Origin: Paraspadella gotoi
Lineage: Eukaryota; Animalia; Chaetognatha
Length of the DNA stretch: 64,000 bases
Reading direction: 5' to 3'
Assembly (NCBI GenBank): GCA_051294375.1
Contig: CM119269.1
Span: forward strand, 11,700,883 to 11,764,882
This document shows, in pieces, positions 1-64,000 of this stretch. Each line of letters starts with the position of its first letter. Position 1 is the stretch's first letter. Made by a program: the position numbers and the translations under genes. Under the pieces are notes generated by a model that did not search any database, was not told where the DNA came from, and was given only the letters and a program-made list of their open reading frames with translations.

Positions 1-1015
1 GGAGTCAGCGAACGGTCAATTGTTCACGCATCCCTCTCTCTCNNNNNNNNNNNNNNNNNNNNNNNNNTCTATCAGTACATTCGTGTTCTGTCCGTCGCAT
101 CGCGTCCATTGGTGGAAAAGAGCAACTTGCGGCGACTGTAGCAGTTTCGCGTTCTCGATCTGTTACTGTTCAAGATCAAACATATTCAGGTCAAACACAT
201 AAAAGTCGAACAACACTTCAGGGTCAAACACAGTTCGAAGGTCAGAACACATTCCTTCCCGGCCAGATTGCGTCGTCTTTGAAAGTCGCCGATAAGCAGC
301 GTCTCTAGAAAAGACTTTTTTTCGGTCGGGGTCAGTCTGTGATTCGTATTTTTTATCTGTTATATCGTAAAGGCAAAATATATATTTTTTAAAAAAAAAT
401 TTCTAATTTAACAAATGTTATTTTTTTTAATCGACTCGCCAAATGTCTTCTCTTTCAGTAATTATGGGATATTAGAAATTTATTACGATTTTAATGTGAA
501 AAGGTTTGAATTAGTTTCTGTAACCAATTTTTTTAGTACAAAACGACATGGAAGATGGAGGTTTAAAAAACCAAAAGCCGTAACATGTCCGTTTTGTACT
601 AAAATAAATCGTTACAGAAACTATCAAACCTTTTCATTAAAACTCTAAACGTAACGAAAGAAAGGATCGAATAAATGAATTTAATACGAAAATTTTTATA
701 ATATGTATATTCTTTAATTTGAGGTATTTAAAAATAATTTTAGTCTCAGAAAAACAGTGAAGGAGGCAGAGTGAATCAAAGCACATTATTTACTGCCTTT
801 CTTCTCTGCTAATCTATATCATTATCATTTGGTCTTGTCTTATCTTGTCTTGTATTTTATTTACAAATAAAACTTACTCGAACTTGAACGTAATAAAACT
901 ACCCCTCTTTGTTGAGTAAATATTGCCAAGCATTTGATAACCCTCCCCTCCTTATAACTTTTAAAAAAAAATTATTACCCCCTGTGACACCTCTATGACC
1001 TTTCCTCTACACAGA

Positions 1016-2535
1016 GGTTAAGGACCGGAACGCGAAGAAAATTTGGGGCAACCAGATAGAGTTTCATCCTTACTTGGGTCTCTTACGCCGTCGCCTGGGC
1101 AACTCTGGCGATTTCCTTCCTCTGCACAAAATGGGCGGCGGGCTTTCTACCCCCTTACATCATCATGTGTGGGTCTGGCCGGCGTTGCCCATCTTCTTTC
1201 ATGGAGTCGCCTTCGGACAGGTTGGTTCAGAGTGGGCGTGGGCGCTTGGGAAAGGAATCGAGAACGAGGCTCGAATAAAAAACCGAGTGTTTCTTTTTTT
1301 TCTAGTTTCGCTCCTCGGGGCCAATCACCGATATGGAAATGTGTCCGATGATGAAGGGTCTTGGATACGGCTATGTACTCAATTCATGTATACATTACAA
1401 TATATCGTTTATTCAAACGTACGGGGTAAAAAAATAAAATTTCGGTTCTTTTTTTTTTTTCTCAAGAATGTATAATTAAACTAAAATATTACCGAGTTTT
1501 TGTGAAAGGCGTTTTTATTGGTGCAATTTCCTCGTGGATTTACTACTACTAGAGCCAAACCTTTGTCAATGGGGCTGGTCAGAAGTTGATTGGGAACCTT
1601 TCCAAATGAAAACTACATACATTTCTGAGGAAACTTTCAATGACCAAAATTGCCAAAAAATATTTTAACCACAAATAATTAAAACCAATAATGGATTAGT
1701 TTAATGCTGTCCCATTAAAATTGAAATTCGGTCCGCAAACTAGCATTCTAAATAATTTTTTAAGATCCTTGTAAAACCATTACAAATTGCTAGTAAAAAT
1801 CATCTAAATCCAGTTACAAGAGATAATTTTTCAACATCGTCATTTATTCTATATAATTTATTATTTTGGTTATAACGTTGTTATTTATTTTATCATTATC
1901 ATTTAATATGATCAACCTCCCACAAAAACCACCCAGGAATGGTGACAGTGAGTTGGTACATCTGCATCTACTTTCGCTGTCCTCATTTCTTACATCCTCT
2001 TCTTCTTCTTCGTCATCCTTTGACATCGGAGGTCCCTGGTCATACTTGCCAACAACACTTGGAACTCCGTCAACTGCGCCGTCTCCAGACGCAACGCCGT
2101 CCGACGTCGCGGCGTTCAGCGGCGCCACGCCCACCACGGCCATCTCACGAGTTTTATTATCGGAAAACGTTGCTCAACCATTAGCGACGGTTCGGAAAGA
2201 GATGATTTTTGTCTTTTTGTGGCTTTTTTTTAGCTGTTTTCCGTTTTCTTGTAATTTATAATCGTATTTGTTGGATTTTTTTTTAACTTTTTAAATTTTT
2301 TTTTAAACAATGTTCTAAAGTTTAGGGGCAAGCATTAAAAAAATGGATAATATTATATTATATTTTTATAAAGTTAGATATACCAAAATTACAAATTAGA
2401 GCTCATTTTTATAGAGCATGGACGTCTAAATTTTGAAGCACTTTATTAAGTCATCATTTCTTCGTCTTTTTATTTTTTTGATAATTTTTTTATGACTTGA
2501 TTATTAAGCTATAAATTGAAACCATTTTCTTCTCT

Positions 2536-2571
<36 letters not shown>

Positions 2572-5500
2572 CTCTCTCTCTCTCCTCTCTCTCTCTCTCT
2601 CCTCGTTCTCATTTCTCAGAAATCGGAGACCTCGGCGCACCAGAGTGGCGGTTGACCTCCTTCTCATTTGTGTTGGACCATCGTTGTCTCGGGCTTATCA
2701 AGGGGGATTCAGAGCCTCGAAAGGTTCTCTTACTTTTACGGCCATTTTCCCTTATTTCTATCATGTTCTTGTGATTAGGGGATCCATGCTTATGGGTAGG
2801 ATATTTTGTATGAATGTGATAGTGATGAATGTGATCAAGGGACAATATGAAACCTAAGGATGTAATTTTAAGCAATAATGAATTTGGATTAACGACTATT
2901 TTCCAATATTCATCTATTTTTTTATTCCTATAATTCATTGTGAAAATTTATTATTTTCTATAAATATTTTATTCTACTCATTTATCTATTTGTTTATTCA
3001 TTTCTTTATTATCTAAATAGGGGGCGATTGATGGAATAAAGTTCTTACATCGCAACCAAAATTCGAAAAATTTGCTGATCCCCAAGTTGGGCCGACGCGG
3101 CGCAGTCAGATATTTTATTCGTTAGTTAGTTTTAAAAAACTTCAAATCCATTCATCGAAATAATAAATGAGCAAACGTTTTGATTTTAAATTTTAAATCC
3201 CCTTCATCTTTCAGGACCGTGTATGGGAACGCTAATCACGATTGTCATCTTTTAACACTTTCAAGAAACAATTGTTTACAGGAAACGCCCATAACTTGGC
3301 ATTTGATTAATTGTTGCACTTTCTATCTACGGTGTATTCGCCATCTTTCCGTCGTTGGGTTCAATGGCGTTTCAGGTATCATTGTATTTAGATGCATAGT
3401 TGGAAAAACACTTGTCAGATTAAGTACATAATTGTGAAGAGAACGTAATGGTTTTCGGACCTCGTGACTCGCCTTTTGTCTCTGAACATAAATAAACTGG
3501 GATTCCGACATAGGACTCACGGTTAAGACGAAAGTAACTTAGCCAACACCAATACCATGCTCATGTTCGTTCCACCCTAAATTAGCAGGAGTTTCCATAG
3601 CGGAGGTGGCGTCGGCTGGACCAGGTCTCGCCTTTGATGGTCTATCCCGAAGGCCTCGGCTCAAATGCCCATCGCTCCCTTTGTGGCAGCCTTTTTTTCG
3701 TCATGATGTTCACCATTGGAATGGGTTCGATGCTGTCTCAGGTGAGAGGTTCTTTTCTTCTTGGTTGGTGAATGATCGTTTTTGCGGAATGTGAATTGAA
3801 ACAAGGTAATACACTATTACGGTCATAGAAGGATTTAATGAATAAATTAAATGTAAGTGTAACTTAATTAAACATTTTTGAAGTCAAAGTAGCAGTTAAA
3901 AAAGTTTAAAAAGTAATTTTAGCATCTCGAACAGAAAGGTGACAATATCATAATGATTACAGATCGATTTTTTTCTGATCGTACATATACATACAATATT
4001 CTAAACCATTAAAATTATCCACTTATTCTACTGTTACAGTCGAAACCGTAATTTTCCGCTCTTGCTGGATGAACTTCCGTCTTAGAACGAAAAGGAAAAT
4101 TGGAAATTCAAATGTAGACATGAGTATCATATTTCGAATTGGTATCTGCGTTTTCGATTCTTTTTGGGGCATTCCGCAGAGTACTAATTTAAAAAACTCC
4201 TAAAAATGTTTAGGCGAGATTGGGAATTGCTTACGATGTAATAAATTTAAAACCTTGAAAAACGAATAATTGCTTGGAAGTTTTCAGCCGGCGGTTTTTT
4301 CTCTGTGGGACAAATTTCTCATGTCGCCCGGTTTTCTGATACTTCGATCGTCATCATTTTTTTGAAACGTCTCGCTTTCTTGTTTCATTATTCACTATTA
4401 GTTGTAAAAGCTCTCATCTCTCTCTCTCTCTCTCTCTCTACTCTCTCTCTTTCTCTCTCTCTCTCTCATCTCTCTCTCCAAATTATTTTCGAAAGGTTTA
4501 ATTTCGGTCTTTTCTTTCTTTTCCTTTTTCCTTTTTTCTTCTTCTCATTCTTCAAAAACGTTTTAGTTATTATTATGAGTAATAAATGTTTGTTTGATGA
4601 CATTGACATTTTAGTTATTTTTCCCTCGTTATCGTAAAAGTCCTCAATTAATAGATTATTTAGAACAAGGAACGTTATTACAGTTTCTTGCGCCCGCATT
4701 ATTTTTCTTTTTATTTTCTTAATATTTCATAAATATTATTACTTTTGTATTGGATGTTACGAAACAAGAAACGGAATTCAAATGTGTGCGCTGCAGTGAC
4801 TGCCTTTATACGTGTAGTTTTTGTGACATGACATGCACAGGACATGACCGTGAAGTAACATGACTACATGACTACAATAACTTCCTAAGCCCGTTTATTT
4901 ATACATCACTGTTCTTTTATTTTATTTTAGTTTTAGGATTTCCTGAAGGTGCGCTTGCAGTGCAATTTAGATTTAAGGTTTTTTTAGTCTCAACAAAGAG
5001 CAACCAACCATAAGAAATAATTATGCATTTTATTGGGAAGTAGGACAAAAAAACTAACGGACAGACCGACCGATAGAACCAAACGAAAAGTAACTATTAC
5101 AAGTTGTTCCGCGAGTACTCGCGGCGCAAAATAAAAAACAAAAGCGCGCTAGTAGTTACTTAGATTTGAGGTTTTTTCCTGTTTCAACAAAATAAGAACT
5201 AACTATAGCATATTTTAAGCATTTTTAACGTAAGTAAGACAGACTGAATGAACAGAACATACAGGACTGACGGAACCAAACACCGACCGACAGACCGGCG
5301 ACCGAAAAGTTGCTCCCCCAAATACTCGCGGCGCACCTAAAAATCAGATTTAATTAAATCAACAGTATCAGAAGTTTAGGGAAATGATTCATACATTCTT
5401 TATTGGATTTTTAATGGATATTTTAGAATTTAGATTAATGCTTAAAGTATGTATAAATAGATTATTACGTATGTATAAATTGCCATGATCATCATATATA

Positions 5501-6300
5501 AAGCTAGACTGAAATAATTATTTCTTTTTATATCAGTGACGAGAGAGAGGATTTATTTGCTCAATTTGATGGACAACTACGTCGGTGCTGGGCATCAACT
5601 TGTTATCTTGGGTTTTTTCGAAATTGTAACCATCATGTATATTCTGGATACGACTATTTCGCGCAGGACATTGAACTTATGCTCGGCAAAAAAACCCCAA
5701 TTATTTATTGGAAGGTTAAAAATATCCCTAAGAAATATTCTAATTTTAAGAATTTATAAATTTTAACAATTTTATACAAAAATTAAAGAATTAAGATATA
5801 TTGATTCTATTAAATTAGTATTCGATAATATATAAAAAAAAAATTTACTACTAATTAATTCAAATTAAATTTTGAATTTATAATTTTGTTAAAACAGATC
5901 TGCTGGAAATTCTTGACTCTCTTGCTTTATTCTTCATCACGGTTTTCTTGATAATCAGTATGATTCCTTCCGACTTGCGGAAGATATCACGTCTATCCCA
6001 GTTGGGCAATCTCCATGGTTGGCTCATTTCTATCTCCTCAATCATCTGGTTGCCATTGTTGGCGTATTGAAGGTGAGACTTTTCACGTCCCAAAGTCGAA
6101 CACAGGCATTTCCTTCTCCAGACTTTTTAGGAATTTTCATAATTTATTAACCTTTATTTATTTCTTACGAATAAAATCTTGAAGTCTTTGATTCTGAGAT
6201 GAAAGTTTTACTTTCATTTGAAGTTTTTTCCTCTCGCCCTGTCTTTCCTTCTATATTTCCCTCTTTTGTTCCTTCTTTTTGTTTTTATTCTCTTCTTTCT

Positions 6301-6352
<52 letters not shown>

Positions 6353-7515
6353 ATCTCTCTCTCTCTCCTCCCTCCAGTATCCTTCCTCTTATCAAATCTC
6401 TTCTCACTCTTTCCTTTTCTTTTTTTTCTTTTATTTCTTTTTCTCTTTTTTTTTCTCTTTGCTCATACTCTCTGCTTCTCACTCTCCCATTTCTCTATTC
6501 TCTCCTCCCCCCCGGATCTATCTCTCTCCCCACTCCCTCTCTCGCTCCCTCAGTCTAACTGCCAGCCGTAGCGGATGTGGCAACAAGATCAGATGGTAGG
6601 AGGAGATGGTCAGAAGATGTTGAACAACGGCCGATCGACTGTGAGTGTACCGGTGCGGGATCTTCGCAAGAGCGAGTCACGATAAAGGGGAAAACCGAAG
6701 GATGATTTCTGGTAAGGAGTGGGTCAGGCGCCGATGGCATCCGTTCCTATATCCTCCTTCCTCCTTCTCTATTCGCCTACAACATTCTGGTGAGCATGCT
6801 TCAGGCAATATCAGACATTAGCGCTTTGGATGAGTTGACAGCTTCGGTCAATAGGTGAGAACCGTTGTTTAAAACGGATGTCATTGGTCAGAGTCCGATA
6901 TGTGATTGATCAAAGATCAGGACTTCATTAGTCGAGAGACCCAGAAGAGTTAAGAGTTAAGAGATTCATGGCGATTAGGTTGAGAGATCCTTTCCGCGTT
7001 TTTCAGATTCCCTGATGGGTATTGTATTTTATTATTATTACTATTACTAGTTTTCTACTTACATTACTTACTTACTTACTACTACTACTACTTATTATTA
7101 GCTATTACTAGAAACTTATGCACAATAGGTAAAAGATTGGAATACGATTGATCAATTAACCCAACACTATTGGGAAAAAGACCTGTATGTGATGAGTGAT
7201 TTGTTACTGAATGCATTGAGTCAAGAGATCAAGTCACAACTGCTTTTAAAAGATGGAAACATTATTGTGATTACGATAAATTCTATAATTAAAAACAATC
7301 TATAATTAAAGTAAACAAACACATAAATATTAATAATCCTTTCACAGGAGGAAGTTGATTGCAGCACAGAAACGGAACGAGAAGAAGTATGTGTCGATTT
7401 AAAAGACGAGCGCCGTTTCCAAAACAAGTTCTTTGAGAAAAAAATCAACACAAACTCGCCAAAGAGGAAAAACCAACGCCAAAAATATGTTGTAATTAAA
7501 TGTACAAAAACCTAG
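1016..7515 (+). CDS. SLC6 family Na+/Cl- dependent transporter, multi-exon, many frameshifts (assembly errors or pseudogene); boundaries approximate
   Basis: Exon fragments read across frameshifts: WGNQIEF..SYAV..GN.WRFP..QNGG (~1040-1140), GMVTVSWYICIY (~1935), TAIFPYF (~2740), VASAGPGLAF..YPEG..MP (~3600), YLLNLMDNY (~5550), ICWKF (~5900). These are SLC6/SNF motifs. Confidence 0.8.
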
Positions 7516-7532
7516 TCCCGTTGTTACTGTTG

Positions 7533-7568
<36 letters not shown>

Positions 7569-7613
7569 ACATGGCTAAACACTTCCTCTTTTTTTTCTTT
7601 TGATTGTGAAGTT

Positions 7614-8598
7614 GTGACAAATTTTGACAAGCGCCGGTAGAAATACGCTGTCGTTTGCAAACCAGTGGTTATTTCATTGATTTTAAAATTTAGTTGAGTA
7701 GAAAATACTAAAACTATTTATGTGTTAAAATTTTATATTGATCAGTTAAGATATTCCTTGCAATGAATGGAGAAAGTTGACTTTTCAAATCGGGTTTCAT
7801 TTTTCCAACTCACTCGTTTTTAAATTCAATTTTTTTTGGGAACTTTTTAGTACTTTTTTAAACAAACTATTTATTAAAATATTAACAATATTAATATACT
7901 CAGAAAGCCCTTAAAAATATGAAGAGATTATATACTTACGAATACTGTAGTATAAAATTTAACTGGTCTCCAGCTTAATAATTAGGATATTCAAAAACGA
8001 GACATCTTTTTAAAAAATCAATAAGCTGGAGAGTAAATTTATAATTTTATCAATTGTGATTGGCTATCTAATCTTTTTTTTCAGGCTCTTTTCATGTTAC
8101 TAAAATATATTTGTAATATAAGTACCTTCTCCTGTTAACATTTGATCAAATAGATCATTAATTTAAGATTATCGTAATATTTAACAGTCATATTTTGAAA
8201 AAGATTTAATATTTTAAATAATTCATTTGACACTCTTAATTGAACCAAGGCTGGGCAGCTTACTTTTTAGAGCTTTCGAAAGTATATCAACTCTTCATAT
8301 TTTTAAGGGCTTTCTGAGGATATTATATTGTTAATATTTTAATAAATACCTTGTTTAAAAAAGTGCTAAAAGTTTTAAAAAAAATTGAATTTAAAAACAG
8401 TGAGTTGTAAATTGAAGCCCGATTTGAAAAGCAATTTCCTCCACTCATTGTCAAGGCATTATCTTAACTGATAATATAAAATTTTTAACACATAAATAGT
8501 TTTAGTATTTTCTACTCAACTAATTTTTAAAATTATTGAAATAACCACTGGTTTGCAATGACAGCATATTTCTACCGGCGCTTGTAAAATTGTCACCA
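7614..8598. mobile_element. Long-TIR foldback/MITE
   Basis: About 330 bp at the left end is inverted at the right end (GTGACAA..GCGCCGGTAGAAAT / ATTTCTACCGGCGC..TTGTCAC). Confidence 0.7.
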
Positions 8599-8815
8599 TG
8601 TTGTTTAAGAATTATTTAAACGCAAACTTTTTTTGTCGAAAATTGTAAATAATTGTTTAACTTCCAAAAAACTTTAGAAATTTTACAAGAATTATCAAAA
8701 ACTTTCAAGAACATCAATAAACAGTCAAGAACTAACCAGAAATATTCTGAAATGTCATCACTGTCTTATCACTGCGTATTATCACAGCGTATCATCACAG
8801 CGTATCATCACTGAC

Positions 8816-11800
8816 CTGCTGCTGAATTCTGGGGATTCTCTTCCTCGCGTGATGAAAATCCAAACACAAGTCAGCGTCGATCCCGTGCCTACGTAATTGT
8901 TCATCACGAAAATCTGAAATGTTTAATTTAAATACATTAATAAGCAATAAGCATTATTAAGAAGTGATGATGTGCAATTGTGTAGAGAATTAATTTGTGA
9001 ATTATCTGAAATGAGAATGAGTTCCTCAATCTCACATGAGTCGAGTCTTCCTTTTCATCACGAGTCAGTGATGGTCACCTCTCTCCTCTCTCTCTCTCTC
9101 CACTCACTATGAGTCGAGTCTTCCTTTTCATTCGACGAGTCAGCGATGGTCACCTCTCTCTCTCTCTCTCCACTCACATGAGTCGAGTCCTCCTTTTCAT
9201 TCGACGAGTCAGCGATGGTCACTCTTCTCTCTCTCTCTCCACTCACATGAGTCGAGTCCTCCTTTATCATTACGAGTCAGCAATGTGTCACTTCCTCTCT
9301 CTCTCTCTCTCTCTCTCCACTCACATGAGTCGAGTCTCTTTTCATTCACGAGTCAGCGATGGTCACCTCTCTCTGTCTTTCTCGCTCTCCACTCACATGA
9401 GTCGAGTCCTCCTTTTCATTCCAAGTCAGCGATGGTCAATTGCGTTCACCTACTCGTCTCTCTCTCTCTCTCCACTCACATGATCGAGTCCTATCCTTTT
9501 CATTCGACGAAGTCAGAGATGGTCACCCTCGCTCTCTCTTGCACTGCACATGAGTCGAGTCCTCTTTTCATTCGGACGATCAGCGCATGGTCACCATCTC
9601 TCTCTCTCTCTTTCCACTCACATGAGTCGATCCTCCTTTTCATTCGACGAGTCAGCTTCAGTGATGGTCACCTCTCTCTGTCTTTCTCTCTCTCCACTCA
9701 CATGAGTCGAGTCCTCCTTTTCCTCACGAGTCGAGTCCTCCTTTTCCTCACGAGTCAGCGACGGTCAATTGGTCACCTCCCTCTCTCTCTCTCTCCACTC
9801 ACATGAGTCGAGTCCTCCTTTTCATTCGACGAGTCAGTGATCGTCGCCGCTTCCAGTTTCGCGTCGTCTTTTCTTTCTTCGTCGTCGTGAAAAACGACGG
9901 CCCATCGATCCAGTTTGATTCTTTCAGCCGCCAAAACGTCCCTGAAATGATGGGGAGAGAGACAGAAAGCGTTAATGATATTGTGTAAATCTCTCTTGAA
10001 TTTAAGGAAAAACATTTTTAATGGCGAAAAACAACGAATCATTTAGTCTTGGTTGTTTTTCGCCATTAAAACTGTTTTTCCTTAGATAATATTACTATAA
10101 ACAATAACATTTAAAGCCGAATATGAGGAAATTTAAGTCGTCATCAAAAGACGACAGTTTCGTGGCCACCATTGACGTTGTTTCTGCCCCCACATGGACG
10201 CCATTTTAGATGCTATGATTGACTGTATCATTGAGGCAATATTAGACGAACCTAATTCATCAATTCATTCATCTTGAACTCCATCTTGGACGCCGACTTG
10301 AACGTCATCTTTGACATCATTTTAGACGCTATAATTGACCATATCATTGAGGCAATATTAGACGCTCTTTTCACGAATATAATTCATCCAAACGCCATTT
10401 TATATTTATCTGAAACATCGGACATTAGACATTATGACATTTATGTGTGATGCGTATTTTAATCCAATTGTGGACGCCATCTTGGACGCCGACTTTGACG
10501 CCATCTTGGTCGCCGAATTGGACGACATCCTAGTCTTCATCATGGATACCATCATTAGACGCCATTTTTGACGCTATCCCTGAGGCCATTTACGAGGCCA
10601 TCTTTAATGTCATCTTTGACGCTATCCTCGAGGCCATCTAGGATGCCATCTTCGCCACAATTTCCCCCTCAAACCTGAGAATGTCAATGGCGTCCTCGGC
10701 TCCATTGTATCCTGGTCCCCAGCCCAAGACGCGCGCCAAATCGTTTCCGGTTCCGAGAGGAAGGACGGCGATTGGCGGTGATGGACAAACGGCGTCCTTC
10801 ATTTTAAAAATAAGGAGGATGTATTAGTCGAGAGTAATTCAGATATTTAGATAGTTGGATAGATTAGTTAGTTAATTAGAATGAGTAAAAAATAGACTCT
10901 CTTTAACATTCAAAATCGTAAAAATATTTCATATTGCTTTTTAGATAATTTTCATAATACATAATTGGTCAGTAGAGCGTAGTGAAAGTTACATACGAAA
11001 AATTCTAAATGAACAACATACCCTCAGTGAACATTAATTTGTAAAAAAAATTAATTTTATGTTTTTCAATATTCGCAGTAGGCTATATTTATATATAGTA
11101 CTATCCTTATAAAATCGAAAAAATTCAAAATAGGCTTTTCTTAATTTTGACTTCCTCGTCAAAAGTTAATAAAGAAAATATGAATCATTTTTAAAAATTA
11201 TTTAATTAAATGGGTTAAAAATTAAAAACCTATATTTAATATGCAAAAATTTAATTTTCAGATAAAAATATAGATTTTTTAAAAATTTGATCTACTTAAT
11301 GAAAGATTTTTTTAAAAAAGAGTTATATTTCATTATATCAACTTTTCATGACGAATCAAAATATGCAAAAAAATCTTACAAAAAACTATTTTGAAATTTT
11401 AACATTTATTGGATTAGTACTAGTATAAATATGGCCTACTGCGTAAATTGTAAAATTTATCAACGAATTTTTTTATACAGAAATGTTCATTAGTATAATG
11501 TTGTCCGTTCCTCACTTTTAGAATTTTAATTAAAGTTAAATTTGGAATTTTTACGACGCTTTATTGGTCAGCCCTTGATACTAGTGCGTAGTAAAACTGC
11601 GTAGAAACTGGCATTTAGTACATTTGTAACTAAAAAGGTTATATAAAAAGCCAAATTTTAATTAGTACGGTATTCATTTATTAAAGTATAAAGTAAGAGA
11701 GACTGACTGTCGAATTTTGCAGCATTTGCTTTCGCGTCAAGCTTGCTCACTTTCACGAAAAAAATGAAATGTTAATAGTATTGTATAAATTGTATAAAAT

Positions 11801-12819
11801 TAAGAAATTGAATAATACCTTTTAAAATAAATCCTTTACCTGTCCAACGTTGTCTAAACAAGCGAGGACCCACCCTACAGTTCCATCGCCGCCACAAACG
11901 AGAATTTTGAACATCGGCATTTTCCGAAAAACGTAGAGACTATGGGAAAAAGAGAAGCCTGGTTAATTACTACGTACATATATCTCTAAAATTTATAATT
12001 TTTACACTACTTTATTAGTTTATAAATTTTGTTTAGATTGAGTGTTATCTGTAACACTGTGAGATGAGTTGCACGAGACCTCTGTTACAATAATCTTCCT
12101 CGGTCCTCTTACTTTGTCTTACTTTGAGGTCTGGGGTAACACGACAGCTAATAATCAATCTAACAAAAATTTTTAAATAACAAATAAAGTAGTGTCAAAA
12201 AATATTATGTGAAAGATTGGTTAATAAATTGAATTTATAGATTTAATTGATTAAGTTGATAGATTTTATTCATTCATTTATTTATTCTTCAATTATTTAT
12301 CTAATTATTTATGACTCGATCAATCGATCGCGTGATTGATTCAATTTTTGATGGTGACATGAAACGAGTGATTGTTTATTTCTTCACTAATTTTGGATTC
12401 ATTTATTCATTTATCTATTTATCCATTTGTTTTTATTGATCTATTAATTAACACCCAACCGACCCGGCGAGAGGACCTCCATTCTCCAAGTTAAAAACTT
12501 GGTGAGGATTGAGAAGTTTTCGAAAAGTCGCGATGAGATTCTGACCCTGACAACCGCCGCTCTTCACGTTGACAAAGACGAGCAAGGGTAAGTTATCCGG
12601 TGGAACCATGTGAGGCTTCGATGGAGAAAGTGTTTGGGGGAGAGTGAGTAAGTTGCAGCAGAGGAGAGGATGTCGAAAAAAAATCAGCGATTTAAGTTTT
12701 TACTGACTTATTCTCCTTATCTTTTTGACACCAAAGATCAATTTTAGGGATTTACGAAGAACTAGTTTAGGATAAGAACCCACGAACTCATCTCTTTTTG
12801 ACTATCCCTCACACAGGCT

Positions 12820-12884
<65 letters not shown>

Positions 12885-15800
12885 TCTCTCTCTCTCTCTC
12901 TCTCAACCTGAATGTTAGGCAGGAGCAGGACAAGGAGCTTCTTCTTATCAAAGACGCCTTCTTCAAGTAGAGCGAGCGCCCTGACGGCGCGCTCGGCCGT
13001 CTCGTAGGTAATGACGACGGCGCCGTATTCGTAATAGATCATTGCGATCGAAGACCATTTGTTTTCTGAAAAGAGAGAGGGAAAGGGGGAGAAGAGAAGA
13101 AAAGAAAAGAGAGAGGGAAAGGGGGAGAAGGAAAATGAGAAAAGGGAAAAGAGAAGAAGAGAAAAGAGAGAGGGAAGGGGAAGGAAGGAAAATGGGAAAA
13201 GGGAAAAGAGAAGAAGAGAAAAGAAAGAGGGAAGGTGGGGGAAGGAAAATGGGAAAAGGGAAAAGGGAAGAAGAGAAAAGAGAGAGGGAAAGGGGGAGAA
13301 GGAAAAAGAGAAAAGGGAAAAGAGAANNNNNNNNNNNNNNNNNNNNNNNNNGTCATTTTCTTGAAAAAAATTTAATTATTTTAAATAATTCACTTTGACA
13401 ACTCTTAATTGAACCAAGGGCTGGGCACTTTACCTTTTTAGAGCTTTCGAAAGTTATCAATCTCTTCAATATTTTTAAGGGCTTTCTGCAGGATATTAAT
13501 ATTGTTTAATCATTTAATAAATACTTGTTAAAAAATGTGCTAAAAGGTTTAAAAAAATTGAATTTAAAAACGTGGAGTTGTAAAATTGAAGCCGATTTGA
13601 AAAAGCCAAACTTTCTCCCACTCATTGTCAAGGCATATCTGTTAACTGATAAATATAAAATTTTAACACATAAATAGTTTTAGTATTTTCTACTCAAACT
13701 AATTTTTAAAATTATTGAATACCACTGTTACACTTGCAAATGAAGCATATTTCTACCAGCGCTTGTAAAATTGTCACCATGTTGTTAAGAATTATTCTAA
13801 CGCAACTTTTTTTGTCCCGAAAATTGTAAATAATTGTTTTAACTTTCCAAAAACTTTAGGAAATTTTACAGATGAATTATCCACAAAACTGTTCCAAGAA
13901 ACATCAATAAACAGTCAAGAACTACCAGAAATATTCTGAAATTGTCATTCACTGTCTTATCACTGCGTATTATCACACGCGTAGTCATCCAGCGTATTCA
14001 TTCAACTGACCTTGCTGCTGAACTTTCTGGGGATTCTCTTCCTCGGCGTGAATGAAAAATCCAAACACAAAGTCAGCGGTCCGATCCCAGATGCCTACGT
14101 AATTGTTCATCACGAAAATCTGAAATGTTTAATGTTAAATACATTAATAAGCAATAAAGCATTATTAAGAAGTGATGATAGTGCAATTCGTGTAGAGAAT
14201 TAATTTGTGAATTATCTTGAGAAATGAGATTGAGTTCCTCAATCTCACATTGAGTCGAGTCTTCCTTCATCACGAGTCAGCTGATGGTCACCTCTCTCTC
14301 TCTCTCTCCTTCTCCACTCACATGAGTCGAGTCTCTCCTTTTCATTCGACAGAGTCAGCGATGGTACCTCTCTCTTCTCTCTCTCCACTCACAATGAGTT
14401 CGAGTCTCCCTTTTCATTCGATGCAGTCACGATGGTTCACCTCTCTCTCTCTCTCTCCCTCTCACTCACATGATTCGAGTCCCTCCTTTCATTTGACGAG
14501 TCGCAATGGTCACTCTTTCTCTCTCTCTCTCTCACTCACAGAGGCTCTTCTTCAAATCACGATGCACTTTGCTTCTTCCCTCCGAGAGTCCTCCTTTTCA
14601 TTCGACAAGAGTCAGCGATGGTATCACTCCTCTTCTCTCTCTCTCCACTCAGATGAGTCGAGTCCTCCTTTTCATTCGACTAATCAGTGATGTCACCTCT
14701 CTCTGTCCTTCTCTCTCTCACAGTCGATCTTCATTCGAGTCCCGAGTCCCATCCTCTCTTCCTTCCAGCTATAGTCGAGTCCTCCTTTTCCATCACGAGT
14801 CAGCTGTAGTACCCTCTCTGCACTCACATGGTGAGTCTTTTCTTCGACGCAGATTCACCTCTCTCTCTCCTCTTCCACTACAGAGCGACCCTTTTCTCGA
14901 GTCCGTGAAGTACCCTCTCCTATCACTGCCTCCTTTTCATTCGACGAGTCAGTGATCGTCCGCCGCTCCATTTTCGCGGTCGTTTCTTTTCTTTCTTCGT
15001 CGTCGTTGAAAAACGACGTGGCCATCGATCCAGTTTGATTCTTTCAGCCGTCCAAAACGTCCCTGAAACATGATGGGGAGAGAGACAAAAGCCGTTTAAT
15101 GCATATTGCTGTAAATCATCTCTTGAATTTAAGGAAAAACATTTTTAATGTAGCGAAAAAAATACAACGAATCATTGTATGTTTTCACACTAAATTCAGA
15201 TAAATTACTAAAGACTAAATGAAGGCGAATTGAGATTTAAGTCGTCATCAAAAGACGGACAGTTTTCGTGCACCATTGACAGTTGTTTTCTGCCCACATG
15301 CGACGCCAATTTTAAGATGCTATGTATTGACTGTATCATGAGGCAATATTAGCGACCTAATTCATCAATTCATTCATTCTTAGAACCCCACTTGGACGCC
15401 GACTTGAACGTCTCTTTGACATCATTTTAGACGCTATAATTGACCAATATCATTGAGGCAATATTAGACCTCTTTTTCACGAATATAATTCATTCCAACA
15501 GCCCATTTTATATTTATCTGAAACATGGACATTAGAACATTATGACATTTATGTGTGCATGCCGTATTTTAATCCAATTGTGGACGCCATCTTGGACGCC
15601 GACTTTGGACGCCATCTTGGTCGCCGTATTGGACGATCCAGTCTTTCATATGGCATACTATCAGTAGACGCCATCTTTTGACGCTAATCCCTGAGGCCAT
15701 TATACGAGGCCATCTTTAATGTTCATCTTGACCGCTTTCGCTCGAGGCCATCTAGATGCCATCCGTTCGCAACACATTCCCCCCAAACCTGGAGAATCAG

Positions 15801-18800
15801 TCAATGGCGTCTCGGCTCATTGTAATCCTGGTCACCACAGCCCAGACGCGCGCCAAATCGTTCCGGATTCCGAGAGGAGGACGGCGATGCGGTGATGCGA
15901 CAAACTGGCGTTCCTTCATTTTAAAAATAAGGGATGGAATGTATTGTCGAGAGTAATTCAGATATTTAGGATAGTTGATAGTTAGTTAGTTAATTAGAAG
16001 AGTAAAAAATAGACTCTCTTTAACATTCAAATCGTAAAAATATTTCATATTGCTTTTTAGATAATTTTCATAATACATAATTTGTCAGTAGGAGCGCTAG
16101 TGAAAAGTTACATACGAAAAATTCTAAGAGAACAACATACCCTCAGTGAACATTAATTTGTAAAAAAAATGTAATTTTATGTTTTCAATATCGCAGTAGG
16201 CTATTATTAGATATATAGTATATCCTTATAAAATCGAAAAAATTCAAATAGGCTTTTCTTTAATTTTGACTTCCTCGTCAAAAGTTAATAAAGAAAATAT
16301 GAATCATTTTTAAAAAATTATTTAAATTAAATGCCGTGGTTAAAAATGATAAAACTATATTTAATATTACTATGGCCAACGGGAGGATAGCCTGTGCATA
16401 CCCGGGGCGCGGGTATCTCACCAACTGGCATAGGGCTGCGGAACCCTCAGTGACCGGCCTCCTGTCCACTGGCCATTGTTTATACCGGCACGTCACATTT
16501 AAGCCAGAACCGGGATAACCAGGATTGAACCCGGGCGCACGGATGGAATGAGATGCATTTAGCCTGCTCAGCCATTAAGACGAGGGCTGAAGGAAGACAG
16601 CAGTGAGGCAGCTTTAAGTCTTGCTGCCACAGAAATCCCCCCACCAGGACTTCTCCACAGCGGGCCTCAATCCTGAAGAGAATGTCTGAGAGAAGTTTTG
16701 ATCTCATTGCCATAGTGAGAGCGAGCGGAGCGAGCGAGCGATCGAGTCTGGAGCGTTACCAGAGAAGTTAGGGCATAGGCGCTGATATGCATACCCTAAG
16801 CGATGTAAGCGTGGCGCGCATGGTGCGCAGCTGTGCGTGTTCGGATCAGTAGTGGCTCCACCACTTATGGGCAACAGGAGGATAGCCTGTGATACCCGGG
16901 GCGCGGGGGTATCTCACCAACTGCGTAGGGGCTGCGGACCCTCAGTGACGCCCCTGTCACTTGGCATGTTTATACCGGCACCGTCACATTTAAGCCTAGA
17001 ACCGGGATACCCAGGCGATTGACCGCGGGACGCCACGGATGGAATGAGATGATTTAGCCTTGCTCAGCATTGAGACGAGGCTGAGGCGGACAAGCAGTGC
17101 AGGCAGCTCTTAAGTCCTTTGCTGCCACAGGATCCCCCCCACCGACTTCTCCACAGGGGCCTCAATCCTGAGGAGATGTCTGCAGAGGAAGGTTTTGATC
17201 TCATTGCCATAGTTTGAAGCGAGCGGCGCGAGCAATATGCGAGCGAGTCTGGAGCGTTAACCAGAGAAGATAGGGGCATAGGCTGTGATATGCAATACCC
17301 TTAAGCGACGTAACAGTGGGCGCAACGGTGCGCAGCGGTTTGCGTGTTCGAGAGGTAGCTTGCTCACCACTTATGGCAACGCGAGGATAGCCTGCTGATA
17401 CCCGGGTGCGCGGGGTATCTCACCAACTGGCGTAGGCTGCGGACCCCTCAGTGACCGCCTCCTGTTCACTGCACGGTTTATACCGGCACCGTCACATTTA
17501 AGCTAGAACCGGGATACCCAGGGACTTGAACCCGGACGCACGGATGGAATGAGATGATTTTAGCCCTGCATCAGCCATTGAGACGAGGCTGAGGACGGAC
17601 AGCAGTGAGGCAGCTTTAAGTCTGCTGCCACAATTACAAAAAGTTTAATTTCAGATAAAATATAGATTTTTTAAAAATTTGATCAACTTTATGAAAGATT
17701 TTTAAAAAAAAGAGTTATATTTCATTATATCAACTTTTCATGACGAATCAAAATAATGCAAAAAAATCTTACAAAAAACTATTTTGAAACTTTTAACATT
17801 TATTGGATTAGTACTAGTATTAAAATATGGCCCCTAACTGCGTAAATTGTAAAATTATCAACGAATTTTTTTATACAGAAATGTTCATTAGTTATAATGT
17901 GTCCGTTCCTCACTTTTAGAATTTTAATTAAAGTTAAATTTGGGAATTTTTTACGACGCTTTATTGGTCAGCCCTTGATACTATGCGTAAGTAAAATGCG
18001 TAGAAACTGGCATTTAGTACATTTGTAACTAAAAAGGTATATAAAAAGCCAAATTTTAATTAGTACCGGTATTCATTTTATTAAAGTATAAAGTAAGAGA
18101 ACTGACTGTCGAATTTTGCAAATACATTTGCTTTCGCGTCAAGCTTGCTCACTTACACGAAAAATGAAATGTTAACAGTATTGTATAAATTAGTATAAAA
18201 TTGAAGAAATTGAATATTACCTTTTAAAATAAAATTCCTTTACCGTTCCAACGTTGTCTAAACAAGCGAGACCCACCCTACAGTTCCAATCGCCGCACAA
18301 CGAGAATTTGAAACATCGTCCATTTTCCGAAAAACGTAGAGACTATGAAAAAAGAGAAGCGCTGGTTTAATTAACTACGTACATAATATCATCTAAAATT
18401 TATAATTTTTACACTACTTTATTAAGTTTATAAATTTTGTTTAGATTGAAGTGTTATCTGTAACACTGTGAGAATGAGTTGCAACGAGACCTCTTACAAT
18501 AATCTTCCTCGGTCCTCTTACTTTGTCTTACTATGAGGTCTGGGTAACACGACAGCTAAATAATCATGCTAACAAAAAATTTTAAATAACAAATAAGTAG
18601 CTGTCAAAATATTATGTGAAAGATTGGTTAATAAATTGGAATTATAGATTTATTGATAAGTTGCATAGATTTTATTTCATTCATTTATTTATTCTTCAAT
18701 TATTATATCTAATTACTTTAATGACTCGATCAATCCGATCGGTGATTGATTCAATTTTGATGGTGAACATGGAAAACGAGTGATTGTTTTATCTTCTCAA

Positions 18801-20631
18801 ACTAATTTTTGGATTCATTTATTCATTTAATCTATTTATTCCATTTGTTTTTATATGATCTATTTAATTACATCCCAACCGACCCGGGAGAGAGACCTCC
18901 ATTCTCCCAAGTAAAAAACTTGGGAGGATTGAGGAAGTTTTCGAAAAAAGTCGCGATGAGATTCTGACCCTGACAACCGCCGCTCTCACGTTGCAAAAAC
19001 GAGCAAGGGTAAGTTTATCCGGTGGAACCATGTGAGGCTTCGATGCAGAAAAGTGTTTTGGGGGAGAGTGAGTAAGTTGCAGCAGAGGAGAGGATTGTCG
19101 AAAAAAAATCAGCGATTTAAGTTTTTAGTCGGATCCTGCTTAATCAGCAGATCCGGATCTATAACTCATTTATAACTCTACTTCTTTCGGTCCGTCGGTC
19201 CCCCCTCAATATTGTCCGGGCACACACTTATATCATGTCAGAAACATCGAATTTGATAAATTATGCAAAAAAAATGATTGCTTCCGTCCGTCCGTCTGTC
19301 CTCCGTCCGTCCGTGCCGTCCCTCCGTCCACCTTAAGCAAAAAACACCAATTCACTCGTGATTGGATGGATAGGATTTAAATCGAAATTTTGTGTGTGGA
19401 TAGGTAAGTTGTGATTGAGCTGGATTATGAAGTTTCGATGGAATCGGTCCGAGTGCAAATGAGTTTAAATGGAAAAAAACAAAAAAAAATATATTCACAT
19501 TTCCTGAAACACCAACTTGCTCATGATGGATGGGCTTGATGACCTGGAATTTTGTATGTGGGGTAGGAAAGTGTGTGAATTGAAACAGGAAATCAAGTTC
19601 TCGATGGAATAGTTTGAGTTGGAAATGCAGTTTAAATGGAAAAAACAAAAAAACCTGTTTTTACTAATTGATTATGCTTCTTTTTCCTTTATTATTAAAT
19701 GTATTGAGGATGTATTAATAAATTCAAATAATTAATCAGTTAAATTAATCAATCTAGTAAATAATTAATCAATAATTAATTGAATTAGTGTCAATCAATC
19801 CGTCCATGCGATGATGCTCCCATCTTAGCAAAAAGCTCCAATAACTCGTGATTGGCTGGTTGGATTGGAATTAAATTTTGTGTGTGGGAGAGGGAAAGTG
19901 GTTGATAAGCCTGGATTTAAAAATTTTCGATGTGAATCGTTGTGAGGTTTGAAAAAATTAGTTAAAATGGAAAAAAACATCAAGTCGAATTTACTAAAAT
20001 CTTTTACTTATTTTAACCAATAAATACTCCAATTAATCATAATTGGATGGAATACAGATTAAGTTGAAACTTTTCGTGTGTGGGTAGGAAAACGTATGAC
20101 GAAGCTTTGATAATAAGTTTCAGGCGAAACGTACCAGTGGAAATGAGTTAAATCGAAAAAAATACTGAGTCACATTTACTTGGACATCTTTTTATTTCAT
20201 TTTTAACCCATCGAAGATTGACGATGAATGTTGCTGAGCCGGCGTAGGACGTGAGTGAAGAAGCCTAGATACTAAAAACAAAATCTAGACAGGACGGCTT
20301 TGCCGGCCTGGCTCGATAATAGAGGATACTTATGTTTGTTTTGATAAATGTAAAACAAAACATTTAATTAACTGTCCTGGACTCAATTTTAAGGGACATC
20401 GATGATGACAAGCTTCGAACTCATAAATTATAATTAATCTATTAATTAATTAATTAATAATCTTATTAATTAATTAATTATCTATCATTAATTAATTAAT
20501 TTAATCAATTAATTAATTAATTTATCGAGGCAGATCCGACATTGTTTGCTCAAACTTGTTTACTGACTTATTCCTCCTTGATCTTTTGGCACCAAAAATC
20601 AATATTTTTAGGGATTTACGAAGGAAACCTA

Positions 20632-20701
<70 letters not shown>

Positions 20702-23700
20702 CCTGCTCTCTCTCTCCAAACCCTGAATGTTAGGCAGGAGCAGGACAAGAGCTTCTTCTTATCAAAAGACGCCTTCTTCAAGTAGGCGAGCGCCCTGCAC
20801 GGCGCTCCTCGGACGTCTCGTAGGTATGACGACGGCGCCGCTATTCGTAATAGATCTTGCGATCGAGAGACCATTGTTTTCTGAAAGAGAGAGGGAAAGG
20901 GGGAAGAAAGAGAAGAATAAGAAAAGAGCAGAGGGAAAGGGGGAGAAGGAAAATGAGAAAAGGGAAAAGGAAAGAAGAGAAAAGAGAGAGGGAAGGAGGA
21001 AGGAAAATGGGAAAAGGGAAAAAAAAGAAAGCAGGAAAAGAAAAGGGAAGGTGGGAGAGAAGGAAAATGGAAAAGGGAAAAGGGAAGAAGAGAAAGAGAG
21101 AGGGAAAAGGGGGAGAAGGAAAAAGAGAGGAAAAGGGGGAAAGGAGAAGGAGAAGAAAAAGAAAAGGGAAGGGGAAGAAGGGGAAATGGAAAAAGGGAAA
21201 AGAGAAGAAAGGAAAAGAAAGAGGGAAGGGGGAGAAGGAAAATGAATAGGAAAAGAGAAGAAGAGAAAAGAGAGAGGGAAGAGGGGGAGAAGGAAAATGG
21301 GAAAGGGAAAAGGGAGAAGAGAAAAGAGAGAGGGAAAGGGGGAGAAGGAAAAAGAGAAAAGGGAGGAAAAGAGAAAGAGAGAAAAAGAGAGAGGGAAGGG
21401 GAGAAGAAAAATGAGAAAAGGAAAAGAGAAGAAGAGAAAGAGAGAAGGGAAGGGGGGAAATAAAGATGGGAAGAAGGGAAAAGACAGGAAAAGAAAGAGA
21501 GAGGAAGGGGAAAAGAAAAATTGAAAGGGAAGAGAAGAAGAGAAAAGAATGGGAAGGAGAAGAAGGAAATGGGAAAAGGAAAAGAGAAGAAGAGAAAAGA
21601 GAGATGGAAGGGGCAAGAAGGGGGGAAATGGGAAAAGGGAAGAAAAAGAAGAGAAAGAGAGAGGGAAGGGGTGAGAAGAAAAATGAGAAAAGGGAAAAGC
21701 GAAGAAGAGAAAAGAGAGAGGGAAGGGGGGAGAAGGAAATGAGAAAAAGGGAAAAGCAGAAGAAGAGAAAAGAGAGAGGGAAGGCAGGGAGAAGGAAAAT
21801 GAGAAAAGGGCAAAAGAGAGAAAGAGAAAAGAGAGAGGAGAAGGGGGGAGATAGGAAATGGGAAAGGAAAGAGAATAAGAGAAAAGAAAGAGGAAGGGGG
21901 GGAGAAGGAAAATAGGAAAAGGGAAAAGAGAGGAAGAGAAAAGAAAGAGGGAAGGGGGAGAAGGAAAATTGGAAAAGGGAAAAGAGAAGAAGAGAAAAGA
22001 GAGAAGGGAAGGGGGAATAGGAAAATGGGAAAAAAGAAAATTGAAGAAGAGAAAAGAGAAATGGTTAAAAAAAAGAAAAATGATGAGAGGAAAAGTAAAA
22101 CGAGGCAAAGGGGAAAAGAGGCGAAAAAGGAAATGGAGAAAAGGAGAAAAGGAGAAAAGGGGAAATGGGGAAATTGGGAAAAGAGGAGAAAAAGGAAATG
22201 GAGAAAGGAAGAAAAGGGAAATGGAATAAAGGTAAAAGGAGAAAATGTATAAAAGGGAACAGGGAAATAAAAGAAATGGATAAATGGGAAAAATGGAAAA
22301 GATTAACAGGGAGAAAAGAGAAAATGTAAAAAAGGGGGCGTTCTCAAAGGTTAGTGAAATAATTGTTACGCAAGAGAGAAAAGTTGGTGAACTTTAAACC
22401 AGCGTCGCCCTTTTTTTGATTATTGGTCGTCAAGATTTAATCGTTGACGATCAAAACCGAAGTTCATTTTTAATAAAAATTGAGTTACGTCACCTTCTGC
22501 TACCAGGGTGGCATCCAGAGAGTCAAGGTCATTTTTAATAAAAATGGAGTTACGTCACCCTCTGCTACCAGGGTGGCATCCAGAGAGTCAAGGTCATTTT
22601 TAATTATAAATTAAGAATGGATTTATTCATTATTCCCAGAATACCATTATTAGCCTTGTCGTTAAGACTGAGATCATTTTAGTTTTAAATTTTCGATGAC
22701 AATAAAAGCAATAAAAATAATAGTTACAAATTGCATTATTCAGCGTTTTGCTTTAACAACTTGGGTAATAAAGAAACATTTTTTAATCGAATGTTATTTA
22801 TTTCTCGTTGATCAATTTGCTGATAAATAGAAACAGACAGACAGATCAATCGAAAATTTATTTATTGAGTAACGAATATTTATTAAAATATCTTATTCAA
22901 TCTTGACGTTGAACTTTTAAGTATCGCTTGCGTGAGAAGATTGAAGAACAGAAAATATTTTGAGAGCTACTTAATATCAGACAATGATAAATCATATTAT
23001 GTTACATAAAACAACCATTATAAAAATTCTTCATTCATTTAATGAATAAGCCATCTTGCCATATAATAATAATAATTTATGTATATGTATAGTAGGGTGG
23101 AATGATGAAAAGATTGAGCGATGGAACAATGTTTTTTTGCTGCCTTTGTATATGTAATAAAAAAAAACTAAGCCCTTTTTTAAAAAAAATTTCATAACAG
23201 TATCATTAATTACATTTTTTTTATAGTAATATCCTTATAAAATCATAAATTTTAAAATTGAAGAGACAGTAATTATTGATATGTGTTAATGACAGAACCG
23301 TTCAATATAAGCAGTCCCTGAGCTTCGGATTAGGCTGTAACACCGAGATACAGGCGGGTTAAGCGCCCCGTCCCTCTTAACTGCTAGGCGGCCACCGGGC
23401 TTTGGGTTGGGAGGCGAATGACTTGCCTCCGGCACCAATGGCCGCTGATGAACGGTTGGTGGAATTTAGTCCACCATAAAATCATATTTTTTTTAATTTT
23501 AAGAACAGTTTCGGATTCGCCGGAAAAAACTGAAAAACTTTTGTGAAATACATTATATTTTTAGGTTAAAGCTGCGAAAAATTACCAAAACGTTTCATCA
23601 TATAATAGTGTTTACTACATATCATAAAAAAGTGAAGAATTTGACCTTTTTTCCATTTTTGACGCTGAAGTCATTGAAATTTTTAATAACATATTTTATA

Positions 23701-26700
23701 TTTTTGATCTAACGTTTAATGAAGAATCAGAATCTTTAATAATTTTTTTTTTTAATTATTTAAAAAATTTATGATTTTATAAGGATATTAATATAAATAT
23801 ATTGTAATTAATGATACTGTTCCCCCAACAATATATGCAAAATATTTTTTGTACTCCTTAATCATACCATCTCATATCTAAATATCCTTGTTTGTTCACT
23901 CAAATAAAATTTATGTTCCCCATTTATGCTCCACTCTAAAGTCTAATGTATTAGTATACAGTAATCGAATGCCCTAAAGTTTAAATATAAAATCATCATT
24001 AATAAAAATAAACTAATTAAATAGTTAAGTTAGTAGGTAAGTATTAAATAGTAATACATATTTTTTTAGCTAATAGTAAGTAAGGACACTGAGTATCAAA
24101 ATCCTTAAAAGTTACCTATTTTAGATTAAATTTCATTAAATAAAATTAGATTATTTCATCAAAATATGTGCGTAATGCTTAAAATTAAAACGAATTAAAA
24201 ATCGAATAAACTTTCTCGGTTAAGTGAGACTTAAAACGAGTTTTGAAGGTCCTGATATGAACCCAATCAATTTTGTCGATCTTGCTAAAAGATTTTATCG
24301 GCCCGTGTAAACTTAATACGTAATAAAAAAATATTGATAAAGAAAAAACTTAATCTCTTCCATTTGAAAAAAAAGACAGTGAGAGGACAGATTCGAGTGA
24401 GTCAATCAAATTCCCAACTATAAAAGAAGAAAAATATCGAAAGATCACGCGCACTCGAAACACAAAAACCTTCCACCATCTTTTTTCTCACAATTTCACA
24501 GAAAATTTTTTCAAATTGAAAAAAAATCAAATCAAGCATCATGAGCAGCAAAGACGGGCATTTCTATCACAACAATCTTCCCTTCGTCGTGAGAAACGAA
24601 GGTTCTATCTACGACATGGAATGGCTTCCGATGCCACCGCAAGAAGGGTTTCCTCTGCCGATCAACACTTACGACGATGTCGATGAACCAAGGTAAGTTC
24701 AACAACTTTGTGATCATTTGGAAAAAACCTTCACACGAGTGTAAATCTTGGGATTGGCACACCAAATACTCTCCCTGTACTATTTATTTTGCCTTTACTT
24801 ACGCTCATTTTCCTTAATCTAATTTGCATATTGTAGTAGTTTCGATTATTTTTCACATCTTTTGATTTGGTTTTCTGACAAGTTTTATTTTATTATTTTA
24901 CATATATTTTTAATAAGGTTAAATGATATTTTAGTTTTCCAAATAATATTTACATATTTCGTTGTAGTATTGTGGCTATACAAAAGGAAGTATTTTATCA
25001 ACCCCAATGCAGATACGATCCCGACATTCACCTTCGTCTCTCGGATCCCGAGTTCGTGGTCAGGTTAGACAACTGGAAGAAGGTCAAGTCAATTCCTCCT
25101 GTGAAGGATGACAATTCGGGGACGACAGGTGAGTGGGGAGGGGTGGGGTGGGGTGGGGTGCGTTCGGGTTGGGTTGTGTGGGGTTTGGTGATTGACAGAG
25201 TGAGAGTGTTGGTAAGAGTTGGTAAGTGAGTTGCTGAATGAGTGAGTCGGTGATTTTAGTGTCCTTATAGATTTAGTTGAAGAAGTGAGTGAGTAAATTA
25301 GTTAGGGGTGAGTGAATTAGTTAGTGGTGAATGAATTAGCGTACGATTGATGTAGTAAGTTAATGTGTCAGTTAATTACATAGCGAGTCACGTGGAAATA
25401 AAAACGAAAAAACGATTTTGTTGCGTTCACAGCTTTGAATCTTTCTCTTCCCCAGATTCCAAACTGGGATTCACGGCTCCATTCGGATTGGTCTCCGAAG
25501 AGGGAGTCAAAGTGATGCTTAAAATTCTGAGACGGGAACTGGACCTCGGAAGAGAATGCACTATGACCAGAGGGAACAAACGCGCCATCAGGTGAGTAAA
25601 TCGATCAATCAATCAATTATTCTATCAATCTTTCAATCAGTCAATTAAAAGAATAACTTAAACGATTGGTTGGCCATTAATCAAGTAAATCTCCGAATTT
25701 TTCTTTTTTTTAAATAAATCCTCAGAGGGTTTTGGTACACGTCTCCCTTCATGAGAGATATGATGTCCTGCCCAAAACATTTGGCTCATTTGGAGAAGTT
25801 GACCGGAGAATCAATGGCGCCCTACTTTTCGTACTCGAACACCCCTCAGGTATTATTTTTTTATTTTCCCTATTTAATTTGTTAAAAGGGAGAGAAGAAC
25901 AATTATAGATTTTACGTCGCATTGACTAATCAATTGCGTTAAAACTGGCCGTGAATGACTCTGCTTCAGCATCACAGGTTGATGATGATGATTATGATAA
26001 TGATAGCTATGATGATTATGCAATAATCAATCAAAAAGACATGGCGTTGTCATAGTTACATTTTAGGTTTATGACAATCGAGTTCATAGCGAGCAGTTCG
26101 GATCACGGTTTCTATTGCAACCCCTGTTGTGAACACACTCTCAAAAATCTTCACAGATCAACGTGAGCAAAAGGGGAAACTCCAAGACGATCGATCACTG
26201 GCATTACGACGGCGTCAAGTACGTCAGCGTCGTCATGTTGAGCGACATGACAAACGTGACTGGCGGTGCGTTGGAGGTGTTGAAGCGAGACAAATTCGAG
26301 GGTCTTCATCATCTTAACAAGTAAGCGAATTGTGAAGACACGCTCGAGGGATTCCCCTTTTATTAAAACGTCCACCCTGCCCCCTTAGTATTTCCTCGAT
26401 AGCCATTTCGGCACTATTTTCCGAAAGCTTCTCTTTTCTTAATTTCTTAACTTAATCTTAAATTTAATAATTTCCCCTAATTCTTTCCCAAATGTTTATT
26501 TTAATCTCAAACCCTAATTCAAAACACTAACCCGATCCCTACCTTTATCACCCATTTAAACCGAATTCGGAGTTTTACCAGAAACGTGGTGCTTTCGAAA
26601 AATAAGGTCGAAATTTTACAGATTTATCGCACAGTAAAGGTCTTTGTCGGTGACCATAGCTCCCTATTTACCCCCCATTTTAAAAAAAACCACCCCTGGA

Positions 26701-27194
26701 TTCCCCCCGATAGAACAGCTCCCCCTCCCCCCCGTTTATAAGGATATTTTCCCGTCAGAAAAATATTGTGAGATGTTTCCATCTTTTGCAGTCCTGGTCG
26801 GGTTGTCGCTCGCGCTGTGTTTCGGTGGTTCCGTCGTCGGGGTTCAATTTGAGGGACCGAAGGAGATTTGGTTTTAAAGTTTAAAGTCACAAGTCGGCTT
26901 TTGCTCCCGGGTCCCTTGGTTGACGGCCGGCGCCCCCTTAGATTAAAATGAAATCTCACAACGGGTTTCCGCCGCAAGAAAATAGCTGGTCCCGATTGCC
27001 TTTTGTGAACGGCGGTGTAGAAAGGAGGGTAGATGAAGCAGAGGGCGGGGGATATATTGACGGGTTTGCGTGGAAAGGACAATGGGATGTTTGACTTTTG
27101 AGTTTATGAAATAAGAAAACAAGAAAAAAAAAGTTATTCAGGCAAAAACAAAACTATTATGGATTGAAGTAAATAATAGAGGAGAGGGGGAGAC

Positions 27195-27249
<55 letters not shown>

Positions 27250-28760
27250 CTAGAAATGAATTTAGAATGAGACATTAAGGCGAGTTAAAATGCGTTAGAT
27301 GCTGTTCACCATTGCCATGACGCCAGTTGGAAGAAGAGGCAAATTGTGCCTTCCAATGGGTCCGTGTCACAGCAAATGGAGAGCTCCCTATGGGCATCCA
27401 AGCTGCTTGCAACATGGAGACCTCGAATGGACTGCGACCGTCAGAGAAAAAGTCTGTAACTTCTCACGTGAGAGCTTGGACTGTTGCCATCTTTTTTGTC
27501 ATCGAAATTTTAATAGATATTTGATAACAATACGTATCGATACAACCTAATATGAATAAAATAGTTTACCTTTCGTTTTTGATTATTTTAGGTCACATTA
27601 CGTAAAACGTTTTGACTTTTAACTAATTGAATTTTTAGTACTCAAGAAAAAGTTGAGAATAATTTAAAGGTAAATTTTAATTTTTAAGAATTATCAGATA
27701 AACAAAGATGCAAGTTTATAATCAAATCCCTGATGTCAACTAGGATGGCAATATCTGCATAGCATATAGCATATATATCGCCATAATCACTGCAAAAAAA
27801 TATCTATCATTCTGCTTTCAAAAAAACTGCATGCTGCTTTCTAACTTTATGCTTGGTATTTGCTACCATACAACTTGATTATTAAATATTAAGTGCCGTA
27901 TTTGAGAGTATATCATGAAAAAATTATAAAACTATAGATATAAATTATTTAATACTTTCTTTAGTATTAAAACACTGATCGTTATTTAAACCCTTAACAC
28001 AATTACATCTAGTGACTCTCAATTACAGCGTAATGTAAAAGCTCTAAAGAAATTGTAATAATCTTTTCATTTCATTGTTTTTTTTAACAAACAATCTTTG
28101 CTTTTAACACATCATCAATATTAAAAAAAAGCAATTAACGATAAGATAAAAATAAATAAATTTAAAAAATTATACCAATAAAAAAAACATATAACGGTAA
28201 GAAAAGTATAGCTAAAAAATGAAAAAATATACTACTGACAGAAACTATGAAAAAAAACATGGAATACTTAACACTTATTAAAAAAAAGGACAAAAAACTA
28301 TTTTCACCGCTTGAAAATCTACCGGATTAGTTTTCCTGTCAAGTATCCTAATTCTTTCTTTCTATCCCCCGACCCTCCTCCTCTCTCTCTCCCTCTCTTC
28401 CTCTCTCTCTCCCTCTTCATCTCTCTCTCCCTCTTCCTCTCTCTCTCCCTCTTCCTCTCTCTCTCCCTCTTCCTCTCTCTTTCTCTCTTCTTCTCTCTCT
28501 CCCTCTTTTTCCAGTGGATACGAGTTTTCAGAGAGCGACACCTACTCGGTCAGCTACGACAAACCGGGAATGTCCATCCTAAACAACGGGTCAGAGGTCC
28601 TACATCACGTGACGCCGATCACACACAATCCAGACAACATAGAGCGCGTCTCCGTCATCATGGCTTTCGGAGTGAGGGAGTATTTGCAAGTCGGTCTGTC
28701 TGTCTGTGCGTCTGTCAGTTAGTGTTTGTGTTTTGGTCTCTCATTACTTCGGTCTGTCTG

Positions 28761-28820
<60 letters not shown>

Positions 28821-31800
28821 CCTCTCTTTCACCAACCAATCGATTCACATTCCTCTCTTTTCACCATTCACAATTCAATTCACAATTCTTATCCAAGTCA
28901 CGCAACGCCTTCCGTCCGGACAAGCTCTGCCTCCACACGATGTACTTCTGCGACAACCACACGGGCCTCTACGGCTACGAGTTCTTCCGCTACAAGGCCT
29001 GGCACATGATGTCCGTCTTGAAGGCCTACGCCGAGGGGGAGCCCTTCGTTTCCGGCGGAGACGCTGACTTAGCCGAGAAGTTGAGGGAAGTCGCCGAGGA
29101 GCTCAGCCGGGCGGCGGCGATGATCGAAAATCCCGCGCTCGACCGGATCAAGTGGGTTTCTTTTTGTTGCTGCGGCGGCTCCCGCTGTTGAGGATGCTGC
29201 GCTGATTTTTATGCTGCTGATAATGATTTTTCCCCTGCTGCCGCTGGATCATGATGACGATAATGATGTTTGTAATAATATGCTGATATCATTCTCATTT
29301 TCATTCTCAATCCCATTCTCATTCTCAATTTTCATTCTTATTCCTATTTTTTCCCCCATTCTCATTCTTTATCTTATTCCCTCACTTATTTTCATTCCCA
29401 TTCTAATTCTCATTCTCAGTCCTGTTTTTTTATTCCTAATTCTCCTTCTCATTCTTCCAGATTCTATCACGAGGAGAACAAAGAATGCACGACTCGACAT
29501 CCGGAAAAAGACGCAGACTCGACTCTAAACATCAACAGTAACAACAGCAATCTCTTCGGTAACATCAGCTTCACTCGGGAGCTGGAGAGATTAGATCATC
29601 CCGACATGGAGGAACACTACGGTCTGCGATAAAAACTGTCTCGTTCTCTATCTCTCTCTTTGATAGAAAGATGTGAATTGAAACTGTTTATATATATATC
29701 ATCCTTTGTTTGTATATTATCCGTTCATTTTTCTTTCGCGTGTGAATTTTTTTCTGCTTTGTTTTGAGAGCGTTCATTATTACAAATACATGTATATTTA
29801 TGACGTCGAGTCTACTAAATCAATTAATATTTAGACTTGTTAACTCCGTTATAATCAAGAGAATTTTCTAAAAGAGCTGAACTTTTAGCCTTAATTTAAA
29901 ATTAAGTTAGTTTTTAGATTTGGTTAGGGATCAAGGGTTAGAGAATAAGGTTTAGAGATTAGGGGATAAGGTTAGAGATTAGGAGATAAAGTTAGAGATT
30001 AGGAGATAAGGTTAGAGATTAGGGGCCATTGGTGCCGGAGGCAAGTCATTCGCCTCCCAACCCAAAGGTCCGGGTTTCTAGCCCAGTGGCCGCCTAGCAT
30101 GGTGTTACAGCCTGATCCGAAGCTCAGGGACTGCTTATATTGAACGGTTCTGTCATTAACACTTATAAATAATTACTGTCTCTTCATTGGTGAGCCCGAC
30201 TCTCGAACACAACAGCAACAACAACACTTTCAGGCGACATGCCTCAACTTGGCGATGCACTTTCCGCTAAAAACACATCAGGCGACATGCCTCAACTTGG
30301 TGATGCACTTTCCACCAACAACAACAATTCACTGAAGAGACGCAACAGACTTCTCTCTACAAGTGGGGGGGATGTATGGTGGACTAAAATCCACCAACCG
30401 TTCATCAGCGGCCATTGGTGCTGAAGGCAAGTCATTTGCCTCCAAACCCAAAGGTCCGGGGTTCTAGCCCGGTGGCCGCCTAGCAGTTAAGAGGGACGGG
30501 GTGCTTAACCCGCCTGTAACATGGTGTTACAGCCTGATCCAAAGCTCAGGGACTGCTTATATTGAACGGTTCTGTCATTAACACTTATCAATAATTACTG
30601 TCTCTTCAGGGTTTAGATTTATGAATTAGTTTATGGTTAAGGATCAGAGTTGGGAATTAGACTAAACATTTGATAAGAGATTTAAAAATTTAAGATGAGT
30701 ATTAATAAAGTTAAAATTAAGTTCGCGGATTAAGAACAGAAACGGGGCGCTTCCGGAAAAGAGTGCCGGTATAGTTAAACGAAGAAAACCCGAGCCTCAC
30801 CCTGACCCTAACCTCACCTGGAGCCAGAATCCCGGCGAGAATTCTCTCGTACTGAAACTGATTAAGATCGACGGGTAAGTTGCTGACGAGGAGAGAGATT
30901 TCCGATCCGTGAGGATCAAGTTTTTGGTGAAGGTAATGACGAGTGAGACGATAGAGAGAGAGTGATTCACGTCGAGCTCGTTGGAGAAGTTTCAAAGGTT
31001 GGTCGGTGCTGATGGCGGGTGAGGAAGAAGGGTAAGGTCATCTCGGCCAGTCCCGGATTAACACAGATATTTTTGTCCCGAGTGTTGAGAACCCGCCTGA
31101 GTTTCTTCTTTAACAACACTCCGCCTGACCCCTTTTTACAATGACGTTTACCAGAACTGAGAGCCACCTTTCTCTAGAAATGAATCTGATGAGCCTCTCA
31201 AAGGGATTTACTCACAAAGCCTCACCGCCATCTCTATGGATAAGGTGTTAAGTGGATTGAAGATTTTTTGTGCCCCCTCAGCAGCAATGGAACGGGTCCT
31301 GGGCTTGGAACCATGCTTGAGGGTTTGCCACCTCCCCTAAGGCGGTTTACGTCCGTCCTCAGGCTTCCCGCAGGGTAGATACCAGGTTGGGATTAAACCC
31401 GGTAACTAGTGGTCATGAGCTGATGGTATTACTCAATGAGCCACCGGGTAACAACTGAAGGTGTCATGCTTATAAGCGGGGTGAACTTGGCGTTATGCTC
31501 GAACTTCCTGTTGATCCTTCTCTCTGCATTTTTACCCTTTGGTCCGGAATGCCCTTACAATGACTCATTCATCAGTGAGTCCTTTTAAAGTGAAACTCCC
31601 TCCTCAGTCCTCACCCCGTGAGCCGTCTCTCAGTGATCCCCTTGTCCAGCAGAACCTCGACCAGCTCGAACTTTCTCGGGTCTTCGCCTTCCATGTTGAA
31701 TTTGGTGAGAGCGGTTTCGATGACTTCGGCCGCCGTCGTTTCAGAAGTGATGATCACTTTCTTGTAGTTGAAACCGAATGAGAGTCTGAAGTATTTATTG

Positions 31801-31947
31801 GTGTTTAAATCAGTATTTATTGTTTTAGTATTTATTAATATTTATTATTACGTAAGTAGTGAGACGTATTTATTAGGCATTGTTATTAAGGAGTGGGACG
31901 TAATAATACAATTTAGTGGCGAAATGATGAGACAGAGACAGTTTGAT

Positions 31948-32018
<71 letters not shown>

Positions 32019-32535
32019 TTTGAAACCGTTTGCCCACAATTCTTTATTAATGTTTATTAAAAAAAAATAATTTGAAAGTATGAATAAATTAAATATTTCA
32101 AAAGGATTCCGCGTTCCCATTCGCAGGCATCGCCCAAACAAGTCAACCTTTACCAGACTTACCTACTGTTGTACCGCATAATTCCGGGATAAACTTTGAT
32201 TGCGCCTTGGGTAAGGTCGGCGTCGTTGTGACGCAGCACGACGGCTGGCAGACCGACGTGGTCGCCGATCGTTTCGGCCAACGCGCCCGACAAAACAATC
32301 TGACCAGAAAGTGAATATGTTTATCAGTTTGTCTGACAAAATGTTTTTTGTCTCTCTCTCTCTCTCCCGCATTCGTGTCGCAGTCTTTCTTTTTTTTTTT
32401 CTTTCTCTCTTTCTTTTTTCTTTCTTTCTCCTTTCTTTCTCTTTTTTCTTTCTTTCTTTTCTTTTTCTTTCTTTCTTTCTTTCTTTCTTCTTTCTTTCTT
32501 TCTTTCATCTTCTTTCTTTGCTGCCTCTCTCTTCG

Positions 32536-32623
<88 letters not shown>

Positions 32624-34196
32624 CTTACGCTTTCGCTTTCTAAGCTATCGACGTCTTCTTCGTCGTCTTCGTCGTCGTTTTTCAAATTCGGTTCCGCGAT
32701 GTAAATTCTTATTTCATCGCAGATGTTGAAAAGCGTGAAGACCCGCGACCTGCGAGAGAGAGAGAGAGAGAGAGAAGAGAGAGAGAGAAGAGAGAGAGAG
32801 AGAGGAGAGTAGAAAGAGAGGAGAGAGAACGCCATTGAAGAACTCGTGAACAATTTTGTGACTCAAATTTCACTTTTGACAAAAGTTCAGACTCACAATG
32901 ACGTCCTCTGTGGTTGAATGCTTCTTCAGTGTGACTGTACGGAAACTCCGCTTTCGAAGAGAGCGATTTCCGTCGAAGACCCGGATGCTGATTGCTGCGA
33001 AAGTGAATTTGAACCCGAATGTACATTGTACAATGTACAACGTACATTGTTGAATACGGAAGTTAGTTTTATCAAAAACAATCACAATCAATATAAGAAT
33101 GAAAAGTGGAAAAAGACAAATTACTTTTAATTAACTAAAATTAAGGATTATGAAATAAGGTTAGGGATTGGAGGTAAGGATCAGTGTTACGGAGGTCACG
33201 GATTAGTAACAGAAATGGACCGCTTTCGGATAATAGTGACAAAGTTTTTTTGGAAAATTTATTAATAAATGGGAATTTTTACCGTCGGATTCTTGCGAAT
33301 CTCCTTTGGACTTTGAATGGGCGGATGCTGAATGAGACGAGTGGGCGAGGCCGGAGAAGTCGTAACCGGAAGTGACGTCGGACGCGTGACGCGACGGGAC
33401 GGTCCCGACGCCCGCGGATTCCTCCGTCGGCGAAACCGTGGACGGATCGATCGAAGTCGTGTGCGACCGGCCTTGAGAAGTGGAATGTGCAAATGGAGCA
33501 ATTGTGCAAATGTGTTAATGGGCAAATGTGCAAATGCGCAAAATATTGCAAAATATTGCAATTTGTGACAGAAAATTCCCTGTTCCCTCTTTTAATTATA
33601 TGATACAAAGATCAAAAAATTAAAAAAATGCTTACTAATGTGTTTTATTAGTAACAGCTTGAAAAAAATTATGTTTTTTATTAAACTTAAAATAAAAAAA
33701 CATTTCTTAAGGAAATCTACTAGCATTTTCATCCTTCTCCCATTTACGGTATTACGGTATTTACGGTATTAATTATTTATAGGAAAAAAAATTTGTATTC
33801 AAGTCATAATTTTATGAAAGCAAAAATACGCTACCCCAACCTGTCCCCTCCTCCTTCCTCCACCCCCCCCCGCCGCTTAAACCTTTAGTGAGATGCATTC
33901 CGAGGATGTTCTCCATCGGGAGTTCGGTTCTCGGCACCGTCACGGCTGCAGGTGGCAGCACGATCTCTTTGAGTTCCCCGAAATCGCAGGAAACCGGAAG
34001 AAGTTGAAGACATCCTGCGTGGGCGGTGACGCCACACCACTCGCAACGAAAACCTTTAGGGGAAAGAAGGGTGGAAAGAGAGGTGGTCTTAGCTTGAATT
34101 GTTTAATTATATATACACGAATTGGCTAAACGTTAAATAGTTAATTGCGTCTGTATTTATTTTTAACAGAAGTTTATAAATCGGCAAACTCACTAT

Positions 34197-34250
<54 letters not shown>

Positions 34251-35561
34251 ACGTAGACTCATAACGTAGTGAATCACTTGATTAGCATTCCGTAGTAGGG
34301 TGGAGTGATGAAAAGATTGAGCAATGGAACAATGTTTTTTTGCTGCCTTTGTATATGTAATAAAAAATACTTAAGCCTTTTTTTAAAAAAAATTTGCATA
34401 ACAGTATCATTAATTGAATTTTTTTTATAGTAATATCCTTATAAAATCATAAAATTTTAAAATCATATTTTTTTAATTTTAAGTTTCGGATTGGCCGGAA
34501 AAAACTGAAAAACTTTTGTAAAATATCTTACATGATATTTTTAGGTTAAAGCTGCGAAAAATGACCAAAATGTTTCATCATATAATAACATCTGGCCCAT
34601 AATTATTTGGACGGCTTCCGGGGCCTGTAGACGGCGTCCAGGACTCCATAGAAAGCTCCTTTTTTTTAAAATAAAGCCTAGGATGTTTGTCTACTAAACT
34701 GTGAATTTTTTTTTTTTATCGGCCCACGCATTTTCAAGATGCAGTCAATTTCCTCTGAAGCGCGCCATCAAGTCATTGCCCAATTCTACCAAAATCATGA
34801 ACAAGAAGGAACAGCATTTACTTTACAGTATTTTTTGAAGCTAAATGTTAGCCGTCTATCTATATATCGCGTAATACAAAGAGTAAAGTCTGGAGATACT
34901 CTCAAACACAAAAAAGGCGCAGGGCGGCCAAGAAAACTCACAGCAAGACAGTTGCACACCATCGTGAAAGGAATGGAAAATAAAGTTGGGTTTTCTACGA
35001 GAAAGCTGGCATCTCGATTTAAAGGTCCCTACGCCACATTTCACTAGAAAATTGTAACTTTTTTTGGTTCAACTTGTTCGTCTGTATTTAGTTAACGTTA
35101 TTAGTATTAAAAAATTATATTTTGTATTATATTTACAATAAAATGTTATAAACTGTAACACATTCAATCTTTTGTCTCAATAATTATGGGCCAGATGTTA
35201 GTTTTTACTACAAAGCGTAAAAAAGTGGAGAATTTGACCTTTTTTTCCATTTTTTGATGCTGAAGACATTGAAATTTTTAATAACATATTTTATATTTTT
35301 GATCTAACGTTTTATTAAGAATCAAAATCTTTAATATAAATTTTTAAAAAATTATTTAGAAAATTTATGATTTTATAAGAATATTATAATAAATATATTG
35401 TAATTAATGATACTGTTCCCCAAACAATATAGGCAAAATATTTTTTGTACTCCTTAACATACTATCTCACGTCTAAATATCCTTGTTTGATCACTCAAAT
35501 AAAATTTATGTTCCCCAGTGCTCCACTCTATTCAGTAGTCCAGCGATTCCTATTGCAATGC

Positions 35562-35628
<67 letters not shown>

Positions 35629-38393
35629 TCCGAATCACCTGATAAGCATTCCGAGGTCCAGCAATTCTTTTTGCAATGCCCGCATTTAGAGTTCACCGGG
35701 AGATTCCCTTCTCTCCAGTGATGATAATACACGGTGGACAGCTATTTTCAGAATTCGGGTTTGGAATAAAAACTGACCCTAACGCGTCGATGATTATTAT
35801 TAAGGATTCAACTTACCAAATCTCGATGCGGTGAGTAGGTAGCACATTCTTTGCAATCGCTGACTGCAAATTCGCGACAATCCAAGTGAACCACATATTC
35901 ACAAACTGAGAAATTATAGCAAATTAGCTAGAAAATTAGCATCACACTTAGATTAAGGGAGCAATAAAAACGTCCCATTTAGGCTTAAATACAGAAGTAA
36001 ATTAATCTTTTAAGTTTAAAGATTAGTTAAGAATTGGAGAAAAAAATTTAGTGAAAGATAAAAGGGATGAAAAAAAGAAATGAGGCGGTCACGGAAAATA
36101 GCTCCTAAATTTCTTACTGTCACAACTGAGCGAGTGAGAATCGTCGAGTCTTCTTCTGCAAACGCAACAAAATTTTTTCTTGAGGCTTTGAGGTTCAGAC
36201 CAACAGTGAGCGACGGGGTTCTGAGTTGATAAAACGTTAATTTGACTTAATTAATAATTATTGAAACGTTGAAATATATTAATCATACCTTAATTTTATT
36301 TACAGCCATGCTCGTACAGAGAGATGTAATGGATTTGACGCATTTGTCGTGAGCAACGAAATTGCAAACTGATGACGCCAAAGTTTAATTCAAATGGTTA
36401 AGTTAAAATTACCAATGAAAAGATTAAAACTTGTATATGAACACATAAAGGCTAATCGGTCTCACCTTGGCATAGATACCCCGTTTGGAAATATCCCCAG
36501 AGAACTTCGCTGCAGTGATGACAGTGAGCCATTTTGTGGAATGTTTTCTTGGTGAAGCTGTGACCAGTGACGGCTTTATCTTCGTCTTCGTCGTCACTGC
36601 ACATTTAGAGAAATATTTAGTGTACTAGTTTTTCAGTTTTTATATTTGCACACTTTGCATATAATCGTTTGAAATATCGTGATTTTCACAATATATTTTA
36701 AAAATTGAAAACCAAATTTTCATATTTTTCAAAATAGCAAGCAAAGACGATAGAAAAATACAGTTTTAACGACGTGGAAAAGTGCTACATATTTTTATAA
36801 CCCAAATATAAGGAAATAATAAACAAGCAACAGCCGGGTTGCCTGTGATGCGCATTGGGATGGGGCATCTCACTGTTGGCTTTGGGGTCATCCGACCCTC
36901 AGTGACGCCTCCTGTCACTGGCGCGGTTACCCTAGGACGGTCTCGCTTTGCCAACGCAGAGGAAAGTCGTTAGGACTGTGGATGGTAAGCAACGCCTGGA
37001 ATGGTGCGTTCCCCCTCTGAGCCAATTGTATTGAACGATAGTGGACATGAGGCAGTGTGAATATACCGCCACACAACGTCAATTGAGAATCTGGCATGTA
37101 AAGTAACAAGTCACGTCAAAATCAAACACATATATCTTTCCGCGTTTAAAATGGTTCACATCTACTTGTCCATTGTGTCCAATGTCCAGTCCTCCTTTTT
37201 GACGAAATGCCCAATTAAGGACATAAAGCGACTTCGCTCCTTCCCCCCCCCCAGCCGCCTGCACTGCAATCCTCAAGTGATCAACCTCCCTCTACCTGCA
37301 ATAAGAGACGGTGGCGTTGATCTCGGAGTGAGAGCCGTGACTCGGCGGGTGACTCGGACCGTGACTTGGGGTGAGGCTGTAAGGGTGAGGCGCCTCGAAG
37401 GAAAGCGACGCAGCGGAGAGGGTCGGCGTCGGAGTCCGGAGAAAAAGCTCCGACGCGGACGGAGAGACGGACAAGAGAGAGTCGGAGATGCAACTCGACG
37501 ACAGCGCGTCCGAGCGGACGAATCTGGAATTATTGGACAAAATTGGACGAATAATTGTTGATTCATTGTTCATTGTTCATTCATTCAATAAATAAACCAT
37601 AAAATTGGTAGAAACAATATCAAAACTTTCCATTCTTTCCGAAAATAGCTGACAAGCAATCAAGTCCCTTTCACAGTTTATTAGCTTCATGAAGTTTGAA
37701 CTTTATACAACGAATATAACAATTAGCCATTATTTCAATGAACATTGAACAATTTATCTTGCCTCCTGACTTTGGCTAGGCTTATGGTGGGTTTTAACCT
37801 TAAAAGGCCTCCATCCTTTTTACAAATTACATAGCATGACCCTGCAAATTTTCATTCAAGACTTTTCAAATGTAAAAAAACAAATGCTTACAATCTGGTT
37901 CCTCTTTGGTTGACGCTCTGCAGGCGAAGAAGTCAGTTGAATAAAGAAAAAAAAGAAAAAAAAGAAATTAAATATTTTTCAAAAATTGTTATCGATAAAT
38001 GGTCTTAAAAATTTTTCAAAATAGTATATGCTTTTATTTGAAAAATATAATTCATTATTGTTACTGTATTGCACCTTTGTTTTGTTGCCATCTTCGTCTT
38101 CGATGTCGTTTCCGAAAACGTCCGCCGAAGCGCCCCATTCTTGAAGAAATAATACAAAACAATATTAATATAATTACTAGGTAATAGGATTCGGAGTTCG
38201 TACGGCTTTTTAAGTAAATAATTAATTCATCGAAGAAATAAGTAACCAAAACAAGATGACAAGGTTTAAAAAGATGTTCATTGTCCAATGTCCAATGTCC
38301 AATGTCCTGACCTGAATGGGGATCGAGAATTAAGTCCGGTTCCCTGGTCGCGCTTTTCGATCGCCCCTTGTCCTTTGAGCCGCCAGAGGGCAT
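8816..38393 (-). CDS. DGKQ: Diacylglycerol kinase theta-like (3 C1 domains, RA, RRM-like, catalytic domain); 3' accessory exons not in window
   Basis: GT-AG exons 38393-38312, 38139-38075, 37917-37892, 37523-37296, 36596-36466 ([17 protein letters not shown]), 36368-36289, 36220-36118, ~35905-35816, ~35742-35639 (HHWREGNLP), ~34053-33883, ~33471-33283, ~32994-32898, ~32749-32649, ~32299-32174, ~31785-31615 (RA domain), 31008-30818, 13065-12908 (noisy duplicate ~20880-20722), ~12616-12463 ([11 protein letters not shown]), ~11939-11840 ([12 protein letters not shown]), ~10796-10676 ([10 protein letters not shown]), ~9941-9802, ~8912-8816 (VMNNY..GIDAD). Confidence 0.9.
9030..9840. repeat. ~60-65 bp minisatellite derived from a DGK exon end plus donor site (duplicate 14240-14955)
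   Basis: Unit CACTCACATGAGTCGAGTCCTCCTTTTCATTCGACGAGTCAGCGATGGTCACC(CT)n, roughly a dozen copies. Confidence 0.9.
10973..11563. mobile_element. hAT-like MITE (~600 bp); copies at ~16089-17962, ~49010-49619 and 59020-59637
   Basis: TIR TA(A/G)(G/A)GCGTAGT. 8-bp TSD TTGGTCAG here and GTAATTAT at 59 kb. Confidence 0.8.
16371..17632 (-). mobile_element. Family C tandem mini-LTR element (3 LTRs, 2 interiors)
   Basis: LTRs ~16371-16631, 16866-17129, 17372-17632. Flanking direct repeat ATTAC. tRNA-Trp-like PBS and GGGGGGATCC PPT. Absent at the homologous site (~11240) of the duplicated segment. Confidence 0.88.
16921..17000 (-). ncRNA. Type-P5 twister ribozyme candidate, family C (also 16425-16507 and ~17427-17506)
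   Basis: Consensus of three noisy copies: CTGGC TTAA ATGT GA CGG TGCCGGTA T^AA ACAT GC C AGTGAC-loop-GTCACT G AGGG TCCGCAGC CCT AC GCCAG. P2 ACAT/ATGT is perfect in the middle copy; T1 is CGG/CCG. Confidence 0.75.
20880..22320. repeat. Purine-rich degenerate tandem array (also 13066-13326)
   Basis: Almost only A/G on the + strand. It generates the spurious K/R/E and F/S/L ORFs. Confidence 0.9.
23259..23478 (-). mobile_element. Family B solo LTR inserted in a MITE (second solo LTR at ~55880-56094)
   Basis: TGAAGAGAC...CCACCATA flanked by an AAAT duplication. The empty site is seen in the sister MITE at ~34455. Confidence 0.8.
24541..29632 (+). CDS. Fe(II)/2-oxoglutarate-dependent dioxygenase-like protein, 424 aa, nested antisense in a DGK intron
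   Basis: Eight GT-AG exons 24541-24692, 25013-25128, 25456-25591, 25726-25849, 26157-26320, 28515-28671, 28898-29151, 29461-29632 join in frame (1275 nt). Contains DHWHYD (HxD), [12 protein letters not shown] (distal His) and ERVSVIMAF (2OG-binding RxS). Confidence 0.85.
30024..30608 (+). mobile_element. Family B mini-LTR element; 5' LTR truncated and with a deletion in its twister
   Basis: LTR ends TCTTCA at 30186, PBS 30188-30200, PPT ~30365-30374, 3' LTR 30375-30608 with twister at 30483-30556. Confidence 0.85.
34296..35530. mobile_element. hAT-like MITE (TAGGGTGGAG ends) hosting a Tc1/mariner derivative; sister copy 23093-23938
   Basis: Inverted ends TAGGGTGGAG/CTCCACTCTA and near-perfect 8-bp TSD TTCCGTAG/TTCAGTAG. 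Confidence 0.75.
34587..35199 (+). mobile_element. Internally deleted Tc1/mariner-superfamily transposon
   Basis: TIRs ACATCTGGCCCATAATTATT with TA flanks. ORF 34739-35047 is an HTH-type N-terminus with GAGRPRKL; no DDE domain. Confidence 0.8.
36827..37073 (-). mobile_element. Family A solo LTR with mutated twister L4 (TCGGATGA)
   Basis: Homologous to 41960-42212. Smaller family A fragments occur at ~46880-46941 and ~50045-50170. Confidence 0.8.
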
Positions 38394-38957
38394 GCCCTGT
38401 CAAATAATCATGATCGATCGATCAATCAATCAATCGCAAATCAATCATAAACACGTTACCTTTTTAAGATGTGCCAAGTTAGGAGTGGTGTTTAGGTGAA
38501 AGTAACATTATGCTAAGCAACAATTGAATTTAACAAAACGAAAAACGTAAGAAATATTGAACAATCCGAAACCGGGATTAAAATTTATTAAAAATTATTA
38601 AAAATTATTAAAAATTGAGGTGAGGTTTGTTACATTACGCGTTAAGACTCGAAAATTAAAATCATTGTCTATTTAGACTTCACAAGATTGTTTCAAAACG
38701 AAACCGATAGTGATCCTTTTATGTGAATATTTGTAACCAAATATTTGACTCCAAAAAAAAAGCATTTTTTCGACAAAAGTTATTTAAAAAGTAATCATTT
38801 CGAAGAATGAATTTATTATTTTATCGATGAAAACACGAAAAAGAAATTCCAGTATCGTCATCCGACGTCGTAGTTCTTATGTCATCGCCACTACGTGTCA
38901 CCACAATCGTTGCCTCCGCGATACGGATCGTTCCGAGAAGGAATTACGACGTCCCTG

Positions 38958-39005
<48 letters not shown>

Positions 39006-39084
39006 TCTCTCTTCTCTTCTTTTCTCTCTCTCTCTCTCTCTCTCTCTACTCTCTCTCTCTCTCTCTCTTCTCAATACAATCTCA

Positions 39085-39096
39085 AGCGGCACTTCC

Positions 39097-39173
<77 letters not shown>

Positions 39174-39600
39174 GCGCCTCACCGGGCCGCTCCGTGACAC
39201 TTCCGCTTTGCCGCGATGACGCATGCGCCATGTGAAGGCCTCGTCACGCAGATGACGAGAGGACCGAAAAAGGGTGAACTCTCTCTCTCTATCTCTCTCA
39301 CTCTCTTCTCCCTCTCCCTCTCTCTCTTGTCACCCTCTCTGTTTTCCTTTCTCTTACCTTCTCTCCGTTCTCTTTGGAGCCTGGAACGCGAAATCTGATT
39401 GAACGAGAAATCCGGGACCCGGCGCTATCAACGATGACGTTCGCTCATTGGCTGCAAATCATTCTCGGAGGTTGTCCGCAGTATAAGAGAATCGCTGATT
39501 GGTTGGCTTCCTTTCTAGCCTTGCTGATTGGCGGATAGGAGAGTGAGGACGAACGCTGATTGGTCGTAGAGAACCTTCACGCGGCTTAGGCTTTGAAGCG
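39085..39600. promoter_or_regulatory. CpG-rich promoter-like region between divergent DGK and ANT
   Basis: Four ATTGG (CCAAT) boxes at ~39447, 39498, 39526 and 39559, ETS-like CACTTCCG at ~39090 and ~39198, NRF1-like GCATGCGC at ~39221. Confidence 0.55.
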
Positions 39601-41661
39601 GCGTTTATTGTACATGACGAAGATAAGAGAAAAGACAAAAAAGGAAAGAAAGGAAATATGATAGCAGGAACCGAGAGAAGTTATTGTACTACAATATGAT
39701 ACAAAGGAATTATGATTATACAAAAGAACGTAACCTATTTTTCTTATTATTATAACAGAAAAACTAGTAGGACGTAAACGCTGAACACTGAAGAATATTT
39801 GACAATCTTAGTATTTAACTTTACAAAGACTGACTTCAAAATAGCTCATATAAAGTTATATATTTTCCCATTACTGGTTTATATCCAGCTGGCTCGTCGG
39901 ATAAAGCTGTCACTTCGTGACCAGCGCGTCACGGGTTCAGGTCCAAGGCGGTACCTTCCGCTCGAGAATCATTAGGATCGCCAGTCATAATTTATAACAA
40001 AAAATGTTTTCCGTCGTTATTTACATTTACGGCTTCATTCACAATATACGTTATAATTTCGTATTCTATCCATAATTCACGGTATCGAAATTAAACTCCT
40101 ACGAGACTTAAACTATTTAATTCATCCTTCGCACAAGTAATCTTTAGGTTTACCGGGAAAAAACAATTTTACCCCAAAAATGAGAGGAATTGATCGGCTT
40201 CGCAGCATCGCGCCGAAAATAGTCGCGATTCCACGGATCGATTGACTCAAGGAGAAACTGGAAGAGGAAGGGAGGACGTCCGCAAGTACGACATTCAAAA
40301 ATGGCAATTAGGGAGTTTAGATACTGCGACATACATATCGCAGATCGGAAATACTGAAGACCAAACCGTAACATTACATCTTCGTCGTCAGTGTTTTCTA
40401 ATTTTTAAGTTCAAAGCCGTCGGCAGAGTTCGTGAGTGTTTGAAGTTCGTGGTTTAAGTCCGGGTTTGTCTAACGTTAATATCTTAGTTTCTTCTTCCAT
40501 TTTATAATGTGCCTAATATTTAAAACAAGTTTGAGCAAACAATGTCTGATCTACATACGATAATTAAGCGGTAATAAGCTAATCCGATGATAAATCATGG
40601 TAATTTTTCTGACTCTCAATTTGTGATTATAACAAATCATAACAGACTTCTTAATAAATCTATGAAAAAATCTATAAATCAATTGATCTATCAATCATTA
40701 CCAGTAGCTGTGCCAATACCAACTTGCATAATTAAATCAAATAGCATAATTTGGTCAATTGACATAATTTGGTCATCTGGCATAATAATTAATTGATTGA
40801 TTAATTAATTATTGATTAATTAACCAATTGTTTAATTAATTAACTAATGGATTAATTAACTGATTAATTATTTGATTAATTAATACATCTTGTATTTATA
40901 TTTAATATAAAATAAAAAGAAGCATAATCAATTAGTGAAACAGGTTTTTTGTTTTTTCCATTTAAACTCATTTCCAGCTTAATCACACACTTTCCTACCC
41001 ATATACAAAATTTTAAGTTAATCGTCCCATCCACTCATGAGTAATTGGCGTTCAAATAGTGAAAAATATTTTTTTTGTTTTTTCCATTTAAACTCTTTTC
41101 GACTAGCACGATTCTATCGAAACTTCATATCTAGCTCAATCACGCACTTTCCTATCCACAAACAAAATTTCATTCCAATCCATCCATCCAATCACAAGTA
41201 ATTGGGAGTTTTTTGCTAAGGTGGGACGGACGGACAGACGGACATCTTTTTTTTTTTGCATAATTTATCATAATTCGATATTCTGACATGATATATGTGG
41301 TTGCCCGACAATATTGAGGGGGCGGACCGACGGACCGAAAAAGTGAATTAAAAATGGCTTATTTTTACATTCGCCGACCGGGATTTTGCGGTCGGGTTTT
41401 TTTTTCGCTTTTTATGAGCGACTTATATAGAAATGTCGCTAAGCAAAAATAAAAAAAAGATACTGGTAAGGGTAGAAAAACTGTTTATTACAAATTCCTA
41501 ACCACCCCTAACCCTAACCACCCTTAATCCCTATCCAACCTTAAACCTCAATCAGCGCAAAAACGAATTGATTTGTGAAAAAAATTATTTTTACAAACTT
41601 TGAAGTTTGAAGAGAGAGAGAGAGAAAGTCTGTGAAAATATTTGTTTCACAAATCTATTCG

Positions 41662-41708
41662 TTTTTGCGCTGATGAAGGTTTACATTGAAGCTGAAACAT
41701 GTCCGAAA
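41662..41708 (+). ncRNA. Minimal type I hammerhead ribozyme (Penelope-like element type)
   Basis: CG CTGATGA A GGTTT ACATTG AAGCT GAAAC ATGT C CG. It sits at the end of an inverted repeat (41551-41600 vs 41625-41674). Confidence 0.6.
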
Positions 41709-41959
41709 TTTGTTTCTTTATAAAACTCGTACTTAAACACACAAATCATTTTCTACCTCAAACATAAAAATAGCAATTAAAATAAATTTAAAACAATTAT
41801 TATTTATTATAAAATTATAAAATTTGTATACTGAAAAAAAAAATAATATTATTTCGCAAAGTGAGACTCGACGCTAGAGGAAAAACAAAATTAAATGGAT
41901 TAACAAAGCAAAGGTTGGTTACGGACGTCGAATAGTAAAGTTACCCAAAAAAACAATAC

Positions 41960-42695
41960 TATGGCAACAGCCGGGTTGCCTGTGATGCCCATTTGGGATG
42001 GGCATCTCACTGTTGGCTTTGGGGCTTCCGACCCTCAGTGACGCATCCAGTCACTGGCGCGGTTACCCTAGGACGGTCTCGCTTTGCCAACGCAGAGGGA
42101 AGTCATTAGGACTGTGGATGGAACACTACGCCTGGGATGGTGTGTTCCCCCCTGAGCCAATGGATTTGGCTGAACGATGGTGGACGTGAGGCGGTGTGAA
42201 TATACCGCCACAGGATCCCCGGACCAAGACATCACTCAGGTTCCTCAAGCCTGAGAGGTGTCTGACAAGACTGTCACCATAGTGGGAGAGAGAGAGCGAG
42301 TTGTGGGGGCATAGGCGTTTATCGTAGCGTACCCCAGGGGCATAGGCGTTTGTCGTAGCGTACCCAAAGTCGGCAGGGCATAGGCGTTTGTCGTAGCGTA
42401 CCCTGAGAAGGTTGCGTGTTCGATAGTAGGGCTCACCACTTATGGCAACAGCCGGGTTGCCTGTGATGCCCATTGGGATGGGGCATCTCACTGTTGGCTT
42501 TGGGGGCTCCCGACCCTCAGTGACGCATCCAGTCACTGGCGCGGTTACCCTAGGACGGTCTCGCTTTGCCAACGCAGAGGGAAGTCATTAGGACTGTGGA
42601 TGGAACACTACGCCTGGGATGGTGTGTTCCCCCTCTGAGCAATGGATTTGGCTGACACGATGGTGGACGTGAGGCGGTGTGAATATACCGCCACA
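41960..42695 (-). mobile_element. Family A non-autonomous mini-LTR element (TRIM/retrozyme-like), complete
   Basis: LTRs 41960-42212 and 42441-42695 (sense TGTGGC...GCCATA). 4-bp TSD ATAC (41956-41959, 42696-42699). PBS TGGTGAGCCCTAC after the 5' LTR, PPT GGGGATCC before the 3' LTR, three ~28-bp internal repeats, no ORF. Confidence 0.9.
42012..42091 (-). ncRNA. Type-P5 twister ribozyme candidate, family A (second copy 42493-42573)
   Basis: Minus strand: GTTGGC AAA GCGA GA CCG TCCTAGGG T^AA CCGC GC C AGTGAC-loop-GTCACT GA GGG TCGGAAGC CCC AAA GCCAAC. P5, P2, P3, P4, T1 (CCG/CGG) and T2 (GC/GC) are all present. Confidence 0.8.
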
Positions 42696-42784
42696 ATACC
42701 TCATTAATCTTAAAACCTATAGTATCCAACTTAAACCCGCATTGTATTGTGGTCAGTTCCGCAGGGCGAGACTTCGGCGCGGCA

Positions 42785-45700
42785 ATGTCATCCGCGGGAC
42801 ATTTGTCCTTCACGGAGTCCTTTGTCCTGTCCGGGATCGCCGCCGTGGTTTCGAAGACGGCCTCCGCGCCTCTCGAGAGGGTCAAACTTCTCATCCAGAA
42901 TCAGAACGAGATGCTGAAACAGGTTTTTTAAAACCTCGATTTATACGAAGATAACTGGTTAAAAATACCTCGACTAGAAAGCTAAAACGCTACAGCCTAT
43001 AGAAGAAAAACAAACAACCGGTCATTCCAGCAGACAGAAATATTTAATAAAATTGACAAATTTTAAAAAAATCGTTTTTTCCTTCACGCTTTTACCTAAT
43101 TACAAAATTCCATCAGGGAGTCATTAACGAAAAATATAATGGAATCATAGACTGTACGAAACGCGTCGTAACGACGGAAGGTAAAAAACAAAGAAATTGG
43201 TACAACCAATAATTAAAATTATCCATTCATTTAATAAATAAGTTATCTTGCCCCTGACTTTGGACAGGCTTTGGTGGTTTAAGGCCTCCATCACTCTTAC
43301 AAGATAATGACATAGCAGGTCCCTGCAAGCTTTCAATCAAGACTCTCTTACAGTCACGTTTATTCACTCCCAGAATACCTGTCGTCCTCGGGTGAGTTAT
43401 ATGCCAAAAGTTTTTTTGATTGCAAAGAACATCTGACACAATACGGGTAGGCCTAAAAAAATAGGTTTCCACCAATCGCCATTCAAATTGATTGAACACC
43501 CTTAGCGTTACCAGCGCTTGAAGGATTTTTGGCACATAAAATATAAATGTATAAAATATGAAAGATTTTAATCTCCAACCTCATTTATCAGTTAAAAAAA
43601 TATATTAGATTAATTCATGTCAAATTTCAAGACAAAAATACATTAAGTGGCTTTACAACATCATCAGCAATCTGCTGGAGGAGGTAGAAGCCATTACATT
43701 AATGTTTATATCTTTTAAGTTGGGGGAGTAGCACAAAGTGTTTCTATATAGATTTATTCACAAATAAATATATCAATATGATTAGGGGTTTAGTTATGAA
43801 AAGAAAATTATGTTTTTAATTAAAAGTAAATGGCTTTCATAAAGAAATTTTTACCTGCAACATTTCGTCCACATCCTTCAACTTATTGGGGAAGCCTCTA
43901 CAGAGCCTGTGAAGAATGTTACTCTTAAAATAATGAAATAACATTGAACCCAGAGTGTTTGGGCAACTAATAAAGTTATTTTTGAAAGTATAATTTTTAT
44001 TTTTTTCAGATTGATAGCATATGAAGATTTAATTCAAAAATGTTTCAAAAGAAGCTCCTTTGAGAAGTTGTGGATCAATCAAGATGAAATTTATCAAACA
44101 GTTTTACCCTATCTTGCTTAACTTATTAATTCTATATTAAAAATTATAATATAATATTTGGTGTATATTTTAGTATATTATAGTTTATATTATATTATAT
44201 TATATTATTATATTATATTATATATTATATTATATTATTATTATATTATTATATTATTATATTATTAGTTTATATTATATTTTAGTTTTATACAGAAAAA
44301 ATTTTCCAGGATGTGACTACACTGATATTTTTTTTAAAAACTTATTTTATTATTTAGAGCACTTATTTGTGAATAAAACTATATAAAAACACTTTGTGCT
44401 ACTCCCCCAACTTAAAAGATATAAATATTAATATAATGGCTTCTACCTCCTCCAGCAGATTGATGATGATGTTGTAAAGCCACTTGATGTATTTTTGTCT
44501 TGAAATTTGACATGAATTAACTCCATAAATTTTTCTAACTGATAAATAAGGTTGGACAATAAAATCTTTCATATTATAGACACAGTGAATTATGATGTAA
44601 AAGGTGTGCCAAAAATCCTTCAAGCGCTGGTAGCGCTAAGGGTGTTCAATCAATTTGAGTAGCGATTAGTGGAAACCTATTTTTTTAGGCTTACCCGTTT
44701 TGTGTTAGATGTTCTTTGTGATCCAAAAAACTTTTGGCATATGACTCACCCTACTGTCTTCCCTATAAATATTTCAAAGAATGTTTCAATTGTATGAAAA
44801 GAACACTCCCTGATTAATATCATAATGATTTTATTTTGAAGTAATCTATCATTTCTGTGGGATTAGATTCTCGGAAATTAAATTTTATATTGGTTGTACC
44901 AATTTTATAAAATTCAGTTCCTTGTATTTTGATGCTGGGCGGAGTACATTATAGTATTCCTCGATCTAATACTTGTGGTAGGGCCAAACTTTGTCAATGG
45001 GGGGGTCAGAAGTTCAATTTGGGAACTTTCCCAAATGAAGCTTCATACATTTCTGAGAAAGCTTTCAATATACCAATTTTTTTTTAAATGGCTAGAAGCA
45101 CTAGTAATTATTTTTTTAATATTTATTTATAGATAGGAAATGTCAAAAAAATTTTTTGGGGAATTTTGTATTTTTAAAAGCAGATTCATATAGGTTATTA
45201 AAAGTTGTTTACACAAAGTATAATTTAAGTGGGTCAAAATTAGGAAAAACTTAAAAAAATCATCCTCATCATCATCGTCCAATAATTTTAATAGTTTTGC
45301 TATTTTTTAGTAATAAAACATCAAAATTTTAAAAAGTTGTAATTACAATTTTTGTTTAACTTTTTGAGCTCTATCAGAGTCAAATAAAAAAACTTAAAAT
45401 ATCTAAAAAAATTTTTGACATTATATAGCAATATAATAATTTTAATTAACGAATTACTCATGGTTCAGAACATTTTTGCAAAAAAATATTTTAACACAAT
45501 AACTAATACTAATAATGGATTTGTTTAATGCTGTTCCCATTAAAATTTAAATTTGGTCGGCTACCGCTACTTGTGGGAGTGGTCTTTTCATAAAATTGAA
45601 ACATTCTTTGAAATATTATCACTTCATTGATAGGGAAGCAAGGAACTCTGGGAGTGAATAAACGAGACTGTGAGAGAGTCTTGATTGAAAGCTTGCAGGG

Positions 45701-46947
45701 ACCTGCAATGTCATTAACTTGTAAGAGTGATGAAGGCATTAAACCACTAAAGCCTGTCAAAAGTCGGGGTCAAGATAGCTTATTTATTAAATGAATGGAT
45801 AATTTTTATATTGGTTGTATCAATTTCATAAGTAGGAACGATACGAAATATTTATGATGTTCGTTATTGTCAGGCTTTTGGTCCTTGTGGCGAGGGAACG
45901 TGGCAAATTGTATTCGTTACTTTCCTACGCAGGGACTCAACTTTGCCTTCAAGGTTAACTTTTGATTCTAATGATAGATTTAAATACCTAAGTAAGCGTG
46001 ACTCACTATTTATTACGTCCTCCATTCATAACCAGGACACCATCAATAGTCTGATAGCCGTCTCGCCCCAAGCGTCGGCCCCGGTCCGTCTCATGTCAAC
46101 TATCGTGGCGGGCGGATTGGCGGGCGCCATTTCTCTCTTGGTCGTTTATCCACTGGACTATGGACGGACTCGGCTCGCCAATGACGCCGCGGAGAAAAAG
46201 GGCGCCACTTATACGGGTCAGTGGTGATTAGTGACTGGTGAGTGGTCAGTGAATGGGGTGTGAAATACCGCTAGTGTAAGATGAATGCGATGCCGTGAGT
46301 AAATCTCGTTTTATACTGTAAGTAAGATGCAGAATGACGAAAATAAGGCTTAGGCTGTGAACCTCTACCTCCGGCTTCTTCCGAGTCGTATGAAGATCAA
46401 TGACAGTTTGGTTGTTGGTTATTACTATTAGCGTTGTTAGTTATTAACGTTCTCAGGGTCAATGTACCAAATAGACTGATCTGATTGATATCGGCTGAGA
46501 TTGAATGTCTTGGTCTTAAACATTTAATATATATTGTAGTATAGTAATGTAAACTAAAGTATAGTATAGTAACCCCCTTCTTAGGTTTGCTCGACGTTTG
46601 GAAAAAAACAATTCGATCGGAAGGAATAACGGGAATGTACCGTGGATTCGCGATCTCCGTTTTCGGCATCATGTTCTACCGAGGTCTGTTCTTCGGACTC
46701 TACGATTTTCTAAAGCCCATAATTCTGGACGACGATCCACACCTTCTCGAAGTGAGTTGGGAAACTAAAAAGACGTTACTTGATTAATTTTTATGATAAA
46801 CGTTAAGACAATCACAAGGAATTTTTAGCTTGCCTTTAAGTATTATGCACTAGTAAACTGACTTGAAAAAAATTGATGATATGACAACAGCCGGGTTGCT
46901 TGTGATGCCCATCGGGATGGGCATCTCACTTTGGCTTTGGTTTTTCC

Positions 46948-47046
<99 letters not shown>

Positions 47047-50000
47047 GGACGGACGAACGAACGGACGGACGGACATCGTTTTTTTTTTTGCATAATTTTT
47101 CATAATTCGATATTCTGACAAAGGGGTGAACTTAGGAAAAGATTTTTGCTTAAATAGGTAATAGAAAATTTTTTGGTTTACCTAGTAGTTAACTGAATAA
47201 AAGTAGGCAATTTTTAATTGAGGAAAGGATCTTTAAAATCTTTAAGATATAACTGATAAACTTATGATCTAATTTGCTAAGATTTAAAAAAGAAATTTTA
47301 TCTTTAATAATTTGAAGCCAAATGATATTAAATTAATTATTGTAGTCTTGGAAGACGTTTTTAATGTTTTTCTACAACGACTTTATTTGTAAACAAGTTT
47401 GAGCAAACAATGTCGGATCTGCCTACAAAAATTAATTAATTAATTAATCGATTAATTAATTAATTAATTTTAATATTTATTTATTAATTATAAATTTATA
47501 TACAGCTTATCATCATCGATGTCCTTAAAATAAAGTAAATTTGACTTATATTTTTTCCATTTAAACTCATTTCCACTGGCACAATTCCGTCAAAACTTTA
47601 TATCTAGCTTCTTCACAAACTTTCCTTCCCACTCACAAAATTTCATCTCAATCTATTATGGGTTAAAATAAGTAAAAAGAGTCAAGTAAATGTGACTCAT
47701 ATTTTTTTCATTTAAACTCATTTCCACTCGTACCAAAACTTTATATCAAGCTTCGTCATACATTTTCCTACCCACACACAAAATTTGAACTCAATCTATC
47801 CTTCCAATTATGATTAATAAGATTATTTATTGGTTAAAATAAGTAAAAAGATTTTAGTAAATGCGACTTATGTTTTTTCCATTTAAACTCATATCCACTC
47901 ACACGATTCCGTCGAAACTTTATATCCAGCTTCATCACACATGTTCCTACCCATACACAAAATTTCATTTCAATCCAACCAGCCAATCACGAGTTATTGG
48001 GGCTTTTTGCTAAGGTGGGACGGATGGACGGATTGATTGACTGATTAATTAATTAGTGATTAATTAATTGACTAATTGATTAATTAACTGATTAATTATT
48101 TGATTTATTAATACATCCTGCATATACATTTAATATAATAGGGAAAAAATCATAATCAATTTTTTGTTTTTTTCATTTAAACTCATTTCCACTTAGACGA
48201 TTCCATCGAAACTTGATTTCCTGTTTAATCACACACTTGCCTACCCACATAAAAAATTCCAGGTCAATCGCCGCATTCACTCATGAGCAATTGGTGTTCA
48301 AATAGTGAATATATTTTTTTGTTTTTTCCATTTAAACTCATTTCCACTCGGACGATTCCATCGAAACTTTATATCCAGCTCAATCACATACTTCCCTACC
48401 CACACACAAAATTTCATTCAAATCCATCCATACAATCACGAGTAATTGGTGTTTTTTGCTAAGGTGGGACGGACGGAAGGACGGATGGATGGACGGACAT
48501 CATTTTTTTTTGGCATAATTTATCATAATTCGATGTTCTGACATGATATAAGTTAGTGCCCGACAATATTGAGGGGGCGGACCGACGGACCGACAAAGTG
48601 AATTATAGAGTCGGGATCTGCTGATAAGCAGATCCGACTAAAAACGTACATGTTTCGGCTTACATACAAGCCTTCTTCAGCGTTAACAAATTGTTTTTGT
48701 GAATTTTGAAATTATTTTGTGCTGAAGAGAAAAGAAGAGAAGTGGCGAGCGAGAATAAAATGCGTTGGTTATCCCTTAATTACTCCATTACACCATTAAT
48801 TCATTATGTCATAACATTCGTCTTTAAGTTATTATGTCATTTTGAGTCATTTTAGTCGCGTTTGATCCTTTATCCATTATGTTATTAAGTAAATACGTCA
48901 TTTTATGTTATTTTAGTCATGGTTGGTATTTTAGTCATTATGTCATTACATCATTATTCAGATCATTTTTAGTCACATTTAGTCATTTTAGTAAGGTTAG
49001 TAAGGTTAGTAAGGCGTAGTGAAAGTTATATACGAAAATTCTAAAAGTTAATTATGAATAACATACCATCAGTGAACATTAATTTGTAAAAAAAATTAAT
49101 TTTATGTTTTTTAATTTTCGCAGTAGGCTATATTTATATATAATACTATCTTATAAAATCGAAAAACTTCAAAATAGGCTTTTCTTAATTTTGATTGCAG
49201 ATTTGAATGCCTAGTCAAAAGTTGATAAAAGAAAATATAAATCATTTTTAAAAATTCTTTTATTAAGTGGGTTCAAAATTAAAAAAACTATATTTAATAT
49301 ATAAAAAGTTAATTTTCAGCTTAAAATATAGCTTTTTTAATTTTTAACCCACTTAATGAAGGAATTTTTCAAAAAGAGTTATATTTCTTTTTACCAACTT
49401 TTTATGACGAATCCAAATCTACAAAAAAATCTTAGAAAAAACTGTTTTGAAATTTTAACATTTATTAGTTTAGTACTAGTATAAATATGGCCTACTGCGT
49501 AAATTGTAAAATTTATTATAAATTTTTTGATTACATAAATGTTCATTAATATAATGTTGTTCGTTCCTCACTTTTAGAATTTTAATTAAAGTTAAATTTA
49601 TAAATTTTACTACGCCTAAATGGTTAGTCATGGTTGGTCTTTTAGCTATTACGTCATTACATCATTATATCCGGATCAATTTAAGTCAAATTTGGTTTTT
49701 TTATACGTCATTGTGTCATCATGTCATTTTATATCGTTATGTCATTTTCGGTCATGTTTTGGTCATTGTCTTTTACGTCACTTTACATCATTATGTATCC
49801 TCTGTTTTTATAATTTTTGAAATAAAAAAAAATAACTTTAATTTAAAAAAAAAATTAATTACTCCACTTGCCGATCAAATTTTTAAACGAGGTTGTTTTC
49901 CATCTATTCTAGATACAACTATTGGTTCTATTTATTTTTAATTTTTTACATTCTCCGCGTAATCAGCGAAACGTTTCAAAAATAAGAGAAAAAAAGGCGA

Positions 50001-50827
50001 AAACGTTCAGAAAAACTTTAAAAATTATGGAGGAATCTAACTCGGACAGTCAAGCTTTGCTAACGCAGAGGGAAGTCGTTAGGAATGTGGATGGAACATA
50101 ACGCTTGGGATGGTGGGTTCCCCCTCTGAACCAATGGGAAGGATGGTAAGCGGTGTGAATATACCGCCATAATTATCTGTTTTATGTATAATCCATTAAC
50201 TTACTTTACATAAACTAAGATAATAAATAACTAAATAATACACTAATTTTGACTTTTTTTCCAGCTTTTCCTGCTCGGCTACGCGACGACTGTGGCCTCT
50301 GAGGTGATCAGCTATCCGACGGATACGATTCGACGAAGAATGATGATGACGGCCGTGACGGGGAAAAAGTACAAGAGCGCACTCGACTGTGCTGTAAAGA
50401 TTGTCCGGAATGTTAGTAACTGTACTCTCTTTTTTTTTCTTATAAACCAGCTGGTAAAAAATAATGTTATGATAATTGATATAATAACAATAATTATAAA
50501 TTAGCCGATCGCGATAAAGGTAAAAAAAATTACATAAGAGGTTCTGAAATTTATCATTTCCAACAGGAAGGAGCCAAATCGCTCATGAAAGGCGTTGGTG
50601 CCAACGTGTTGCGCGGAATCGCCGGTGCTATGGTCCTCGCCGGATTCGATCACCTTCAGAAATATTACCTTCGGTGGCGAGATTCCAGAGGCGGTGGCGG
50701 CGGCGGTGGCGCCGGTGTCGGTTCTGGAAGTAAAACCAGTTTGTTAGAAAACTTGAGAGAAAATACCGGAACCTCCTTGTGGGGCGTGCAGGGAACCAAC
50801 AGGATCGCTGACAAACGTGAACGATAA
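42785..50827 (+). CDS. ANT: ADP/ATP translocase (SLC25 ANT/AAC)
   Basis: Exons 42785-42922, 43117-43180, 45874-45953, 46036-46216, 46585-46751, 50265-50411, 50567-50827. Motifs [45 protein letters not shown] and the RRRMMM signature. Confidence 0.93.
43190..45830. mobile_element. Nested long-TIR MITE cluster in an ANT intron (inner element ~43388-44753)
   Basis: Outer and inner long inverted repeats visible by eye. Confidence 0.6.
47391..48640. mobile_element. Helentron/DINE-like non-autonomous element; copies ~19126-20560, ~40524-41400, ~54640-55665
   Basis: Subterminal inverted GTCGGATCTGC/GCAGATCCGAC, terminal hairpin, (GGAC)n microsatellite, internal tandem repeats, T/A-run insertion without a clear TSD. 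Confidence 0.65.
48643..48684 (-). ncRNA. Minimal type I hammerhead ribozyme (Penelope-like element type)
   Basis: Minus strand: AACG CTGAAGA A GGCTT GTATGT AAGCC GAAAC ATGT A CGTT. Palindromic helix III (ACATGT). Confidence 0.7.
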
Positions 50828-51744
50828 TTTTTTTTTAAATATTTATGTTACCACTTTCTTTCGAGAAAAATTAAAATTTTGGTTGGGTTATTTGTAAAGC
50901 TAGTTGATATAAAGTCCTGACACCTCCAAATGCTTTGGGGATGATGAACTTAGAAATTAGGTATTCATTTACGAAACACCAATACATTTCTTTTTCATCA
51001 ACCTTTCCTGGAATATTTACGCGAATTTTGGAACAATAATACGACCTGTTGAATTTGCTAATTTTGTGAATTAGCGACACACTAATTTCGATAATTCCTT
51101 CAATGGTTTTAGTCATGAAAATTATGTAAATTATAGAACACGTTACTTTCCCATTTAAACATTCGCAATACTTTTAAAAAACGTTAACTTAAATTAAGTT
51201 AAGTCTTAATTAACCCATATGAAAATGACTTTTGTTTTCGGCGCTGATCCCGTTGGTGGATCGAACTTACAACATAAGTTTAAAAAATAAAAAAAGAACA
51301 GTTCAAATAAAAACGTCTGACCTTTTTGCACCAGTGCGTATACATTTTCTCTGCAGAATACCCACCGTATATGATCTATATATTAAGTCAAAACTTTTTG
51401 TTTTATTTTTTTTAATTGTTCTGAAGTTTTCATTGGCAGTCAAATTTTAAGATACCTCGCCAAGGAAATAACTTTTTAGTCTTACTTCTTTTCCGTTTTT
51501 TCAGTTTGTTCGTTAGTACTGTTTCCGTTCCTGTTTATATTATCTCTCTTTGTCAGTAAATTTCTTGATATTGTCGGTTTCTAATTCTCTCTTACCACCC
51601 AGCTAAACGATGTTCTGCAAACTTACTGTTCAAACAGTTTTTTGACCAAAGAGCTTTTTTCATCTTTCTAGATAAAATCTGGACCCTTCAAAGATAAACC
51701 CCAACTCTTCTAATAGTAATGCAGTCGCGTACATTAATAAAACA

Positions 51745-52931
<1,187 letters not shown>

Positions 52932-53501
52932 CGAACAGTGATCGAGTGGGTCGAGTGTCGAAATCCCTATTGTCAATATTATTGACGTCTGCATCGTCAT
53001 TGCATGAGCTCTTTCCGGAACTAGTGCGCCTTCAAAGACAATGGATCACTCTTGCAAGTTGGACAGCTGAACGTTATTTGAGGACGGGTTTATCTGAACT
53101 TAACCTAACATAGCTTCGTACTATTAGTGCGCGCGTTCTGAACGAGCAAGTTGAATATCTGATGTTTGAAAAGTTATTTTTTATAATCTGGACTTTATTA
53201 ATAAAACTTTGATCTCTGTTACCCTGTCCACAATCTCATTTATTTACTTAAAAGTAGGTCATACGAGAAAAAAGTCTATAGACAACAGGTAAACAATTAA
53301 TAATAACGTAAGACTGTAAGTTGTGAATAAAATTTCAGAAGGAAAAAGCTGTCAGTGAAAATTACATGAAGCTCGTATGTCTGATTGCAATTTTAGCTTT
53401 GATACTGTTGAACTTCTAGCTGATGTTAAAAAATAAATTTTCGAGGGGAGAAGCGCAATGACTGGCAAAATGTGATCATTTAATTAAGAGGATGTCAGAA
53501 G

Positions 53502-54536
53502 TCAAGTCTCAATATGTTTTGCAGTCGTTCCATTGGTTTCCTCTTCCAATTTTCCATTGTTTCCATTCAAAAGTCGCATCGCCAATTCTTCTTCCCCATT
53601 CTCGTCCGACGCGCCCTTAGTTTTCGGCTTGGCCCAATCTTGAACCACGCCGTCGCCGAAAGTTAAGTAGAACGCCGTCCCGCCCAAGATGATGATGGCG
53701 CAAATGTAGAAGACGAGACGCCACTCTGATTCCGTTCCCTGGAGAGAAATTATGGAGCATGCTTGATTGTTAAAAAAGGTTAATTTTACTATCGCCGACC
53801 GTGGTTAGGGTTTGGGGTTAAAAGTGGTATAGGGTTAGTGGTGATTAGGGTTGAGAGGATTTAAGGTTAGGGTAATTAGGTAATAATTTTTTTTTTATCG
53901 TCGCAATCGCTTAGCCTTTGCGACGATATTGTAACGCTTTTGCTCATAAGTGGCGTCGTCGTCGTCGTTGTTGTCGTCGGCGTTCCAAGTTATAGATCGC
54001 CTTTTTTATGATTAAATTTGGGTGTATGAAGCTGAAAATTTATATACAGCTTCTCATCGATGTGCTTAAAATTGAGTCTGGACAGTTATTAAATATGTTT
54101 TGTTTACGTTTTATCAAAACAAACAAATTTTCTCTCTTTTATTTTCATATTTCTTTCTCTCTCTCTTTTCTCTTTTAATTACTTGTCTCTCTCCCTCTCT
54201 CTTTTCTCTAGTCACTGATTCATAATCATAATCATACTCATACTATATAATATATATACTATATGAGTCATAGGATGTCTAGGACATAGGAAAAAAAACG
54301 AGTCTGCAGATGGCTCTGCAGGGGCTTATTCTTTTTCTCTCTTTTCTCTTGCTGCTACTGCTGCTGCTTTTTGATTTCTTTCTTTTTTCCTGCTGCTGAA
54401 AATGATTTGGCTTCTTTCTCTCTCTCTCTCTCTCTCTGATTAATTTTTTTCCTCTGAAGGAATTCGCGGATGAAATCGGGATCTTCATGTCGTCGTCTGG
54501 GATGGACTTGGTGAGACTGAGAGGGAAGGAGTTTCA

Positions 54537-54568
<32 letters not shown>

Positions 54569-57500
54569 GCAATTATGCAATTGCGACGATCCTTATGCTT
54601 TTAAGATTTTTTTAACTTGCATCATTTTTTCAACTTACGTGACTTATGTTTTTTCCATTTAAACTCATTTCCACTGGCACAATTCCATCAAAACTTTATA
54701 TCTAGCTTCTTCACACACTTTCCTACCCGCTCACAAAATTTCATCTCAATCTATTATAGGTTAAAATAAGTAAAAATATTAAAGTAAATGTGACTCATAT
54801 TTTTTTTATTTAAATTCATTTCCACTCGTATGTTTCTACCGAAACTTTATATCAAGCTTCGTCACACACTTTCTTACCCACACACAAAATTTGAACTCAA
54901 TCTATCCATCCAATTATGATTAATTAGAGTATTTATTGGTTAAAATAAGTAAAAAGATTTTAGTAAATGCGACTTATGTTTTTTCCATTTAACTTCATTT
55001 CCATTCACACGATTCTATCGAAACTTTATATCCAGCTTTATCAAACACTTTCCTACCCACACACAAAATTTTATTCCAATCCAATCTGTCAATCACGAGT
55101 TATTGGAGCTTAATTGTCTAATTGATTAATTAACTGATTAATTATTTGAATTATTAATACATACTGCATATACATTTAATATAAAAGGAAAAAGAAGCAT
55201 AATCAATTAGTGAAACAGGTGTTTGTTTTTTTCCATTTAAACTCATTTTCTCTCAAACGATTCCATCGAAACTTGATTTCCTGTTCAATCACACACTTTC
55301 CTACCCACATATAAAATTCCAGGCCAATCGCCCCATCCACTCATGAGCAATTGGTGTTCAAATAGTGAAATATATTTTTTTGTTTTTTCCATTTAAACTC
55401 ATTTCCACTTGGACGATTCCATCGAAACTTTATATCCAGCTCAATCACACACTTCAAATCCATCCATCCAATCACAAGTAAGTGGTGTTTTTTGCTAAGG
55501 TGGGACGGATGGACGGACGAACATTAATTTTTTTGCATAATTTATCATAATTCGATGTTCTGACATGATATAAGTTAGTGCCCGACAATATTGAGGGGGC
55601 GGACCGACGGACCGACAAAGTGAATTATAGAATCGGGATCTGCTGATAAGCAGATCCGACTAAAAAAATATTGTGATTTATCATCTGATTAGCAGATTAC
55701 CGCTTAATTATTGTAGGCAGATCCGACATTGTTTGCTCAAACTTGTTATGATTTAATTTGGGTGTATGAAGCTAAAAATTTATATACAGCTTCTCATCAT
55801 CAATGTGCTTAAAATTTAGTCTGGACAGTTATTAAATATGTTATGTTTACATTTTATCAAAACAAACAAATTTTTTCTATGAAGAGACAGTAATTATTGT
55901 TGTGTTAGTTACAGAACCGTTCAACATAAGCAGTCCCTGAGCTTCGGATAAGAATGTAACACCGTGTTTCAAGCGGGTTAAGCGCCCGGTCGGCTACCGG
56001 GCTAGAACCCCGGACCTTTGGGTTGGGAGGCGAATGATTTGCCTCCGGCACTAATGGCCGCTGATGAACGGTTGGTAGATTTTAGTCCACCATATCTCTT
56101 TTATTTTTATATTTCTTTCTCTCTCTCTTTTCTCTTTTAAGTACATGTCTCTCTCCCTCTCTCTTTTCCCTAGTCACTGATTCTTAGGGAAAAAAACGAG
56201 TCTGCAGCTGGCTCTGCAGGGGCTTATTCTTTTTTTCTCTTTTCTCCTGCTGCTTCTGCTGCTGCCTTTTGATTTCTTTCTTATTTTTCTGGGTGCCTCT
56301 GCTGCTGGCTTCTCTCTCTCTTTTTCACTCTCTTTCTCTCTCTCTCTCTCTTTCTTTTTTTTTTCAGGGGCTGCGTCTGCTGATCAGTTTATTTTTTTCC
56401 TTTCTATTCTTTCTTTATATTTCTTTTTTTCTTTTTCTTTCTGTTTATAAATTAATTTTCTTTTCTCAAATTTGATTTTTTTTAGTATCAAAATTTGTCG
56501 TCAATCCAGATTTTTCTTATGCGATTGCGACGATCCTTATGCTTTTGAGATTTTTTTTTTTAATTAAGTACAATGTGAGACGACAACCCGCCGTTAGAAA
56601 AAAAACGTCATTTTCAAACTGGTATACTCACACCATCCCAGGCGTTGTGTTCCATCCACAGTCCTAACGAGTTCCCTCTGCATTGGCAAAGCGAGACCGT
56701 CCTAGGGTAACCGCGCCAGTTACTGGATGCGTCACTGAGGGTCGGAAGCCCCCAAAGCCAACAGTGAGATGCCCCATCCTAATGGGCATCACAGGCAACC
56801 CGGCTGTTGCCATAAGTGGTGAGTCCTACTATTGAACACGCAACCTTCTTAAGGTACACTACGACAAACGCCTATAGCCTGCAGACTTTGGGTACGCTAC
56901 AACAAAACCGCCTATGCCCCTGGAGTACGCTATGACAAACGCCTATGCCCCCACAGCTCGCGCTCTCTTTCTCCCACATGGTAAGTCTTGTCAGACACTT
57001 TTCAGGCTTGAGGAACCTGAGTGATGTATTGGCCCGGGAATCCTGTGGTGGTGTATTCTCATATCCACGATCATCCCACACCATCCCAGGCGTTGTGTTC
57101 CATCCACAGTAGGGTGAAGTAAAAGTTTGGAATCAAAATTTAGCAGTTATATTTTGAAAACTATCATATTAGTAAATATTAATCTGTAGTTTTTTTATTT
57201 TTTTTTATAAATATAGTAACCCAGTCAGCTTATTTTGTATATAATACTACCCTTATATAATGTCAAAATTTTAAAATGTTTTTTTTTAAATTCTGAGAAC
57301 AGATTCAGATTCCTCGTTAAAAATTGATGAAAGAAAATATCTTTTTTAAAAATTATTTTATTAAGTAAGTTAAAATTATAAAAAATTATATTTTTAAACC
57401 GAAAATTGAAAATCCGTATCTTAAAATATTTTTTTTATATTTTTAACCAACTTAATAAAAGAATTTTTTTTAAAAAATGATTCTTTCTTATGTTAACTTT

Positions 57501-60500
57501 TTGCAAGGAATCCAAATCCGATCTTAAAATTTAAGAATTTGGAATTTGAAATTTGAGCCTATATATATATATATATACTTAATACTATATATAAACATAG
57601 CTCACTGGTGCTTACCAATGTATACAATTAAAAAATAAATTTACCAAAGTATTTTTATTGGTTTTTATTTTTATGTTTTATGTGCTAAATTTTAATTTTT
57701 TAAAATTGTATCATTTTCACATCACTCTAATCCACAGTCCGAACGACTTCCCTCTGTTGGCAAAGCGAGACCGTCCAAGGGTAACCGCGATAGTGACTAG
57801 ATGCGTCACTAAGGGTCGGAAGCTCCCAAAGCTAACAATGGGCATCACAGGCAACCCGGTTGTTGCCATAAGATGTAAATTTAATAGTCTTATTTGATAT
57901 TCTTATATTTTAAATAGAATACATTTATTATTTATTTTTAATATTTTTTCAATTCACCAAACTCTTCTTATTTTAATAATATTATATTTTTAGTTATTTA
58001 TATTATTGTTATTATTTTTATTTTAATGTAATTTTTTTTTATTTTGATAAGCTTAGAATCTTTTTTATTTTATGTCTTATGTTATTTTCAATAATTAGGA
58101 GAGGAGCCAGTTTACTTACTTAATCCAGATTTATTGAAATAGATTATGAAATGAAAAATAATATTTTAAATAAAAAAGGTTTATATCCGTGCAGTTGTAT
58201 TTATTTATTAGATCATTGTAATTATTAAAAAAATTTTCTTAAATCTTTTTATTTAAATCCTTGATTTTGTAGTTTTTTATTTAAATTAAAAGCCCTGAAA
58301 AGTCTGAACAAATTGTGGCAAATCTAATTAACTGACAAGTGAAAACTAATAAAGCTGCTTTCCTCGGAATACAAATGTCCATATATGGATAATTAACAAT
58401 ATCAAAATTAAAAGTTTATATAAATGTTCTTTTAGTAAATATTCACAAAATTTCTATTCATTTAATAAATGGGACAGGCTATGGTGGTTGAAAGCCTCCA
58501 TCACTCTGACAAAATAATAAGATAGCAGTTCCCTGCAAGTCGTGTTCCGATAACCGTTAACTGTTAACGGTTATTAACGGTTAAAAATAATTTTAACTTA
58601 ATCGTTAATATATTTATTTTAACGGTTAAATTCGGTTAATTTTCAAGTGTGATTTTTTTCATTTTTTGGTATGAAATTTTTAAATTTAAAAAAAACTTTT
58701 TTTTTCCTGCTCTCTCTTATTCCCATCTCCCGTTCTCACCATATTTTTACCGCGCTCTCTCTTCTCCACTTTTTCCCTGCTTTTTTCCTTTATTTTTTTT
58801 TTTTTTCTATCCTAATCTCTCTCTTATTCTTTCTTCCTCTTTATTTATCTCCTATTGTTCCTTTCTTTTTCTCTCTCATTTTTCCCCTTTTTCTTTCCCC
58901 CTTTCTTTTTTCTCCTTGTTTCGCTCTTTGCTTTTACCTTTTTAATTTTTTTGCCCTTCCATGCAATATATATTCAATTTAGCTAAAAATAAATAATCCC
59001 TTGAAGAGACAGTAATTATTAAGGCGTAGTAAAATTTCTAAATTTAACTTTAATTAAGAATTCTAAAAAGTGAGGAACGAACAACATTATACTAATGAAC
59101 ATTTATGTAATAAAAAAAATTATAATAAATTTTACAATTTACGCAGTAGGCCATATTTATACTAGTACTGATAAACCAATAAATGTTAAAATTTCAAAAC
59201 AGTTTTTTCTAAGATTTTTTTGCAGATTTGGATTCGTCATAAAAAGTTGATAAAAGAAATATAACTCTTTTTGAAAAATTCCTTCATTAAGTGGGTCAAA
59301 AATTAGAAAAAGCTATATTTTAAGCTGAAAATTAACTTTTTATATATTAAATATAGTTTTTTTAATTTTTAACCCACTTAATGAAAGAATTTTTAAAAAT
59401 GATTTATATTTTCTTTTTATCAACTTTTGACGAGGAATTCAAATTCTACAATCAAAATTAAGAAAAGCCTATTTTGAATTTTTCGATTTTATAAGGATAG
59501 TACTATAATATAAATATAGCCTACTGCTAAAATTAAAAAACATAAAAATAATTTATTTTACAAATTAATGTTCATTGATGGTATGTTGTTCATAATTGAC
59601 TTTTAGAATTTTCGTATGTAACTTTCACTACGCCTTAGTAATTATTGATAAGTGTTAATGACAGAACCGTTCAAAAATAAGCAGTCCCTGAGCTTCGGAT
59701 CAGGCTGTAACACCGTGTTACAGGCGGGTTAAGCGCCCGGTCCCTCTTAACTGCCAGACGACCACCGAGCTAGAACCCCGGACCTTTGGGTTGGGAGGCG
59801 AATGTCTTGCCTCCGGCACCAATGGCCGCTGATGAACGGTTGGTGGATTTTAGTCCACCATACATCCCCCCCTCCGCTGTAGGGAGAAGTCTGTTGCGTC
59901 TCTTCAGTGAATTGTTGTTGTTGGTGGAAAGTTCGTCACCAAGTTGAGGAATGTCGCGCCTGATGTGTTGTGGGCGAAAATGCATCGCCAGGTTGAGGCA
60001 TGTCGCCCTGAAAGTGTTGTTGTTGCTGTTGTGTTCGGGAAGTCGGGCTCACCAATGAAGAGAACAGTAATTATTGTTATGTTAGTGACAAGAACGCGTT
60101 CAATATAAGCAGTCCCTGAGCTTCGGATCAGGCTGTAACACCGTGTTACAGGCGGGTTAAGCGCCCCGTCCCTCTTAACTGCCAGACGACACCACCGGGC
60201 TAGAACCCCCGACCTTTGGGTTGGGAGGCGAATGTCTTGCCTCCGGTACCAACGGCCACTGATGAACGTTGGTGGATTTTAGTCAAGCGCATACCCTTTT
60301 TACTTTTACTTTTTCTCTTTTTTTCTTTCCTTTTTTAAAACGATCAAAGAAGCAAACGAAATAAAACCAAATGAATGAAAAAAAATAATAAAAAACCAAA
60401 TAAAAAAAATTATTTTAAAAAATTAATAATAGAAGGAACAAATCTTAAAAAAGACATTAAGGCTAACTAAAACTATCCTTCTTCAATAATGATGATATAC

Positions 60501-63500
60501 TTTTTAATTAAACTGAAAAATATATTTATTAATCAATAAATCTTTTGATCAATCGATAAAACAACCAGTCTATCAATAAATAAAAATTCATATTTATATT
60601 TATGGTCAATGACCATTGGTCATAGTTTATGAAAGACTAACAACAGAAAACAACTACAAAAATAATGAGGAAGAGAAGAAGTAGAGAAAGAAAAAGAGAA
60701 AGCAAAAGAGAGAAAGAGAAAACAAAATATAGAATTAGAATTTGATGGTATATGATTTGATGGTATTTGATGGTATATGGTTGCGTTATTAGATTAGAAA
60801 AAAATATTTGTTTTGTTACAGGTTCCGCGTACAAACGTTGCATTTAGGAAAAAAAAATCTTTTTAAACTCTTTCCAATATTGTTCAGTTGTTACTTACAA
60901 TATTGATTAACTTTGTAGCACAACACAAATTAGGCCGAACGAAGGATTGGTTAGAAACATCATCACCCGTTTCTAATGATAAAGAGTACCATTTTGGCAA
61001 TTTTAGGAAAAAAAATTATGTCCATTTTTGTCCATTTTTACTTACGACTTCTGATTTGAATGCCAAGGAAAGTTGAGAAAATTTTTTTTACTTTGGAAAT
61101 CCGTTCTTTCTTATCTTCTTTACCTCTGGGTAAATTTATTAGCTTAAATCATTTATAGTTTGCCTATGAATTAATTTCAAAGTTAACAAGTCAAAAGTTT
61201 CAGTTTCAGTCTTTATCATAATTTGTTAAGAAAAAATGAATCAAATTGGTTTAAATTAACAGAAAATATAGCCTATTGAATAAGCTTTTAACACCTATAA
61301 AATTATCAAAAAAACTTCTTTGGTTTAGCCACAAATAATTTTTAATTTGTGACTTTTTGTGACTTGCATTTATTTTTATAAAGAGAATATTTTCAACTCA
61401 TTCATTAGTTTTAAAAAGATGAGGTACATACTGACCTTGATTAATTAAAAAAAAACCGCATACTTTTAACCAATGGAAAGCGTCAGGACTTGTTTTTTCT
61501 CAGAATCGACAGATTTTGCGGAAAAAATTTTCCGCAAAAATCTGTCGATTTACTAAATTTGCTAGGCAACCAAAATTGAAATAAAAATCATGCGCTACCA
61601 TTCATTTTCTTTCTTAAATGCATTTTAAAATATTTTCTTTGATTTGGCTCAATGTAAACATAGTGAGAGAAATAAAGCGAGAGGAAGAAGACAAGAAAAG
61701 GAGGAGAAGAGGGGGAGAGAATGAAAGAGAGGGTGAAAGGCAAAAAAAACGGAAGGCAAATTTGGAAAAATATGTGAAACAATTGTAAGTGAGAAAGAAG
61801 GGAAAATGGAAAGAAAAAGAGGGGAAAAGAAAGGGAAAGAATGAAGATAAGAAAAAAAGGTGAGGAAATGCATAAGTGGCAGAAAAAGGTAGGGGCCGAA
61901 AAAATAGTAAGTGACAGCGTGAGAAGTAAGGGAGGAAAGAGGAAGAGGAAAATATTAAGAAGAGAAAGAAAAGAGGTAAAGAAAAATAATCAGGAAAAAG
62001 CGTATGAAGGAAAAAAAATTGTATCAGATAATGTGGCGTCTTACCTAAAATCTTTTGTATAAGTATTATAGACATGAAGATTCTTATAAGGAATTCGATC
62101 TTTAAAAATTATCTGTACCATAAAAATTCAAGCATACTTATATCTAAAATTACGCAGTTAATGAGATTAGATAAACAATCATTGATGAAATCATGTCTTA
62201 CCGTATTTTTAACTCATAGAAAATTCACTTGGGAAGTTCTAAGTGATGAAAGAAGGAGATAACTTGAGACAACCGTTTTTTTAAATGAGGTGAGGTTCGT
62301 ACTAACCAATGAGATCAAGAAGATGGTAATTAGTGAAGTTCAGGATTTCGTTGTCTAAAAGACTCTGATTGTATGCTAAACCTACAACAACAATTTTATT
62401 TGACATAAAAAAAAGACATGTTTCGACTCTGTTTCAAGTCTTTATCAGCGCATTCAGGAGCCAGAGTTAAAGAGAAAATATTATTAAATACTTAAGTTTG
62501 TTTTAAATCTTAATATTTTAAATTTAAAGTTAAATTATAAAATTAACCGATCTTAACGGTTAACCGTTAAAAATGTTAGTTTAACGGTTAAGCGAATTTC
62601 CTAAAAAATTAACGATTATCGGAACTCTACCTGCAAGCTACAGTTGTAAATTGGTGTACCTGTTTGACTACGACGCCGATGAGGAGTGGAGCTAAAACTC
62701 CAGTTATGGCCCCGGCCGAGTTGGACAGTCCCATTATGATCCCGGCGAAATCAGGGGCTATGTCAATGTGATTGCAGTAGAACCCTCCGCCGAATTGCGC
62801 GCCATTAAAAGCCTGAAGATTAATATAACAGAAATGGGTCATACTAATACTGGTATTGGTATTTTTATTAATAGTATATCGACTATAGAATATTGCCAAA
62901 ATATCTTTTGGCAGCAGTCTAGTTCGTACCTGTGCCATCGTGAGCAACACTATCGCGTAAGCTGGTTGCGTACAGTCTAGATATCCCGTCAGAACGAGAA
63001 ATATCGCCGGCGGGATCATGCCTAAGCTCGACATGAGCTTTCGGGCGTTTTTAACCGTTAGTACTTTGCCTTCGATAAGCAAATCGCAAATAATTCCGAA
63101 GACGTTGATGCAAATCCAGAAGGCGATGTACGGGATAGCGGAAAAGAAGCCGTTCTGCAGGTAATGATGAAATATGTTATTTTAGCTAATTATATTATGT
63201 CTAATTTGTTAACAACAAATGGTTGATGTGGTATAGAGAAGCGGAAAGATAATACTTATGTTGTAAAATTACAAATAATAAATTACCGAAACATCAGAGA
63301 GGAAAATGGCATCAGTACTTTTATATTTTCACTCACCGTTTTGATATCGAATCTCAGAATGTCCTTCATATACGTAGGTATGTTAGTTAAAAGAGTGTAT
63401 GCTCCCCAATCAGAGGCCGCGTTCATGACGATCAATGCCCAGACTGGACCGGACTTAAACATGTCCCTCCACGGGGTCTTCATGTCTTTCCGAGATTTAT

Positions 63501-63982
63501 CGTCCGTACTGTCGCTGCCTAATTCCTTTGTTAAAAAATCTAATTCTATAGAAGATATTCGTGGGTGAACGGCCGGGCTGTCCGCCGCAAACACGCACCA
63601 CAGAATAAACCTTAAAATGGAAGCAGTTTTTGCTCGTTAAAATTGTAATTATAGTCTTGTACTGGCGTCATAAACTGGTCATGTACTGGTCATGTACTGG
63701 TGTCGCTAAAATTTTACCATATCACACCGAAGATTCCGTAAATATAAAATATTGAGCCCCAACCATTATCAAACCCATAATCGCACAATAAAGCGGCCAA
63801 AGGTAAAGTGATGATGTTTCCCACCTTAAAATATAAAAATATTGTCATCTCTAAACGTTATATCTTAATCAAGAGGGCGGTCTGACTTGAGCACCGGCGT
63901 AGCTGAATCCAACCAACTTTCCTCTTTCTTGCGGTGGAGCCCATTTGGACCAAATCACGTGACAGGCGGGAAAGACGACGCC
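53502..63982 (-). CDS. SLC17/sialin-like MFS anion transporter, 3' part (5' exons beyond window end)
   Basis: Exons 63982-63895 ([13 protein letters not shown]), 63824-63718, 63610-63337 ([25 protein letters not shown]), 63154-62930, 62812-62660 ([11 protein letters not shown]), 53738-53502 (EWRLVF..VQDWA). Confidence 0.9.
56620..57870 (+). mobile_element. Family A mini-LTR element; 3' LTR split by a hAT-like MITE
   Basis: 5' LTR 56620-56814 with twister at ~56683-56761, PBS at 56817, PPT at ~57035, 3' LTR 57044-57109 plus 57730-57870. Confidence 0.85.
57110..57729. mobile_element. hAT-like MITE
   Basis: TAGGGTGA...TCACTCTA ends with perfect 8-bp TSD ATCCACAG. Confidence 0.8.
59002..60285 (-). 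mobile_element. Family B mini-LTR element; 3' LTR interrupted by a hAT-like MITE
   Basis: 5' LTR ~60056-60285, PBS TGGTGAGCCCGAC (60054-60042), [13 protein letters not shown], 3' LTR 59862-59637 plus 59020-59002 (sense TATGGTGG...TCTTCA). Confidence 0.85.
60109..60182 (-). ncRNA. Type-P5 twister ribozyme candidate, family B (second copy ~59681-59754)
   Basis: Minus strand: GCAGTT AAGA GG GA CGG GGCGCT T^AA CCC GC CTGTAAC-ACGGT-GTTACAG CCTGA TCCGAAGC TCAGG GACTGC. Confidence 0.75.
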
Positions 63983-64000
63983 CTGGTGAGAAAGAAAGTG

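Follow-up and report, generated by a model that had tools for sequence, protein, structure and literature searches.

The locus described here raises the question of whether animals possess LTR retrozymes, and whether the self-cleaving ribozyme of such an element can be a twister. Non-coding and 736 bp long, the LTR element A1 occupies positions 42695..41960 on the minus strand of a 64-kb window, the window being the whole stretch of DNA that was analysed. We consider it rather probable that A1 is an animal LTR retrozyme that uses a predicted twister.

Anatomy and copies of the element

The 5' LTR of A1 has 255 nt and TGT...ATA ends (42441..42695, minus strand) and shares 97.3% identity with the 3' LTR of 253 nt (41960..42212, minus strand). 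The identical 4 bp GTAT flank the element on both sides and represent the 5' and 3' copies of the target site duplication (TSD; 42696..42699 and 41956..41959, minus strand). A primer binding site (PBS) of the tRNA-Trp type in the form known from the CsRn1 clade, TGGTGAGCCC (42429..42438, minus strand), follows the 5' LTR after a spacer of 2 nt, and the similarity among the three families A, B and C into which the copies of the window fall runs about 15 nt beyond it. A short polypurine tract (PPT; 42213..42220, minus strand) abuts the 3' LTR; in families B and C its G-runs are longer than in A1. One stop-free frame of 152 codons exists in A1. As it matches no Pfam family and is lost in copy A3, where the longest sense frame comprises 55 codons, we regard the element as non-coding. 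These measurements bear out the original prediction, which had placed two LTRs of about 254 bp, a 4-bp TSD, a PBS and a PPT on one strand and had described the element as free of open reading frames. The internal region holds three repeats of about 31-38 nt (42307..42403, minus strand), each a predicted hairpin, which are a possible candidate for a packaging signal. At the 3' end of the LTR two strong hairpins are predicted (41960..42011, minus strand; folding z -3.84), the outline of which is common to family C.

The window contains 17 LTR pieces, eight of family A, six of family B and three of family C. The copies include solo LTRs, elements with two LTRs and a single element with three. Besides A1, family A includes the truncated element A3 (56629..57110, plus strand), whose twister core with the U at 56708 is intact, and a solo LTR (A2; 36827..37073, minus strand). 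Family B is represented by a two-LTR element with a truncated 3' LTR end (59637..60292, minus strand; predicted cuts after U 60159 and 59731) and by a second element (30018..30608, plus strand) with a damaged 5' LTR, as well as by two solo LTRs, one with identical 4-bp flanks (23259..23478, minus strand) and one with part of the twister deleted and flanks that agree at three of four positions (55879..56094, minus strand). The LTRs of this family end in TAT...TCA and show no similarity to the A or C LTRs that is detectable by blastn. The family C element has three tandem LTRs (16371..17632, minus strand). The released units would measure 482 nt in family A, 428 nt in family B and 508 and 490 nt in family C, in line with the sizes foreseen originally (482, 428 and about 500 nt).

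A local duplication (8187-12702 versus 13352-19127) harbours the family C element in one of its copies, and the other has an empty paralogous site (11225-11262). The element is flanked by a 5-bp repeat rather than by 4 bp; this repeat is seen at the filled site, and the empty paralog has 4 nt at the same place. Since the surrounding region is rich in indels, the length of the TSD is uncertain in this family.

A high genomic abundance had also been anticipated, and this agrees with the 17 pieces in the window and with DNA run X1, where among the matches listed at least 200 contigs exit the LTR 3' end into differing flanks. The summed DNA depth corresponds to more than about 1,300 LTR copies, even assuming a 31-fold over-count per base, a figure that is arithmetic on contig depth and not a true copy number.

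As to its surroundings, A1 lies antisense just upstream of a mitochondrial ADP/ATP-carrier-like exon (42765-42921) and is probably intronic. Together with the exons at 45832-46227 and 50480-50827 (all on the plus strand), the last of which has a weak Mito_carr match, this exon forms what we take to be an ADP/ATP-carrier-like gene; a homolog search with the transporter exon returned a single match. Rab39-like GTPase exons follow at 51754-52300 (plus strand). All named relatives are animal proteins, mostly Rab39, and the best of them include proteins of molluscs, a brachiopod and annelids; the host is accordingly an animal, as the original prediction had assumed. Long inverted-repeat elements resembling MITEs or foldback elements occupy 43193-45827 and 7614-8596, one being nested in another, and an HTH fragment at 34682-35047 (plus strand) with weak Pfam HTH matches is likely a relic of a Tc1/mariner-type transposase. 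Further repeats comprise a tandem array of about 70 nt and a dispersed family with a period of about 155 nt, with several copies each (9031-9851, 14244-14871; 40804-41350, 47389-48651, 54635-55666).

A predicted twister fold in each LTR

The twister numbering used here, like the A- and B-box consensus applied below, is in part general knowledge of the field. Folds with the P5 order of the twister class are predicted in the 5' LTR (42493..42573, minus strand; cut at 42547/42546) and in the 3' LTR of A1 (42012..42091, minus strand; cut at 42065/42064). A strict P5-order twister descriptor returned four sites in the window (U 42547, 42065, 56708 and 16972) and one site in 30 shuffled windows. It arrived at the same two U^A cuts in A1, and at the same 482-nt unit between them, that had been named in the original prediction. 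With a motif profile built from 11 copies, which match it by construction, 14 sites were found in the window, 12 near-complete and two partial, all of them within LTRs and on the sense strand of the element.

The catalytic core of the twister occurs in the expected order, with U^AA at the cut, G-A before pseudoknot T1, a GC/GC pseudoknot T2 and U...AGC in loop 4. All three families, dissimilar as they are, have this core equally far from the end of the LTR and exclusively in sense orientation. Pseudoknot T1 reads CGG/CCG in family A and CCG/CGG in families B and C, which amounts to a two-sided swap, and T2 is invariant across all three. Helices P2, P3, P4 and P5 are present in families A, B and C, and in the first three of these helices the sequence changes between families with the pairing kept. 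P2 has flaws, namely a C-A pair in family A and a bulge in family B, and one base of loop 4 is A in families A and B and C in family C. Of the complete P5 twister that had been claimed for each LTR, the ordered core, both pseudoknots and helices P2 to P5 are thus found, but P1 does not form a normal hairpin and P2 is imperfect. Overall, the cross-family covariation, along with a parallel in wasps described below, supports the reading of the predicted fold as a twister. Against this reading, the Rfam twister models do not recognise the motif, a negative outcome of the covariance-model check that had been set with the original prediction, and energy minimisation by itself does not produce the fold. 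In the 5' LTR of A1, position 42509 in loop 4 is unlike nearly all contigs of the family, and for this reason the A1 copy may have a weaker ribozyme than its family.

Across the DNA runs (776-2306 contigs per run), fold variants at a frequency of at least 2% were confined to six places, four in loops or the centre of P1 and two at helix ends, and no such variant affected catalytic or pseudoknot bases. The bias of these variants towards loops has a hypergeometric p of about 0.003, with the loops defined after the fact, and a young burst could explain the low variation of the fold as well. In a mutational scan of the Osa-1-4 twister, T1 and T2 were the mutation-sensitive parts and tolerated swapped pairs, P1, P2 and P4 tolerated mismatches, and P1 was dispensable (PMC5113685). 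The sensitive and tolerant parts of that ribozyme agree with the parts that are kept and relaxed in the elements studied here.

The P5 permutation would lead one to expect a closed P1 hairpin, in place of which the elements have a palindrome, a feature absent from the original prediction. In A1 the self-complementary P1 segment of 8 nt (42066..42073 and 42548-42555, minus strand) is predicted to pair between the two LTR copies. P1 measures 8 nt in family A, 6 nt in family B and 8 nt in family C, and the three sequences differ from each other, each being fully self-complementary. For family A we calculated -10.0 kcal/mol for the duplex versus +2.7 kcal/mol for the hairpin, and over all three families the values range from -8 to -11 versus +2.7 to +5.6 kcal/mol. 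Three self-complementary four-base P1 centres would arise by chance with a probability of about 0.002 if the families are taken as independent. Since P1 is self-complementary in each of the families and would not form a stable hairpin in any, its modelled pairing suggests a ribozyme formed from two copies. On the other hand, the two central bases of P1 vary more than any other core position (2-3% in run X4 and less than 1% in other runs, unphased), the variants in X4 are partly non-palindromic, and in copy A4 the palindrome is broken, all of which would also fit a plain hairpin loop. Cutting by a single copy is possible too, as P1 is dispensable in other twisters.

A likely promoter, a putative helper and a proposed circular cycle

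Upstream of the predicted twister, the 3' LTR of A1 contains a tRNA-like stretch with an A-box (42159-42149) and a B-box (42125-42116) on the minus strand (42116..42159), with equivalents in the 5' LTR, that is likely an internal promoter for Pol III and likewise has no counterpart in the original prediction. The boxes of family A have three mismatches in total, and five of 200 shuffles were equally good. Those of LTR C3 (16371-16631) have none, a result reached by none of 200 shuffles. In family B, 56 of 200 shuffles were equally good and the A-box is not significant; a 7-bp acceptor-like stem encloses the tRNA-like stretch in the 3' LTR of the second element. ARAGORN found no tRNA gene.

The presence of such a stretch in the LTR defines the Helenus/TRIMp3 class described by Kojima in 2024 (PMC10886601), and on this basis the elements of the window are, as judged from their sequence, Helenus-type TRIMs by structure. 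They share with that class a length below 1 kb, a tRNA-derived stretch per LTR and, with its animal members, 4-bp TSDs and Gypsy-type PBSs (PMC10886601). Transcription by Pol III is unvalidated for the published members too (PMC10886601). In nearly all published animal Helenus elements little sequence separates the tRNA-like stretch from the 3' end of the LTR, whereas in the window it is followed by about 150 nt, and these include the predicted twister. The main text of that paper reports no ribozyme and contains the word once, in a reference, and by eye we saw no twister in the animal entries of its Data S1. Two LTRs from Synergus wasps in the same data set (Helenus-2_SyJa-LTR and Helenus-2_SyUm-LTR), however, appear by eye to carry a type III hammerhead after the boxes, with a stem I of 7 bp, a stem II of 4 bp, a stem III of 6 bp and a loop-loop complementarity of about 12 nt. 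These two families are also the only Helenus entries that we found with a TGGTGACCCC (tRNA-Trp) PBS. Like the elements of the window they combine this PBS with a 4-bp TSD, a similar LTR size (277 nt) and the same order of tRNA-like boxes, ribozyme, about 60 nt and LTR end; they differ in the type III hammerhead and the long loop-loop complementarity. We regard the Synergus families as candidate insect LTR retrozymes and, with the hammerhead predicted by eye, as an independent case in which this layout is combined with a ribozyme of a different class.

Since a six-frame motif scan of the 64-kb window gave no trace of an autonomous helper or of gag-pol, the helper has to be deduced from the PBS, ends and TSD of the elements. 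Ty3/Gypsy elements of the CsRn1 clade such as PwRn1 and AgCR have a PBS of the form TGGTGAG/CCCCGT/A, TGT...ATA termini and 4-bp TSDs (PMC2582038). All three hallmarks (tRNA-Trp PBS, TGT...ATA/AAA ends and 4-bp TSD) are found in family A, and the PBS and the ends in family C; family B has the PBS, and one of its solo LTRs also has the TSD. We infer a CsRn1-type Gypsy as the putative helper. The Ty3-gypsy machinery that had been proposed can thereby be narrowed to one clade by PBS, TSD and termini, although no helper was found in the window itself. CsRn1-clade elements share the form of the PBS, the termini and the 4-bp TSD with the window elements and differ in being autonomous with gag-pol; the available part of their description mentions no ribozyme (PMC2582038).

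Going beyond the observed anatomy and covariation, we infer a cycle of transcription, dimer formation, cleavage, ligation and mobilisation. Transcription by Pol III would begin in the 5' LTR, at its tRNA-like stretch, and run across both LTRs and on into AT-rich flanking DNA. The P1 palindromes of the two LTRs would then pair and create two strand-swapped twister cores, at which both sites would be cut. This two-copy proposal follows the example of amphibian retrozymes, whose hammerheads act as dimers (PMC7229834), and by such pairing the cutting would depend on a two-LTR transcript, so that a circle with one ribozyme would stay stable. The released unit of 482 nt would be ligated into a circle from which a CsRn1-type Gypsy could copy with tRNA-Trp as primer. 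As this circle would include a single complete LTR along with PBS and PPT, no first strand transfer would be needed, and solo LTRs, monomers or multimers could result. Gypsy integrase would insert the copies with a 4-bp duplication. The three-LTR element of family C fits the multimer copies predicted by a circular-template model (PMC4918200), and a ribozyme-free Helenus element, LTR-11_DR, makes tandem arrays as well (PMC10886601). A bolder and more tentative extension, to which we give a little less than even credence, would be that tRNA-Trp-primed, Pol III-driven mini LTRs make up a class of animal LTR retrozymes that is widespread yet so far unrecognised and whose ribozymes are interchangeable, a twister here and a type III hammerhead in gall-associated wasps. 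In the twister version, an obligate 'double twister' with a palindromic P1 would cut a transcript only if it has two LTRs, and the circle would stay stable.

Run X9 is the only RNA run of this organism and was treated as RNA because the neighbouring exon is covered and the next intron is at zero. The summed depth of the element is high in X9. Its RNA/DNA depth ratio of 0.04-0.15, however, is the same as that of unrelated flanking repeats (0.06-0.14), compared with 16-19 for the neighbouring exon, and there is thus no sign of specific expression of the element in the X9 contigs. X9 consists of contigs, from which ends, strand and circles cannot be read, and a poly(A) library would lose circles. 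Unlike the highly structured RNAs of plant retrozymes, the predicted circles gain nothing in folding over shuffled sequences (z of -1.1, -1.9 and -0.5 with 30 shuffles each, the B and C units being a few nt off register). One X9 contig of 1998 nt and depth 214 contains the twister half of the LTR (laid on 41962-42110) within 1.6 kb of other sequence and could be a host transcript or a helper.

An active twister could also belong to a linear cycle without a circle, in which either Pol III transcripts would be trimmed by it at their 3' ends or the P1 palindrome would act as a dimerisation signal for packaging, with ordinary strand transfer in R. The lack of RNA enrichment and of circle-like stability would suit such a cycle, as would the role of palindromes in genome dimerisation of Ty1 and retroviruses. 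Oligo-T (T4) terminators amount to three runs over five elements and are absent from A1, B2 and C, which is weak evidence and would make another 3'-end signal useful. However, the LTRs are alike, so that the 5' site would also be cut and the R repeat lost, a loss that the retrozyme model avoids by circularisation (PMC4918200), and the existence of a three-LTR copy speaks against a linear cycle as well. We hold this alternative to be unlikely.

Another reading would make the elements ordinary Helenus-type TRIMs in which an inactive twister-like relic is carried along as a passenger fold, derived for example from a tRNA-headed SINE in an ancestral LTR; an insertion of a SINE has been proposed by Kojima as the origin of Helenus (PMC10886601). 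A relic would fit the poor agreement of the motif with covariance models. Contrary to what a complete P5 twister would suggest, Rfam gave no match to twister-P5, -P1 or -P3 at the gathering score in the whole 64-kb window. At E<=10 there was no twister-P5 match in three sub-regions, where a partial match to twister-P1 (14.2 bits, E 9.4) was the only one obtained, and no twister match of any kind in one B LTR and one C LTR. Moreover, P1, P2 and loop 4 depart from the canon, and as family A is young and uniform its low variation may reflect a burst rather than selection. Against a relic stands family B, which has kept all core bases and compensated pairings despite the lack of blastn-detectable similarity between its LTRs and the others, and the wasp families carry another ribozyme class at the same place. 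We therefore regard a relic as quite improbable. That an LTR rich in GC and hairpins resembles a twister by mere chance, which the low Rfam score and the minimum-energy folds (P2 and pseudoknots not reproduced, family C no better than shuffles) would allow, is very improbable indeed given the descriptor background of one site in 30 windows and an ordered core that recurs at a fixed distance from the LTR end in dissimilar families.

Relation to known retrozymes and twisters

If A1 is an LTR retrozyme with a predicted twister, its closest counterparts in function are the LTR retrozymes of plants (PMC4918200; PMC7761336). As described there, these are non-coding elements with a sense-strand ribozyme in each LTR, a PBS, a PPT and a 4-bp TSD, for which a Gypsy-type helper has been inferred and which occur as solo, monomer and multimer copies. 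Plant retrozymes, however, have a type III hammerhead, a tRNA-Met primer and units of 600-1000 nt, whereas the elements of the window have an animal host, a predicted twister, a tRNA-Trp primer, units of 430-510 nt and A/B boxes in the LTR, and their circles are only predicted and not unusually stable. The design of A1 is therefore that of a plant retrozyme in its proposed working and that of a Helenus-type TRIM in its structure, without the hammerhead and tRNA-Met.

Twisters with a weak or altered P1 have been shown to be active in an animal retroelement before, namely the T-variants of Perere-3 in Schistosoma mansoni (PMC8501958). Those have the P1 order, make a single cut and belong to an autonomous RTE LINE, which carries them at its 5' end and is described without an LTR, a PBS or the release of a unit. 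The non-LTR retrozymes of animals (PMC7229834; bioRxiv 10.64898/2026.07.22.740005) are likewise small and non-coding with paired ribozymes; the amphibian ones require dimeric ribozymes, and RtcB ligates their RNA in vitro. They differ in having type I hammerheads, tandem repeats without LTR, PBS or PPT, and a linkage to Penelope-like elements.

Reviews and the July 2026 preprint divide retrozymes into plant LTR elements with type III hammerheads and animal non-LTR elements with type I hammerheads, and the place reported for twisters in retroelements is the 5' end of non-LTR elements. The original prediction saw an undescribed class in the elements of the window. This holds insofar as we found no animal LTR retrozyme or LTR-borne twister in the open-access literature (subscription journals and Repbase lie mostly outside it), but the elements fit the named Helenus/TRIMp3 class. 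One review mentions unpublished work on type III hammerheads of insects and, given also the limited coverage of the literature, partial prior art is possible.

Should the retrozyme reading be true, the route of Gypsy parasitism from ribozyme to circle would have arisen more than once and would be indifferent to the class of ribozyme. Twisters would gain a second role in retroelements besides the trimming of LINE 5' ends, and TRIMp3/Helenus elements and retrozymes, which have been named separately, would become linked. A natural dimeric twister would further be of interest for mechanistic and engineering studies.

Candidate loci outside this organism were sought with a combined pattern of twister and Trp-type PBS, which also misses the copies of the window itself. 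The 12 loci obtained (five on viral and seven on metagenome contigs) are all attributable to chance: none has LTRs or the twister pairings, and most lie amid long open reading frames. Contigs and joints of runs X9, X4 and X5 contain further related families of the same organism in which P3 is compensated, P4 is fully paired and the bases of loop 4 differ. Finally, run X10 from a second organism includes a piece of 276 nt that is 98% like A1 (five differences, depth 6), together with a low-depth piece resembling family C; these could stem from contamination, prey or transfer.
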